Part shown: in pieces, positions 1-64,000 of the stretch
How positions within the stretch are numbered: the first letter of the stretch is position 1
Layout of the letters: the number at the start of each line of letters is the position of its first letter
Assembly (NCBI GenBank): GCA_002862745.1
Contig: PKDX01000021.1
Coordinates: forward strand, 36,523 to 100,522
Direction: 5' to 3'
Length of the DNA: 64,000 nt
Origin: Bacteroidota bacterium
GTDB lineage: Bacteria > Bacteroidota > Bacteroidia > Chitinophagales > UBA8649
The notes under the pieces: model-generated
Databases searched by the model: none
What the model saw: only the letters and a program-made list of their open reading frames with translations
Told to the model about the DNA's origin: nothing
Made by a program: the position numbers and the translations under genes

Positions 1-1
1 T

Positions 2-949
2 CAGGATTTAGCCATCATGGACGCCTGTCTCGCAACACAGACCCACTATTTAGACACAGCAAACTATGAACCCAAGGACGTCGCCAAGTTTGAATATAGC
101 TGGCAATGGGCCTATCACGAGCGCTTTAAGGAAGCGAATATTATGGCCCTATTGGGCTGTGGTTTTGATCCCGGACAAACCCAAATCTATACGGCACATG
201 CCGCCAAGCATCATTTCGACGAGATTCACTTTTTAGACATTGTGGATTGCAATGGAGGGGATCATGGCAAGGCATTCGCTACCAACTTTAACCCAGAGAT
301 CAACATCCGAGAAATCACCCAAGTCGGTCGATATTTCGAAGAGGGCAATTGGCGAGAGATTCCTGCAATGTCCGTCCACCAACCCATCTTTTACCCCAAC
401 ATTGGAGAGCGTGAGTCCTATTTACTCTATCACGAGGAGCTTGAAAGCCTTGTAAAACATTTCCCAACCCTTCGCAGAGCGCGTTTTTGGATGACCTTTG
501 GCCAGGAATACCTCACCCATCTCAGCGTATTAGAGAATGTCGGGATGACTTCGATACAACCCGTTCAACACCAAGGACAGGATATCGTGCCATTAGAATT
601 CCTAAAAACATTACTCCCTGAGCCGTCATCGCTTGGAGAAAACTACGAAGGAGAAACCTCTATAGGATGCTACATTTCAGGTATAAAGGATGGACAAGCT
701 AAGCATTATTACATCTGGAACAACTGTAAACATCAAGATGCATACCGCGATACATTGGGACAAGGCGTAAGCTATACTACGGGTGTACCGGCCACCTTAG
801 GAGCAAGTCTTATGGCTGAAGGAACATGGATGCAAGCCGGTGTCTGGAATTGTGAACAACTCAATCCCGACCCCTTTATGGCAGCCGTAGGACAACTTGG
901 CCTTCCATGGCAGGAAGAAGTTCTTGTTCAAACACCTTTCTTAGGGTAA
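2..949 (+). CDS. carboxynorspermidine synthase/dehydrogenase (saccharopine dehydrogenase family), 5'-truncated by the window edge
   Basis: Frame is open from nt 2. Motifs LLGCGFDPGQT and FATNFNPEINIREI match my recollection of CANSDH. It is immediately followed by nspC. Confidence 0.8.
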   Translation, partial: QDLAIMDACLATQTHYLDTANYEPKDVAKFEYSWQWAYHERFKEANIMALLGCGFDPGQTQIYTAHAAKHHFDEIHFLDIVDCNGGDHGKAFATNFNPEINIREITQVGRYFEEGNWREIPAMSVHQPIFYPNIGERESYLLYHEELESLVKHFPTLRRARFWMTFGQEYLTHLSVLENVGMTSIQPVQHQGQDIVPLEFLKTLLPEPSSLGENYEGETSIGCYISGIKDGQAKHYYIWNNCKHQDAYRDTLGQGVSYTTGVPATLGASLMAEGTWMQAGVWNCEQLNPDPFMAAVGQLGLPWQEEVLVQTPFLG

Positions 950-965
950 TTAATTCTTAATTCCC

Positions 966-2087
966 ATGACTGCGCTGCCTAACGATCGACCATTTTACTT
1001 ACTCAACGAGGGTAAAATTCAAGCGAATCTAGCACGAATACAAGAGGTAAAGGATGCTACAGGCTGCAATGTCCTTATGGCCTTAAAAGCATTCGCACAC
1101 TATCAAACCTTCCCTCTACTAGCCCAAACATTAGATGGTTGCACAGCCTCTTCCCTGCACGAGGCTCGCTTAGCGCACGAATACTTTCCAGGACACCATC
1201 ACGCCTACAGTCCAGCCTATAGTCCACGAGATTTTCCGGAATGGACGGATTACAGCCAAACATTCACCGCCAACTCATTACAACAAGTAGCATTCCTTCA
1301 AAATCTACCAACGAAGCATAACCTAGAGATTGGTCTACGTATCAATCCCCTCCAGCGCGAGGCAAGCAATCCATTGTATGATCCGTCTTCCCCTCAGTCT
1401 CGACTTGGTGTCATTGCAAAACATCTTAAGAGTCAATGGCCAAAAGGCGTAACAGGCCTGCATATGCATAATTTATGTGAGAACGATAGCCATTCTCTTG
1501 AGCGCACCATAGAGTCCATAGAACGTGACGCTCCATTTGCCTTAGAAGCCTGTGAATGGATAAATCTTGGCGGAGGTCACATGATTAGTCAACATGATTA
1601 TGACTTGGACCACCTCATCCAACTTATTGACCATCTTCAAAAAACCTATAGTCTAAGGGTCATCCTTGAACCGGGAGCTGCCATCGTATGGGAAGCCGGA
1701 AGCCTCCACGCCCATGTCCTTGATATCGTGGCGCAAGACGAGGTAGCCACTGCCCTCCTTGATATAAGTATCACAGCTCATATGCCGGATTGTATTGAAA
1801 TGCCCTACACACCTCAAGTACGTGAAGGGAGAATTACCAATAAGGGGTGTAGATATCGCCTTGGTGGAAATTCATGTTTGGCAGGAGACTTTGTGGGCGA
1901 CTATCATTTTGAGCATGGCCTCTTTATCGGAGATGAAGTCATTTTCTTAGATATGGCGCATTATACTACGGTTAAAACGCACTTTTTTAATGGCCTTCAT
2001 CATCCGTCGGTATACTTACAGCATACGGATGGTTCATACACTTGCTTAAAAACCTTTGATTATACAGACTATCAGTCAAGGCTTTGA
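966..2087 (+). CDS. nspC: carboxynorspermidine decarboxylase
   Basis: 373-aa ORF with PLP-dependent decarboxylase (alanine racemase-fold) features. It is paired with CANSDH as in the alternative spermidine/norspermidine pathway. Confidence 0.8.
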   Translation: MTALPNDRPFYLLNEGKIQANLARIQEVKDATGCNVLMALKAFAHYQTFPLLAQTLDGCTASSLHEARLAHEYFPGHHHAYSPAYSPRDFPEWTDYSQTFTANSLQQVAFLQNLPTKHNLEIGLRINPLQREASNPLYDPSSPQSRLGVIAKHLKSQWPKGVTGLHMHNLCENDSHSLERTIESIERDAPFALEACEWINLGGGHMISQHDYDLDHLIQLIDHLQKTYSLRVILEPGAAIVWEAGSLHAHVLDIVAQDEVATALLDISITAHMPDCIEMPYTPQVREGRITNKGCRYRLGGNSCLAGDFVGDYHFEHGLFIGDEVIFLDMAHYTTVKTHFFNGLHHPSVYLQHTDGSYTCLKTFDYTDYQSRL

Positions 2088-3130
2088 ACCCATTCGAGTT
2101 CATCCTGTACGGTAGATTGCTGTCTATTGTAGAAATCGTACAATAAGTTAAAGACAAAACGAGGGTCTTCTTCATGAGGAACATGTCCTGTAGCCGGCAT
2201 TTCAACCAGATAACCTTCTTGTAAATCCCGCATAAACCGATTACGATGTGCGAAGGGCAGCACCTCATCTTCTTCACCCCATAAAATCATCGTAGGTTGT
2301 ATTAATTGCTGAATACGACCTGTATCAGCCACTTCTTGACTTAATATCATAGTACGTTGCCAATGTATCCGATCGGGCAGGTTCATAAAGGCATAGCCCG
2401 CATCAACACGGTGACTAAACCAATTGCTCGGCAACACTTCTTTATTGAAAAAACTGTAATTGGCGGCATCTTCACGCGATGCTCGAGACACTCCTAAGCG
2501 AAGATTAAGGATTGCACCTACGTACCAAGGCGCCATTCCCTCTACATAAGGTCGCGTAATGGAATCCCAAGCATAGCCAGCTGGGGCCATCAACATCATC
2601 GATTGCACTAAGTCCGGACGCTCATAGGCTAAATTCCAAGACAACATGCCTCCTAGTGAATTCGCTAGAATCATACAAGAGTCTACTCCGGCATCCTCAA
2701 GAACTGCCGCTACCGCTCCTGTAAAATGCGATTGAAAACTAAAATCCTCAGGAAGCGTCTTGTAATTGGGTGGATTACTCAAACCAAATCCTGGTAAATC
2801 AATGCCTATTACCCGGAAACTGTCCAAAATCAGTGTATTCTCCAAGAGCGGCGTAAAATGATAAAAACAACTATTTAGGCCGTGTATCGCTACAACCACT
2901 CGCTCTCCGTATCCCGTATCCACGTAATGCACTTGTCCGCCTTCATAGTCAATAAAATAAGAATTGGGCGTCGTGTAGCGCTCAAAAACCACTTCAGCAT
3001 CACTTTGATGTTTAGGCCAAAGAAAATAGAGCAAGCCAAGTATAAAGGGAATCAATCCCAAAAGAATGACAACGACTCGCTTTAGCCTAGAATATCTTGG
3101 TTTGGGAGATGCAGTAGATGAGTGTTGCAT
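2072..3130 (-). CDS. alpha/beta-fold hydrolase with N-terminal membrane anchor
   Basis: HGLNS oxyanion-type motif, nucleophile elbow ANSLGG and C-terminal GHVPHEE. N-terminal TM segment VVVILLGLIPFILGLLYFLW. 16-nt convergent overlap with nspC. Confidence 0.75.
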   Translation of the reverse strand: MQHSSTASPKPRYSRLKRVVVILLGLIPFILGLLYFLWPKHQSDAEVVFERYTTPNSYFIDYEGGQVHYVDTGYGERVVVAIHGLNSCFYHFTPLLENTLILDSFRVIGIDLPGFGLSNPPNYKTLPEDFSFQSHFTGAVAAVLEDAGVDSCMILANSLGGMLSWNLAYERPDLVQSMMLMAPAGYAWDSITRPYVEGMAPWYVGAILNLRLGVSRASREDAANYSFFNKEVLPSNWFSHRVDAGYAFMNLPDRIHWQRTMILSQEVADTGRIQQLIQPTMILWGEEDEVLPFAHRNRFMRDLQEGYLVEMPATGHVPHEEDPRFVFNLLYDFYNRQQSTVQDELEWVQSLD

Positions 3131-3159
3131 AGACAGTATCTTCTAGTAGATAAATTGTC

Positions 3160-4119
3160 CTAAAACCAACGTTTACGACGGAAATAGAGCCAGAAAAACA
3201 AAGGAAGTACCACGGATATACCCAATAAGGTCCAAAATGGCCATAACGACGTTTGTCCAGCCTCTTGCATGGGCAATGCTATGTTCATCCCATAAAAGCT
3301 TGCTATCACCATCGGAAGGGTTAACACAATGGTTATTACCGTAAGACGCTGTACTGTGCGGCCTAAGTTGTTTGAAATAATTGACGCAAAGGCATCCATC
3401 ATACTGTTTACAATGTTGGTATAGATATCCGCCATCTCAGAGGCCTGACCATTGTCAATAATGATGTCCTCGAGGAAGTCATCCTGCTCTTCATTGCCTT
3501 GAATCTTCAAGAAATTCGTGCGCCGCATTCGATTCATCATTAAATCGTTGGCACGAAGGTTTGTTACAAAGTAAACCAGGCTCTTCTGAAGATCTAAGAG
3601 GTTTTTAAGGTCGCGATTTCGGCTCGATCGATAGATCTCACTCTCAAAGGTGTACCGCTTGGTATTGATTTCCTTAAGGTAATACTGGAAATAATGGACA
3701 TTGCGATCAAGTAACCTCAGGGTAAACCACTGTTGGTCTTCTACCTTAAGCATTTTGATACGCCCATGAAGAAAATCGTCGATAACCGGATTCTTGAAGG
3801 ACGAAATTGTAATGATAAAATCAGGTGTTGAGATAATACCAATCGGAATGGTAATGTACAGCGCCTCATCTTTAACAAAGGCTTCGTTTCGAACTGGAGT
3901 GTTAACCACTACGAGATCAATTTCCTCTTCGGATTCATAGCGAGAACGCTCATCGGTATCAAGACTATCTGTAAGGAAGTCAATAGGCACATTGTTTTGA
4001 GAGGCAAAGTCCTCTAACTGACTTCGATCAAAGGGAGGATAGATGTTTACCCAACATCCCTTTTCAACTTGCTCTAAGCGCTCAAGCCTTCCGTTTTTCT
4101 GTGTTAAAATATCGATCAT
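3160..4119 (-). CDS. corA: CorA-family magnesium/cobalt transporter
   Basis: 319 aa with two C-terminal TM helices and the signature YGMN motif (SFYGMNIALP). Confidence 0.9.
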   Translation of the reverse strand: MIDILTQKNGRLERLEQVEKGCWVNIYPPFDRSQLEDFASQNNVPIDFLTDSLDTDERSRYESEEEIDLVVVNTPVRNEAFVKDEALYITIPIGIISTPDFIITISSFKNPVIDDFLHGRIKMLKVEDQQWFTLRLLDRNVHYFQYYLKEINTKRYTFESEIYRSSRNRDLKNLLDLQKSLVYFVTNLRANDLMMNRMRRTNFLKIQGNEEQDDFLEDIIIDNGQASEMADIYTNIVNSMMDAFASIISNNLGRTVQRLTVITIVLTLPMVIASFYGMNIALPMQEAGQTSLWPFWTLLGISVVLPLFFWLYFRRKRWF

Positions 4120-4129
4120 CCTCCTCCAT

Positions 4130-4651
4130 CTATTGATTACTAAATAACGTTTTCAAATCGGTGGCCTTGTTAGGATCAAGACGACCTGCAAGGACTAAAC
4201 GCATTTCTCGTCGTTTTAATGCCCCTTCATAACGGTCATTTTCCTCAGCAGTTTCTGGAAGTAGCTCAGGAGATGGCTTAGGCCGTCCGTTACTATCAAG
4301 CGCCACAAAGGTATAATACGCCGCATTGCACTTATAACGCGTCTTGGTAGGAATATTTTCCGCCCAAACCTCAATATAGGTCTCAATGGAGGTATTAAAG
4401 GCTCTGGTAACCTCTGCATTAATGGTGACTACATCACCAAGCTTAATGGGATTTTCAAAGGAAACCTGATCGACAGATACCGTGACAACCACCGATTGAG
4501 CATGTTTTCCAGAGGCTATAGCTGAGGCGATATCCATCCAATGAAGGATTTTTCCTCCGCGCAAGTTGCCCAATGCATTCGTATCGTTAGGCAACACAAT
4601 CTCCGTCATCGTAGTGCGAGAATATGAAGGAGTGCGTGCTTCCATGACCAA
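4130..4651 (-). CDS. acyl-CoA thioesterase (hotdog fold)
   Basis: 173 aa. EIVLPNDTNALGNLRGGKILHWMD is typical of YciA/BFIT-type acyl-CoA hydrolases. Confidence 0.75.
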   Translation of the reverse strand: MVMEARTPSYSRTTMTEIVLPNDTNALGNLRGGKILHWMDIASAIASGKHAQSVVVTVSVDQVSFENPIKLGDVVTINAEVTRAFNTSIETYIEVWAENIPTKTRYKCNAAYYTFVALDSNGRPKPSPELLPETAEENDRYEGALKRREMRLVLAGRLDPNKATDLKTLFSNQ

Positions 4652-4778
4652 GGTTTGCTGTAAAAATAGGGACTATAGCGCGTTCTCTGTAAGAAACATG
4701 CGTACATCAATTCATAAGTGTAGTACTTCGTGGACATTCACCATGAATACCTATCAATAGATACTGAGCCAGTGCGCT

Positions 4779-5900
4779 TTACTCTCCTCCTCCAAGAGAT
4801 GACAAGGCAGGCAGTGCTTGGTAGTTAAAATCAAAAAGCGCTTGATTTTCCCAAGGAGAGGCATCGGTAGCCTGAGGGCCTTTCCAAGCAATCAACTCCC
4901 CTCCCCAATAACAATATCCAATCCCTCCATCAACGGCATGAACTCGATCCGCCACATCCCTCACGAAATCCGACTGTCCTCCAGGGGATGCCGGATAAAT
5001 CGGCAAGATTAAATGCTCTTGAAGCCCTACGATATTATTGGTATAATCATCCCAATCCAAGGTAAAGGGATAGGCGGTTTCTGCAATCACAACGTCTTTA
5101 TCGTGCACAGTAGCTAGCTGCTGCATGGTAACAGACAAACTATCTAAGTTCTTTCCATGCCAAATAGGATAATATGAGAGTCCTATGATATCATAATCTA
5201 CCGAATCGACTACACCATAAAACCACTCTGCCCCTGTGATACCGGCGTAATGAATGATAATCTCACAGTCACTTGAGGTTGCACGAACTGCCGCACTAGT
5301 CTGTTCTAGTAATTGCAGAAAACCTTCTCGATTATCCGTGATATGCCCAAAAGGGTGTAATAATCCACTATTGATCTCATTGCCCAATTGAATATAATCT
5401 GGGCGGATTTCAGCGACAACCTTTTCTGTGTAATGATATATAGAGTCCGCCAATACCTCAAACGACAAATTTTGCCATTGCGATGGAGGGCTTTGTTGAC
5501 CAGGATCAGCCCAAGTATCCGAATAATGAAGACTCAACCAAACCTTAAATCCCTGAGCCTTCAACTCATTTGAAAAGGTACGTACTTCTTGGAATCCAGA
5601 ATGCCCGTTGCTTGGATCAATCCACAAGCGCAAGCGAATCGTATTGATTTCCTCTTCCTTAAGAATATCCAAAAGAGGTTCAACTTCGCCCAAAACGTTG
5701 AGATAATTCGCATTAGAAAGGGCTATCTCAGGATAAGATGAGATATCAACCGCTTTTATCAAAGCGCTAGAGCCCACATCAGGAATATGCACAGGGCGAA
5801 CCTCGTTTTCACAGGCAACAAAACAACATATCACCCAAACCCATAATAGGCTACCTGAAAAGAAATAACTAGCATCTCTCCGTATCATCTTAGACATCAT
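4779..5900 (-). CDS. arabinogalactan endo-beta-1,4-galactanase (GH53), probable lipoprotein
   Basis: GH53-like blocks (IRLRLWIDP, QLGNEINSG, GLSYYPIWHG, AETAYPFT). Signal peptide with a lipobox-like FVAC|E. Confidence 0.8.
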   Translation of the reverse strand: MMSKMIRRDASYFFSGSLLWVWVICCFVACENEVRPVHIPDVGSSALIKAVDISSYPEIALSNANYLNVLGEVEPLLDILKEEEINTIRLRLWIDPSNGHSGFQEVRTFSNELKAQGFKVWLSLHYSDTWADPGQQSPPSQWQNLSFEVLADSIYHYTEKVVAEIRPDYIQLGNEINSGLLHPFGHITDNREGFLQLLEQTSAAVRATSSDCEIIIHYAGITGAEWFYGVVDSVDYDIIGLSYYPIWHGKNLDSLSVTMQQLATVHDKDVVIAETAYPFTLDWDDYTNNIVGLQEHLILPIYPASPGGQSDFVRDVADRVHAVDGGIGYCYWGGELIAWKGPQATDASPWENQALFDFNYQALPALSSLGGGE

Positions 5901-6006
5901 GAGAGATTAATTCAATATTTCATCCGTCTCGATTGAGATCAAATCCAACCCTACTATGGACTGCACAAGATGTGCAAGTCCCGTAAGATTGATAAGGTTA
6001 AATAAC

Positions 6007-8961
6007 TTAGAACTTCTGCGCTAAACGAAGCATGGTTACCCGTCCAATCTCAGGTGTTCCTGGGAAGCGCTGTAGATCCGTTCCAAGAACATTGGTCATA
6101 TCCAAGGTTAACGTAGTATTCTCAGCCCAAGTTGGGGTATAACGGATTCCTAAATCCAAGAGATTCTGAGCTACAACCGTTCCTTGATAAATCGCTGAAT
6201 TCGCAGGGAAAGCTTCCGACCATCTCCAGTTTGAAGAAAACCCTAAACCACACTTAGAAAAAGTATAATCCAAACCTAGTGCTCCTCGAAAACGTGCCGC
6301 ATTTAATGGAATAACTCCCCCCGCAACGCCTTCGAGTTCGAATTCATTTTTGTTTAAGAAAGAAAAGGCACCATTGATGGCCAAGTTCTCGGTAGGTAAG
6401 TACTTAAATTGAATGTCACCACCCCAGAAGTTAACCTGTCCTAAGTTGAGGTAGGTTAAGATTACGTCACTTCCAATCTGATCTTGATCGGGAACAATAA
6501 CCCCAAGGCCAAGAACATTAAGCTGCGACATAATGGTGTTCGCTAACTCATCTGCTCCCGTTCCTTGAATCTGGTCAAAGGTTGATCCTGTATAATCAGG
6601 ATTGCCATCAAGGAGACTTGTGAGAAGGTCTTTAATGTCGTTTGGCAGCGCCTCATAGTTTTGATAGAGCGTGCTGTTTTGGAAATCCCCCTCTTCGAGA
6701 ATACCAATAAGAGATGTAGGCTCAAAAATCACACTGTATGAGGCCGTGGTTAACGGACTTGTAAAGTTTGATATCTGTTGATAGTATAAGTCCGTTGTCA
6801 AGAATAACTTATCTGCAATGATTCCTTTATAGCCTACTTCATAGGTTTGCGTAATGGATGACTTAACCGCATCAAGATTACTAATGCCATTGATATCTAC
6901 AGTAGATGCTCCGTAATCACCACCTGTTGCTGAAAGCGTGGCTAAATCAATCACCATTTGATCAGCATTTTGTATAGTACCCGAGGCATTATCCCAAAGC
7001 CCTTGAGAAAGAGTATTTAAGACTAAGGCAACTTGACCCGCATTCACATCATCGGATAGTTTAGCAAGCTCCGAACCTAGAACGTCTGCCATGGCTCCGA
7101 AGTACTTGTAATTATCAGCAGTATTTCCAAAGGATCCCCAATCATTGAGTGGGTTGTTATCAAAGTCGATATTGTAGGCTCCAGGACTACGGAATTGAGG
7201 TAATCCGTTGGCATCATAACGGTAATCAAACCCTGTAGAGTTTCCATATCCTCGAATAGTTACCCCATTAGGTAAGAAGGCACTAGCAAGGTCTAACGAG
7301 AAGTTTAACGACGTAGGTGCGCTAAAGGCTCGGTTATATGTACCTCTCAATGTGTGGCGAGGAGCAGGCTTGTAGACAATAGCAGCTCGTGGGGATACTT
7401 GAAACTCCTGAATACGGTCTTGATAATCTAATCGAAGTGCACCCAAAAAGGACAACTTTCCATCCATTACTTTATATTCTGCCTGGCCGTACCCGCCATA
7501 CTGATTGATGTTATCATCATCGTCGAATCGTCCATTAATTGTACCCTCAGTGTTCGGTCGTGTACCGATATAATCAAAGCCATAGATAAAGTCGAAATTA
7601 TCTACATTGTCCATTCGCCCTTGGATTTGAGCTACATGGAGTTTGGACTTATCAATGAGTAACTGCATAGCATGTGGCTGAGGCTCTCCCCCTGATTGCG
7701 GTAAAAGGTAGGTATCTCCAGCATTCGACGCATTGATGTAATACTGAGCAAACCAGTTTTTATAGTTCATGCGAAGTTGACCTGTGTAATAATTCCAGTT
7801 TATCCCTTGGGCGGCACCTAGTCCTGTAAGCTCAATATTTGTTGTATTGGCCAATCCAAAATTGGCAATCATATTGAAGTCACGAGATGGAGCGTAATCA
7901 ATTCGTCCATCTATATTATATGTCTGAATTCCATAGTCACGTGAAAAGGTTTCTACACCTCTTGCCGTATCCACTACAAAGGCTCCACCGTCTTGCACCG
8001 TACCAAAAATGATGTCATCGCCAAATGCTGGCTCTCTTGGATCTTGATATTCAAAATCATTTCCTTGTAAATATCGTCCAGAGATTTTGTAGCCAAACTT
8101 GTCACTCAACTTCGCACTATGGCGAATCTCTGGGCTATACAGCATACGTGAACCAAAGGAAGTATTGGTCGGCGTAAACGAAATCCCCTGAGCATCGATA
8201 AAGCCATCATCTTGGCTACGTACACCCATCGTCATGGAAACAGTAGTCTCATACTTATCCTCTTGATCTAACGGAGACTTGGTACGAATAGCAAAAACCC
8301 CGTCGGCAGCGTTTGGTCCATAGAGTGCCGAAGCAGGTCCACGAACAATTTCCATACTCTCGATATCGCTTGGAGTGGTTGGCATTAATTGGAAGGCATT
8401 CACACGCAGCGAGGGTACACGACCAATTCGATCATCCACCACAGTAAGCATGGCACCTGAGAATATATTATTGAATCCACGAATATTTACATTCACTCCA
8501 ACAAGTCCTGTCTTCATCACATCGACACCAGCAACTTTCGTAAGGTGATCAGTAGGCACAATGGCTACTGTTTTAGCCAATTCTGCTGAGTTGATTACCG
8601 TTACTGAAGCCGGAGCATCAATAACCTTTTCACTTCGTTTAGAAGCAGAAACTACCGTACCACCAAGCTGTGTTGCATTGGGCCTCATTGAAAGCTCAAG
8701 CATTGTTCCTGCTTGAAATTCCATCGTCTCCATACCCAACGATTCGATACTCAGCATCGAACTGGCTGAAGCTACTTCAATCGTAAAATCACCCATAACA
8801 TCGGTGACAACTGCATTATCCGTTCCTACTTCGCGGACTGCAGCCCCTACAACGGGTTCACCTGATTCGTTAGTAACATTACCTGTAGCCGTGAATTGAG
8901 CCATAAGTGTTGAGGCCGAAGCAAGCAACACCATACCAAGAGTTAATAGTCTGTTTCTCAT
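6007..8961 (-). CDS. TonB-dependent outer-membrane receptor with N-terminal carboxypeptidase-regulatory-like domain
   Basis: Start moved to the internal ATG at 8961, giving signal peptide MRNRLLTLGMVLLASASTLMAQ. Plug-like region (IVRGPASALYGPNAADGV) and a terminal aromatic residue (..LAQKF). Confidence 0.85.
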   Translation of the reverse strand: MRNRLLTLGMVLLASASTLMAQFTATGNVTNESGEPVVGAAVREVGTDNAVVTDVMGDFTIEVASASSMLSIESLGMETMEFQAGTMLELSMRPNATQLGGTVVSASKRSEKVIDAPASVTVINSAELAKTVAIVPTDHLTKVAGVDVMKTGLVGVNVNIRGFNNIFSGAMLTVVDDRIGRVPSLRVNAFQLMPTTPSDIESMEIVRGPASALYGPNAADGVFAIRTKSPLDQEDKYETTVSMTMGVRSQDDGFIDAQGISFTPTNTSFGSRMLYSPEIRHSAKLSDKFGYKISGRYLQGNDFEYQDPREPAFGDDIIFGTVQDGGAFVVDTARGVETFSRDYGIQTYNIDGRIDYAPSRDFNMIANFGLANTTNIELTGLGAAQGINWNYYTGQLRMNYKNWFAQYYINASNAGDTYLLPQSGGEPQPHAMQLLIDKSKLHVAQIQGRMDNVDNFDFIYGFDYIGTRPNTEGTINGRFDDDDNINQYGGYGQAEYKVMDGKLSFLGALRLDYQDRIQEFQVSPRAAIVYKPAPRHTLRGTYNRAFSAPTSLNFSLDLASAFLPNGVTIRGYGNSTGFDYRYDANGLPQFRSPGAYNIDFDNNPLNDWGSFGNTADNYKYFGAMADVLGSELAKLSDDVNAGQVALVLNTLSQGLWDNASGTIQNADQMVIDLATLSATGGDYGASTVDINGISNLDAVKSSITQTYEVGYKGIIADKLFLTTDLYYQQISNFTSPLTTASYSVIFEPTSLIGILEEGDFQNSTLYQNYEALPNDIKDLLTSLLDGNPDYTGSTFDQIQGTGADELANTIMSQLNVLGLGVIVPDQDQIGSDVILTYLNLGQVNFWGGDIQFKYLPTENLAINGAFSFLNKNEFELEGVAGGVIPLNAARFRGALGLDYTFSKCGLGFSSNWRWSEAFPANSAIYQGTVVAQNLLDLGIRYTPTWAENTTLTLDMTNVLGTDLQRFPGTPEIGRVTMLRLAQKF

Positions 8962-9132
8962 AATTTTATATCCGTTAACGGGCATAAAGTTAAAGAAATT
9001 TAAAATTGGCCTAAAATCTAGTGTACACAGACAGTACATCAGTAACCTAAAGATTAGACAAAAGCAATTTTGGAGGAAAACAGATCAGAGACAAACTTTT
9101 TCAAATAAAGATGGTATTTTCGCCAATCCAAT

Positions 9133-9206
9133 GGCGCTGTAGCTTAACTGGATAGAGCACCTGACTACGGATCAGGAGGTTCGGGGTTCGAATCCCTGCA
9201 GCGTCA
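9133..9206 (+). tRNA. tRNA-Arg (anticodon ACG)
   Basis: Hand-folded cloverleaf: acceptor GGCGCTG/CAGCGTC, anticodon arm CCTGA-CTACGGA-TCAGG, T arm CGGGG-TTCGAAT-CCCTG. Confidence 0.9.
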
Positions 9207-9230
9207 CTTTTTTTTTGAAATACTCTAGCT

Positions 9231-9256
9231 GGCTATCTTTGAGATAGCCTTTTTTA
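9231..9256 (+). terminator. rho-independent terminator after tRNA-Arg
   Basis: Hairpin GGCTATCT/AGATAGCC followed by TTTTTTATTTT. Confidence 0.7.
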
Positions 9257-9440
9257 TTTTACTTAAACAATAGTCCAGGGATGAGAAGCCCGAATACCGC
9301 AACGCGGTCGGGGTTTGATGCATTTCACTCATTGAGCATAGGCCAATAGTTATTTCGGCTTGACATTGTGAAATGTAATGAAGATCTTCCCCGAAGGGAG
9401 GCGGGATGTGGTGGGCCATAATTAAAAACAGGAAACTCCC

Positions 9441-10088
9441 CTACAACTCCTCCGCCAGCCTGCGAATCACCTCTGAGGCCTGAGGGCCTTCGTTAAATAA
9501 GAGATCAAGTATACTGAGGTTATGCAAGAAGCCCGTCTTATTCTGAAACACTTGCTCATACGGATGCTCTTCCATCCTTTCTGTCCGAAGTACTTCCTGT
9601 GCCCATCGGTTGGGCATAAAACGATTACGAAAGTCAAGTACATCCTCGCCATAATCCGCAACATAGCTGGAAGTATTATTCAAATCAATCTCCCACTTCA
9701 GATGGCGTACAATCTGCTTAAGCACGGCTAGATTAAAATCCCACGTCATATTGTATGCGTCAGTGTAAAGCGGCGCATAGTCATCCTCATAATACTCAAA
9801 GTAAGGGCTGCTTCGATAGGCGGCACATAGACTTTGCCAATGATGTTTTTGCCATGCTATCTCATTTTGAATGGGGCGACTGTCTGAGGTAAACCGTTTA
9901 TCCTTGCCACCTGCCAAAGGTATACTCAAGGATAAGGCTCCATTCGGCCCTGCAATACTTGTCCGATTTCTGTAGGAGGCCTTTACAAAATGCTCCTTTG
10001 CGTCAAGATGCCACTCCTCCACACCATAGACAGCCACAAAAAAAGGAAGTGGTGGTGCATAGAATAGAGGGAGAACGGCCTTGGGCAT
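9441..10088 (-). CDS. WbqC-like family protein
   Basis: 215 aa. The N-terminal block (HFVKASYRNRTSIAGPNGALSLSIPL) resembles WbqC-like proteins found in polysaccharide loci. Called from family recollection only. Confidence 0.55.
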   Translation of the reverse strand: MPKAVLPLFYAPPLPFFVAVYGVEEWHLDAKEHFVKASYRNRTSIAGPNGALSLSIPLAGGKDKRFTSDSRPIQNEIAWQKHHWQSLCAAYRSSPYFEYYEDDYAPLYTDAYNMTWDFNLAVLKQIVRHLKWEIDLNNTSSYVADYGEDVLDFRNRFMPNRWAQEVLRTERMEEHPYEQVFQNKTGFLHNLSILDLLFNEGPQASEVIRRLAEEL

Positions 10089-10166
10089 AGCGGGATTTGT
10101 AGAGGTAAAAATAGGGACTTCACGCTATCTCGCCATGAAGCCCTATATTCAACTGATATTCCTCTT

Positions 10167-11033
10167 ATGGCTTGGATACTTATTGGAATCATTCGGTTGT
10201 GGTCATTGATACCTCTGCGCTGCAGTCAGCTTCTTCGACGTCCGCTCGCCTTTGTCTTAGAGCATGTCGTACGCTACCGAAGAAAAACAGTTGAAGCCAA
10301 CCTTTTACGTTGCTTTCCCGATAGAGATTCTTCGGCACGCCGTCAAATCCGAAAGGACTTTTATCGCCATTTTGCCCAACAAGTTTTAGAAATTCTACGA
10401 AGCTTTAGTTATTCAGCGCATCAAGTGGCTCAGCATATAGTATTAAAAGATGAGGATTTTGAAAAGAAAGTTGCCAAGATTGACCGTCCTGTATTCCTCG
10501 TATTTTCTCATGGAGTAAATTGGGAATGGGGCGCCTTAACATGTAGTGCCGCCCTTCCCCACCCTGTATATCTTGCCTATAAACCATTAAAAAGTTCTAT
10601 AATGGACAAATGGTTAAAGGCTCGTCGCTCACGTTTTGGAGCAAATCTTATTTCGATGCGGCAATTGCCTAAGACGTTAGTGCAAATCAAGGACCAACCG
10701 AGTTGCGTACTGCTGATTGTTGACCAAAACCCGTCAAATCCTGCCCATGCACATGGAGCCGAATTCTTTGGGCAGACGAGTGCCTTTCTATCTGGCATGG
10801 CAAGGCTTGCTGTACGACATCAATTTGACATCGCCTACATCGATGTAAAGACGGTTAAGCCAGGAAAGTATAGTGCCTACATGAGGGCTTCATATGATGT
10901 ACACCCCAATACAAAACCTGAAGAGGTTAGTCAATGGTATGCCAAAGAACTCGAACAATCGCTGAGAGAAGAACCGCACCGCTGGTTGTGGACCCATAAG
11001 CGATTTAAACATGATAGCTATTGGTCGGAGTAA
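10167..11033 (+). CDS. lysophospholipid/lipid A biosynthesis acyltransferase (LpxL/HtrB family)
   Basis: 288 aa with an N-terminal membrane segment. Conserved HGVNWEW (HX4-type acyltransferase block) and a C-terminal WLWTHKRFK motif typical of the family. Confidence 0.7.
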   Translation: MAWILIGIIRLWSLIPLRCSQLLRRPLAFVLEHVVRYRRKTVEANLLRCFPDRDSSARRQIRKDFYRHFAQQVLEILRSFSYSAHQVAQHIVLKDEDFEKKVAKIDRPVFLVFSHGVNWEWGALTCSAALPHPVYLAYKPLKSSIMDKWLKARRSRFGANLISMRQLPKTLVQIKDQPSCVLLIVDQNPSNPAHAHGAEFFGQTSAFLSGMARLAVRHQFDIAYIDVKTVKPGKYSAYMRASYDVHPNTKPEEVSQWYAKELEQSLREEPHRWLWTHKRFKHDSYWSE

Positions 11034-11049
11034 TCCGTAAATTCACCCT

Positions 11050-12099
11050 ATGGAGGTTGCGATCGTCATATTAAACTGGAATGGCAAGCATTGGTTGGAA
11101 AAGTTTTTACCCAGTGTGGTAAGTCACCTTAACCCCAAACGGGATATACTCTGGGTGGCTGATAATGCCTCTACAGACGACTCTATCGAATGGCTTAAAG
11201 CCAACTATCCCCATGTTGAACTCCTTGAGATGAAGGAAAACACAGGGTATGCCGGAGGATATCATGAAGCGCTTAACGGCATTGAAGCGGATTACTACGT
11301 CTTGCTGAATAGCGATATCGAAGTGGGCCCAAATTGGCTTGACCCTATGATTGACCGCATGAATAGCCATGCACACATCGCAGCCTGTCAACCGAAAATC
11401 TTGAGTTACAACAACAAAGATTCTTTCGAGTATGCAGGGGCTTGTGGAGGCTATATCGATCGATTGGGTTATCCCTTTTGCCGAGGACGTATTCTCAATC
11501 ACTGCGAAAAGGATGAAGGGCAATATGATGAAGCCCAGCCCATTTTTTGGGCGACTGGAGCCTGCCTTGTTGTGCGATCAATTGCATATCATAGCATCGG
11601 AGGACTTCATGCACCTTTTTTCGCGCATATGGAAGAAATTGACCTTTGCTGGCGATTTCAGCGAGCAGGTTTTGAGGTATGGGTTGAGCCTAAGTCGATA
11701 GTCTACCATGTCGGCGGAGGAAGCCTATCTCAGACTAGCCCCTTTAAAACGGAGCTAAACTTTCGAAACAACCTTCTCCTATTATATCGCAATATTCATC
11801 CAGATCATCGTAATGCCCTCCTTTTTAAGCGAATGGTATGGGATGGCCTTGCTAGTGCGATTTACTTTATTACTGGGCGATGGAAGCTCTTTATGGCAGT
11901 AATTAAGGCACACAATGATTTTCGTGCCATGAAATCCCAGGAGCAAAAGGACAGCTTGAATGATAGCCTTGGCTATATTCCCCAGCACGAGCTGAAGCAC
12001 CTTTTCAATGGACATATACTCGTTCAAGCCATTCTTCGAGGGAAGAAGACCTTCGCAAGCCTTAATCAGGCCTTATTCCAAAAAGCTATCAACGGCTAA
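11050..12099 (+). CDS. glycosyltransferase family 2
   Basis: VAIVILNWNG start, DNASTDDS and LLNSDIE (DXD-like) GT-A blocks. Confidence 0.8.
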   Translation: MEVAIVILNWNGKHWLEKFLPSVVSHLNPKRDILWVADNASTDDSIEWLKANYPHVELLEMKENTGYAGGYHEALNGIEADYYVLLNSDIEVGPNWLDPMIDRMNSHAHIAACQPKILSYNNKDSFEYAGACGGYIDRLGYPFCRGRILNHCEKDEGQYDEAQPIFWATGACLVVRSIAYHSIGGLHAPFFAHMEEIDLCWRFQRAGFEVWVEPKSIVYHVGGGSLSQTSPFKTELNFRNNLLLLYRNIHPDHRNALLFKRMVWDGLASAIYFITGRWKLFMAVIKAHNDFRAMKSQEQKDSLNDSLGYIPQHELKHLFNGHILVQAILRGKKTFASLNQALFQKAING

Positions 12100-12501
12100 G
12101 ACGTAGCCTTCGAGTCCAAATCCAGCAATCAGTCCTTTACAAACTGGAGATAAAAGGTTGACTTGACGAAACTCCTCTCTTGCATAAGGATTGGAGATAT
12201 GTACCTCAACGACTGGTATATCAATGGCCGAAATAGCATCACGAAGAGCCACCGAGGTATGGGTGTAGCCACCGGCATTCAGGATAACACCATGATAACC
12301 TTTCACCTTGGCTTGTTGCAGGGCATCAATGAGCTCTCCCTCGATATTGGACTGTTTTTGATCGATGACACAACTCCCCTGATAAACATCCTTTACTTCT
12401 TGGAGGAATGTCAATAAGTCTTGGTCGCCATAAATTGAGGTTTCCCGCTGACCTACTAAATTCAAGTTTGGACCGTTAAGAATGAGGAGCTTTTTCATCA
12501 C
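12073..12501 (-). CDS. aroQ: type II 3-dehydroquinate dehydratase
   Basis: LILNGPNLNLVGQRETSIYG, NAGGYTHTSVALRDA and EVHISN motifs. An alternative start lies one codon downstream. Confidence 0.95.
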   Translation of the reverse strand: MMKKLLILNGPNLNLVGQRETSIYGDQDLLTFLQEVKDVYQGSCVIDQKQSNIEGELIDALQQAKVKGYHGVILNAGGYTHTSVALRDAISAIDIPVVEVHISNPYAREEFRQVNLLSPVCKGLIAGFGLEGYVLAVDSFLE

Positions 12502-12541
12502 TTGTATTGATTTACGAAAGTAACAAGTCCAAAGTTAGCCT

Positions 12542-13438
12542 ATGCAATGGAATACTGCTATAGAGGATTTTAGATCCTACATTATCCTTGAACGGAATCA
12601 AAGCGATAATACAGTAATGGCTTACCATGCGGATATGCTGAAGTTTCAATCCCTGCTTGAGGAAAATAAAACACCAATGAATGTCCAACGGGAAGACATC
12701 GAGGCTTTTCTCGCAGCGATTCATGACTTGGGCCTAGCCAAACGAAGTCAGGCAAGATTGCTTTCAAGCATCAAGGCCTTTTTTCGCTGGATGAATCTCG
12801 AGGGGATTCGAGAGGATAACCCTTCAGCCTCATTAGAAGGGCCCAAGCGTGATCAAAAACTGCCCGACACTCTGAGTGTGGAGGATGTAAATGCCCTGAT
12901 TGAATCCCACGACTTAAGTAAAAATGAGGGGATTCGTAATCGAGCCATCTTTGAAGTACTCTACAGTTGTGGGCTAAGGGTTAGTGAATGCATTGGCCTT
13001 ATGATGAACAACATCTACTTCGAAGAAGAAATCATCAAGGTCATCGGTAAGGGCGATCGGGAGCGACTGGTTCCCATTGGAAGAGCGGCTATGCATAGCC
13101 TTCGAATCTATCTTGATGAAGTGCGCAGTGAACAAAGTATTGCGCAAGAGGGACAGGGATTTGTCTTTTTAAATCGACGGGGTAAGCCCCTTAGCCGTGT
13201 AATGATTTTCTATATCGTGAAAGAAGCAGCAGATCGCATTGGATTGCGCAAATCAATTAGCCCACACACCTTTCGCCACAGTTTTGCCACCCATTTAGTG
13301 GAGGGAGGTGCTGATTTACGAGCCGTGCAAGAAATGCTGGGCCACGCCAACATTACCACTACAGAGATCTATACCCATTTGGACCAGAGTCATCTTAGAA
13401 AGGCTTTGGAGAAGTTTCATCCGCGGTTTAAGGAGTGA
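12542..13438 (+). CDS. xerD: tyrosine recombinase XerD-like
   Basis: 298 aa with an N-terminal SAM-like core-binding domain. Catalytic blocks include GLRVSE, HTFRHSFATHL and LGHANITTTEIYTH. Confidence 0.85.
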   Translation: MQWNTAIEDFRSYIILERNQSDNTVMAYHADMLKFQSLLEENKTPMNVQREDIEAFLAAIHDLGLAKRSQARLLSSIKAFFRWMNLEGIREDNPSASLEGPKRDQKLPDTLSVEDVNALIESHDLSKNEGIRNRAIFEVLYSCGLRVSECIGLMMNNIYFEEEIIKVIGKGDRERLVPIGRAAMHSLRIYLDEVRSEQSIAQEGQGFVFLNRRGKPLSRVMIFYIVKEAADRIGLRKSISPHTFRHSFATHLVEGGADLRAVQEMLGHANITTTEIYTHLDQSHLRKALEKFHPRFKE

Positions 13439-13542
13439 TTGAGGATGCGAGAAAGCCCACGTTCCACCCCCGCCCTACGGGCAAAATAACCTCCTCAAAA
13501 AGTGTGCCGCTGACTTAATGATTATACCGCCTTTTCAAATGA

Positions 13543-14136
13543 CTAGGCAGCAGAAAATGCCTGGCCTTTCAGAATATACTTCCCAAGAATATCAAACTCT
13601 AAGTTCACCTTGGCGCCAACGGCCAAGTCGGAAAGATTAGTGTGTTCCCAAGTGTAGGGAATAATGGCTACATCAAAAGTTTTCCCATCCGTATTAAAGG
13701 CTGTCAGTGAAATGCCATTAACACAAATCGACCCTTTTTCAACGATCATAGCTTCTAAAGAGGGCTCATAGGCGAAGCGAAGCCTCCAAGAACCTTGTTC
13801 ATCATGGACTTCAACTAACTCCCCTACTTGATCTACGTGACCTTGAACCCAATGTCCATCCAATCGATCACCCACGCGCATGGCACGCTCTACATTGACC
13901 TTCGAACCTATCTTCCAGCTATCAATATTTGTTTTCTGACGAGTTTCAAGGACGGCAGATACCTTATAGCGACCGCCTTCAATGGCCTCTACCGTAAGGC
14001 ATGCACCATTGTGACTCAAGCTCTGATCTACCTTAAAGCTATCGGTCAAGGAAGAGGAGAGCCAAAGGCTTAGATTCTCCCCTTGAAGCACATGATCTTC
14101 AACTGTAGCTTGAGCTTCGATAATTCCTGTAAACAT
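13543..14136 (-). CDS. ribE: riboflavin synthase (alpha chain)
   Basis: MFTGIIE start and duplicated lumazine-binding halves (SLSHNGACLTV / SICVNGISLT). Confidence 0.95.
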   Translation of the reverse strand: MFTGIIEAQATVEDHVLQGENLSLWLSSSLTDSFKVDQSLSHNGACLTVEAIEGGRYKVSAVLETRQKTNIDSWKIGSKVNVERAMRVGDRLDGHWVQGHVDQVGELVEVHDEQGSWRLRFAYEPSLEAMIVEKGSICVNGISLTAFNTDGKTFDVAIIPYTWEHTNLSDLAVGAKVNLEFDILGKYILKGQAFSAA

Positions 14137-16901
14137 TATTGACTGCGTATTAAGTGAATAAATCCTCCGTTTCCAGCACCGAGAGGTAAATCAATCGCTT
14201 GAAGGCCACTTGTCGTGCGTACATAAGCTTTTCCCTCATAGAGATAGACTCCTTCTGAAGCCTCTGCCCCGCTGAGCACACTTCCATCCCAATTGATATC
14301 AGGATCTGTTGTCTCAAAGACCAGATTCCCCCAGGAGTGATAAATGCGAAACTCTACGGATTCAATAAAGCGGTACGGCATTCTCGGCGTATACAAATCA
14401 TTTTGGCCATCACCATTGGGTGTAAAAGTATTGGGCAACTCATAGATGGGACAATTTTCTACGCATACGGTATCTCCTGCAAGGCTCTCATTACCAAAGC
14501 CATCCACCGAAGTCACAACATAACAGCGAGCAAATGAAAGCAAGGAGAAATCCGTGTAGAACAGATCAGACGTATTGCCAATAAAACCATAGGTCGATCC
14601 ACCATCCTCTGAAACATAGATATTAAAGGACTCAACATCCTCACCACAGCCATTGTCTTGCGTCCACTCCAAGCGGTTATCAAAGCGGAAAACCCCTAAA
14701 TCATTACCTATTAGGTCGCAGTCATTACTAACCGACAAGGCAGGCGGACAAGGAGGAATGGTATCAATTGGAATACCACAGATGCGCTGTGATTTATTAA
14801 TCAAGGTATCATTGGCCAGCTCGGCTAATGTATAGGCTCCATAACTCTCCACATAATAGCAATAGTTCGAGTCATTGATGAGGCCTGTATCAAGATATAA
14901 GGTGGTTTCAACCGTGGTTAAGGAGTCAAATACTACTCCATTATCGAGGCTGCGATAGACCACGTAGGACGTGTTATTCCATGGCACATCTTCCTGCCAA
15001 GTCAAGTTCAACGCTTCGTTTTGGGCACCTATCGATAGATAAATGGACGACGCCGGAAGACTTTGACTAAACTGATTACTATCCCTTGTGTAGAAATCTA
15101 CCCTGTAGGATTCAGGGGAAGATAGTGTATTGAGTCCGTTATCCGTAAAGAAGGTGTCGATTAATCCAGCGTAAAGCACACTTGTTGAAGCATTGCGAAG
15201 CACACCGGGTGCAGGAGTAAAGGCTGCTTCTCCGTATACTTCAAATCGATAAGGACCAATTTCTGCAAGGGTATCAAGGGCTGTACTGTCGGCTAGAGGT
15301 CGTCTCCAACGTACAAAAACCTCCCCGCTTGACGCATCAGTTGATACAACGTCTACATTGGTAATTATGGGATCTACCAGGGGTAGGACCACACAGGCTT
15401 CATCAGATGGAACACTGCTTACTGCATTATAGGCAGGTGCATTGGGCGAGGCCTGCTGATTAAAGAATTCTGCCACGACAACATAGCTGTACTCATGCCC
15501 CGAAGGGACATCAATATCAGTAAAACTTGACGCTGTAATATTTGTTCCCACTACTTCATAACCGATCGAGGCTAAATCTGCATTACAACCAAAGCTTCCC
15601 ACACCACAACCATACCTTCGATAGACCGTAAAGTATTGGAAGGCATCGGAGGTCTCACAAGCATAGGGCGCATCCCACGTTAACGTGATGTCATTACCCA
15701 ATACGGTGGCCTGAAGGCCTGTAGGACGTGGCGGAACGACTTTTACTAAAAAGGATTCGATATCGACTAAGGGAACAGGCGTACCACTTACAGAGACGTA
15801 GTCATCTTCCGCTTTAAAAATCAATTGGTATTCCCCGGCGCTAATATCGCTGCAAATCGTAGCCCAAGCAAAAGTTGCGGTTGCTGGATTACCAGGCACT
15901 GCCGAAAATGCTGTTCGATCAGGAAAGTCAATAATGGGTGCTCCATTCGCACTTATAGTAACAACATCACTTGAATTAGGGTCTGTAGCACTAAGATTCA
16001 GCACCAGTGTGTCACCAGCTGTGATGCACGTATCGGCAATTGATGCTAATTGAGGTGGATCATTCGGCTCATTGACGACAATAATTTGCATATCGCGGAT
16101 TACTGTACCCATTTTTACCGCTACCCCATCAAAGTTTCGATACTCTTCAACAAGAATCGCAATATTATAGATACCCACTTGTTGAGGGGTTGCCCAAAGG
16201 AGCTCACCTGTGCGTGGGTTGATCGTAAAGCTGTTGTTTGCACCGGGAATGATTTGATCAGGATTGACATAGGCCGGCACATTGAGTCCAGGAGCCTGAA
16301 GTGGTGAAATCAGGGAAAAAACCAAACTATCCCCATCTGCATCGTAGGCATTAGGATTATGTAGGAAGGTATCCTGCACGTTGGCATAATCGATAGGCGG
16401 ATTAAAAAGAACCGGCGATGAATTTGAGCCAAAGATGTTCGGGTCTCGGTAAAAAATAGAGTCCTCGACGTAGAAGGCAATATTAACCGACCCTCCTGCT
16501 CCACCGGCAATATTAATTATATCGTCAATTCGGTTTTGATCGAGCATGGATACAACATAGGTGGAAACGCCTGGATAGGTGTGTACCGCGGTGTATTGAT
16601 TGAGCTTTACATCATCCCCAATGATTACGCCATCAGGAATTCCATTAAAGTCAAGATCAGGTCCGTTCGAACGCAGTACAAGTTCTTGCGTACCATCGCC
16701 CCAATTCAATAATAAACTATCACGGTCAGCTGCTGCCGATTGGTCACTTACCTTACTATAGGTCACAATGGTCAGACGTATTGTCTGAGGACCGATGGTC
16801 TCATAATAGATTTCCCCTGCTCTGTAATGCGTCGCGTGAAGCGTGCAGACATAGGCCATACATGCAATAAATAGACAGAAAAGGCGACTTAGGTGCTTCA
16901 C
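14136..16901 (-). CDS. large secreted repeat protein with T9SS type B (gliding motility-associated, CHU_C-like) C-terminal sorting domain
   Basis: C-terminal LPNTFTPNGDGQNDLYTP...WDG motif. I place the start at GTG 16901, giving signal peptide VKHLSRLFCLFIACMAYVCTLHA. The longer ORF to 17036 overlaps sdhB and is rejected. Confidence 0.75.
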   Translation of the reverse strand: MKHLSRLFCLFIACMAYVCTLHATHYRAGEIYYETIGPQTIRLTIVTYSKVSDQSAAADRDSLLLNWGDGTQELVLRSNGPDLDFNGIPDGVIIGDDVKLNQYTAVHTYPGVSTYVVSMLDQNRIDDIINIAGGAGGSVNIAFYVEDSIFYRDPNIFGSNSSPVLFNPPIDYANVQDTFLHNPNAYDADGDSLVFSLISPLQAPGLNVPAYVNPDQIIPGANNSFTINPRTGELLWATPQQVGIYNIAILVEEYRNFDGVAVKMGTVIRDMQIIVVNEPNDPPQLASIADTCITAGDTLVLNLSATDPNSSDVVTISANGAPIIDFPDRTAFSAVPGNPATATFAWATICSDISAGEYQLIFKAEDDYVSVSGTPVPLVDIESFLVKVVPPRPTGLQATVLGNDITLTWDAPYACETSDAFQYFTVYRRYGCGVGSFGCNADLASIGYEVVGTNITASSFTDIDVPSGHEYSYVVVAEFFNQQASPNAPAYNAVSSVPSDEACVVLPLVDPIITNVDVVSTDASSGEVFVRWRRPLADSTALDTLAEIGPYRFEVYGEAAFTPAPGVLRNASTSVLYAGLIDTFFTDNGLNTLSSPESYRVDFYTRDSNQFSQSLPASSIYLSIGAQNEALNLTWQEDVPWNNTSYVVYRSLDNGVVFDSLTTVETTLYLDTGLINDSNYCYYVESYGAYTLAELANDTLINKSQRICGIPIDTIPPCPPALSVSNDCDLIGNDLGVFRFDNRLEWTQDNGCGEDVESFNIYVSEDGGSTYGFIGNTSDLFYTDFSLLSFARCYVVTSVDGFGNESLAGDTVCVENCPIYELPNTFTPNGDGQNDLYTPRMPYRFIESVEFRIYHSWGNLVFETTDPDINWDGSVLSGAEASEGVYLYEGKAYVRTTSGLQAIDLPLGAGNGGFIHLIRSQ

Positions 16902-16945
16902 ACCTTGAAAATACTGCCAAAAATCGAATCGAGTAGAGTCCAAGC

Positions 16946-17692
16946 TTAGGTTGGCGAAACAGAGGATTGAAGATAGAGACGATTCATTCGTGCGATGTTC
17001 TCTAGGGATATTCCTTTGGGGCATTCCGCACTGCATGCTCCTGTGTTGGTGCAGTTACCAAATCCTTCTTCATCCATCTGAGCAACCATACTACGTACAC
17101 GCTCTTTAGACTCCACTTTTCCTTGAGGAAGCCGGTCCAGTTGGGCAATTTTCGCAGAGACAAAAAGCATTGCTGAGGCATTCTTACAACTCGCAACACA
17201 GGCTCCACAACCGATACAAGTTGCCGCATTAAAGGCCTCATCGGCTTCTTCCTTACGAATAGGAATAGCATTTCCGTCAGGCGCTGCCCCAGTTCCTACC
17301 GAAACAAATCCTCCTGACTGAATAATTCGATCAAAGGCAGAGCGGTCGACCATAAGGTCGCGCACAACAGGAAAACCTTTAGCACGGAAAGGCTCGATAT
17401 AAATAGAATCGCCATCCTTAAAGGAGCGCATATGCAATTGGCACGTCGTCGTTCCCTGCTGAGGACCGTGGGGCTGACCATTAATCACCATTGAGCACAT
17501 CCCACAGATTCCCTCGCGACAATCATGATCGAAGGCGATTGGCTCATCGCCCCCCTCAATAATTTGTTGGTTCAAAACATCCATCATTTCTAGGAAGGAC
17601 ATATCCTCGGAAACGTTATCCAACGTGTAGTCAACCATTTTCCCTTGGGTTTGCGCATCTTTTTGGCGCCATACGTGTAAGGTCAATTTCAT
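16946..17692 (-). CDS. sdhB: succinate dehydrogenase/fumarate reductase iron-sulfur subunit
   Basis: Cys clusters [20 protein letters not shown] and [12 protein letters not shown]. Confidence 0.95.
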
Positions 17693-17706
17693 AATCTCAG
17701 ATTGAA

Positions 17707-19710
17707 TTATTTATAACTTCTTGTTTTCAACTCCACATTGTCAAAGGTGAGTTCTTCTTTGTGATGATTGGGTGCTTTAGGGTCTCCTGAATATTCCCAA
17801 GCCGAGACAAAGGCGTAGTCTTTATCGTCACGCAATGCCTCCCCTTCTTCTGTTTGGTATTCTTCACGGAAGTGTCCTCCACAAGATTCCTTTCGATTCA
17901 GGGCATCATTACACATCAATTCTCCTAATTCAAGGAAGTCCGATACGCGAGATGCTTTTTCGAGTTCTGGATTTAACTCATCAAGCTTACCCGGTACGCG
18001 CACATCATTGTAAAACTCATCGCGTAGTGCTTGGACTTCGCTAATGGCATAGTTTAAGCCCTTTTCATTACGCGCCATACCGCAGTAATCCCAAATAAAC
18101 TTCCCAAGCTTACGATGGAAGGTATCGACCGTCGTTTTCCCTTGAATCGATAGAAGACTAGATAAATGCCCCTTGGCCTCCATTTCTGCTGCCTTAAACG
18201 CGTCGTGGTCTGTCGAAATAGCTCCTGTACGAATATCGTCGGCGAGGTATTCACCTATTGTGTAAGGGATTACAAAATATCCATCCGCAAGCCCTTGCAT
18301 CAGTGCAGAAGCTCCCAAACGGTTCGCTCCGTGATCGGAGAAGTTTGCTTCACCCAGTGCAAAAAGACCCGGCACAGTAGTCATTAGATTGTAATCAACC
18401 CAGAGACCTCCCATGGTGTAATGCACCGCTGGGAATATTTTCATTGGGGTTTCATAGGGATTGTCTGCTGTGATCTGCTCATACATTTGGAAAAGGTTTC
18501 CATACTTAGCGCTAACCACTTCACGTCCCATCTGCATAACCGCCTCGCGATCCGATGGACTAATTCCTTTCAGATTCGCTTGTTCTTCGCCATAACGCTC
18601 AATCGCCGAAGCAAAGTCTAAGAACACCGCCTGCCCAGTTTTATTGACGCCAAAACCAGCATCACAACGCTCTTTGGCCGCGCGAGATGCAACATCTCGA
18701 GGGACAAGGTTACCAAAGGCTGGATAACGTCGCTCCAGGTAGTAATCTCTGCGATCTTCTGGAATATCGGTAGGTCGTAGACGTCCTTCACGCACTGCCT
18801 CAGCATCCTCCTTATGCAGAGGAACCCAGATACGACCGTCATTTCGGAGCGACTCTGACATCAAGGTTAGTTTTGACTGATAGTCTCCCGATACAGGAAT
18901 ACAAGTTGGGTGAATTTGCGTAAACGATGGGTTTGCAAAGAAGGCACCGCGCTTGTGCGCTCTCCAAGAGGCCGTAGCATTGGACCCCATGGCATTGGTC
19001 GAGAGATAGAATACATTGCCATACCCTCCATTACAAAGCAATACCGCATGCCCTCCATGACTTGAGATTTCACCTGTTGCATTGTTTCGAACGACCACAC
19101 CACGCGCCTTGCCATCAATCTTTACGATGTCTAAGAGCTCATGGCGATTATACATTTTGACTTTGCCTACGGCAACTTGACGGCTTAGGGCTGAATAGGC
19201 ACCTAGTAGTAACTGCTGCCCCGTCTGGCCTCTTGCGTAGAAGGTTCTTGACACCTGCACTCCCCCAAAGGAGCGGTTGGCAAGTGTCCCCCCATATTCA
19301 CGCGCAAAAGGTACTCCTTGCGCTACGCATTGATCGATGATATTGGCCGATACTTCCGCTAAGCGATAGACATTGGCCTCTCTTGATCTGTAGTCGCCAC
19401 CTTTAATTGTATCGTAAAACAGTCGATAGGTGCTATCCCCATCGTTTTGGTAATTCTTTGCTGCGTTGATTCCTCCTTGTGCAGCGATTGAGTGCGCTCG
19501 GCGAGGGCTGTCTTGAAAAAAGAAGCATTTCACATTGTAACCAAGTTCAGCCAATGATGCAGAAGCCGAGGCACCAGCTAAGCCCGAACCAATGACAATG
19601 ATATCAATATTTCGCTTGTTGGCCGGATTAACTAAGCGTATTGAATTTTTATGTTGTGTCCACTTATCGCTTAATGGACCTCCTGGGATATTGGATTGTA
19701 GAATACTCAT
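17707..19710 (-). CDS. sdhA: succinate dehydrogenase/fumarate reductase flavoprotein subunit
   Basis: 667 aa. FAD fold [13 protein letters not shown], covalent-FAD region [14 protein letters not shown] and HYTMGG. Confidence 0.95.
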
Positions 19711-19728
19711 AACTCGTTCTTCCTAAGC

Positions 19729-20454
19729 TTAACTAATAAAAAAGTGAACTAACGCCACTACAATAAACATCAAAGGCACAATTACCGCAAAGGCAGTACT
19801 GGCTTTTTTGATGCCTTCCACATATTTTCCTTGGCTTACTCCCGTCGTTTGGAAGGATGATTGAAAACCATGATTTAGATGGAGACCCAATAACACAAAC
19901 GATCCACAATAAATGGCTACGCGCCAAGGGTATTTCATTCGATGGACCAACTCTGGATAGAATCGGTTAACGTCAGCAAGAATGGCCTCTGTAGCAGGAC
20001 CATCACCAATGTGTGCCTTTCCTGTCACATATTTTGCTGTGATTTCTGGAATCCAAAAGTCATAGAAGTGCAAGCCTAAAAAGCCGATCACTACACCCCC
20101 TGTAATAAGCATATTCATCGATGCCCAATTGTAGGCTCGTGCCTTGTTACCATATTGATAGCCATCTGGACGCGCCGCAGCATTTTTAGCCTGCAATACA
20201 AAGGCCATCACCATATGAATCATAAATCCTGCAATGAGCACAGGCTGTAAAGCAAACTGCACTACAGGGTTATTTCCCATAAAGTAGGCTGCCTGATTAA
20301 ACAAATTTGATTCCTCAGCACCAAAAACATTGAGCCTCAAGGAATCAACAACACTTAAGAGATTGATTGTCATATGCTGGGTTAGAAACAGAATCAGGAA
20401 TAACCCAGAAAACGCCATAATATACTTACGACTTAAGGAAGATAGTTTTGCCAT
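19729..20454 (-). CDS. sdhC: succinate dehydrogenase cytochrome b subunit (b558 family)
   Basis: 241-aa polytopic membrane protein directly upstream of sdhA/sdhB in the same orientation. Confidence 0.8.
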   Translation of the reverse strand: MAKLSSLSRKYIMAFSGLFLILFLTQHMTINLLSVVDSLRLNVFGAEESNLFNQAAYFMGNNPVVQFALQPVLIAGFMIHMVMAFVLQAKNAAARPDGYQYGNKARAYNWASMNMLITGGVVIGFLGLHFYDFWIPEITAKYVTGKAHIGDGPATEAILADVNRFYPELVHRMKYPWRVAIYCGSFVLLGLHLNHGFQSSFQTTGVSQGKYVEGIKKASTAFAVIVPLMFIVVALVHFFIS

Positions 20455-20475
20455 AACAAGCAGGTTCGCTTATTG

Positions 20476-21042
20476 CTAATGTACGTCAATTGCATATTTA
20501 GACAAGAGACTTTTCCAGCTATTTACGTAGAAATCTGCGTTGTTTTTCGTCAAATTTTCACCAAAGCCGACAGTTGTGCATCCTAGCGCCTTTCCAAAGG
20601 CAATATCTGAGTCGGAATCTCCTACCATTGTGGACAACGAAAAATCAACTCCTGGAAAGTCCCGTTCGATGGCGGCCTTCCAACCCACTCCGGGTTTACG
20701 ATACACCGGGTGGTCGCTAGCAAGCTCGGTCGCCGCATAAATGGCATGAATCTGGCCACCTGCTGATTGAATCTCCTCCACCATCGCGTGATGAATATTT
20801 TGCAAGTCCTCTTTAGACATCAATCCCTTGGAGACACCCTGTTGATTCGTCACAATGGCTATTCCGTAATACCGCTTAGATAACAAGGACAAAGCATCTA
20901 AGACACCCGGCATAAAGACAAACTCATCCCAAGACTTCACATAATCGTTGATAATCCGTTGATTAATCACTCCATCGCGATCAAGAAGCAACACGGAGCG
21001 TTGGGGATCGATCGTAAGGTAAGATTTACTCGTCGTCGACAT
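20476..21042 (-). CDS. gmhB: D-glycero-D-manno-heptose 1,7-bisphosphate phosphatase (HAD superfamily)
   Basis: LLLDRDGVIN (DxDG HAD motif I) and MVGDSDSD. Start moved to the internal ATG at 21042, since the longer ORF runs through gmhA. 17-nt overlap with gmhA. Confidence 0.75.
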   Translation of the reverse strand: MSTTSKSYLTIDPQRSVLLLDRDGVINQRIINDYVKSWDEFVFMPGVLDALSLLSKRYYGIAIVTNQQGVSKGLMSKEDLQNIHHAMVEEIQSAGGQIHAIYAATELASDHPVYRKPGVGWKAAIERDFPGVDFSLSTMVGDSDSDIAFGKALGCTTVGFGENLTKNNADFYVNSWKSLLSKYAIDVH

Positions 21043-21634
21043 CCTCGGAAGGTTCAGTAAAAATCTCTGCCTCGACTTGGGCACACAGTAAATGGCCAAA
21101 AAAGAGATGCATTTCCTGAATACGTGCGACATCCTCTGAATCGACAGCATAGGTCACCTCCGTCACACGAAGTAAGTCTGTAGCGCGCTTAGAGGTTAAG
21201 GCCAAGGTTTGCATCCCAAACTCTCCTGCCATCTTTACAGCCCGTAAAATATTGGGAGACGAGCCAGAGGTTGTGAGCACTACAAGGATATCCATAGGCT
21301 GAGCTAAGGCTTGTATTTCTCTTGCAAAAGCCTCCTCGTAGCCGAAATCATTGGAAACCGCAGAAAACATTGATCCACTGCATCCTAAGCAAATCGCAGC
21401 AAGCGGTGGACGATCCATATAAAATCGACCACTGAGCTCTGCGGCAAGATGTTGCGCCTGAGCAAATGACCCCCCGTTACCACAAAAAAAGACCCGTTGT
21501 CCGTTGAGAAGACCTTGAACTATAAGATCTTTTGCTGATTCAAAAACATCCGCATTCTCCTGAGATAACATATCTCTGTAAAGAGCCTCCTTAGATTGAA
21601 TAAGCGCTTCTAAGCGTTCTTTATATCCTTCCAT
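21026..21634 (-). CDS. gmhA: phosphoheptose isomerase (SIS domain)
   Basis: FFCGNGGSFAQAQHLAAEL and LTTSGSSPN SIS blocks. Confidence 0.8.
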   Translation of the reverse strand: MEGYKERLEALIQSKEALYRDMLSQENADVFESAKDLIVQGLLNGQRVFFCGNGGSFAQAQHLAAELSGRFYMDRPPLAAICLGCSGSMFSAVSNDFGYEEAFAREIQALAQPMDILVVLTTSGSSPNILRAVKMAGEFGMQTLALTSKRATDLLRVTEVTYAVDSEDVARIQEMHLFFGHLLCAQVEAEIFTEPSEDVDDE

Positions 21635-21637
21635 AAG

Positions 21638-22678
21638 CTATCTCGATGTTGTATTGTTTTTAGAATAATAATGCTTGACAAATCCATGGGCCTCTTTTCG
21701 GCCGATCATTCGCTGCATCACAGCATACAGAAAACCCATTCCATAGGCAAAAACCTGAATGTTTAAGGTTCCTATGGCTAGTAATCCAACGTCAAGGCGT
21801 CGATATTTAATACTCGCTTGCTTAAAGGCTAAGGCGCATATCCCTCCATGGCCAATTAGTGTGCACCACAGCAACGGACGTAAGCTTGCTATACTCAGTC
21901 CAAGCGTAATCGCCAATACGTAAGACATAACCACAAGAGCTGGCAAGGCATGGATTGGCTTTAACAAGGTTGGATGTCGGCGTTGAAGATTGATGCGCGC
22001 CACGCCCCAATTAAAGATTTGCTTAAAGAATTTCCAAAGATTCGTTCGTCGCTTGTGGTATACAAAGGCTTCACTAATCAAACCCACTGTAAAACCCGCT
22101 TCATAGATTCTCGCACTGTAGTCCATGTCTTGTCCATGGCGAAGGGCATTCATTCCCCCTATGCGATCGTATACCTTTCGGGCAATTCCCATATTGAAGC
22201 TTCTTGGATAAAACTTACCTACACTGCGCTTTCCTCCCCGTGTACCTCCTGTTCCTAAAAAGGAAGTCATACTGTAGTCAATAGCTTTAATCATCGGAGA
22301 AAACGAGGGATGAAAACGATCAGGGCCTCCGAAAGCATCATATCCATGGGTTGAGAGTGCATCATCTACGGCGCTTAACCAATGTGGTGGGAAAAGACAA
22401 TCAGAGTCTACAAAAATGAAATACTCCCCCGCTGCTTTTTGCATCCCATGATTTCTTGCTGCTCCAGGACCTTGATTACTCTGATATGCGCAGGCAATAT
22501 TGAGCGCCGAATTCCTGCTGTACGACGTGATGTATTCTTTAAAACCGTCTGTAGAGCCATCATCCACAAAGAAGATTTCATAACGCGACTTATCAAATGT
22601 CATCTCCTCAGCTGATGCCAAGAGCTCTTTAACTTCGTCAAGACGATTATATACTGCTATGATAAGAGAATACTTCAA
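21638..22678 (-). CDS. glycosyltransferase family 2 with C-terminal membrane domain
   Basis: YSLIIAVYNR, FVDDGSTD and FVDSDC GT-A blocks, followed by 3-4 predicted TM helices. Confidence 0.75.
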   Translation of the reverse strand: MKYSLIIAVYNRLDEVKELLASAEEMTFDKSRYEIFFVDDGSTDGFKEYITSYSRNSALNIACAYQSNQGPGAARNHGMQKAAGEYFIFVDSDCLFPPHWLSAVDDALSTHGYDAFGGPDRFHPSFSPMIKAIDYSMTSFLGTGGTRGGKRSVGKFYPRSFNMGIARKVYDRIGGMNALRHGQDMDYSARIYEAGFTVGLISEAFVYHKRRTNLWKFFKQIFNWGVARINLQRRHPTLLKPIHALPALVVMSYVLAITLGLSIASLRPLLWCTLIGHGGICALAFKQASIKYRRLDVGLLAIGTLNIQVFAYGMGFLYAVMQRMIGRKEAHGFVKHYYSKNNTTSR

Positions 22679-22842
22679 CGGTTACTTTCCATGATTTTCA
22701 TCCACTTGACAGTAAGGCTTAGTCTTGCCATGCTGTAAGCAATTGTAGACCAAAAATACTATTTGAAGTCTATTGGGTGAAGACGAGTTGTGGATTGATA
22801 TACCCCGAGCATTGTGTACCTTTAAAATTCAAGAGAATCTCT

Positions 22843-25353
22843 ATGCACATACTTCAACGCATTCTACCCTATTTTATCGGTCTGTTAACTTTATTGGCGC
22901 TGAGCTATTTCATCTCTAGTCCAGAGCATGAAGGAAAAGTAATCACAGGATCAGACACCATCCAATCTTCTGCTAAAATCAAGCAGATTATGGACTACCA
23001 AGAAAAAAATGGTGAACGAAGTTATTGGAACCCAGCTCAGTTTGGTGGGAGTCCGATTTATCTCCTAAAGTTAGGACAAGAAAAAAGTGCACTTCACGTG
23101 GTGAATCAGACCTTGCGTAAATCCATGACCCGAGTATGGTATCACTTTTTTATTACCGGATTGTTTATGTATATCGCGCTTTGTCTCCTGCGCATTAATC
23201 CCTGGGTAAGCTTGGCACTTGCCTCAGCCGCCATGCTCACAACCAATGTTTATATTTTGCTGGTCACAGGGCATTTTGCCAAAGTGGCAACGCTTGCACC
23301 CCTTCCCATGCTTGTCGCAGGAGTTATTGCTGCGTTTAGAAAAGACTATATCGCTGGATTTGCAGGCACCTTTTTAGGCTTAGCTTTCGCCATTTTACTA
23401 CTCCACCCCCAAATGGTATACTACACGGTGCTTGGTCTTACACTCACCGGCCTTGTCTTACTTGTCAAAACAGGCATGGAGAAAGAATGGGTACACCTCG
23501 GAAAGACTTTGGGCGTATTAGTTTTTGCAGGAATTCTTGGTGGCTTAGCAAACTATTCCCACTTAAAATCGTCTCAGGATTTTGCCAAGTCCACCATGCG
23601 TGGAGGAGCGATTTTAGAGAGCGAAACTGCACCTGAAGGTCTGGCCTGGGATTATGCCATGAGCTGGAGTTATGGCAACCTCGATCTTTTTAACCTCATC
23701 ATTCCAAGAGTTGTGGGCGGTTCAAGTCAAGAAGCTATCGCATTTGAATCTGGAGCCTTCAAACAATGGAGTGAAGATTATCCACAAGTTGCGCAGAGTT
23801 TAAAGACGGGTAGGTTAAACGATGCTCAAAACAACGCATCACTCAACCCAGAAGTCATCGAGCTACCCACCTATTGGGGACCTATGAATATGAGCACGGC
23901 TGGACCGATGTACTTTGGCGCGGGCCTATGGATTTTGCTTGTATTTGCTGTTACGATGGCTGTCCTCCATAAAGGTCGCTATGGATTGGAGGTATTAGCA
24001 CTCTCACTTGGAGCCTTTATGATTATACTATTTGCCCTAGGAAGCAATGCTAAAGGATTCAATGAATTCTTTTTTAACAACGTTCCATTGTTTGACAAAT
24101 GGCGTTCACCTAGTGCTGCATTAGCCATTGCTGCCATGATTTTTACCGTAATCAGTGGTCTAGGTATTCAACGACTATTGGACATGGAGGATAGAAAAAG
24201 TTTACAACCCATAGTCATACGTACCGCGATTATTGGAGCAGGACTCTTTGTAGTCTTTGCGGCACTAGGCAGTGAATTCTTCAAGTTTGCAACTGGCATG
24301 CAAGGAGCTAGTGAAGCGGGATATAATGAGCCACTGTTTGTTGACCTTCGCAAGGCGCTGATGACAAGTGATGCATGGAGATCCTTTATGGTATCCATTC
24401 CTGTCCTTGGTATGCTTTCACTTCTGATATTTCAGCCTAAACGTAAAGAATTAACCTATGCCTTTGCGGGAGTTGTCGGTCTAATTATGGTCTTCGACCT
24501 CGTCAGTGTAGGTAATCGCTACCTCGATGACTACGATTATCTCGAGGAAAGTGAATTCTTAGCAGACCTAGCACCCAATGCCAACGATAAAAAGATCTAC
24601 AGTATAGAAGGAGAGAATCGCCAGGGATTCTACCGTGTACTTGACTTGAGCACCAATACATTTAATGACGCAATACCTTCGGCAAAGCATTACCAAGTCG
24701 GAGGGTATGATCCTGCCAAACTTCGGAGAATTCAGGATGTCATTGAGAGTCAAGCGTTGTTCTCGCCTGAAGTATTAGGCATGTTCAATGTTAGGCATGT
24801 CATTCTGCAAGATGGGCAACTCCTATCCTTTGGGGAAGAACCAATGTTCACACAATACGTCGTAGAACCTAAATCTGCTTGGTTTGTAAATGAGATACTT
24901 CCTGTTGAGCGTCCTGAACAAGAAATTCAAGCACTGAAAGAAGCTAGCTTCCAACATCTTAATTCAGCCATTTTAAACACAAAGGATTTTGGCACTTCGT
25001 ATACCGCGGGATCGGATACCGCAGGAAGTATTGAACTTGTAGAAGCTGAGCCCAACCGTCTTGTCTACAAGTCCTCTTCAACCGAAGATGAGTTTGCCGT
25101 GTTTTCTGAAGTTTGGTATGGAGGAAATCCCGATTGGGTAGTAAAAATCGATGGAAAAAAAGCAGACTTTATCCGCGTAAACTATATTTTACGAGGGATG
25201 GAGGTGCCTGCTGGAGACCATGAAATTGTCTTTGAGTTTAAACCCAAACCAAGTGGTGGCGGAATTACCTTAAGTGCTTCACTTTTAGGATTACTGCTGG
25301 TCCTTGGAGGGGGTGGATGGGTTTTCTACCAAGAAATCAAAGAAAAAGCATAG
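22843..25353 (+). CDS. YfhO-like polytopic membrane protein (putative GT-C type glycosyltransferase)
   Basis: About 836 aa from ATG 22843. Many TM helices in the N-terminal two-thirds, a soluble C-terminal region and a final TM. Architecture and size are as in the YfhO family. Called from family recollection only. Confidence 0.6.
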   Translation: MHILQRILPYFIGLLTLLALSYFISSPEHEGKVITGSDTIQSSAKIKQIMDYQEKNGERSYWNPAQFGGSPIYLLKLGQEKSALHVVNQTLRKSMTRVWYHFFITGLFMYIALCLLRINPWVSLALASAAMLTTNVYILLVTGHFAKVATLAPLPMLVAGVIAAFRKDYIAGFAGTFLGLAFAILLLHPQMVYYTVLGLTLTGLVLLVKTGMEKEWVHLGKTLGVLVFAGILGGLANYSHLKSSQDFAKSTMRGGAILESETAPEGLAWDYAMSWSYGNLDLFNLIIPRVVGGSSQEAIAFESGAFKQWSEDYPQVAQSLKTGRLNDAQNNASLNPEVIELPTYWGPMNMSTAGPMYFGAGLWILLVFAVTMAVLHKGRYGLEVLALSLGAFMIILFALGSNAKGFNEFFFNNVPLFDKWRSPSAALAIAAMIFTVISGLGIQRLLDMEDRKSLQPIVIRTAIIGAGLFVVFAALGSEFFKFATGMQGASEAGYNEPLFVDLRKALMTSDAWRSFMVSIPVLGMLSLLIFQPKRKELTYAFAGVVGLIMVFDLVSVGNRYLDDYDYLEESEFLADLAPNANDKKIYSIEGENRQGFYRVLDLSTNTFNDAIPSAKHYQVGGYDPAKLRRIQDVIESQALFSPEVLGMFNVRHVILQDGQLLSFGEEPMFTQYVVEPKSAWFVNEILPVERPEQEIQALKEASFQHLNSAILNTKDFGTSYTAGSDTAGSIELVEAEPNRLVYKSSSTEDEFAVFSEVWYGGNPDWVVKIDGKKADFIRVNYILRGMEVPAGDHEIVFEFKPKPSGGGITLSASLLGLLLVLGGGGWVFYQEIKEKA

Positions 25354-25377
25354 CATTGCTCCTACGCCCTTGAAGCC

Positions 25378-26364
25378 TTACACTTCCTCCTCTATCAAAT
25401 AGTTATTTCGATCAGGGGATGAACGAGCGATAAGTTCGGAAAGATATCCTGCTAGAAAGAGTTGGCTCCCTAAAATCATAGCGAGGATAGCACCGAAGAA
25501 TAGCGGGTTGTCCGTGACCAGACGGGCTGGCTCCTCCCAGACGTAGAGGTGCAACGCTTTGTCGATGATTAACCAAAAGAACATCACAAAGCCAAGAAAA
25601 AAGAAAAACAGCCCCCACGAGCCAAAGAAATGCATAGGCTTCTTGCGAAACTTGGAGATAAACAGTACAGAAAGGAGGTCTAATGGTCCATTGATAAAAC
25701 GCCGTAATCCAAATTTAGATACGCCATATTTTCTGGCTTGGTGCTGCACGACCTTCTCCCCTATTTTATCAAAACCTGCTTGGGCAGCCATAACAGGAAT
25801 GTAACGGTGCATATCACCATATAGCTCAACCGACTGAACTACGCGGCGTTTATATGCCTTGAGTCCACAATTCATATCGTGGAGCTTGACGCCGGACATC
25901 CAACCAGTAAATCTATTGTATATTTTCGTGGGAATCGTCTTAGATAGGGGGTCGTGACGCACTTTTTTCCAGCCTGAAACAAGATCATAGCTCTCTTCGG
26001 TAACCATTCGATATAATTCAGGAATCTCCTCTGGACTGTCCTGTAAATCAGCATCCATGGTAACAACTACATCACCCCTTACACGCCCAAAGCCAATTTG
26101 AAGGGCCGCTGACTTTCCGTAGTTTCTTTGGAAACGAATTCCTTTTATGATTGTAGGGTATTGCTTGTTAAGTTCCTCTATAATCTGCCAAGAACTGTCC
26201 GTGCTACCATCATCAATAAAAAGGACTTCGTAGCTAAAATCATTCGCTAAAGAAGCATGAATCCATTCCATTAACTCCCTCAAGGATTCCTCCTCATTGA
26301 GTAACGGGATAACAATTGAGATGTTTACGCTTGATGTATCAGCCATTGCTATGATATTCTGCAT
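25378..26364 (-). CDS. polyprenyl-phosphate glycosyltransferase (GT2, GtrB/ArnC/DPM1-like)
   Basis: ISIVIPLLNEE, FIDDGSTDSS and TMDADLQD GT-A blocks plus two C-terminal TM helices. An alternative start lies at 26346. Confidence 0.75.
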   Translation of the reverse strand: MQNIIAMADTSSVNISIVIPLLNEEESLRELMEWIHASLANDFSYEVLFIDDGSTDSSWQIIEELNKQYPTIIKGIRFQRNYGKSAALQIGFGRVRGDVVVTMDADLQDSPEEIPELYRMVTEESYDLVSGWKKVRHDPLSKTIPTKIYNRFTGWMSGVKLHDMNCGLKAYKRRVVQSVELYGDMHRYIPVMAAQAGFDKIGEKVVQHQARKYGVSKFGLRRFINGPLDLLSVLFISKFRKKPMHFFGSWGLFFFFLGFVMFFWLIIDKALHLYVWEEPARLVTDNPLFFGAILAMILGSQLFLAGYLSELIARSSPDRNNYLIEEEV

Positions 26365-27631
26365 TTACAAAAACTCCAGGTACATACCAAGATGGTCCCG
26401 ACGAAGATCGATGAATGTTATACGCTATTGATCGCGCATGGCCTTGAAGGGTACCAGAACTGTTTCTTGAAGCAAGAAAGGTAAAATCTGCTGTATTCCC
26501 CACCTCAATTACAGCATCGTCCAAGGCTAACACATTCCGTGCATTACGACTTAGCACATTAACAAGGTGGTCAAAATCGAAACGATCCATTGTAGTAAGC
26601 CAATCCGTAATTCCGAAATCTAAGGTCGCCATACCCGATGCAGCATAACCGAATTCGACTTCTTTATCTTCGATTGAACGGGGTTGGTGATACGATGTAA
26701 TCATCCCCTTGAAATCTTTGGACATTACCTTGGCACAAAGCGCTTTTTGTGTTGCTGCATCTTGCCAAGGTGGAGAAATCTTAAAGTGGCTGTCGAAATC
26801 CTTCAAACATTCCTCATGATGCAACAAATAAGGCAGACCTACAGAAAAACTAAGATCTGAGCCTGAAGCCATAGCTTCTTGCCAAAGATCAATCGCAGCT
26901 GGACTGGTTAGGCAAAGAACATGCAACATGCCGCTTGTATAGTTATGAAGTTCCAAAAGTCTTTTTACGGCGTAGGTTTCTGCAATATTGGGAATTGTGG
27001 GCAATCCAAGCCCAGCAGAAAAAGCAGTTTCATAGACAAGACCATCTTGACGCAATGAAGGAATGTCCGTTGAACAGCCTATACGAACTCCTGCAGCCTT
27101 ACCATACTGCATCGAAGTGATCATTGGCCCCTCCTCAAGATAGGTATCAAAGCCATTGGTAAAGAGTCTAGCACCAGCATCTCTCATTTCGTAGACTGCC
27201 GTTGGTCCGTTGTCCTTATCCGTTATCGATACGTGAGGAATGATTCGAATTGCAGCATCCTTGCTTAATTGTTGAAGGGATCGAAAATGCTCAACAGTCT
27301 GTGTTACAGGTTGTAAGCTAGGCATCAATCCCAAGGTGGTAAACCCGCCATGTATTGCGCTTTGGCTAAGGCTTTTAAATGTTTCTCTAGCCTCAAAACC
27401 TGGCTCCCCTCCTTCGACATGGGGATCAACCCAACCCGGCATTACATTGACTTCAGAAAGAGACTCCGAATTGAAGGGAACCTCCATACTAGGATCATAT
27501 CCGGATAATTCAGGAGCAATTTGGGTTATACTACCCTCTTCAACTTGGATGTCTACTTTTTGATTATGCCAAGTTGATTGCGGATCGCGGATCACGACCT
27601 TTTTAAAGACATATGATTTTTGCTCTTTCAC
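26339..27631 (-). CDS. dihydroorotase-like amidohydrolase-fold protein, probably non-catalytic
   Basis: 430 aa with a DHOase-like layout. The canonical HxH is H-V-E here (DPHVEGG) and the DHAP aspartate region reads SYHQP. Confidence 0.65.
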   Translation of the reverse strand: MKEQKSYVFKKVVIRDPQSTWHNQKVDIQVEEGSITQIAPELSGYDPSMEVPFNSESLSEVNVMPGWVDPHVEGGEPGFEARETFKSLSQSAIHGGFTTLGLMPSLQPVTQTVEHFRSLQQLSKDAAIRIIPHVSITDKDNGPTAVYEMRDAGARLFTNGFDTYLEEGPMITSMQYGKAAGVRIGCSTDIPSLRQDGLVYETAFSAGLGLPTIPNIAETYAVKRLLELHNYTSGMLHVLCLTSPAAIDLWQEAMASGSDLSFSVGLPYLLHHEECLKDFDSHFKISPPWQDAATQKALCAKVMSKDFKGMITSYHQPRSIEDKEVEFGYAASGMATLDFGITDWLTTMDRFDFDHLVNVLSRNARNVLALDDAVIEVGNTADFTFLASRNSSGTLQGHARSIAYNIHRSSSGPSWYVPGVFVNAEYHSNG

Positions 27632-27671
27632 AAACTCAACTCAAAAGTACAAAAGCCTTTATCAATTTGCT

Positions 27672-29675
27672 TTACGACCTTGAAAACAATCGCACGATGA
27701 GCGTTTCACCTAGAAGGCTAACCAATACAATAAGTAAAATCCATCGCCATAGACCATCGCCGTGATCAGAGGATTCAGTGCGCTTTATCATATCTTCTCC
27801 ACTGCGTAGAGTTACACTTGAAGAAGCTAGCCAAGAAGAAAGTTCATCGACAGTCCAGAATGATGAATCGGCTTCTGCCCTTGAAAGAGCACAGCCCATC
27901 ACAAACCGCTTCGAAGAATTTTGATATCCTAACAAATGACCTGGCACCACCCCATCCATTGCACAGACTAAACCATCATTGGACTTGGACTGCCTTGGAA
28001 TCCATGCTTTGGTCAAGGTCCTAAACTCGACAGGTGATTCAGCATCCACCATGGTATTCGGCAAACTAAACTTCGCCTGATATTCAAGCCGCTTGTAGGC
28101 GGGAAAGTCCGAGGCATCTACCATGGCCATCCTGTATAACAGAGGAGCAAACAATGGATCCTCCATAAGATTACTTGATTTCTTATCAATAGACGAAGTA
28201 AACACATACGATGCTCCTTTTGCGCTTTGACATGAATACAGCAAAACATCCCCCTTTAACGTAGTATAAATAGGCGTCGTACGCAGGGCAGATGTACTTC
28301 GCCAAGTCAAGCCATCATATACTTCGGGGAATCTAGAACGAACGGCCTTACCTCTCAGTACACCATCCAACAGATAATGTGATGTATTCAGCTCATTCAC
28401 CTTGCCGCGGTAAGGATAGGCATCCTCAAGTGGAATATCCCATTGAGCGAAGGCATCATCATAACTTGCTGCATCCATTGAAGCAGATGGCAAGATGATT
28501 AGACGCAATCCCTTATTCCTTAGGTTTCCTATTTGATCAATCTGCGCTTGAGTAAAGGCCCTAACAGATTCTAAGATGATCACCTCATAATCCGCATAGA
28601 AAGAGGAATTTTTGGCCATAAACCCTGCCAGACTAGTTTGCCCAATAGTGAAATCACTAACCGATTTCAAGGCTTTAATACTCTTGGGGAAAGGATCTTC
28701 GGAAACCACCAAGATATCGATCAACTCAGGCAGATAAATTCCTAGTGGGATCAAATTATTGTATTGATTTGGATCATTTCGTAACGCAAAGGTGAGACTT
28801 AACCAACCCGTATCCCTCACTTCAATTTCCAAGGTATCCATAAACAACCCCATGGTATCCATGGGTATATACAATGAATCGAGGGTAACACTCCCATAAC
28901 TTAATGCAACTTGACTCGCTATATCCCCTCGATGAATTTGTAATGCAAAGGCCAAAGACCCCGAGCGATAATCTACCGTTGGACGATCAACCCACCATAC
29001 ACTATCAATTGTAGCGGCATCCTTAGAGGATAATGATGATTCCTGAATAAATAGATCAACTGGAAGCGAATCAATTCCTGGAATGGTATCAAGAAAATTA
29101 CGCTGACCGTCGGTAAAAATCTTGATTGAAAGATCTAAGCTATCTCTAAAGGGAAGGATTTCTTGCCAGCGGTCATTCAAGGATCGCGCAAAAGGTACAG
29201 GCTCCATTGAGCGTAAGAGTGAAATCGCTGAATCCTTACCATACCAAAGGTTAGGATCAAAGACTTCCTCGTGACCTAAGAGTTGAAATCGCTGGTCGCC
29301 ACTGCTCTTATTAATATACACAGTGAGGTCCTCTATGGTCTGGTCATACAATGAGGCCTCCCCATCATACATACTTAAAGAATTATCAATCCATAGGATT
29401 TCATGAAGAGCAATATCGTCAACCAATGGATTGTCTTCATCAAATACAGGCTGAGCAAAAGCCATAACTACGAAGAAGATTGCAGTCATCCTCAAGAATA
29501 GCAACAGAAGTCTCTTTAGATTACTCTTTGTCGAGCGCTGTTCCTCCATTTGAGAAAGCAAACGCACATCGGAGAAATACACCGTGGTATACCTCCTAAA
29601 GTGGAATAAATGCACCAATATTGGAATGCTCAATGCCAATAGCCCCCATAATGCCGTTGGATTAATGAAGGTCAT
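27672..29675 (-). CDS. BatA-domain (N-terminal double-transmembrane) protein
   Basis: N-terminus MTFINPTALWGLLALSIPILVHLFHFRR is typical of the aerotolerance BatA N-terminal domain. A C-terminal TM is also present. Confidence 0.6.
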   Translation of the reverse strand: MTFINPTALWGLLALSIPILVHLFHFRRYTTVYFSDVRLLSQMEEQRSTKSNLKRLLLLFLRMTAIFFVVMAFAQPVFDEDNPLVDDIALHEILWIDNSLSMYDGEASLYDQTIEDLTVYINKSSGDQRFQLLGHEEVFDPNLWYGKDSAISLLRSMEPVPFARSLNDRWQEILPFRDSLDLSIKIFTDGQRNFLDTIPGIDSLPVDLFIQESSLSSKDAATIDSVWWVDRPTVDYRSGSLAFALQIHRGDIASQVALSYGSVTLDSLYIPMDTMGLFMDTLEIEVRDTGWLSLTFALRNDPNQYNNLIPLGIYLPELIDILVVSEDPFPKSIKALKSVSDFTIGQTSLAGFMAKNSSFYADYEVIILESVRAFTQAQIDQIGNLRNKGLRLIILPSASMDAASYDDAFAQWDIPLEDAYPYRGKVNELNTSHYLLDGVLRGKAVRSRFPEVYDGLTWRSTSALRTTPIYTTLKGDVLLYSCQSAKGASYVFTSSIDKKSSNLMEDPLFAPLLYRMAMVDASDFPAYKRLEYQAKFSLPNTMVDAESPVEFRTLTKAWIPRQSKSNDGLVCAMDGVVPGHLLGYQNSSKRFVMGCALSRAEADSSFWTVDELSSWLASSSVTLRSGEDMIKRTESSDHGDGLWRWILLIVLVSLLGETLIVRLFSRS

Positions 29676-29680
29676 TGTTC

Positions 29681-30016
29681 TTAAGCTTCAGCAGTAGGCC
29701 CTAAATTAATGTCAGGTGTATCGGATCCACTATCAATCGCTCCATGTTGATTCTCATATCGGCTTACATTCTCAGCTAGAGCATGCGCCAATCGCTTGGC
29801 ATGTTCCGGCGTCATAATAACCCTAGACTTTACCTTGGCTTTTGGCAAACCGGGTAAAATTCTTATAAAATCAAAGACAAAGTCCGACTTAGAGTGCGCA
29901 ATCATGGCAAGATTAGCGTATTCGCCATCGACAACCTCTTCAGGTACCTCGATGTTTATGCGGTTGTTACCCATTTCTAAAGTGCGATCCTCCTGGTCTT
30001 TTTCCTTCATAGTCAC
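29681..30016 (-). CDS. DUF3467-family protein
   Basis: 111 aa. The block GEYANLAMIAHSKSDFVFDFIRILPG..KAKVKSRVIMTPEHAKRL matches this family. It sits downstream of rpoC, as is usual in Bacteroidota. Confidence 0.75.
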   Translation of the reverse strand: MTMKEKDQEDRTLEMGNNRINIEVPEEVVDGEYANLAMIAHSKSDFVFDFIRILPGLPKAKVKSRVIMTPEHAKRLAHALAENVSRYENQHGAIDSGSDTPDINLGPTAEA

Positions 30017-30022
30017 GTGATT

Positions 30023-33000
30023 CTAGCTATTTTCCGTTTGTGTCTCTTCAGCGGCCTCTTCCTCTGGCTGTGCTTCAACCGCCTTCATTTTAGCCAACTC
30101 CTCTTTCGAACCAACGATTAGATTTTGGAAGGCTGGAAGACCTGTACCTGCTGGAATCTTATGTCCTACAATTACATTCTCCTTCAAACCAATCAACTTA
30201 TCAGACTTCGCTTCAATAGAAGCAGAACTTAGAACTTTCGTTGTTTCTTGGAAGGACGCAGCTGATATCCAACTGTAAGCGCTTAATGAAGACCTTGTAA
30301 TACCCTGTAGAATAGGCGTAGCCGTTGCAGGAACCGTGTCTCTAAATTCTGAAGGGGTCTTATCCTCACGCTTAAGTTTTGAATTTTCCTCGCGAATCTT
30401 GCGAAGCGTTAGAATCTGACCGCGCTTAAGTATTTCAGAATCACCTGCATCCGTGACATATTTTAATCCAAAAACTTTGTCATTAGATGCTAAGAAATCA
30501 AATCGGTTTACAACTTCTCCTTCAAGTAAGTTGCTATCGCCCTGATCATTGATGATTACCTTGCTCATCATTTGACGAACGATCACTTCAATGTGCTTAT
30601 CGCTGATCTTGATTCCCTGAAGTCTATAGACATCTTGAATCTCATTCACTAGATACTCCTGAACAGCCTTAGGTCCTTTGATATTTAAGATATCTGAAGG
30701 AGTAATCGATCCATCGCTTAGTGGAGACCCAGCACGGATATAATCCTGATCCTGTACAAGGATCTGCTTCGTGAGCTTCACTAAGTACTTCTTCACCACA
30801 CCATCAGCAGATTCAACTCGAATCTCGCGATTTCCACGCTTGATTGAACCGAAGCTTACAATACCATCAATTTCAGATACAACTGCAGGATCCGAAGGAT
30901 TTCGAGCTTCGAATAGCTCAGTAACTCTTGGAAGTCCCCCTGTAATATCCTTAATCTTACCTGCAGAACGTGGAATCTTAGCCAAAACTTGACCTGATTT
31001 CACTTCACTACCCTCGGGAACTACAATATGCGCAGCGACCGGAAGGTTGTATTCCTTGATTGCAGCAGATTTGCTATTAGACACAACGTGAAGAGAAGGA
31101 ATCATTTTCTTATCCTTGGATTGGATGACAACTTTCTCTTTGAAACCTGTTTTCTCATCCATTTCCTCACGTGCTGTTATGTTATCTGCGATATCTACGT
31201 ATTCGAGTTTACCTGGTGTAGTCGCAACAATTACATTGTTGAAGGCATCCCAATTACAAATTAGATCGCCTGCCTTAACTTTTGCACCATCCTTGACATA
31301 AAGCATTGCGCCATAAGGGATATGGTGGGTGTTAAGCACGCGTTCACCATCCTCACGCATCAATCGCAATTCACCCGTACGACCAATAACTACGGCAACT
31401 TTCTTACCCTGATCATCTTTAGAAGATACAGTACGAAGACCATCAAACTCGATGACTCCATCAAATTTTGCATTGATTTTAGATTCGGACTCACTCACAG
31501 AAGCAACCCCCCCTACGTGGAAGGTACGCAGTGTTAACTGAGTTCCTGGCTCACCAATGGATTGAGCAGCGAGAATACCCACAGCATCTCCCATCTCAAC
31601 CACTCGATTTGAAGCAAGATTTCGTCCATAACACTTCACACAAACTCCTCGGCGTGCCTCACATGTCAGCGGAGAACGTACATCAACAGTATCGATGTTT
31701 GCCTCAGTTATACGTTTAGCGTCATGCTCCATGATCATACTACCCGCCTCAAGGATTACTTCATCATTTTGTGGATTGACAACATCATTAAGCGCAACAC
31801 GCCCAATAATTCGATCTTCCAATCCTTCAACCACTTCATCATTTTGAATTAAAGCAGTAACGCTCAATCCACGAAGGGTATGGCAATCTTCCTCAGTAAC
31901 TACTACATCCTGAGCAACATCGACTAGACGACGTGTCAAGTATCCCGCATCCGCCGTTTTCAAGGCTGTATCCGCAAGACCCTTTCGAGCACCGTGTGTT
32001 GAGATAAAGTACTCAAGTACAGAAAGACCTTCCTTAAAGTTGGCGAGAATTGGATTTTCAATAATCTCATTTCCTCCACTACCAGAAGATTTCCTTGGCT
32101 TAGCCATTAGGCCCCTGAAGGCTCCTAACTGCTTGATTTGCTGCTTCGAACCACGCGCACCTGAATCAAGCATCATGTAAATGGAGTTAAACCCTTGCTT
32201 GTGCGTTGCCAATTGCTTCATCAATGTATTGGTGAGTCGATTATCGACCCTTGTCCATATATCAATGATTTGATTATAACGCTCACGGTCAGTAATCAGT
32301 CCCATGTTGTAGTTTTCAACTACTTCATCAACTTCTCCCCGAGCATCGGCCAGCATTTCAACTTTTTCCGCTGGAATTAAGACGTCTTCTAAATTGAAGG
32401 ATAGACCTCCTTTAAATGCCCAGATAAACCCTAAATCTTTCAAATCATCTAAAAATGCTACTGTACGTGGAACATCAGTTGCTTTGATAATATTTGAGAT
32501 AACTGTTTTAAGGTTACGCTTCGTAAGCAGGTAGTTGATGTAAGGAACACCTTCTGGCACAATCTCATTGAACAGAATACGACCAACTGTTGTCTCCGTC
32601 AACTCCTTTTTATTCGTCTCGTGATTTAGAATCGGCATTTTCACAAAAGCGTGAAGATCAACTTTGCCTTCATTCCATGCAATTTTTGCATCATCCGCAT
32701 TGTAGAAGGTAAGTCCCTCTCCTTTCACTACTTCCTTCTTTGTACTGCGCTTTCCGTTAGAGATGTAGTATAGACCCAAAACCATATCCTGTGTAGGAAG
32801 GGTGATTGGAGATCCATTCTGAGGGTTAAGAATGTTGTGCGAAGACAACATAAGCATCTGAGCCTCAAGAATTGCCTCATTTCCTAATGGAACGTGCACT
32901 GCCATTTGGTCACCGTCGAAATCCGCATTAAATGCCGTACAAACTAGTGGGTGAAGACGAATTGCCTTTCCTTCGATTAGTTTAGGTATGAATGCCTGAA

Positions 33001-34384
33001 TCGATAGACGGTGAAGGGTTGGGGCCCGGTTAAGTAAAACAGGATGTCCTTTCAGAATACCTTCAAGGATGTCCCAAATCACAGGTTCTTTTAAATCGAC
33101 AAGCTTCTTAGCACTTTTCACGGTCTTAACAATACCTCGCTCAATAAGCTTACGGATGATAAACGGCTTGAAAAGCTCGGCAGCCATATCCTTAGGAAGG
33201 CCACACTCATGAAGTTTCAAAGTTGGACCAACAACAATAACGGAACGACCTGAATAATCCACCCGCTTACCAAGTAGGTTTTGACGGAAACGACCTTGCT
33301 TTCCTTTAAGCACATCGCTTAATGACTTAAGGGCTCGACCACCTTCCGCTTTTACTGCACTTGATTTTCGTGAGTTGTCAAATAATGAATCGACTGACTC
33401 CTGAAGCATTCGCTTCTCATTTCGAAGGATAACTTCAGGTGCCTTAATCTCTACAAGACGTTGTAAACGATTGTTACGAATAATTACACGACGATAAAGA
33501 TCATTGAGATCCGACGAGGCAAAACGACCACCATCTAATGGAACCAATGGACGTAATTCTGGTGGAATAACAGGTAGATATTGAATAACCATCCATTCTG
33601 GACGATTTTCTACCTCTGTATTTCCAGCACGGAATAATTCAACTACTTTCAAACGCTTAAGCGCTTCAGCTTTTCGTTGACGAGATGTTTCATTAGCTGC
33701 CTGATCACGTAATTGATAACTCAGTTCATCTAAATCGATGCGCTTAAGAAGCTCATAAACCGCTTCGGCACCCATTAACGCGATAAACTTATTCGGATCA
33801 TCGTTTGCTAATCGTGCATTATCTCTGAAGTCATCATGACTGAGGATAGAGAGATACTCCTCCTCGGTAATTAAGTCCATCTTTGCAGGAGTAATTGTTT
33901 CCTCCTCATCTTTTTCATTGATGATTGGAACTCCCTCAGATGCTTTACCGGGTTGAATTACTACATAGCGCTCGTAATAGATGATTGACTCCAACGTCTT
34001 AGAGGAAACCCCGAGCAAGTATCCAATCTTATTGGGTAATGAACGGAAATACCAGATATGCACGACAGGAATCGCGAGCTTAATGTGGCCCATGCGATCA
34101 CGACGAACTTTCTTCTCGGTAACTTCTACACCACATCGATCACAAACGATTCCTTTATATCGGATACGCTTGTATTTTCCGCAGTAACATTCAAAGTTCT
34201 TTGTAGGTCCAAAAATCCGCTCACAGAACAGACCCTCCATTTCTGGCTTGTACGTTCTGTAATTGATGGTCTCGGGCTTCTTTACCTCTCCATAGGAACG
34301 GCTTAGAATGTCATCCGGTGATGTTAGACTAATTCGAACGCTTGAAAACGATGAAGTGCTTTTATCTTTTTTTAATGGCGCCAT
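30023..34384 (-). CDS. rpoC: DNA-directed RNA polymerase subunit beta'
   Basis: 1453 aa. Zinc motif [23 protein letters not shown] and active-site NADFDGDQM. Confidence 0.98.
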
Positions 34385-34411
34385 TATGATGCTATTTGTA
34401 AATGTTTATTA

Positions 34412-37400
34412 TTACTCAAATTTCAAGTCAACTGCGAGACCGCGTAACTCATGTACCAATACGTTGAATGATTCAGGAACGTTTGGTTCAGGCATTGCCT
34501 CACCTTTTACGATAGACTCGTAAGCCTTCGAACGTCCAATGATATCATCCGATTTCACCGTGAGTAGCTCACGCAGGATGTTGGAAGCTCCAAAGGCCTC
34601 GAGAGCCCAAACCTCCATCTCGCCTAAACGCTGGCCACCAAACTGAGCCTTACCTCCAAGAGGTTGTTGAGTGATAAGACTGTACGGCCCGATAGAACGT
34701 GCGTGCATCTTATCATCAATCATGTGGCTCAACTTAAGCATGTAGATTACTCCTACAGTTGTCTTCTGGTGGAAACGCTCTCCTGTTTCTCCATCGTAGA
34801 GATAAGTCTGGCCTAATCTCGGTAAACCAGCCTTATTCATCTCCTCATCGATTTGGGCGATAGAGGCTCCATCGAAGATTGGCGTCGCGTATTTCTTACC
34901 AAGCTTTTCACCAGCCCAACCAAGAACGGTCTCATAAATCTGACCAATGTTCATACGAGAAGGCACCCCAAGTGGATTCAATACGATATCTACTGGGCTT
35001 CCATCCTCAAGGAATGGCATATCTTCTTCACGTACAATTTTTGCCACGATACCTTTGTTACCGTGTCGACCGGCCATCTTATCACCAACTTTCAGTTTAC
35101 GCTTCTTCACCACATAGACCTTAGCTAGCTTAAGAACACCAGCAGGTAGCTCATCCCCAACAGTGATATTGAATTTCTCACGTCCAAGGCGTCCAATCTC
35201 TTTGTTGTGCTCAATGGTGAAGTTGTGAATCAATCGCTTAACCAGCTCATTTAACTTAGCATCTGATGTCCAATTTTGTGGATGGATGTTAAGGAAATCA
35301 ATGGTCTTGAGTAATTTTTGCGTGTACTTCGTTCCTTTAGCAATGATGGTTTCCTTGTAGACGTTTTCAACGCCCGCAGAAGTCTTACCTGAAAGCAATT
35401 CGAAGATTTTCTTGTACATGCGATCCTTTATGGATGCAATACGCTCTTCGTGTGCAGTAACAAGTGTTTCAATCACAGCTTTCTCTTGAGACTTTTTGCG
35501 CTTATCCTTACGGAGTCTTGCAAAAAGATTCGTTTTCATGACGACACCATAGCTCGATGGTGGCGCTTTTAACGAAGCATCTTTCACGTCACCCGCTTTA
35601 TCCCCGAAGATGGCGCGAAGTAGCTTCTCTTCTGGAGTTGGATCACTCTCACCCTTCGGTGTAATTTTTCCAATGAGAATATCTCCTTCGTCAATTTTAG
35701 CTCCTACACGGATGACACCGTTTTCGTCAAGGTTAGCTGTAGCTTCCTCACTGACGTTTGGAATATCTGATGTAAGTTCCTCCTCACCAAGCTTCGTATC
35801 ACGAACCTCCATTTCAAATTCAGTAATGTGAATTGACGTGAAGACATCGTCTTTTACGATTCGATCAGAGATTACAATAGCATCCTCGAAATTGTATCCT
35901 TTCCATGGCATGAAGGCCACTTTTAAGTTTTGTCCGAGGGCAAGCTCACCGTCTTGCGTTGCAAAACCATCACAAAGTACTTGACCGAATTCAACACGGT
36001 CACCTTTACGTACAATGGGTTTTAGATTAACACAAGTTCCTTGGTTTGTGCGACGGAACTTAGGCAATTCATAGGTTGTTAAATCATCTTCAAACGAGAC
36101 TAGACGGTCATCATCTGAACGATCGTAACGAACGACTACTTTGTTTGCATCTACATATTCAACCACTCCATTGCCTTCGGCATTGACAAGATTCATTGAA
36201 TCCTGAGCCACCTTACGCTCGAGCCCTGTTCCTACGATAGGCGAATTAGGCTTGAGTAATGGAACAGCCTGACGCTGCATGTTTGATCCCATCAAAGCAC
36301 GGTTTGCATCATCATGCTCAAGGAAAGGAATCATGGAAGCGCTCACCCCAACAATTTGGTTTGGCGCAACGTCGATGTAGGCAATTTTTTCAGGTTCCTC
36401 TAATAAGAAATCCCCTGTTTCACGAACAGAAACACGCTCATTAACGAAACTACCGTCCTCAGCAAGTCTAGAGTTTGCCTGTGCAATAAGCTTTTCTTCC
36501 TCATCATTTGCTGAGAGGTATAAGCCTTGACCTTCAAGGACTACTCTACCATTTTCAACCTGACGGTAAGGAGTCTCAATGAATCCCATCTTATTGATCT
36601 TCGCATGTACGCAAAGTGTAGAGATCAGACCAATATTTGGACCCTCTGGAGTCTCAATCGTACATAATCGGCCATAATGCGAGTAGTGAACGTCACGCAC
36701 CTCGAATCCAGCGCGTTCTCTTGAAAGACCTCCAGGTCCTAGAGCTGAAATTCGTCGTTTATTCGTGATTTCAGAAAGTGGATTAGTTTGATCCAAGAAC
36801 TGGGATAGCTGACTAGTTCCAAAGAACGAGTTAATAACTGATGAGAGCGTTCGAGCATTGATAAGATCGATTGGCGCAAACACCTCATTATCACGTACAT
36901 TCATTCGCTCACGAATTGTTCTTGCCATTCGAGCAAGACCAACACCAAACTGAGAATAAAGCTGCTCACCAACTGTTCTAACACGCCGGTTACTCAAATG
37001 ATCAATATCATCAATCTCCGCTTTCTGATTAGTTAAGCGGACAAGATATTTAACGATTTCAATGATGTCATCTTTGGTTAGAACACGCATGTCCTTATCA
37101 GCATCATTTTTCAACTTAAGGTTAATCTTGTAACGACCAACTTCTCCCAAGTCATAGCGCTTATCCGAGAAGAATAACTTGTCGATGATTCCTCGAGCCG
37201 TTTCATTATCCGGTGGATCAGTGCCACGAAGTTGGCGATAGATATGCGCTAATGCTTCTTGCTCACTGTTGGCTGAATCTTTTTGCAACGTATTATAGAT
37301 GATCGCATAATCACCACTCTGCTCTTCACGCTGAAGAATTACCGATTCAATGTTTAAATCTAGAATTTGAAGGAAAGCCTCTTCATCGAGTAACACATCG

Positions 37401-38206
37401 CGTTCATAAATAATCTCATTTCGCTCGATAGACACTACCTCACCTGTGTCTTCGTCTACGAAATCCTCTACCCACGTATTGAGAACTCGCGCAGCAAGTT
37501 TACGTCCAACAATTTTGGACTTATTTCTTTTGGTAACCTTAATAGAATCTGCAAGGCCGAATAACTCTAGAATCTCCTTGTCAGAATCGAAACCAATGGC
37601 TCGAAGCAAGGTCGTAACTGGGAATTTCTTTTTTCGATCAATGTAAGCGTACATGACATTGTTAATGTCCGTTGCGAATTCCATCCAAGCTCCTTTAAAC
37701 GGGATAATCCGTGCAGAATAGATTTTGGAACCGTTAGGGTGGAAACTCTGACCAAAGAACACGCCAGGTGATCGGTGAAGCTGAGAAACGATAACCCGCT
37801 CAGCTCCATTAATAATGAATGTACCTTTCGGTGTCATGTAAGGAATATTGCCCAAGAAAACATCTTGTACAGATGTCTTAAAGTCAATATGTTCTTCATC
37901 ATTACACGAAAGACGAAGTTTAGCTTTTAATGGTACACTATACGTTAATCCTCGCTCCATACACTCGTCAATCGAGTAACGCGGAGGATCTACGAAGTAG
38001 TCGATAAACTCTAATACGAAGATGTTTCTTGCATCTGTGATAGGAAAGTTTTCCTGGAAAACGCGAAAAAGTCCCTCATTCACGCGGTTTTCTGCTGTGG
38101 TTTCAAGTTGGATAAATTTTTGGTAAGAACCTACTTGAATATCTAGCAACGCGGGGGATGGGACTTTTAAATCTATTTCACCGAAGTTGTGCCGAATTTG
38201 AGCCAT
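34412..38206 (-). CDS. rpoB: DNA-directed RNA polymerase subunit beta
   Basis: 1264 aa with conserved blocks [28 protein letters not shown] and GRHGNKG. Confidence 0.98.
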
Positions 38207-38230
38207 TTTGGGGTTTAAAGTTTGTGAGGC

Positions 38231-38277
38231 TTAAAAAAAACTACAAAGCCATGAGCGGGAATATACCCGCTCATGGC
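38231..38277 (-). terminator. intrinsic terminator/attenuator between rplL and rpoB
   Basis: 12-bp perfect stem GCCATGAGCGGG/CCCGCTCATGGC with a 6-nt loop. On the transcribed (minus) strand it is followed by TTTGTAGTTTTTTTT. Confidence 0.75.
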
Positions 38278-38296
38278 ATTTATTAATACTGCTGAA

Positions 38297-38683
38297 TTAC
38301 TTGAGCTCAACGTCAGCTCCAGCTTCTTGGAGCTTAGCAAGCATAGCTTCAGCATCAGCTTTTGGAAGAGCTTCTTTCACTGGTCCAGGAGCTCCATCAA
38401 CAATTGCTTTTGCTTCTTTGAGGCCGAGTCCAGTTAATTCTTTAACTGTCTTAACCACTTGAAGTTTTGAACCACCAGCACCATTCATGAATACTGTGAA
38501 TTCGCTTTGCTCGGCACCGCCGTCGCCACCTTCACCTCCGCCACCAGGACCAGATGCCATCATTACAGCACCTCCTGCTGCAGGCTCAATGCCGTACTCA
38601 TCCTTAAGGATATCAGCAAGTTCTTTTACTTCTTTGATTGTTAGATTAACTAACTGTTCTGCTAATTCTTTCATTTCTGCCAT
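38297..38683 (-). CDS. rplL: 50S ribosomal protein L7/L12
   Basis: 128 aa. N-terminal dimerisation helix, Gly-rich hinge, and a C-terminal domain with [20 protein letters not shown]. Confidence 0.97.
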
Positions 38684-38709
38684 TATTTCTAAGATTAAAT
38701 TTTTACTAA

Positions 38710-39240
38710 TTATTCACTGCCCTTTTCCTCGAGCGTTTTTATGATACCTGCAAGGTTTGAACCTCCAGAAGATAGAGCTCCTACTAAGTTGGACATTGGT
38801 GATTGTAACAATGTAATTACCTCACCAAGAAGATCCTCTTTAGACTTGAGCGCTGCTAATTCATCAAGATGCTCGTCACCGATAAAGAAATCGGTATCGA
38901 TATAAGCACCTTTGAGAATAGGCTTCTCTTGGTCTTCATCCTTACGAAAATCCTTAATCAGCTTAGCAGGTGCACTTGCCGTTTCCGACAACATGACACT
39001 TGATCCACCTTTAAGAATGTCATACAGGGGAGAATAGTCCTGCTCCAATGCGTCCAATGCTTTGATAAGAAGTGTATTCTTAACAACCTTGAATTCCACA
39101 TTACGCTCGTGACATAATCCCCGTAGCTTGTTAACGGTTGCAACATCTAGCTCCGAAGAATCCGCAATGTAAAAACTGCTTACTCCTTCTAGCTGATTTT
39201 GCAAATCCGCAACGACCTGTTGTTTTTCTTGTCTAGTCAT
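38710..39240 (-). CDS. rplJ: 50S ribosomal protein L10
   Basis: 176 aa, positioned between rplA and rplL, with L10-like sequence. Confidence 0.93.
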
Positions 39241-39246
39241 TATTTC

Positions 39247-39954
39247 TTATAAGCCGCGTATGGATTTGATTTCAATATTTAGACCTGGACTCATTGTCGA
39301 TGCCAAAGATATCGACTTAAAGTAGGCCCCTTTCACAGAGGTGGGTTTGAGCTTATTTATGTTTTGAATAAGCTCAGTCGCATTGTCTTCGATTTGCTTT
39401 GGCTCGAAGCTTATACGACCTATGGAAGCGTGAATAATACCGAACTTGTCCACCTTGAATGCAATTTTCCCCTTCTTCACCTCCTCAACTGCCTTCACAA
39501 GATCAGTAGTAACAGTGCCTGACTTCGGGTTTGGCATTAAGCCACGAGGACCTAATGTTCGCCCAAGTCTTGCAATTTTTGGCATAACAGCAGGTGTCGC
39601 AATAATCACGTCGACATCTGTCCATCCGCCGGATATTTTTTGAATGTATTCATCCATTCCGTAGTAATCTGCACCAGCAGCAGCCACAGCAGCTTCCTCT
39701 GATGAGTCACAGAAAACAAGAACTGTTTTAGTCTTACCTGTTCCGTGCGGGAGAGAGACTGTGCCACGAATACCTTGATCCGCTTTTTTCGGGTCTACAC
39801 CTAGATGAATGTGTAAATCAACAGAAGCATCAAACTTTGCCGTGTTGACCTTTTTGATGAGTTCTGAAGCCTCATTCATAGCATACAGTTTCTTTGGATC
39901 AACCAAAGCTTCTGCTGCCTTTCTTTTCTTACCTAATGTTGCCATTTTTTCCAA
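39247..39954 (-). CDS. rplA: 50S ribosomal protein L1
   Basis: L1 blocks (GTVSLPHGTGK, LGPRGLMPNPK). The true start may be the ATG at 39945 (MATLGKKRK). Confidence 0.95.
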   Translation of the reverse strand: MEKMATLGKKRKAAEALVDPKKLYAMNEASELIKKVNTAKFDASVDLHIHLGVDPKKADQGIRGTVSLPHGTGKTKTVLVFCDSSEEAAVAAAGADYYGMDEYIQKISGGWTDVDVIIATPAVMPKIARLGRTLGPRGLMPNPKSGTVTTDLVKAVEEVKKGKIAFKVDKFGIIHASIGRISFEPKQIEDNATELIQNINKLKPTSVKGAYFKSISLASTMSPGLNIEIKSIRGL

Positions 39955-39997
39955 TTTTGAGGTGCAAACGTCTCATCGACTCCCTCGGTGATTACAA

Positions 39998-40465
39998 TTA
40001 TGCTGCAGTTTCTTCTGAGCTCGCCGTTTCCCATGGAGGAGTGCCATTCACTAAAAGTCCCATTGATCGAGCGGTTCCCGCTACCATTTTCATGGCAGAC
40101 TCAATGGTAAACGCATTAAGGTCAGGCATTTTAGTTTCAGCAATCTCCTTCACCTGATCCCAGTTTACAGAACCCACCTTATCACGATTTGGTTCTTTAC
40201 TTCCACTTTTTAGCTTGGCCGCTTCGAGTAATAGGACAGGAGCCGGAGGAGTTTTAATGATGAAACTGAAGCTCTTATCCGAGTAAACAGTGATTACAAC
40301 AGGAAGAACTTTTCCCTGCATCTCTTGACTTCGCGCGTTGAATGCTTTACAGAACTCCATGATATTCAGTCCTTTAGCACCAAGTGCTGGACCAACCGGT
40401 GGAGCGGGATTTGCTTGACCGCCTCGTACTTGAAGTTTTACGTATCCAGTTATTTCCTTTGCCAT
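39998..40465 (-). CDS. rplK: 50S ribosomal protein L11
   Basis: [29 protein letters not shown]. It has a short C-terminal extension relative to typical L11. Confidence 0.96.
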
Positions 40466-40468
40466 TAT

Positions 40469-41017
40469 CTATGCTATTTTTTCAACTTGCATGTAGTTCA
40501 CTTCAACAGGCGTTCGACGCCCGAAGATTTTCACTACAACCTTAAGTTTCTTTTTCTCATCCATAATTTCCTCTACCGATCCGGTGAAGTCATTGAATGG
40601 ACCATCAACAATTTTTACTGTTTCATTGATCATGAACGGTTCAACCATTTCCTCATCACGCTGCTCAAACTCGTCAACTTTTCCTAGTAGACGACGAGCT
40701 TCAGCTTCACGAATAGGTTCAGGACGGCGCCCTCCGATGAAATTGATCACATTGGTCGTACCAGCAATCATCATTAGGACGTCTCCATTGTTGACCGCTT
40801 TATCCGTCATTTCAACGTAAATGTATCCAGGGAACATATTACGCTCCTTGATTACCTTCTTTCCAGCCTTTATTTTATAAACCTTCTCTAAAGGCACTAA
40901 AATTTGTCGCACCTCGTCTTGGTAACCAATTCGCTCGATTTCTCGAGTAATATAGTGTTGGATTTTACGCTCTTGACCGCTAATTACGCGAAGAACATAC
41001 CATTTTGTATCCTGCAT
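40469..41017 (-). CDS. nusG: transcription termination/antitermination factor NusG
   Basis: KWYVLRVISGQE NGN domain and a C-terminal KOW domain (VKIVDGPFNDFTGSV). Confidence 0.95.
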   Translation of the reverse strand: MQDTKWYVLRVISGQERKIQHYITREIERIGYQDEVRQILVPLEKVYKIKAGKKVIKERNMFPGYIYVEMTDKAVNNGDVLMMIAGTTNVINFIGGRRPEPIREAEARRLLGKVDEFEQRDEEMVEPFMINETVKIVDGPFNDFTGSVEEIMDEKKKLKVVVKIFGRRTPVEVNYMQVEKIA

Positions 41018-41023
41018 TGCGTA

Positions 41024-41254
41024 TTAAGTCAAGATTGAATAAATAATACCAGTTACTCCTTTCCAACCCCCTTCAGCACCTGTTGGACGTACGCCTAATA
41101 CGTAGTCCATACCGAAGACAATCAGCGCAGTCATTAACGTGGCAATCAGCACGACTACGGCACTACTTTGTAGTTCCGAAGATGTCGGCCAAGTAACCTT
41201 GTAAAATAACTCTGCATAAGCAGACTGGCAATATGAAATAAGTCGCTTCATCAT
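41024..41254 (-). CDS. secE: preprotein translocase subunit SecE
   Basis: Start set to ATG 41254 (or 41251), because the longer ORF runs into tRNA-Trp. ELFYKVTWPTSSEL block, a single TM, and the position between tRNA-Trp and nusG. Confidence 0.85.
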   Translation of the reverse strand: MMKRLISYCQSAYAELFYKVTWPTSSELQSSAVVVLIATLMTALIVFGMDYVLGVRPTGAEGGWKGVTGIIYSILT

Positions 41255-41263
41255 CACTTGTTG

Positions 41264-41336
41264 CACGGGAGGAGGGACTCGAACCCCCAACCAATGGTTT
41301 TGGAGACCACTACTCTACCAATTGAGCTACACCCGT
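41264..41336 (-). tRNA. tRNA-Trp (anticodon CCA)
   Basis: Hand-folded: anticodon arm GTGGT-CTCCAAA-ACCAT and T loop TTCGAGT. One mismatch in the acceptor stem. Confidence 0.85.
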
Positions 41337-41350
41337 AGGCCTTCGATTAA

Positions 41351-42538
41351 TTATGCAATAATCTCAGTAACCTGACCTGCACCAACCGTACGACCACCTT
41401 CGCGAATCGCGAAACGTAGACCAAGGTCAAGAGCAACAGGGTAAATCAACTCTACTTCGAGCGTTACATTATCCCCAGGCATAACCATTTCAACGTTTGC
41501 TGGAAGCTGAACTTCTCCTGTCACGTCTGTTGTTCTCATGTAGAACTGAGGACGGTACTTGTTGAAGAATGGAGTGTGACGTCCACCCTCTTCTTTAGAG
41601 AGTACGTAAACCTCGCACTTAAACTTTGTGTGTGGAGTGATAGAACCTGGCTTACAGATAACCATTCCTCGCTTGATGTCAGTTTTCTCAACACCACGAA
41701 GAAGAAGTCCAACATTCTCTCCAGCCTCTCCTGTATCGAGAATTTTACGGAACATCTCAACCCCTGTTACTGTAGATGTCATTTTCTCAGCGCCAAGACC
41801 GATGATTTCGACACCATCACCACTATTGATCACACCTTTTTCGATACGACCCGTAGCAACAGTACCACGACCGGTAATAGAGAATACATCCTCAACAGGC
41901 ATCAAGAAATCCTTATCTACATCACGTGGAGGTATTGGAATGGTTGTATCAACAGCTTCCATTAACTCTTCGATAGCTTTTACACCATCCGCTTCGCCAT
42001 TAAGGCCAGAAAGTGCAGAACCTTGAATTACAGGCACATCATCTCCTGGGAAATCGTAGAAGCTCAGAAGCTCACGAATCTCCATTTCAGCAAGCTCGAG
42101 GAATTCAGGATCGTCAACTAAGTCCACTTTATTCATGAAAACAACAATAGCAGGTACACCTACCTGTCGAGCAAGAAGGATGTGCTCACGTGTTTGTGGC
42201 ATAGGACCATCTGTTGCACTTACTACAAGGATAGCACCATCCATCTGAGCAGCACCCGTAACCATATTCTTGATATAATCCGCGTGACCTGGGCAATCAA
42301 CGTGAGCGTAGTGGCGAGCAGCTGTTTCATACTCTACGTGCGCTGTGTTGATTGTGATTCCGCGCTCCTTTTCCTCCGGAGCACCGTCAATCGCATCATA
42401 GTTCATCTTCTCAGCAAATCCTTTGTTCGCAAGAACTGTAGTGATTGCTGCTGTCAGCGTTGTCTTTCCGTGATCAACGTGTCCGATCGTTCCCACATTC
42501 ACGTGGGGTTTCGACTTGTCAAACTTTTCTTTAGCCAT
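41351..42538 (-). CDS. tuf: elongation factor Tu
   Basis: 395 aa with [17 protein letters not shown] and NKVD motifs. Confidence 0.99.
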
Positions 42539-42586
42539 GGTAAAAAATTAAAATTCGAATTAAATAATGTTAACAAAATAAAACTG

Positions 42587-42658
<72 letters not shown>

Positions 42659-42689
42659 TTAAAGGTTACCCGGTTTCGACTCAAGTTCG

Positions 42690-42762
42690 AGCGGGAGACG
42701 AGACTCGAACCCGCGACCCTCAGCTTGGAAGGCTGATGCTCTACCAACTGAGCTACTCCCGC
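42690..42762 (-). tRNA. tRNA-Gly (anticodon TCC)
   Basis: Acceptor GCGGGAG/CTCCCGC and anticodon arm TCAGC-CTTCCAA-GCTGA. Confidence 0.85.
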
Positions 42763-42833
42763 TTATACTCTTTATAAAACCTAAACAAAAACTGTCTCTT
42801 CTCTTTTGAAATACATCATGTCATCAAAAAATG

Positions 42834-42915
42834 TGGGGATGATAGGATTCGAACCTATTCAGCCTAAGCAACAGATTTACAGTCTGCCCCGACTCTCCAA
42901 CTTCGGCGCATCCCC
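42834..42915 (-). tRNA. tRNA-Tyr (anticodon GTA), long variable arm
   Basis: 82 nt. Acceptor GGGGATG/CATCCCC, anticodon loop CTGTAAA and T arm ATAGG-TTCGAAT-CCTAT. Confidence 0.88.
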
Positions 42916-42952
42916 TCCTTATCTAACTCCATGTATACCATAATAAAGGAAG

Positions 42953-43026
42953 AGCCAGTGGAGGGATTCGAACCCCCGACCAACTGATTACAAATCAGTC
43001 GCTCTGGCCAACTGAGCTACACTGGC
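42953..43026 (-). tRNA. tRNA-Thr (anticodon TGT)
   Basis: Acceptor GCCAGTG/CACTGGC and anticodon arm ACTGA-TTTGTAA-TCAGT. Confidence 0.9.
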
Positions 43027-43123
43027 AGTTTTTATTCATTATACTACTCTTAAACAACAATTTCCTTCACGTATTTTCATCTGAAAAAGACATAAATCTT
43101 CCTCAGCATCGTCGAAAAGGACT

Positions 43124-43131
43124 GCAAATAT
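43124..43131 (-). promoter_or_regulatory. candidate Bacteroidota -7 promoter box (TATATTTG) for the tRNA-tuf transcription unit
   Basis: Exact match to the TAnnTTTG consensus on the minus strand, ~95 nt upstream of tRNA-Thr(TGT). I found no well-spaced -33 TTTG. Confidence 0.3.
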
Positions 43132-43208
43132 AATGAAGATGTATGAAGTTGAGACCCTATTTTGCAAAAAAATATGAGCAAAAGACAAATCAATGAACAA
43201 TAAGCTGA

Positions 43209-44090
43209 TTAGCTTCTTGGATGAGCTGCCTTATGACTTGATTTTAAATGCTCAATACTTTGGTGGGTATAAATCTGAGTAGAAGCTAGACTTGCATGCC
43301 CAAGGAGAGACTGAATAGTCTGTATATCCACCCCGCGATTCAACAAATGCGTAGCAATTGAATGCCTTAACACGTGTGGACTTTTACGTTCTGTGGAACT
43401 TATCGCTTTAAGCACTCTATTTACAGCCGTGTAGACTTTTTTTGGATAGAGCGCTTTGCCATTACTTAAGGTAAATACATGATTCGATTCTACTCCATCT
43501 TCCTGCCGCAGCACTTTCAACGAAATGCAGGCTTTCATGATTTCTTTTCGCACAGGTATAATTCTTTCCTTATTACGCTTACCCAAAACTCGTAAAGTCA
43601 ATGCGCGTTGATCCAATCGATCATAGGTTAAGGCAATCAACTCCGCCCGACGCATACCCGTTTCATAAAGCAATACAAAGAGCAAGGCCTCTTGAAAGTC
43701 GGTCCAGTCGTCATATCCCTCCAATCGAGGCATCACAATATCCAACTCCGACTCCTGAACGTAGGATGGCAATCGATGGGGAACCTTTACACTTTGTACA
43801 GCGGAGGCAGGATTGGTAGAAATCATCTCACGCTCTGCTAGATAAGAAAACATCCCTTTAAGCGCAGAAATTTTACGATTAGTCGTCTTAGGCTCCCACC
43901 CATTAGACATGCCATCCAATACAAACCGTCGAATTTGTCTCGTGTTAACATTCCTTACAGCGGGCAGATCATTGTTCTCTACAAATTCTTGAAAATCAAG
44001 TAAATCCCTTTGATAGGCCTTAAGCGTATTTACACTTAACCTTTTCTCATATTTCAAGAAATCTAAATATTGGAGAACTTCTTGTTGCAT
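43209..44090 (-). CDS. tyrosine recombinase, XerC-like
   Basis: 293 aa. N-terminal core-binding domain (LSVNTLKAYQRDL), ETGMRRAEL, HVLRHSIATHLL and LGHASLASTQIYTH catalytic blocks. Confidence 0.85.
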   Translation of the reverse strand: MQQEVLQYLDFLKYEKRLSVNTLKAYQRDLLDFQEFVENNDLPAVRNVNTRQIRRFVLDGMSNGWEPKTTNRKISALKGMFSYLAEREMISTNPASAVQSVKVPHRLPSYVQESELDIVMPRLEGYDDWTDFQEALLFVLLYETGMRRAELIALTYDRLDQRALTLRVLGKRNKERIIPVRKEIMKACISLKVLRQEDGVESNHVFTLSNGKALYPKKVYTAVNRVLKAISSTERKSPHVLRHSIATHLLNRGVDIQTIQSLLGHASLASTQIYTHQSIEHLKSSHKAAHPRS

Positions 44091-44178
44091 TAAAACGAAT
44101 GTAATACCCTTTGAGCAAGAAGAATAGTCCGATTTTTAACAGCTGCGATTCACATGTACAGTAAAGCAAAATATTTCC

Positions 44179-44186
44179 TTACCTTA
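44179..44186 (+). promoter_or_regulatory. TTACCTTA motif 22 nt upstream of the ATG (shared TTAYCTTA element, copy 1)
   Basis: Same 8-mer, with one pyrimidine change, and same spacing as upstream of the next two genes. Confidence 0.3.
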
Positions 44187-44208
44187 GACCTTAGCTCAAT
44201 TGCAAAAT

Positions 44209-45765
44209 ATGTCGATGCGATTTAAACTTTTGTTTGGAACAGTTTCCTTCTTATCTCTAATTGTTACTCAGTGTATTGGGCAATTCTATGTGAACGGAGC
44301 TGATGTTATTGTGACTGCGAATGGCACAATGAGCGTAATTACAGACTCTGTTATTGTAGACAATGTCGGCAATCTTGAAAATGATGGTTTACTCTATGTC
44401 CAAAGAGATTTAGTTATCGAAAGTGGTGCTTTTAATAACCGTGAAGAGGCTGATATTGACAATACGGTAATCAATCAAGATAACCTCACCGCTGATGCTG
44501 ATCCGACAACTATCTTTCGCGTTGGCCAGGATTGGGAAAACAATGGAGCCTTTACGGCAGGCAATAGCACCGTAGAACTTAAAGGAGGGGATCAAGAAAT
44601 CCGTGGCACATCAATTAGTGCATTTTACGACCTAATATGCCTTGGTTCTTTCCCTGACATCAAAAGCCTCAATGCCATTGATGCCGATGTAACCAATTCC
44701 TTGGACCTTGGCAATATCGAATTTGCCACAAATGCTCAAAATTTAAATGTAACGAATCCAGATTTCCTTGCCATCCAACGCACCGATGGCTATGTAAGTA
44801 GTTTGGATGTAGGTAGACTGAATCGAGCGACGAATTCAACTAACACCTACCTCTTTCCAACTGGATCTTCAGCTGGAGCCATACGATATCGCCCGATCGA
44901 GTTCACCCCAGATGGCAATGATAACCGGGTATACGGAGCGCGTCTTGCCAATGTCGATGCCACGACGGAAGGATTTGACGTGAGTCTATATGACGATATA
45001 TTATGCGCAGTTAATCCTCAATATTACCACAGACTATATGGTACTGCCCCAGCAAATCTCAAGATGTTTTACAATCCTTTAGACGATGGGTCATGGGATG
45101 CCATGGCACATTGGGAAGGTGCACCCCTTTGGACTGACATGGGCAACCCAACGGAAATCAACGGTGTACCCTTTGTTTCCCTTGAAGTTACGAATTGGAA
45201 TAATTACACTGACCCTGCCTTTGCTCTTGCTATTCGTCAACCTCAACTTGAAGTTGGCCCTGACATCTACATCGAGCCAGGAAATTTCACAAATATTCCC
45301 GGAGCCTATTCAGGTCAAGCTCCTGCGGATATCGTTTGGGACCCCCCTTTTGATTTGAGTTGTGATGATTGCTTCGATCCAACTGCCACCCCGTTAACGA
45401 CAACGTTCTATACTCTTGCGGTAACACTCAATGACTATTGCGCTATTTCTGATAGCCTGACAATTTATGTTCTTGATGAGTTAGTCTATCTGCCTACAGC
45501 ATTTTCACCTAATGGAGATGGTAACAATGATGGATTCAGACCCATTGTTGTGGATGACAACATAGATTTCGACACTTGGGAATTTTCAATTTATAATCGT
45601 TGGGGAGAATTAGTATTTAAAACCAATGATGTGAATGAAGCTTGGGATGGAACATACAATGGAGAGAAGTCCCCACTATCAGTATATACTTGGTACACAA
45701 CCTATCGCTACGCTGACCAACAAGAAATTAAAAATCAAAAAGGAAACGTTACCCTAGTTCGGTAA
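44209..45765 (+). CDS. secreted protein with T9SS type B (gliding motility-associated, CHU_C-like) C-terminal sorting domain
   Basis: Start set to ATG 44209 (MSMRFKLLFGTVSFLSLIVTQCIG signal peptide). C-terminal LPTAFSPNGDGNNDGFRP...NRWGELVF...WDGTYNG motif. Confidence 0.8.
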   Translation: MSMRFKLLFGTVSFLSLIVTQCIGQFYVNGADVIVTANGTMSVITDSVIVDNVGNLENDGLLYVQRDLVIESGAFNNREEADIDNTVINQDNLTADADPTTIFRVGQDWENNGAFTAGNSTVELKGGDQEIRGTSISAFYDLICLGSFPDIKSLNAIDADVTNSLDLGNIEFATNAQNLNVTNPDFLAIQRTDGYVSSLDVGRLNRATNSTNTYLFPTGSSAGAIRYRPIEFTPDGNDNRVYGARLANVDATTEGFDVSLYDDILCAVNPQYYHRLYGTAPANLKMFYNPLDDGSWDAMAHWEGAPLWTDMGNPTEINGVPFVSLEVTNWNNYTDPAFALAIRQPQLEVGPDIYIEPGNFTNIPGAYSGQAPADIVWDPPFDLSCDDCFDPTATPLTTTFYTLAVTLNDYCAISDSLTIYVLDELVYLPTAFSPNGDGNNDGFRPIVVDDNIDFDTWEFSIYNRWGELVFKTNDVNEAWDGTYNGEKSPLSVYTWYTTYRYADQQEIKNQKGNVTLVR

Positions 45766-45881
45766 ATCCATTCATTTCCGTACTCGAATGTATGACTTCG
45801 AGTGCATTAGTTTCATATTCTGAGCAGTCCGCTATCTGAGGTGCGTAAGTCACTTCCTACTTTCACGCACAACCACAGCAT

Positions 45882-45889
45882 TTATCTTA
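45882..45889 (+). promoter_or_regulatory. TTATCTTA motif 24 nt upstream of the ATG (copy 2)
   Basis: See copy 1. Confidence 0.3.
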
Positions 45890-45913
45890 TTTTGGAAAGA
45901 TAACGGTAGAATT

Positions 45914-48900
45914 ATGCGTAATCGATATTTGATTTTCATTTTTAATCTTATAACCCTAAGCCTTCATGCCCAAAATAATGTAGGTGTAGGTACGCTCACG
46001 CCCAACGCTAATGCTGCATTGGATGTAGAAGCCAATGATAAAGGAATTCTGATTCCTAGATTAGATGCCGCGCAACGGGCGGCAATGACAGGATCATTAA
46101 CGGCTACTGAACGTGGATTACTGGTTTTTGACCCTACCGATATTCTTTTTTACTATTGGGATGGAATCACTTGGATAAGCTTTCCTTCTACAGGTGCAAG
46201 CGATGCCGATTGGTATGACATAATCACCAATGATGTTACCCCAGATATCAGCGCCGACATCTATACCTTAGGCAATGTAGGTATTGGGAACTCCTCTCCT
46301 GTATCCTCGCTGCAAGTAACTGGTGTTACGACTTCTGACAACTACGACATCATAGACTCAGATGGTGGATATGTTCGTGCAATGCAAGGAGGAACAACTG
46401 GAATTCCGGCCCCAAACTTTCATTTTCATCTTTTACCAGACTACAATGCCCAAGCCGGAGCCACAGAGATAAAAATGCATTATGGGTTTAACAGTGATGT
46501 GAATGATCATTCATTCTATTCCAAAAATTCAGGGACCAACGTGGAAATTTTCAGAATCAATGATAATGGAAACACTTTTCTACTAGGCGATTTTCGCCCC
46601 AATGACTTGCCAGGGGCCGCCGGACAAGTTCTTCAAAGTCAAGGCGCTAATGCAAGCCCAATCTGGATTGATTTACCTGACAACAGCCCAACCAACGAGT
46701 TGCTAGTATCTGCCATACTAAACGGTACGAATCTCGAACTGACCGATGCTGGAGGAACCCTTTCAGTCGACCTAAGCTCCTTAACAAGCAGTGCCGGGAC
46801 GGACGACCAAAACCTTACAGCCGCTACCCTTACAGGAACTACACTCCAAATTGATATTGAAAATGGAGGCTCCGTTAATGTTGATCTAGCATCGATTGCC
46901 GGCCTTGATGGTGCAGACGGTGCTGATGGCGCGGTTGGTCCCGCTGGTCCGCAAGGTCCTGCCGGCGCTGACGGTGCTGATGGCGCGGTTGGTCCCGCTG
47001 GTCCGCAAGGTCCTGCCGGCGCTGACGGTGCTGATGGCGCGGTTGGTCCCGCTGGTCCGCAAGGTCCTGCCGGTGCTGATGGCGCTGATGGCGCGGTTGG
47101 TCCCGCTGGCCCGCAAGGTCCTGCCGGTGCTGACGGTACTGATGGCGCGGTTGGTCCCGCGGGTCCGCAAGGTCCTGCCGGTGCAGACGGTGCTGATGGC
47201 GCGGTTGGTCCCGCTGGTCCGCAAGGTCCTGCCGGTGCTGACGGCGCGGTTGGTCCCGCTGGTCCGCAAGGTCCTGCCGGTGCAGACGGTACTGATGGTG
47301 CGGTTGGTCCCGCTGGTCCACAAGGTCCTGCCGGTGCTGACGGTACTGATGGCGCGGTTGGTCCCGCTGGTCCGCAAGGTCCTGCCGGTGCTGACGGTAA
47401 TGATGGCGCGGTTGGTCCCGCTGGTCCGCAAGGTCCTGCCGGTCCTGATGACCAAAACTTAACGTCAGCTGTTTTAACTGGCTCTTTGCTTACCATCAAT
47501 ATCGAGAATGGAAATTCCACGAGTGTCGATCTATCCGGCCTTACAGGATCTACAACGTCACCATGGACAGATGCAGGTGCATGGGTTTATCCAACAAACT
47601 CAACACAACAAGTGGTTACAGGGAATTCTATTCCGTTAACAGGTGCTGCGCTACATGCTTACAACCTAAGTCAAAATCACGCTAATGGTCTTTTCGTTGA
47701 CCACGACTACAATGGAAACAATAATAATTTTGGACTACAAGTTGTCGCGGATCCTGTAACATCCTCCGGATTGTCTTACGGGATGCGAAGTACACTTGTT
47801 AAAGCCAATGCTGAATTGGTTGGGATATTCTCAGGCGTATCTAAACTTGGATCCAGCTCAGAAACTGGGCCGACAAGAGGATTACAAGTAGATGTAGTTA
47901 ATAACTCACCCTTAAATGGAGAAGATACACGAGGCATCATGTCTCAAGTCACCAACTTTTCACCAAATGGAAACGTATATGGTGCCTACCTCAATGCAAT
48001 AAATAATGGCCCAGGGGGGAACATTTATGGCTTATACAGCCAAGTTAGCCCGGGACAGAATAGCGTAGCAGGTCAATTCGAAGGCCAAGTAATCATTCAT
48101 GATAACAATACAACTCCTGCATCTGCTCTACTTACGGTAGAGGACTTCGGAGGTTTGCCCGCTCTATATGTTGAGGACAGTCGTTTTGTAGGGATTTCAA
48201 CTACTACATTGTCTCCTGAAGCGAACTTGACCATTGGTGCATTAGGCGCTTTAGAAGGTGGTCATTTAGTGTTAAATGGAGGAAGCAACCATGCCAATAG
48301 TGCCTTCCATATCGATAACTTTGAAGGAAGAATGCGCGTGCTCTATGGCGTCAATAACACGATTTCTACCAATGAAATTATCAATATCAAAGGACCTAAC
48401 GCGAATTCTGTAGCTCAAATAGGCATTGGACCAATCGGCGGAAACCTCTGGCCTGATGAATCAGGTTTGATTATTGGAGCGACTGACCAAAGTATTCCGG
48501 GTGATGAAGGTGGACAAATACAACTCAATGCTGCGGCGAGTGCGCTCTACAACGTAGCATGGTTTATCGACAACTTCCAAAATGAATTCCGCATCATGCA
48601 TGGTAATGATATTACGGGTTCTGTGGGAGGCGTTGCGATGGTAGTGAATAACGGTGGCAACTTAACCGTTGCTAACCAAGGGTTTAAGCCCGGAGGCGGC
48701 ATGTGGGCGACAACCTCTGATGTACGATTAAAGACCAATATCAATAACTTTAAGGGCGGTCTCGACGAAGTGTTACAAATCAGACCTGTGACCTATCAAT
48801 ACAATGAAACATCCGGTTTTCAGCAAGAAGTTTTGGATAAAACGTACCATGGTATTATAGCCCAAGAAATGCAAGAAATTGCTCCCTATATGGTGGGAGA

Positions 48901-49030
48901 TTTTGAGATAGATGGTACCACATACCTCAATTACGATGGGAATGCCTTGATTTACATGCTCGTTAATGCAATACAAGAACAGCAGTTACAAATAGAACAA
49001 CTGGAAGAACGCCTGGAAAAACTCAAATAA
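45914..49030 (+). CDS. collagen-like, tail-fibre-domain protein with C-terminal intramolecular chaperone (endosialidase/peptidase S74-like) domain
   Basis: Signal peptide MRNRYLIFIFNLITLSLHAQ and 61 uninterrupted Gly-X-Y triplets. The C-terminus SDVRLKTNI...IRPVTYQYNE...YHGIIAQEMQEIAPYMV...coiled coil matches the S74 chaperone signature. Confidence 0.85.
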   Translation: MRNRYLIFIFNLITLSLHAQNNVGVGTLTPNANAALDVEANDKGILIPRLDAAQRAAMTGSLTATERGLLVFDPTDILFYYWDGITWISFPSTGASDADWYDIITNDVTPDISADIYTLGNVGIGNSSPVSSLQVTGVTTSDNYDIIDSDGGYVRAMQGGTTGIPAPNFHFHLLPDYNAQAGATEIKMHYGFNSDVNDHSFYSKNSGTNVEIFRINDNGNTFLLGDFRPNDLPGAAGQVLQSQGANASPIWIDLPDNSPTNELLVSAILNGTNLELTDAGGTLSVDLSSLTSSAGTDDQNLTAATLTGTTLQIDIENGGSVNVDLASIAGLDGADGADGAVGPAGPQGPAGADGADGAVGPAGPQGPAGADGADGAVGPAGPQGPAGADGADGAVGPAGPQGPAGADGTDGAVGPAGPQGPAGADGADGAVGPAGPQGPAGADGAVGPAGPQGPAGADGTDGAVGPAGPQGPAGADGTDGAVGPAGPQGPAGADGNDGAVGPAGPQGPAGPDDQNLTSAVLTGSLLTINIENGNSTSVDLSGLTGSTTSPWTDAGAWVYPTNSTQQVVTGNSIPLTGAALHAYNLSQNHANGLFVDHDYNGNNNNFGLQVVADPVTSSGLSYGMRSTLVKANAELVGIFSGVSKLGSSSETGPTRGLQVDVVNNSPLNGEDTRGIMSQVTNFSPNGNVYGAYLNAINNGPGGNIYGLYSQVSPGQNSVAGQFEGQVIIHDNNTTPASALLTVEDFGGLPALYVEDSRFVGISTTTLSPEANLTIGALGALEGGHLVLNGGSNHANSAFHIDNFEGRMRVLYGVNNTISTNEIINIKGPNANSVAQIGIGPIGGNLWPDESGLIIGATDQSIPGDEGGQIQLNAAASALYNVAWFIDNFQNEFRIMHGNDITGSVGGVAMVVNNGGNLTVANQGFKPGGGMWATTSDVRLKTNINNFKGGLDEVLQIRPVTYQYNETSGFQQEVLDKTYHGIIAQEMQEIAPYMVGDFEIDGTTYLNYDGNALIYMLVNAIQEQQLQIEQLEERLEKLK
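46910..47440 (+). repeat. tandem array of nine 54-bp units and one 45-bp unit, encoding GADG(A/T/N)DGAVGPAGPQGPA
   Basis: Unit boundaries at 46910, 46964, 47018, 47072, 47126, 47180, 47234 (45 bp), 47279, 47333 and 47387. Units differ by only a few nucleotides. The array is visibly GC-rich relative to its flanks. Confidence 0.95.
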
Positions 49031-49125
49031 ACGGTTCACAGTCAGATAATTATGATTTTTTTTGGACAACTAATCATGTGGTCTATGAGCAACGCAATCT
49101 GAATTGTTAATCTCACATCTTCGCC

Positions 49126-49133
49126 TTATCTTA
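49126..49133 (+). promoter_or_regulatory. TTATCTTA motif 22 nt upstream of the ATG (copy 3)
   Basis: See copy 1. Confidence 0.3.
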
Positions 49134-49155
49134 GAAGACTGAAATTTTCACAACT

Positions 49156-52100
49156 ATGCGTTCACTTTATCTAATCCTTGTAGTATTAGTTTGTTCAACA
49201 GTCACCTTGTTCGCTCAGGACAATGTGGGTATAGGAACACTTACACCTAATCCAAATGCTGCCCTCGATGTTGAGAGCAACGACAAAGGACTTCTTATTC
49301 CAAGACTTGACCCTGCGCAACGCGCAGCAATACAACTTGGTCTTGGAGCTGCCGAAACAGGACTCCTCGTTTTCGACCCGGTCGATGAGTTGTTCTACTA
49401 TTGGGATAATACACAAGCGGTTTGGGTACCGTTTTCGGATGACCAAAACATTGATTCAGTAGTTCTCAATGCAGATACTACACTCACGGTCTACATTGAA
49501 AATGGGGCTTCAGCTACCGTAGATGTGCGACCATTAATCAATGACCCAGATTTCGATCCGACTAATGAGATTCAGGATTTAGCGATGAACGCAACGCTAG
49601 ATAGCCTGTTGATTTCATTGGGAGGTACTGGTGTTGCACTAACTGATCTTGATCGCCAGGATCTTATTTACGATGCAATAGCAGATAGTTTATTGATTAC
49701 GAATGGAGCAGGAATAGCTCTTGACAGTATTGATAATCAAGGAATTGACTCCTTTAGCATTAGTGGAACAGTACTTACAGTCCACATTGAAAATGGCAGC
49801 CCTGCATCGATTGACCTTGCCGGATTGCCCACGATTCAGGACTTAGATTCAGCCATCTTAAACCCAGATTCAACGCTTACTATCTACATTGAGGCCGCCC
49901 TGCCAACAACCGTTGATTTATCTTCTTTATTTGACAATACCGATGCACAAACATTAAGCCTTAATGCCACAGGGACCGAATTATCCATTTCAAATGGGAA
50001 CACGGTCACCCTAGTGGATGCGGATTCTACGAATGAATTACAAGACTTGAGCTTGAACCCCGCTGGAGACTCTTTATTAATATCAAATGGTCAAGGAATT
50101 CTTTTATCTGGAATTGACAATCAAAACATCGACTCCTTTGTTTTAAATGCAGACTCTACACTTACCGTGTTTATTCAAGATGGTAGCTCAGCTACTGTAG
50201 ATGTCAGCTCTCTTTTTGATAATACAGATGATCAAAATATAACATCTGTTATACTCAACGGAGATTCAACGATTACGGTGAACATTGAAAACGGCACGTC
50301 GGCTTCAGTAGACGTAAGTTCTTTGTTTGACAATACCGATGACCAGGATATTACCTCCGTAGTCCTCAATGCGGATTCAACACTTACCGTAAACATTGAA
50401 AATGGCGCATCAGCTACCGTAGACCTGTCTAGTGTGTTTGACAACACAGATAACCAAAACATTGATTCTGTTGTACTCAATGGAACAGTTGCTACCGTAT
50501 TCATCGAAGATGGAAGTTCTGCTTCTGTAGATTTAGCTTCACTTATTGATGACGCTGACGCAGATCCAACCAATGAGTTCCAAAACCTGAGCTTTAATGG
50601 CAGTGGAGACTCTTTACTGATATCAAATGGAACAGGCGTAGAGCTTACAGGAATCGACAATCAAAATATAGATTCAGTAATACTGAATTCTGATTCAACA
50701 ATCACCGTCTTTATCGAAGATGGACTTCCTGCTACGGTAAATGTGGCTAGTCTTTTTGACAATACGGATGCACAAACATTAAGCCTTAACGCTACGGGTA
50801 CTGAGTTATCAATTTCAAATGGCAATACAGTCACATTAGTGGATGCTGACTCTACGAATGAGTTACAGTCACTTCTTGTGGACCGTATCACAGACTCGCT
50901 ATACATCTCAGGATTAAATGGAGATACGCTTATGGGTATTGATCTCAATGATGTTATCACTTGCGTTATCCCTCCACAAAACCTCACCTACGCCATAATG
51001 GATGGAGATACACTCGAAATCGATATTGAAGGCGGTGATAGTGTGCGCGTTGATTTATCTCAATTCTTAGACAACACCGACAATCAAGATATCACATCAG
51101 TTGTACTGAATGCTGATTCTACGATTACCGTGAATATCCAAAATGGAGCTTCTGCTACCGTTGATGTTGCGGCGATCTTTGACAATACAGACGATCAAAA
51201 CCTTGATTCAATCAGTCTAGCAGGCACTGTAGCTACTGTATTTATTGAAGGCGGTGCATCTGCATCAATTGATCTTGCATCCCTTGTAGATGATGCCGAT
51301 GCCGATCCGACCAACGAACTTCAAGACCTGAGCTTTAATGGGGCGGGTGACTCTCTTCTGATATCCAATGGACTAGGTGTCGCGCTATCGGGAATTGACA
51401 ACCAGGACATTACCTCAATTGTCCTCAACGGAGATTCGAGTCTGACCGTAAATATCGAGGATGGTGCTTCGGCTACCGTCGATTTAACAAGTCTTTTTGA
51501 CAATACCGATGATCAAGACATCACCTCAGTTGTACTCAATGCCGACTCAACCATCACCGTGAATATCGAAAATGGGGCTTCCGCTACCGTTGATGTCAGT
51601 TCAGCTTTCGACAATACCGATGACCAAAACATCACCAGTGTTGTACTCAATGCGGACTCAACCATTACCGTTAATATCGAGAATGGAACGTCTGCTACAG
51701 TTGATATTAGTTCAGCTTTTGACAATACGGACGATCAAAACATCACCTCAGTTGTACTTAATGCCGACTCAACCATTACCGTCAATATCGAAAATGGAAC
51801 GTCTGCTACAGTTGACATCAGTTCAGCATTCGACAATACGGATGATCAAAATATCACCTCAGTTGTACTCAATGCGGATTCAACGCTTACCGTAAACATT
51901 GAGAATGGAAGTTCTGCTACGGTAGATCTTACTTCAGCCTTTGATAATACCGATGATCAAAACATTGATTCTGTCGTACTAAATGGCACTGTAGCCACAG
52001 TGTATATTGAAGGAGGAAGCGCTGCGTCTGTTGACCTTGCTTCATTAATTGATGATGCCGATGCGGATGCAACAAACGAGTTAAACACAGGTGTTGTGCT

Positions 52101-55100
52101 CAACGGCACTGACCTTGAAGTAACCGATGCAGGTGGAACGATCACTACAGACCTATCCTCTCTTGTGGATGACGCCGATGCCGACCCTACAAATGAACTA
52201 CAGGATTTGAGTATCAATGCAGCCAATGATTCTATTCTTATTTCTAACGGACAAGGTATTTCGTTAGGAAGCCTTGACACGGATGATCAAAATTTAGATT
52301 CAGCTGTTTTAAATGCCGACTCTACCCTATCAATCTTTATCCAAGATGGCACCTCTACTTCAGTCGACCTTTCATCAGTCTTTGATAATACGGATGCTCA
52401 AACACTTAGCCTGAATGCCATAGGTACTGAGCTATCGATTTCAAATGGCAATACAGTCACTTTAGTAGATGCTGACTCCACGAATGAGTTACAGACACTT
52501 CTTGTTGATCGTATCACAGACTCTCTTTATATCTCAGGCTCAAACGGAGACACCTTAATGGGAATTGATCTAAATGACGTAATTACTTGTGTCATTCCTC
52601 CGCAAAATCTCACCTACGCCATAATGGATGGAGATACGCTCGAAATCGATATTGAAGGGGGTGATAGTGTGCGCGTCGATTTATCTCAGTTCTTAGATAA
52701 TACAGACAATCAAGATATCACGTCAGTTGTACTGAATGCTGATTCGACGATTACCGTGAATATCCAAAATGGAGCTTCTGCTACGGTTGATGTTGCTGCA
52801 ATCTTTGATAATACAGACGATCAAAACCTTGATTCAATCAGTCTAGCAGGCACTGTAGCTACTGTATTTATTGAAGGCGGTGCATCTGCATCTATTGACC
52901 TAGCATCTCTTGTGGATGATGCCGATGCCGATCCGACAAACGAGCTAACGACAAGCGTCATCCTGAACGGGACGGACCTCGAAGTCACCGATGCTGGAGG
53001 AACCATTACTACTAATCTTTCTTCACTTGTAGATGATGCTGATGCGGATCCTACAAATGAATTAACCACAGGAGTTGTACTTAATGGTACTGACCTTGAA
53101 GTAACCGATGCAGGTGGAACCATTACTACTGACCTCTCCTCACTTGTGGATGATGCCGATGCTGACCCTATAAACGAGTTGACTACAGGTGTTGTTCTTA
53201 ACGGCACTGACCTTGAAGTAACCGATGCAGGAGGAACCATTACTACTGATCTTTCTTCTCTTGTCGATGACGCCGATGCGGATCCTACAAATGAATTGAA
53301 TACAGGTGTTGCACTTAATGGTACTGACCTTGAAGTAACCGATGCAGGTGGAACCATCACTACCGATTTATCTTCTCTTGTAGATGATGCTGATGCTGAT
53401 CCTAATAACGAATTGACTACAGGTGTTGTACTCAATGGCACTGACCTAGAAGTCACTGATGCAGGAGGAACCATTACTACTGATCTTTCTTCTCTTGTCG
53501 ATGATGCCGATGCGGATCCTACAAATGAATACAACACGAGTGTTGTTCTTAATGGTACTGACCTTGAAGTAACCGATGCAGGTGGAATAATTACTACTGA
53601 TCTTTCTTCTCTTGTCGATGACGCCGATGCGGATCCTGCAAATGAATTACAAGACCTGAGCATTAATGCTACAAGTGACTCCATATTAATATCTAATGGA
53701 CTTGGAATACCTGCTGGTGGAATTCCTCTTTCAGCAGTTGACACGGATGAACAAAACTTAGATTCGGCCACGCTAACAGGTACAAACCTCACAGTTTATA
53801 TTGAGAATGGATCATCTGCTGGGGTGGATTTAGGCCCCTTGCAAGATGCCGATTGGTTTGTTGAAGGCGGTGGTGATGTTGCCACAAGTATAAATCAAAA
53901 CATCTATACGAATGGTTTTGTAGGTATAGGAAATAACGCTCCTGGACTTACATTAGATATTGCAGGAGATATAGCCTTTAGAGAGACGGCGTCTAACACG
54001 ACCACTTCTCCAATCACCAATTTTGCTGCAGGAACCTTAAATACTTCTTTCTACACATTTAATGGTCAGGTAAGTGACTTTACAATTAATACAATTGCTC
54101 AACCAAGCGATGGTAAAGTACTCGTACTCCAAAATGCAACGTCATTCAACATGACCTTGATAAATGAATCAGCTTCAGCCATTGGAGTGGCCATCCGAAC
54201 GATGACAGGCTCTGATTTAACGTTAACAGGCCAATCTACTGTTACTTTAATTTATTCAGCATCTGAAAATCGTTGGATTGTACTTGCATTCCAAGATGAA
54301 ACTACCCTAGATGCAGATGCCCAAACTCTAACACTTACTAACGATAATCAGTTAAGTATCTCCAATGGTAATACCGTAACCATGGTTGACGCAGATTCTA
54401 CCAACGAGCTTCAAACGCTTATTGTAGATCGAATTACAGACTCATTGTATATCTCAGGAACTAGTGGAGATACATTGATGGGTATTGATCTCAATGATGT
54501 AATTACTTGTGTTATTCCTCCTCAAAACCTCACTTATGCAAACCTTATTGGTGATACACTAGAAATTGATATCGAGGGGGGTGATAGCGTTCGAGTCGAC
54601 CTTTCCTCTTTAGGTAGTAATGACCTAGATGATGCCTATGACCAAGGAGGACCTGGTGTAGGACGAATAATCCAGGCGGATAGTGGACCAGTAGAAATTA
54701 TTGGTGGAGACGGAATTATGGTAAGCACGAATGGAGTTGGGATAGGAACACCCATTCCCAATATTCCTAATGGAACCTCTGTCATGTACTATAGCCCAAC
54801 TAAGGGTGCATTCAGAGCTGGGGGTACAGCCAATAACCGATGGGATGATGCATCTGTAGGATTGTTTTCATGGGCTGGGGGAAGCAACTCTTTAGCTTCT
54901 GCACCCTATACATTTGCATGGGGTAATGGAGGTAGCGCAAGCGCAGAAAATGCAATTTCTCTAGGCGCTGCCAATACAGTTTTTGGTGTGAGCAGTATTG
55001 CATTAGGAACGAATAATCAAATTGGTGGAAGCCAATCAGTTATTCTTGGCACAAACAACAGAATTGACGAATTCAATACGGTGATACTTGGTCCAGACAA

Positions 55101-55827
55101 CTATGCTCGAAGAAGAGGTAGCATAATTATTGGAGAGGAAAATACAACCAATGGAAATTTCGAATATGTTATTGGAGCAGACAACATTGTATCACGAACT
55201 AATGGCATAGTTGTAGGATTTAACAACGTTTCTGCATCAGAATTTGGAGTGATAATTGGATCAGATAACTCAACAAGTAACCTATCAAGATCTTCCTATG
55301 TTTTAGGAAACAACATGGACCTTAGAGGTAGCAGTGAAGTAGGCTTAGGACAGTTTAATAACATTAATGTTCCTTTCTCCCAATTATGGGATGTACGAGA
55401 CAGGTTGTTTACTATTGGAAATGGACAGAATGCTGGTACTCGATCGAATGCGATGACCATCTTAAAGAGCGGAAATGTTGGACTTGGAAATACAACAGAA
55501 GGTCTAAGTCCACCTAACCTCCTTACGCTTGACAATGGTGCAGCCGATCCATTAAAGATCAACAATTTAGTCACTGACAACACCTTATCCCAAGTATTAG
55601 TTATTGATGCCAACGGCGTAGTTCACGCAATGGATATCTCTTCAATTTCTCCAACAGTACCAGGAGGTGCTAACACTCCTAATGGCTTAGGTGTTGCAGA
55701 CATTAATACCCTGCAGCAAACCATTCAACAGCAACAAGGTCAGATTGATGCTTTGATTCAGCAAAACCAAGACTTACTATTCCGTCTTGAGCAGCTCGAG
55801 CTAGGGAATAATCCGACTAACCCTTAA
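49156..55827 (+). CDS. giant (2223 aa) secreted repeat/fibre protein with YadA-head-like beta-roll and C-terminal coiled coil
   Basis: Signal peptide MRSLYLILVVLVCSTVTLFAQ and an N-terminal domain paralogous to the previous gene. Dozens of ~37-39-aa modules, a block of 14-residue hhhGxxN repeats, and a Q/L-rich heptad C-terminus. No T9SS C-terminal domain and no beta-barrel anchor are recognisable. Confidence 0.85.
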   Translation: MRSLYLILVVLVCSTVTLFAQDNVGIGTLTPNPNAALDVESNDKGLLIPRLDPAQRAAIQLGLGAAETGLLVFDPVDELFYYWDNTQAVWVPFSDDQNIDSVVLNADTTLTVYIENGASATVDVRPLINDPDFDPTNEIQDLAMNATLDSLLISLGGTGVALTDLDRQDLIYDAIADSLLITNGAGIALDSIDNQGIDSFSISGTVLTVHIENGSPASIDLAGLPTIQDLDSAILNPDSTLTIYIEAALPTTVDLSSLFDNTDAQTLSLNATGTELSISNGNTVTLVDADSTNELQDLSLNPAGDSLLISNGQGILLSGIDNQNIDSFVLNADSTLTVFIQDGSSATVDVSSLFDNTDDQNITSVILNGDSTITVNIENGTSASVDVSSLFDNTDDQDITSVVLNADSTLTVNIENGASATVDLSSVFDNTDNQNIDSVVLNGTVATVFIEDGSSASVDLASLIDDADADPTNEFQNLSFNGSGDSLLISNGTGVELTGIDNQNIDSVILNSDSTITVFIEDGLPATVNVASLFDNTDAQTLSLNATGTELSISNGNTVTLVDADSTNELQSLLVDRITDSLYISGLNGDTLMGIDLNDVITCVIPPQNLTYAIMDGDTLEIDIEGGDSVRVDLSQFLDNTDNQDITSVVLNADSTITVNIQNGASATVDVAAIFDNTDDQNLDSISLAGTVATVFIEGGASASIDLASLVDDADADPTNELQDLSFNGAGDSLLISNGLGVALSGIDNQDITSIVLNGDSSLTVNIEDGASATVDLTSLFDNTDDQDITSVVLNADSTITVNIENGASATVDVSSAFDNTDDQNITSVVLNADSTITVNIENGTSATVDISSAFDNTDDQNITSVVLNADSTITVNIENGTSATVDISSAFDNTDDQNITSVVLNADSTLTVNIENGSSATVDLTSAFDNTDDQNIDSVVLNGTVATVYIEGGSAASVDLASLIDDADADATNELNTGVVLNGTDLEVTDAGGTITTDLSSLVDDADADPTNELQDLSINAANDSILISNGQGISLGSLDTDDQNLDSAVLNADSTLSIFIQDGTSTSVDLSSVFDNTDAQTLSLNAIGTELSISNGNTVTLVDADSTNELQTLLVDRITDSLYISGSNGDTLMGIDLNDVITCVIPPQNLTYAIMDGDTLEIDIEGGDSVRVDLSQFLDNTDNQDITSVVLNADSTITVNIQNGASATVDVAAIFDNTDDQNLDSISLAGTVATVFIEGGASASIDLASLVDDADADPTNELTTSVILNGTDLEVTDAGGTITTNLSSLVDDADADPTNELTTGVVLNGTDLEVTDAGGTITTDLSSLVDDADADPINELTTGVVLNGTDLEVTDAGGTITTDLSSLVDDADADPTNELNTGVALNGTDLEVTDAGGTITTDLSSLVDDADADPNNELTTGVVLNGTDLEVTDAGGTITTDLSSLVDDADADPTNEYNTSVVLNGTDLEVTDAGGIITTDLSSLVDDADADPANELQDLSINATSDSILISNGLGIPAGGIPLSAVDTDEQNLDSATLTGTNLTVYIENGSSAGVDLGPLQDADWFVEGGGDVATSINQNIYTNGFVGIGNNAPGLTLDIAGDIAFRETASNTTTSPITNFAAGTLNTSFYTFNGQVSDFTINTIAQPSDGKVLVLQNATSFNMTLINESASAIGVAIRTMTGSDLTLTGQSTVTLIYSASENRWIVLAFQDETTLDADAQTLTLTNDNQLSISNGNTVTMVDADSTNELQTLIVDRITDSLYISGTSGDTLMGIDLNDVITCVIPPQNLTYANLIGDTLEIDIEGGDSVRVDLSSLGSNDLDDAYDQGGPGVGRIIQADSGPVEIIGGDGIMVSTNGVGIGTPIPNIPNGTSVMYYSPTKGAFRAGGTANNRWDDASVGLFSWAGGSNSLASAPYTFAWGNGGSASAENAISLGAANTVFGVSSIALGTNNQIGGSQSVILGTNNRIDEFNTVILGPDNYARRRGSIIIGEENTTNGNFEYVIGADNIVSRTNGIVVGFNNVSASEFGVIIGSDNSTSNLSRSSYVLGNNMDLRGSSEVGLGQFNNINVPFSQLWDVRDRLFTIGNGQNAGTRSNAMTILKSGNVGLGNTTEGLSPPNLLTLDNGAADPLKINNLVTDNTLSQVLVIDANGVVHAMDISSISPTVPGGANTPNGLGVADINTLQQTIQQQQGQIDALIQQNQDLLFRLEQLELGNNPTNP
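50758..51321 (+). repeat. 564-bp intragenic segmental duplication, copy A (copy B at 52384..52947; partial copies at 49933..50043 and 54310..54612)
   Basis: The 188 encoded residues differ at 3 positions between A and B, with many synonymous nucleotide differences. Confidence 0.9.
51499..51942 (+). repeat. four tandem 111-bp units encoding DNTDDQ(N/D)ITSVVLNADST(I/L)TVNIENGxSATVDxxSAF
   Basis: Unit starts at 51499, 51610, 51721 and 51832, all in frame. Related degenerate units extend on both sides. Confidence 0.9.
52915..53616 (+). repeat. six tandem 117-bp units encoding DDADADPTNELTTGVVLNGTDLEVTDAGGTITTDLSSLV
   Basis: Unit starts at 52915, 53032, 53149, 53266, 53383 and 53500, all in frame. 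Confidence 0.9.
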
Positions 55828-55885
55828 CGAAGGGTGTCAAGCATTCAACGTTGATCTTTCATCGATGAATGCACTAATAAAAAAA

Positions 55886-55905
55886 GGCGCATCATGTGAT
55901 GCGCC
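55886..55905. terminator. bidirectional intrinsic terminator between convergent genes
   Basis: Stem GGCGCATC/GATGCGCC with a 4-nt loop, flanked by an A-run on the 5' side and a T-run on the 3' side. Confidence 0.8.
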
Positions 55906-55930
55906 TTTTTTATTACTTGATTTTTTCGTT

Positions 55931-57070
55931 CTACTTCGTTAAATTTCTTGAGATGACAAGCTTTTGAATTTCACTTGTACCCTCGCCTAACGTCATAAGC
56001 TTAGAATCACGAAGGAATTTCTCTGCAGGATATTCCATAGTATAGCCATTCCCACCCATAATCTGAATTGCCTCATTGGCACAGTATACACATGCCTCTG
56101 AAGCGTACAACTTAGCATAAGAGGACTTCAACGTAACAGGCATTCCATTATTCTTTAAGTAAGCTGCTTGAGAAGTTAGTAATTCAGCTGCCTCGCAACG
56201 TGTATGCATGTCCGCTAACTTAAACCCGATTGCCTGAAAGGAAGAAATTGGTTTACCAAATTGCTCTCGTTGTTTTGCATAGGCTAAGGCAGATTTTGTG
56301 GCACCTTTTGCGATTCCTAAAGAAAGTGCTGCAATGGATATCCGCCCACCATCAAGAATCTTCATGGCCTGCTTAAAGCCTTCGCCTACTTTGCCAAGAA
56401 CATTTTCCATAGGAATCTCGACATTATCAAAGTAAAGTTCAGCGGTTTCACTCGCGCGAACACCCATCTTCTTATCAATTTTATTGGCGGTGAATCCCTT
56501 CATACCTTTTTCAACGATAAAGGCTGTAATACCGTTTGAGTCAAGAAGCTCACCTGTACGAATCAATACAACCGTAACATCTCCGGACAATCCATGCGTT
56601 ATCCAAGTTTTCATTCCATTTACAAGGAAGTGATCACCTTTATCTTCCGCCGTGCACTGCATACGCATAGCATCTGATCCTGTGTTGGGCTCTGTTAACC
56701 CCCAAGCCCCAATGTATTCGCCCGTAGCAAGCTTAGGTAAATATTTCTTTTTCTGTGCTTCATTACCAAAGGCAAGAATATGACCTGTACATAAGGAATT
56801 ATGCGCTGCAACAGAAAGGCCGAATCCACCGCATACCTGACCGAGCTCATCCAGTGTACTCATGTATTCAAAATAGCCCATTCCGCTTCCGCCATATGTT
56901 TCAGGAACGAGAATGCCTAAAAGACCTAACCCTCCAGCTTTTTTCAGGGTTTCTACAGGGAAAAACTCCTCGGCATCCCATTTAGAAAAATATGGTCTGA
57001 CCTCCTTTTCAGCAAAGTCACGCACCATTTGTGCAATCATTTCTTGTTGCTCTGTCCGCGCAAAATTCAT
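55931..57070 (-). CDS. acyl-CoA dehydrogenase (short/medium-chain type)
   Basis: 379 aa. GAWGLTEPNTGSDA, QIMGGNGYTMEYPAEKFLRDSK and EGTSEIQ blocks. Confidence 0.9.
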   Translation of the reverse strand: MNFARTEQQEMIAQMVRDFAEKEVRPYFSKWDAEEFFPVETLKKAGGLGLLGILVPETYGGSGMGYFEYMSTLDELGQVCGGFGLSVAAHNSLCTGHILAFGNEAQKKKYLPKLATGEYIGAWGLTEPNTGSDAMRMQCTAEDKGDHFLVNGMKTWITHGLSGDVTVVLIRTGELLDSNGITAFIVEKGMKGFTANKIDKKMGVRASETAELYFDNVEIPMENVLGKVGEGFKQAMKILDGGRISIAALSLGIAKGATKSALAYAKQREQFGKPISSFQAIGFKLADMHTRCEAAELLTSQAAYLKNNGMPVTLKSSYAKLYASEACVYCANEAIQIMGGNGYTMEYPAEKFLRDSKLMTLGEGTSEIQKLVISRNLTK

Positions 57071-57082
57071 ATTGTCCCTTAT

Positions 57083-57640
57083 TTAATATTCTATCTCGGA
57101 TAACACCGAAGGCGCAAATTTAGTTAACCGTTCAGGTCCATCCAAAAAGGCTAATGTCACAATAAAATGGAAACCCGCTACCGTACCCCCCTCTGCTTCA
57201 ATCAAGTTAACTGCAGCCTCTGCAGTACCCCCAGTAGCAAGAAGATCGTCATGGATAAGCACAGAAGAACCTGGCTTTAAATGACCTTTATGCATTTCAA
57301 TCCAAGCTTCTCCATACTCCAAAGCATAGGAAATCTCCACCTTATCCCCCGGGAGCTTCCCTTTTTTTCGGATTGGAATAAATGGAACTCCAAGTTTATC
57401 CGCAATGGCAATCCCAAACCAATATCCTCTGCTCTCGATGCCCGCAACATAATCTATATTCTTATCCGCCCATTTAGCAGCCGAAGAATCAATAATTTTT
57501 CGCATTAAATGGACATCTAATAAAACAGGAGTTAAGTCTTTGAATACGATACCAGACTTAGGAAAATCAACGATATCTCGTATCGCATTATCCAGCTCTA
57601 TTTGATATGGTGACAGGGATTTCTTCATTACCGTGGTCAT
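57083..57640 (-). CDS. apt: adenine phosphoribosyltransferase
   Basis: FPKSGIVFKDLTP and the PRPP-binding VLIHDDLLATGGTA motif. An alternative start lies at 57628. Confidence 0.92.
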   Translation of the reverse strand: MTTVMKKSLSPYQIELDNAIRDIVDFPKSGIVFKDLTPVLLDVHLMRKIIDSSAAKWADKNIDYVAGIESRGYWFGIAIADKLGVPFIPIRKKGKLPGDKVEISYALEYGEAWIEMHKGHLKPGSSVLIHDDLLATGGTAEAAVNLIEAEGGTVAGFHFIVTLAFLDGPERLTKFAPSVLSEIEY

Positions 57641-58532
57641 AAAGATACGGCTTGAGCTTTAAGAATGGAAGGTGTAATGAATCTTCTATACTAATTTGTA
57701 TACTATCAATGGATATACCTTCAGTATGACAAGCAAATAGCGCTTTTGTTAGGTCATAGCTGGCATATGGATGGCGCAAAACATCTCTAAAAACTGCAGA
57801 GTCTATGTCTATTTTAGAGACCTCTTCTGCGGAAACATATAGATAATCCACCGCCCTATTATAGTGGGAATCCTTCAAACCATAAACTTCTAACAACTGG
57901 TCAATACGTATAAATCCACCAAGTAACTCACGATATCGAATGATACGTTCCGAAAGAACAGGGCCAATGCCTGGTAGAGCTTCTAGGCTCTCTTGATCCG
58001 CACGATTTAGGTTGACTTTCGGAGACAACTTGTCATCCAGTGAACTATTCTTCCAATCATGGATTTGCGCCTTGTCTTCCTTGTTCTCATCATGACTCAC
58101 GGCATGCTCCTCAGCTTCGGAATTCCAAATGATATGGGGTAACACCATCTCCAACTCTTTCGACGAAATTCCACGCACCGCCGCAATATCCTCCTTCGAA
58201 TGAAAGACCTTCCCAGCATTTCTCCATGCAATCCAAGACGAGGCCACTCGGTCTCGTAGACCCAATTGCGTGAGCTCCTTCCATGATACCGTGTTTGGAT
58301 CGCACACATAGGTCGAGTCTTTATACATTTCATTAGCCTGCTGAACTTCATTTAATGACGAACCCTTAACAGGCTTTTCCCCTTTAATTATAGTAACGTC
58401 AGGCGGCCTTCTAAGATAAAGTCCTAAAGCACCCAAAAGCGCTAGGATAAACCATAGACCTAATAGACCACGAACTTCTTTTTTGGAAAGATGAAAATGA
58501 CGCTGTATTCCTTTCATGGTTGCAAGTTGCAA
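57588..58532 (-). CDS. ComEA-like helix-hairpin-helix DNA-binding protein with N-terminal membrane anchor
   Basis: TM segment LLGLWFILALLGALGLYL and the HhH block LNRADQESLEALPGIGPVLSERII. Its 3' end overlaps the apt start. Confidence 0.65.
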   Translation of the reverse strand: MQLATMKGIQRHFHLSKKEVRGLLGLWFILALLGALGLYLRRPPDVTIIKGEKPVKGSSLNEVQQANEMYKDSTYVCDPNTVSWKELTQLGLRDRVASSWIAWRNAGKVFHSKEDIAAVRGISSKELEMVLPHIIWNSEAEEHAVSHDENKEDKAQIHDWKNSSLDDKLSPKVNLNRADQESLEALPGIGPVLSERIIRYRELLGGFIRIDQLLEVYGLKDSHYNRAVDYLYVSAEEVSKIDIDSAVFRDVLRHPYASYDLTKALFACHTEGISIDSIQISIEDSLHLPFLKLKPYLYDHGNEEIPVTISNRAG

Positions 58533-58586
58533 CCCATCCAGAAATCAATCGTAACGAAGTAAGTAAATGGTATCTCGAAACCTGTG

Positions 58587-60281
58587 TTAACCCTTCTCCT
58601 TGATTTTTTGAATATAGGACGTCAACTCCTTCCGGACAACAGGCGCAAGAATAAACAAGCCGATCATATTAGGGAAAACCATGGCAAAAATCATTGCATC
58701 AGAAAATGCCCAAATTGAATCCATACTTGCGGCCGATCCAATCACCACAAACACTAAGAACAGTAACTTGTATACTATATCAGCATACTTACCTCGACCA
58801 AACAAGAATTTCCAGGATTGCAATCCATAGTATGACCAAGATATCATAGTGGAAATCGCAAAAAGAAACACTGCCAAGGTCAAAAATATCTCAGAAAATG
58901 GAATGTATTTCGCAAAAGCTTTTTGAGTTATACCTGCACCTTCCTCCAATTTTCCATCTATCAATACTTTCCCTTTAACTTTTTGGTATTCTTTTGAACC
59001 GGAAGCATCAGTGATTTGCATAACATATTCTTTCTCACCATCATCATCTATATCAAGGTGCTCCACATTTTCAAACTTCGTCATATCGCCGTAAGTGAAC
59101 TCTTGGTTAGAGCTGTCAGAATTGTTAAAGGTTATAATCACCAAAGCGGTCATCGTACATATCACTACAGTATCAATAAATGGCTCGAGTAATGAGACCA
59201 AGCCCTCTGAAGCTGGATATTTAGTTTTTACAGCCGAATGAGCAATTGACGCCGATCCAGCTCCAGCTTCATTGGAAAAAGCAGCTCTTTTGAAACCTAC
59301 CATCAGTACGCCAATTACACCACCCACTCCAATAGCTTTAGGATTAAAAGCTTCATTTAAGATTAGTCTGAAGGCATCATCAATGAAGTTAACATTGACT
59401 ATCAGTATGTAAGAGCACGCTACAAAATAGAGCAAAGCCATAAATGGCACTATCTTCTCCGTCACAGACGCAATCCGCTTTATACCTCCTATGATTATTA
59501 ATCCGACTAGTGCGGCCATTACCAAACCTATGATTGCCCCCGAACTTGTGCTCTCCAAACTAAGCAACTGTTTAACCACAATGGTAGCCTGATTTGATTG
59601 AGCCGCATTTCCGCCACCAAAAGATCCACCAATGCAACATATAGCAAAAATCACAGCTAAAACACTGCCCAAACGTTTTAGATTTCGCTCTGCAAGGCCT
59701 TTTTTGAGATAATACATTGGGCCTCCGTACACTTTACCATTATCAACATCACGATATCGAACACCAAGAGTACATTCAACAAATTTTGTTGACATTCCTA
59801 ACAAACCACAGACAATCATCCAAAATGTAGCTCCAGGACCACCTAAAGCAATAGCAAATGCAACTCCCGCAATATTCCCATTACCTACAGTACCGGAAAC
59901 AGCCGTAGCAAGTGCCTGAAAATGACTTACTTCCCCTTGCTCAGATGCGTCAGCATCCTTATCTGTGTCTTCTTGCTTATCTAAATCGTCATATTTACCC
60001 CGAACGACATTAACCGCAGAGCGAAAATATCTAAGATTTATAAACCCAAAATAAAGCGTAAAAAATACTGCACCACCAACTAACAGATAAATTACAAATG
60101 GATTACCACCAAGTTCAAAAAAAACTAACTGACTAAAAAAATCTGAAATTGGCTTAAACGCCTCATTAATCCTATCATCTATGCCTTTTTCTGTTTGAGC
60201 AAACAAGGCGCTTGGCTGTAAAAGCAAGGCAATAAAAAGCAGGAAAATGGTTCGTGTAACTGAGTTTAATTTTAGGTTCAT
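58587..60281 (-). CDS. alanine/glycine:cation symporter (AGCS family)
   Basis: 564-aa polytopic protein. FQALATAVSGTVGNGNIAGVA and SNEAGAGSASIAHSA blocks are typical of AGCS. Confidence 0.85.
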   Translation of the reverse strand: MNLKLNSVTRTIFLLFIALLLQPSALFAQTEKGIDDRINEAFKPISDFFSQLVFFELGGNPFVIYLLVGGAVFFTLYFGFINLRYFRSAVNVVRGKYDDLDKQEDTDKDADASEQGEVSHFQALATAVSGTVGNGNIAGVAFAIALGGPGATFWMIVCGLLGMSTKFVECTLGVRYRDVDNGKVYGGPMYYLKKGLAERNLKRLGSVLAVIFAICCIGGSFGGGNAAQSNQATIVVKQLLSLESTSSGAIIGLVMAALVGLIIIGGIKRIASVTEKIVPFMALLYFVACSYILIVNVNFIDDAFRLILNEAFNPKAIGVGGVIGVLMVGFKRAAFSNEAGAGSASIAHSAVKTKYPASEGLVSLLEPFIDTVVICTMTALVIITFNNSDSSNQEFTYGDMTKFENVEHLDIDDDGEKEYVMQITDASGSKEYQKVKGKVLIDGKLEEGAGITQKAFAKYIPFSEIFLTLAVFLFAISTMISWSYYGLQSWKFLFGRGKYADIVYKLLFLVFVVIGSAASMDSIWAFSDAMIFAMVFPNMIGLFILAPVVRKELTSYIQKIKEKG

Positions 60282-60318
60282 AGTGCTAAAAATAGGAAAT
60301 TAAGGAGGGTATTGATAA

Positions 60319-61080
60319 TTAGATCGTGATTCGCAATCCATCATATGCCAGCGATACATTTTTAGGGAGCGTGGCCGAAACTGCTGCATGAAAGCCTAGC
60401 TTATAGCTAATGTGGGATAAGAAGGTCTTTTGGGGTTGAATCGTTTCGATAAAGGCAAGGGCCTCTTCTAAGTTAAAATGAGACCAGTGAGCATCATGTC
60501 GTATGGCATTGACAATCAATACATCAAGATCGGTGAGTTTCGATACTTCGCTCGGATCAATCCGCTTTACATCGGTGAGATAGGCCGCATTGCCAATACG
60601 AAAACCTCTGATCGGCATGTCTCCATGAAAGACTTCAACCGGTAACACGTCTATTCCTGCTACTTTAAATTCTTCCTTGTCAATCTCATGCGTGTCGAGG
60701 CTTGCAGTACCCGGATACCGTTCTTCAGCAAACAGATAATGATATTGACCCTTGACATCGGCCAAGGTCTTTTGATCGGCATAGACGGGAAGTGCCTTTC
60801 GCGTCTTGAAGTTAAATGCTCTTAACTCATCAAGCCCTCCGGTATGATCTTTATGACCGTGCGTAAGGAGGAGTGCATCTACCTGATCGATATTTTCCCG
60901 TAGCATTTGTTCGCGAAAATCAGGTCCAGCATCAATCAAAATTCTCCGCCCGTCAACTTCAAAAAGCGCTGAAACTCTCAGTCTATGGTCCCTGTAATCT
61001 GAAGACCTACATACGGGATCGTCGCTACCCACTAATGGGATTCCGCTTGAAGTTCCGCTGCCTAAAATCCGTATTCTCAT
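60319..61080 (-). CDS. MBL-fold metallo-hydrolase (PhnP-like)
   Basis: ILGSGTSSGIP N-terminus and LLTHGHKDHTGG (HxHxDH) motif. Confidence 0.85.
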   Translation of the reverse strand: MRIRILGSGTSSGIPLVGSDDPVCRSSDYRDHRLRVSALFEVDGRRILIDAGPDFREQMLRENIDQVDALLLTHGHKDHTGGLDELRAFNFKTRKALPVYADQKTLADVKGQYHYLFAEERYPGTASLDTHEIDKEEFKVAGIDVLPVEVFHGDMPIRGFRIGNAAYLTDVKRIDPSEVSKLTDLDVLIVNAIRHDAHWSHFNLEEALAFIETIQPQKTFLSHISYKLGFHAAVSATLPKNVSLAYDGLRITI

Positions 61081-61358
61081 GATGACGTTTGATCCATAGT
61101 AAGAACCTTTTGAAGAAATTTGAGCTCCTCTTCGTTAAGATTGGATTCATCAATGGTTAACTGATCTAAGATATCAGCTATGCTATCCATTCTCGCCGCT
61201 GTATCATAGAAGCGATTCACTACAATAACATGGTTTGCCTCTAAGCGGCAAGCACCTGGTGCAAAACTTCCCTTTTCATATCGTATACGATAGCCCAAAG
61301 ACTGAAGTAAATCCTCTATCTTGGCAAGATTATGTTTAGTGCGCTTCATTCTATTCAA
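61077..61358 (-). CDS. hypothetical protein (93 aa)
   Basis: ORF only. Its TGA overlaps the ATG of the MBL hydrolase (ATGA). I recognise no family. Confidence 0.45.
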   Translation of the reverse strand: MNRMKRTKHNLAKIEDLLQSLGYRIRYEKGSFAPGACRLEANHVIVVNRFYDTAARMDSIADILDQLTIDESNLNEEELKFLQKVLTMDQTSS

Positions 61359-62060
61359 AAATCAATAATATCTCGGTATCCTAAGCATTTTCTTTGGCTA
61401 ATCTTCTGCACATTATGCTTTTCAACGAGCTACAGCCAACGAAGTGAGAGTTTATTTACAGGATATGTCAGTGGTGGGGTGGCTATCGGACAAATTTCTG
61501 GAGATTTAATGGCAGGCTTTCGTAAGCTGGGAACAGATATTTTTGTCGGCACAGAGCTTCATTGGACTGAAAATTTTCATAACTCCGTCGAATTAGGCTA
61601 TGCTATGCGAGGAAGCCAAAGCAACTACACCCTCGATGCTAGTGCATTTAGAAAGTTTACCATGGACTATGCCCAAGCGAATGTCCTATTTACCTACTTC
61701 GACCAGCGCGTTACCATGTTTCACTTAGGTGTAGGATACAGTCAATTAGTTCGTTCGTCCTTTAAGGCAGGAGTCAATAAAACCGAAATCAATGCGAACC
61801 AGAACATATTTAATGGTCAAGACTGGTCTATCATTGCAGGAATCACCTTCTTACTTAAGCCCAAGCATGGATTGACATTTAGAGCACAGTACTCCCTATC
61901 CAATGCCTTTCCGGATGGGCCCTATTTCAACTACTATGGCAATCTTGCACCGGTGGGTACTTCAAATGGGAATTTTGCAGCAGGCCAAAGTCGTGCGCGT
62001 AAATCCGGACTCTACCACCAAGCGATTAGCCTTCGATATACGTATCGATTCTTGAAATAA
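61332..62060 (+). CDS. outer-membrane beta-barrel (porin-family) protein
   Basis: Signal-like segment HFLWLIFCTLCFSTSYSQ, an alternating amphipathic pattern and a C-terminal aromatic-rich ..YTYRFLK. Confidence 0.55.
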   Translation: MFSALHSIQKSIISRYPKHFLWLIFCTLCFSTSYSQRSESLFTGYVSGGVAIGQISGDLMAGFRKLGTDIFVGTELHWTENFHNSVELGYAMRGSQSNYTLDASAFRKFTMDYAQANVLFTYFDQRVTMFHLGVGYSQLVRSSFKAGVNKTEINANQNIFNGQDWSIIAGITFLLKPKHGLTFRAQYSLSNAFPDGPYFNYYGNLAPVGTSNGNFAAGQSRARKSGLYHQAISLRYTYRFLK

Positions 62061-62096
62061 GTGCCTACTTGACAGTAAATAATCTATTTGAAGGAT

Positions 62097-63152
62097 TTAG
62101 CCAAAAAGACCTTGCATGGGCCCAGTCTGGCCTTCTCCAAAGTATTCCCACGCCTTTGATGTACATTCTCTGCCTCGTGGCGTGCGCTGTAAGAAACCCT
62201 GCTGAATCAGGTAGGGTTCATAAACCTCTTCAATAGTGCCGCTATCTTCGCCGATAGCCGTAGCAATTGTATTTAGCCCAACAGGACCACCTTTAAACTT
62301 GGACAGGATGGCCCGTAAAATACGTGCGTCCATTTCATCAAGACCATTTTCATCAACGTTTAGTGCATCGAGTGCATGTTTGGCAATATCTAATCGCACG
62401 TGACCATCACCTTTGACGTCGGCAAAGTCGCGCACTCGGCGCAACAATAGATTGGCGATACGTGGTGTTCCCCTGCTGCGACGGCTAATCTCAAGAGCTG
62501 CTTCTTTTTCAATAGGTGTATTGAGGATACCTGCGCTTCGTATAATAATATCACGTAGGGTATCATGATCGTAGTATTGCAAGCGCATGTTGATTCCAAA
62601 ACGACTACGTAGAGGAGCCGTAAGAAGACCGGAACGAGTTGTAGCTCCTATAAGCGTAAAAGGCTCTACTGCAATCTGAACGCTACGGGCATTAGGGCCT
62701 TGATCAATCATTATATCAATGGTGTAATCCTCCATCGCAGAATATAGATACTCCTCAATCACCGAGCTCAATCGGTGAATCTCGTCGATAAACAAGACAT
62801 CTCTTGGCGATAGATTCGTGAGCAAACCCGCCAAGTCCCCTGGCTTCTCAAGTACTGGACCTGAAGTTACTTTGATTCCTACGCCGAGTTCATTGGCGAT
62901 GATATGGGAAAGGGTTGTTTTTCCCAATCCAGGAGGGCCATGCAGAAGTACGTGATCCATTGCCTCTTCTCGTTTGGATGCAGCTTGCACAAAAACCTCC
63001 AAGTTTTCCAAGACTGCATTTTGCCCTTGAAAATCTCCAAAACCAAGGGGTCGTAACGCCTTATCCGCTTCGACATCTCTATTCGAAAAGCTGGACAAAT
63101 CAGGATTTAGATTGGGATTCACACTCCTAATGTACTGCTTCATTGAGGGCAA
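62097..63152 (-). CDS. ruvB: Holliday junction branch migration helicase RuvB
   Basis: Walker [10 protein letters not shown], Walker [10 protein letters not shown] and the C-terminal winged-helix block RTPRGR. Confidence 0.97.
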
Positions 63153-63258
63153 ATAGTGGATTCTGAATTGATAGTTTCAACATGGATTAAGTAACTTGTA
63201 CAGATTAGCACGCTTGACAACATATACCACCCTAAAGTCAATAAATCAACCAAACTTT

Positions 63259-64000
63259 ATGGTAAGTAACTTAGGTCAATATCATGAGTGGGACAAATTA
63301 GCGTCCATTATCATCGGCTCTGCTTTAGATTCAGGTAGTACTCCACGTGAGGAAGACTGCTATGATCCGACAACCCTCTCCACCGTACAATTGGGAATCT
63401 ACCCCAAACATGAACTTCTTGAACAACAGCTTAATGCATTGGTCCAAACATTAAAATCACTCGACGTCAAGGTCTATCGTCCAAAAAACCTTCCTCAAGT
63501 AGATCAAATATTTGCCCGGGATGTGGGATTTGTTATTCAAGACGTACTTGTGCGCTCAAAGATGATCGAAGATCGAGCAAAGGAATGGGAAGGTGTACAA
63601 GATTTGCTACAAGGAATAAAGAGCGTAACACCCCCATCCGATGTACTCATTGAAGGTGGCGATGTACTCATTGTAGGTGATAAGCTTTATGTGGGATACT
63701 GCGACGAAGCGACAATATCATCTTTTAAGACAGCGCGCACGAACAAGAAAAGCCTTCTTTGGCTTCAAAAGACCTTTCCTGACATACAAGTAGTCGGCGT
63801 GCAGCTGATCAAAGATGACCTAGATGTGACAAAGAATGTCTTGCATTTGGATTGTGCCTTTATGCCCCTTGGCCTAGGCCATTGTATCATATACAAGGAG
63901 GGATTTTACACAGCGGAAGACTATCGTAAAATAACCGCAGATTATCCGATGGAGAAGATCTTTCATGTGAGTCAAGAGGAAGCCATTCTGCTTGCCACCA
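63259..64000 (+). CDS. amidinotransferase/dimethylarginine dimethylaminohydrolase-like (guanidino-group modifying enzyme fold) protein, 3'-truncated by the window edge
   Basis: Not in the supplied ORF track because no stop codon occurs before the window end. My translation from ATG 63259 is MVSNLGQYHEWDKL...IFARDVGFVI...IEGGDVLIVGDKLYVGY...NVLHLDCAFMPLG.. with no stops. The FxRD, EGGD and HLD blocks fit this superfamily. Confidence 0.6.
   Translation, partial: MVSNLGQYHEWDKLASIIIGSALDSGSTPREEDCYDPTTLSTVQLGIYPKHELLEQQLNALVQTLKSLDVKVYRPKNLPQVDQIFARDVGFVIQDVLVRSKMIEDRAKEWEGVQDLLQGIKSVTPPSDVLIEGGDVLIVGDKLYVGYCDEATISSFKTARTNKKSLLWLQKTFPDIQVVGVQLIKDDLDVTKNVLHLDCAFMPLGLGHCIIYKEGFYTAEDYRKITADYPMEKIFHVSQEEAILLAT

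Follow-up and report, generated by a model that had tools for sequence, protein, structure and literature searches.

The window, which is the whole stretch of DNA that was analysed (64,000 nucleotides), comes from a marine bacterium of Saprospirales type and contains a block of three genes, here called g1, g2 and g3. The g1 product ends in a sorting domain of the T9SS, whereas g2 and g3 code for fibre-like proteins that carry Sec signal peptides and no such domain. To our knowledge, the current view is that every T9SS substrate needs a C-terminal sorting domain. How might the two fibres reach the cell surface, and does g1 have a part in this?

Organization of the block

The three genes are co-oriented on the forward strand, as are all features given below unless stated otherwise. 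Each product opens with a charged n-region and a hydrophobic core, after which come a small residue and then Gln, in agreement with the first-pass annotation of three co-oriented genes with Sec signal peptides. That annotation placed the block at 44179-55827. The end of this interval fits the end of g3, but its start is that of an upstream motif and not of a gene. Between g1 and g2 lie a hairpin and a gap of 148 bp, which makes co-transcription of the two uncertain.

The block is flanked by a tuf/tRNA cluster, an Xer-type tyrosine recombinase, an acyl-CoA dehydrogenase and other housekeeping genes. The recombinase (43209-44090, reverse strand) is situated directly upstream of the block and is kept in loci L001-L003. 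It matches the XerC model over its full length with 266 bits, which is under the equivalog cut-off, and is probably part of the context and not of the fibre module. It was absent from the first-pass annotation.

No capsid, tail, lysis, replication or other phage genes were found in the flanks, including just outside the block, as had been noted before. The G+C content is about 0.40-0.44 in both block and flanks, except in the collagen repeat of g2 (0.48-0.55). A relative with about 87-89% DNA identity in the sampled stretches has the block at the same position, between the recombinase and the acyl-CoA dehydrogenase. These three observations support the conclusion that the block is chromosomal and host-encoded, and not a prophage. 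The alternative is that the block is the remnant of a prophage or tailocin, a domesticated tail-fibre cassette put beside the tRNA cluster by the recombinase. The recombinase and tRNA cluster directly upstream agree with such an origin, as do the many tail-fibre families matched by g2 in a PHROG search and the occurrence in phages of the N-terminal domain of the fibres. However, apart from the evidence of the flanks and the G+C content, the Xer-type character of the recombinase extends over its whole length, no PHROG family is matched by g1 or g3, both fibres have Sec signal peptides, for which a virion protein has no use, and the linkage to T9SS genes described below is conserved. This origin was dropped and is considered extremely improbable.

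The collagen-like fibre protein g2

The g2 gene (45914-49030) codes for a protein of 1038 amino acids. Its signal peptide (45914-45970) is followed immediately by a PTL_trimer domain (45971-46189, aa 20-92; HMM E = 3.5e-25). The collagen triple-helix region (46901-47449, aa 330-512; Collagen, PF01391, 89.8 bits) consists of exactly 61 G-X-Y triplets without interruption, the number counted in the first-pass annotation, and is largely encoded by a 54-nt tandem repeat. The number of triplets varies between strains, being 15 in the L001 orthologue versus 61 in g2.

The C-terminal part of g2 is a Peptidase_S74 intramolecular chaperone (48716-49027, aa 935-1038; PF13884, 49.8 bits at aa 935-994, cut-off 22), consistent with the endosialidase-type chaperone assigned earlier. 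It opens with SDVRLK (aa 935-940), the expected Ser/Lys self-cleavage site. By analogy with what the S74 family does, g2 is predicted to cleave itself at Ser935.

The collagen region, the S74 Ser/Lys motif, the PHROG matches and a PTL domain that phage fibre proteins also have make g2 similar to phage tail fibres and tailspikes of the S74 and collagen-like kinds. In contrast to these, g2 and g3 have Sec signals, housekeeping neighbours and a linkage to secretion genes. The long uninterrupted G-X-Y rod, with its strain-variable copy number, is also reminiscent of Scl1/Scl2, BclA and Lcl. However, g2 has no LPXTG or exosporium anchor and differs from these proteins in its trimerisation and anchoring ends, and its NCBIfam scores for their families are far under the cut-offs.

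The repeat-rich fibre protein g3

The g3 gene (49156-55827) codes for 2223 amino acids. A signal peptide (49156-49215) is again followed by a PTL_trimer domain (49216-49437, aa 21-94; HMM E = 1.9e-24). An array of modules, each 37-39 amino acids long, extends from 49444 to 53835, with a further set at 54304-54633; there are about 40 modules in g3. At the DNA level these form tandem arrays of 111 and 117 nt plus larger duplications. Modules of this type are present in g2 too, as had been reported, and flank its collagen region on either side. A match of DUF2442 to the array was rejected, because its score is summed over the repeats and no single stretch passes alone.

The modules are followed by a putative YadA/UspA1-like beta-roll head (54838-55410, aa about 1895-2085). 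Its similarity to UspA1 (PDB 3ntn, E = 1.3e-5), EibD (9e-4) and BpaC (1e-3) would suit the beta-roll proposed earlier, but the resemblance to YadA heads is weaker than claimed, the score for Pfam YadA_head (PF05658) being 16.8 bits, under the cut-off of 25. The protein terminates in a Gln/Leu-rich coiled-coil segment (55681-55803), which is visible in the sequence, as stated originally, and has weak matches to SlyX and DivIC.

The trimeric autotransporter adhesins YadA, UspA1, EibD and BpaC are comparable to g3 in its putative 14-residue-type beta-roll head, the similarity of which to the heads of UspA1, EibD and BpaC is weak but consistent, and in the coiled coil that comes after it. Unlike them, g3 has no match to YadA_anchor and thus no YadA-type beta-barrel anchor, its parts are in a different order, and that class has neither the long N-terminal stalk of repeats nor a PTL domain. 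The reading of g3 as a trimeric autotransporter was rejected.

Type-A (PF18962/TIGR04183) and type-B sorting domains were searched for in g2 and g3, with no match at E <= 0.01. A lipoprotein reading was also rejected. Neither protein has a lipobox Cys at the cleavage site of its signal peptide, and Cys13 of g3 has Val at -1. The profile searches and the reading of the signal-peptide junctions thus agree with the earlier description of both fibres as lacking a sorting domain, lipobox and barrel anchor.

The shared N-terminal domain

The N-termini of g2 and g3 are 63% identical across 93 amino acids (E = 4e-31), showing that the two proteins do open with the same domain, as had been noticed. This domain of about 70 amino acids, originally described as one of unknown function, is Pfam PF26696 (PTL_trimer), for which precomputed matches exist on the L001 orthologues and on P0001-P0003. 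It is very widespread and is also found in phages. An HMM built here from 539 copies of the domain matches g2 and g3 with E values of about 1e-25. An exhaustive HMM search (E <= 1e-3) gave 45,143 cluster representatives at 50% identity, compared with three matches for the N-terminal domain in a word-indexed homologue search, in which a diverse alignment gave only short proteins.

Among the 150 best-scoring representatives, most proteins have two to four copies of the domain, which is often internal. This arrangement is more in keeping with a trimer module of general use than with a signal dedicated to docking. The domains found beside PTL in 66 representatives include Peptidase_S74 (14), DUF2793 (13), YadA_head, tail Collar, gp38 and Mtd_N; Lcl_C is also among the distal domains of receptor-binding type in the wider family. 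The PTL consensus matches more than 100 phage records, one of them in the tail-fibre region of a cyanophage; a scan of viral contigs with a narrow PTL alignment found three viral loci only.

The monomer model of the g3 PTL domain has a pLDDT of 88.2, and matches of predicted phage proteins to it have TM-scores of 0.6-0.7. The PTL profile found no real match among PDB sequences. The weak PDB matches that the domain does have are nearly all to N-termini of trimeric tailspikes, HylP, Mtd and the trimerisation domains of collagens XV and XVIII. Literature searches on PF26696 and "PTL" returned nothing, and no function of the PTL fibre family was described in the papers searched. No known outer-membrane targeting signal was found in its proteins.

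The type-B cargo protein g1

The g1 gene (44200-45765) codes for an exported protein in which a beta-helix is combined with Ig-like domains. The open reading frame begins with TTG and has 521 codons. Translation is likely to start at the ATG at 44209, the start in a homologue that is 94% identical, and this gives 518 amino acids. Its N-terminus, MSMRFKLLFGTVSFLSLIVTQCIG|QF, has a charged n-region and a hydrophobic core ending in a small residue followed by Gln, as read from the sequence. The T9SS type-B sorting domain reported in the first-pass annotation is situated at the C-terminus (45490-45762, aa 431-521) and is recognised by two curated models above their cut-offs, CHU_C (PF13585; 55.9 bits, cut-off 27) and TIGR04131 (54.9 bits, cut-off 35). 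No Pfam family matches the N-terminal 430 amino acids.

The structure model of g1 has a pLDDT of 84.9. A Foldseek search with this model found only generic matches to Ig arrays (PorU, GhpA and neural adhesion molecules) with TM-scores of at most about 0.2, which give no functional lead. The protein has 737 homologues, the closest 94% identical, which form a conserved family in Saprospirales and Chitinophagales.

No PorP/SprF open reading frame was found within the 64-kb window. The g1 protein is therefore read as an "orphan" type-B cargo, the shuttle or anchor of which is encoded elsewhere in the genome. In this it differs from the usual pair of type-B cargo and shuttle, but orphan cargoes are documented, and a distant shuttle can be common to several of them (PMC12618676).

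Linkage of fibre, cargo and PorP/SprF genes

Gene order was compared in 31 non-redundant loci of the g1 family having at least 2.5 kb of flank on each side. A co-oriented adjacent gene whose product opens with a signal peptide and then a PTL domain is present in 17 of these loci, and a PorP/SprF gene directly follows the g1-family gene in 21. Both are present in 11 loci, the PTL gene only in six, the PorP/SprF gene only in ten, and neither in four. By comparison, no PTL gene occurs in 51 control type-B loci (17/31 versus 0/51, Fisher p = 1.6e-9); the controls are generic CHU_C matches from a scan with full-length g1, and the scan for the g1 family was redone with the g1 core only. The 72 other loci with type-B domains, comprising 1.23 Mb, have no PTL gene.

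The partner PTL genes are all on the strand of the g1-family gene, and nearly all abut either this gene or the PorP/SprF gene, often with gaps of 0-13 bp or with a 4-bp overlap. Open reading frames of 304 amino acids that lie between PTL and g1-family genes are PorP_SprF (E about 1e-74). What is conserved is a single PTL fibre gene together with a g1-family gene, usually accompanied by a PorP/SprF gene, which is absent in the window. The grouping of fibre genes with a type-B partner is thus upheld, but the exact three-gene order of the window is not conserved.

The type-B domain of g1 and the PorP/SprF gene that follows its homologues are features shared with SprB-SprF and the Fjoh_3952-type pairs of Flavobacterium johnsoniae and with PG1035-PorP-PorE of Porphyromonas gingivalis. 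The difference from the described type-B/PorP-SprF modules is the presence here of a conserved, Sec-exported, tail-fibre-like protein without a sorting domain.

About 45% of the well-flanked g1-family loci, including that of the 46%-identical homologue P0005, have no PTL gene. Since the PTL family by far outnumbers the g1 family and has genes away from g1-type genes as well, the partnership is not obligatory. It is conceivable that g1, g2 and g3 are independent surface or secreted adhesins, brought together only by shared regulation or by shared turnover as an island, whose fibres leave the cell in vesicles, by lysis or by another pathway. The hairpin between g1 and g2 would agree with this, as would the PTL genes found away from g1-type genes, alone among housekeeping genes, and the many g1 homologues that adjoin SprB-repeat type-A cargo, DinB or none of these. 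However, the adjacency, where present, is tight, co-oriented and recurrent in diverse metagenomes, with overlapping stop and start codons, and it is absent at other type-B cargo genes. Independence of the three proteins is held to be unlikely.

Alternatively, the fibres could be T9SS substrates in their own right, carrying a signal in the PTL domain or in the region preceding the S74 cut that the models miss, with g1 merely a co-regulated neighbour. Divergent signals can escape sorting-domain models, the fibre genes lie within cargo/PorP-SprF operons, and the neighbour of a PTL gene at locus L175 codes for a faint type-A sorting domain. However, no T9SS sorting domain was found among 28 aligned PTL proteins (26 partners, g2 and g3), nor among the 25 families listed for 66 members of the wider PTL family. 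Of the 28 proteins, nine have Collagen and six S74. The C-termini of the partners vary (S74, basic tails or coiled coil), and the domain also occurs in phages of cyanobacteria, hosts that have no T9SS. Such self-sufficient secretion is judged quite improbable.

Possible route of the fibres to the cell surface

In nearly all PTL partners the signal-peptide junction consists of a small residue, then Gln and N-V-G, directly before the domain. Export of g2 and g3 by Sec would be followed by cleavage by signal peptidase I ahead of the conserved Gln. Both proteins would then fold into homotrimeric fibres from parts of phage-tail-fibre type, having in common the PTL_trimer domain and the 37-39-aa modules as spacers. 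The g2 fibre would carry the 61-triplet helix and a chaperone that cuts itself off at Ser935, and the g3 fibre would carry the YadA-like head and the coiled coil as its distal parts. The two may together constitute a single apparatus.

Because fibre genes recur beside g1-family and PorP/SprF genes, g1 is proposed to be the partner of the fibres. Type-B cargo binds PorP-like proteins for anchorage at the surface (PMC9143113), and g1 would be handed to a PorP/SprF-type shuttle or anchor encoded elsewhere in the genome. It would contact the sorting-domain-less fibres and either take them across the outer membrane to the cell surface or hold them there, with docking through the PTL domain that the fibres have in common, and with their variable distal ends exposed as adhesive tips. 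The pairing in about half of the related loci suggests that the fibres probably need a g1 partner for the surface. We give an even chance to a host-encoded trimeric fibre module that is functionally coupled to the type-B cargo/PorP-SprF unit.

In a more specific version, the fibres would hitch-hike on the type-B partner through the T9SS translocon, dock by way of PTL and stay on the PorP/SprF anchor. Folded proteins are moved by the T9SS through the 36-strand SprA barrel (PMC9251779). Neither this module nor T9SS hitch-hiking was found described in literature searches that combined T9SS with collagen-like or tail-fibre proteins or that concerned piggy-back secretion. This version is possible, although rather unlikely.

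The fibres might also stay in the periplasm or envelope, for example as tethers of PorP/PorE-type complexes, and never be exposed. They have a Sec signal and no recognised outer-membrane targeting signal, and the cell wall serves as anchor for PorP/PorE complexes (PMC9143113; PMC12618676). However, a 2223-residue fibre of about 40 modules with a YadA-like head and a rod of 61 triplets far exceed the width of the periplasm, the fast change in repeat number between strains (61 versus 15 triplets) is typical of exposed surface proteins, and the distal domains of the wider family (gp38, Mtd, Collar, Lcl_C) are receptor-binding types. Confinement to the envelope is regarded as very improbable.

By linking a PTL fibre with type-B cargo and PorP/SprF, the conserved operon yields a concrete and testable hypothesis for the export and location of the fibres, and the linkage directs tests to cultivable Chitinophagales or Saprospiraceae. 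A partner-dependent route, if true, would widen the rules for T9SS substrates and explain how receptor-binding parts of phages are reused by Bacteroidota as adhesins that change rapidly between strains. Hitch-hiking, if true, would place the fibres in a new class of surface appendages that depend on the T9SS, a system in which piggy-back secretion would be seen for the first time. It would also open a way to study how PTL fibres, a very large family, are exported.

Upstream sequences

A scan for sigma-70 promoters and terminators, which is ill-suited to Bacteroidota promoters, found sites no more often than in shuffled sequence. The first-pass annotation described an 8-mer upstream of all three genes. 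It holds for g1 and g3, as the motif TTACCTTAGA (44179-44188) lies ahead of g1 and a second copy, TTATCTTAGA (49126-49135), ahead of g3, but the region upstream of g2 has only TTATCTTA in common with it. The motif, TTAYCTTAGA, occurs three times in the window versus 0.28 expected and may be a common regulatory element of g1 and g3.

Architecture of the three-gene block

The three consecutive genes lie on the + strand: the type-B cargo gene g1 at 44200-45765 (521 aa from a TTG codon), followed by the fibre genes g2 at 45914-49030 (1038 aa) and g3 at 49156-55827 (2223 aa). An alternative ATG start of g1, at 44209, agrees with the start of a 94%-identical homologue. Each N-terminus has a charged n-region and a hydrophobic core, followed by a small residue and Gln; these N-termini and the ORFs bear out the claim of the first-pass annotation that all three genes carry signal peptides. 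That annotation started the block at 44179, the site of the 10-mer TTACCTTAGA. A second copy, in the form TTATCTTAGA, is situated 21 nt before the g3 start codon. The window has three copies (0.28 expected), and upstream of g2 only the 8-mer TTATCTTA is in common with the g1/g3 motif.

The T9SS type-B sorting domain assigned earlier to g1 exceeds the curated cut-offs of both PF13585 (55.9 bits) and TIGR04131 (54.9 bits), and the remainder of the protein matches no Pfam family. In the predicted g1 structure (pLDDT 84.9) a beta-helix at the N-terminus precedes beta-sandwich domains; the structural neighbours of this model are only generic.

The g2 protein contains an unbroken G-X-Y run of exactly 61 triplets (aa 330-512), most of them encoded by a 54-nt tandem repeat, and ends in a Peptidase_S74 domain (49.8 bits), in agreement with the collagen helix and endosialidase-type C-terminal chaperone described before. 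By the known behaviour of endosialidase-type chaperones, SDVRLK at the start of this domain (aa 935) is presumably the point at which the chaperone cuts itself off once the trimer has folded. The g3 protein has about 40 modules of 37-39 aa, encoded by 111- and 117-nt tandem arrays upon which large internal duplications are superimposed (49844-54600; 300-nt segments, 87% identical, at a spacing of 1626 nt). The beta-roll region after the modules has a weak, consistent likeness to the UspA1 (E = 1.3e-5), EibD and BpaC heads, and Pfam YadA_head scores 16.8 bits, under its cut-off. The C-terminal end is a Gln/Leu-rich coiled coil. Of the earlier reading of g3, the coiled coil thus stands, while the YadA-like head is called on sub-threshold evidence.

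Over 93 aa, g2 and g3 have N-termini with 63% identity (E = 4e-31). They also have a spacer module in common, and both points match the shared domain and modules noted before. Profile searches and reading of the sequence found no T9SS sorting domain, YadA anchor or usable lipobox in either protein, and the absence of sorting domain, lipobox and beta-barrel anchor claimed for them is upheld. The domain evidence therefore confirms the earlier observation of the block, with the YadA-head call as the one qualification. Each part matches a known kind, namely a type-B cargo, a phage-type S74 collagen fibre and a YadA-like head. The g3 protein differs from trimeric autotransporters in having no anchor, and g2 and g3 differ from T9SS cargo in having no sorting domain and do not class as lipoproteins.

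In a close relative (locus L001) the g3 orthologue has a lipobox-like VLAC in its signal peptide (14540-14620), where the window has VLVC (49156-49215). The junction in nearly all family members is a small residue, then Gln and N-V-G, which argues for cleavage by signal peptidase I.

Genomic context

A tuf/tRNA cluster lies upstream of the block. Between the tRNA cluster and g1, on the - strand, is an Xer-type tyrosine recombinase gene (43209-44090), absent from the first-pass annotation. Its product aligns over the full length of the XerC (266 bits) and XerD (231 bits) models, both under the equivalog cut-offs, and the gene is kept in the close relative. On the 3' side are genes for an acyl-CoA dehydrogenase, a phosphoribosyltransferase, a ComEA-like protein, an alanine symporter and RuvB. 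The block and the regions flanking it have a G+C content of about 0.40-0.44, except in the collagen repeat (0.48-0.55).

A prophage remnant would account for the many PHROG tail-fibre families that g2 matches through its collagen and S74 parts. No PHROG family matches g1 or g3, and the neighbourhood has no genes for phage structure, lysis or replication, as had been claimed; the neighbours are the recombinase, the tuf/tRNA cluster and the housekeeping-type genes. The block differs from a prophage gene in this lack of phage context, and a remnant is very unlikely.

The relative, annotated as a Saprospirales MAG, has the same gene order from rpoB to the acyl-CoA dehydrogenase and shows about 87-89% DNA identity in the stretches sampled. 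Its g2 orthologue (11712-14414) is 900 aa long with 15 collagen triplets, compared with 61 in g2 (46901-47449), and its g3 has 2144 aa compared with 2223 aa; repeat copy number therefore changes quickly from strain to strain.

The PTL domain

The N-terminal domain of g2 and g3, earlier said to be of unknown function, has a name in precomputed annotation, PF26696 (PTL_trimer, here PTL); no paper on it was found in the literature searched. An exhaustive profile search gives 45,143 cluster representatives at E <= 1e-3, of which 14,803 also pass E <= 1e-10. The best 150 mostly have two to four copies, one of which starts at most 45 residues from the N-terminus in 101. Families co-occurring in 66 representatives include Peptidase_S74 (14), DUF2793 (13), YadA_head, Fib_succ_major, tail Collar, gp38, Mtd_N and Lcl_C, with no T9SS sorting domain among the 25 families listed. 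The consensus sequence matches 112 phage records, mainly of T4-like cyanophages; in Prochlorococcus phage Syn33 the PTL gene Syn33_042 (L094 5869-7263) lies in the tail-fibre region, with a tail fibre gene on one side and gp38 on the other. PTL is thus a widespread fibre module common to phages and bacteria, and its candidacy as a private sorting signal is rejected.

The AlphaFold model of PTL (pLDDT 88.2) has three short strands, a helix and a beta-hairpin sheet. It matches many predicted phage proteins with TM-scores of 0.6-0.7, some having collagen repeats, S74 or a tail-fibre annotation. Matches in the PDB are weak (E > 0.1), and nearly every one is to a trimeric structure: CBA120 tailspike N-termini, HylP, Mtd or the trimerisation domains of collagen XV/XVIII. 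PTL is also found in another T4-like cyanophage gene (L093 5062-6204) and in a Leptolyngbya phage.

Linkage of PTL genes to the g1 family

The g1 family (737 matches) is well conserved, measures about 500 aa and upwards, and occurs in Saprospirales and Chitinophagales. A genome scan with full-length g1 yielded mostly unrelated type-B cargo genes, which were used as controls, and metagenomes scanned with only the g1 core yielded 80 true family loci. All loci were scanned with our own HMMs for PTL, the g1 core and PorP/SprF, the outer-membrane shuttle or anchor of type-B cargo; the last was seeded from three 304-aa ORFs confirmed by Pfam PorP_SprF (E about 1e-74). Merging near-identical loci and requiring at least 2.5 kb of flank on both sides left 31 loci.

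The g1-family gene neighbours both a PTL and a PorP/SprF gene in 11 of the 31 loci, only a PTL gene in six, only a PorP/SprF gene in ten and neither in four. No PTL gene was found in the 72 control loci (1.23 Mb). Linkage in 17/31 loci, compared with 0/51 controls at least 15 kb long (p = 1.6e-9), bears out the co-occurrence of the N-terminal domain with a type-B partner. Three orders recur: PTL (460-650 aa), g1-family gene, PorP/SprF; g1-family gene (1770-2300 aa), PorP/SprF, PTL; and g1-family gene (about 520 aa), PTL, which is also that of the window.

The fibres might instead be independent adhesins that are merely co-located. The linkage is not universal: three g1 homologues (P0005, P0020, P0062) have no fibre gene alongside, another (P0024) is followed by an SprB-repeat type-A cargo, and PTL genes are also found away from g1-type genes. 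On the other side, every partner PTL gene in the 31 loci lies on the strand of the g1-family gene and begins with a signal peptide and PTL, and nearly all abut that gene or its PorP/SprF gene, many with gaps of 0-13 bp or a 4-bp overlap. Within the literature searched, what appears undescribed is this conserved operon of a tail-fibre-like trimer lacking a sorting domain, a type-B cargo family and PorP/SprF.

At L175 (5093-8901), away from any g1-family gene, two PTL genes come after a gene whose product has a faint type-A sorting domain. At L176 (7001-7746), between dnaE and a photolyase gene, a PTL ORF overlaps an S74 ORF, probably as one frameshifted gene. Precomputed Pfam annotation is blank for a 2040-aa protein (L088 9539-15658) encoded downstream of a g1 homologue of 39% identity; a broader HMM finds PTL at the start of this protein, and its end is collagen-like.

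Possible route of the fibres

The g2 and g3 proteins are predicted to be exported by Sec, consist of parts that are obligate trimers in known settings, and have no recognised route across the outer membrane. Such fibres could act in the periplasm, or could hold a T9SS signal of their own that current recognition misses; among 28 aligned PTL proteins (26 partners, g2 and g3), collagen repeats occur in nine, S74 in six and a T9SS sorting domain in none. The only clue to the route is the recurrent tight linkage to one type-B cargo family and its shuttle, and for this reason a g1-family partner is proposed.

The g1-family protein would carry or hold the fibre. The N-terminus of a phage fibre is its attachment point to the virion; by analogy, the fibre may dock by its conserved PTL end, and the variable distal parts would serve as adhesive tips. 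The fibre might pass the translocon along with g1, or be exported separately and then dock on g1; both are possible, and the present data fit them alike. The T9SS passage for folded proteins is the 36-strand barrel of SprA (PMC9251779). Partner-mediated secretion or anchoring, if true, would be a notable extension of T9SS rules.

Type-B cargo is anchored by binding PorP-like outer-membrane proteins (PMC9143113). In Flavobacterium johnsoniae a cognate PorP/SprF shuttle gene follows most type-B cargo genes, and three orphan cargoes have a distant shuttle in common (PMC12618676). The HMM scan found no PorP/SprF ORF in the whole 64-kb window, and g1 fits an orphan cargo. A second type-B sorting-domain protein in the window (14136-17036, - strand; 966 aa, CHU_C at aa 866-933) has no PorP/SprF gene adjacent. 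In some g1-family loci two tandem PorP/SprF genes follow the cargo gene (L128 13670-15796; L121 4700-6820).
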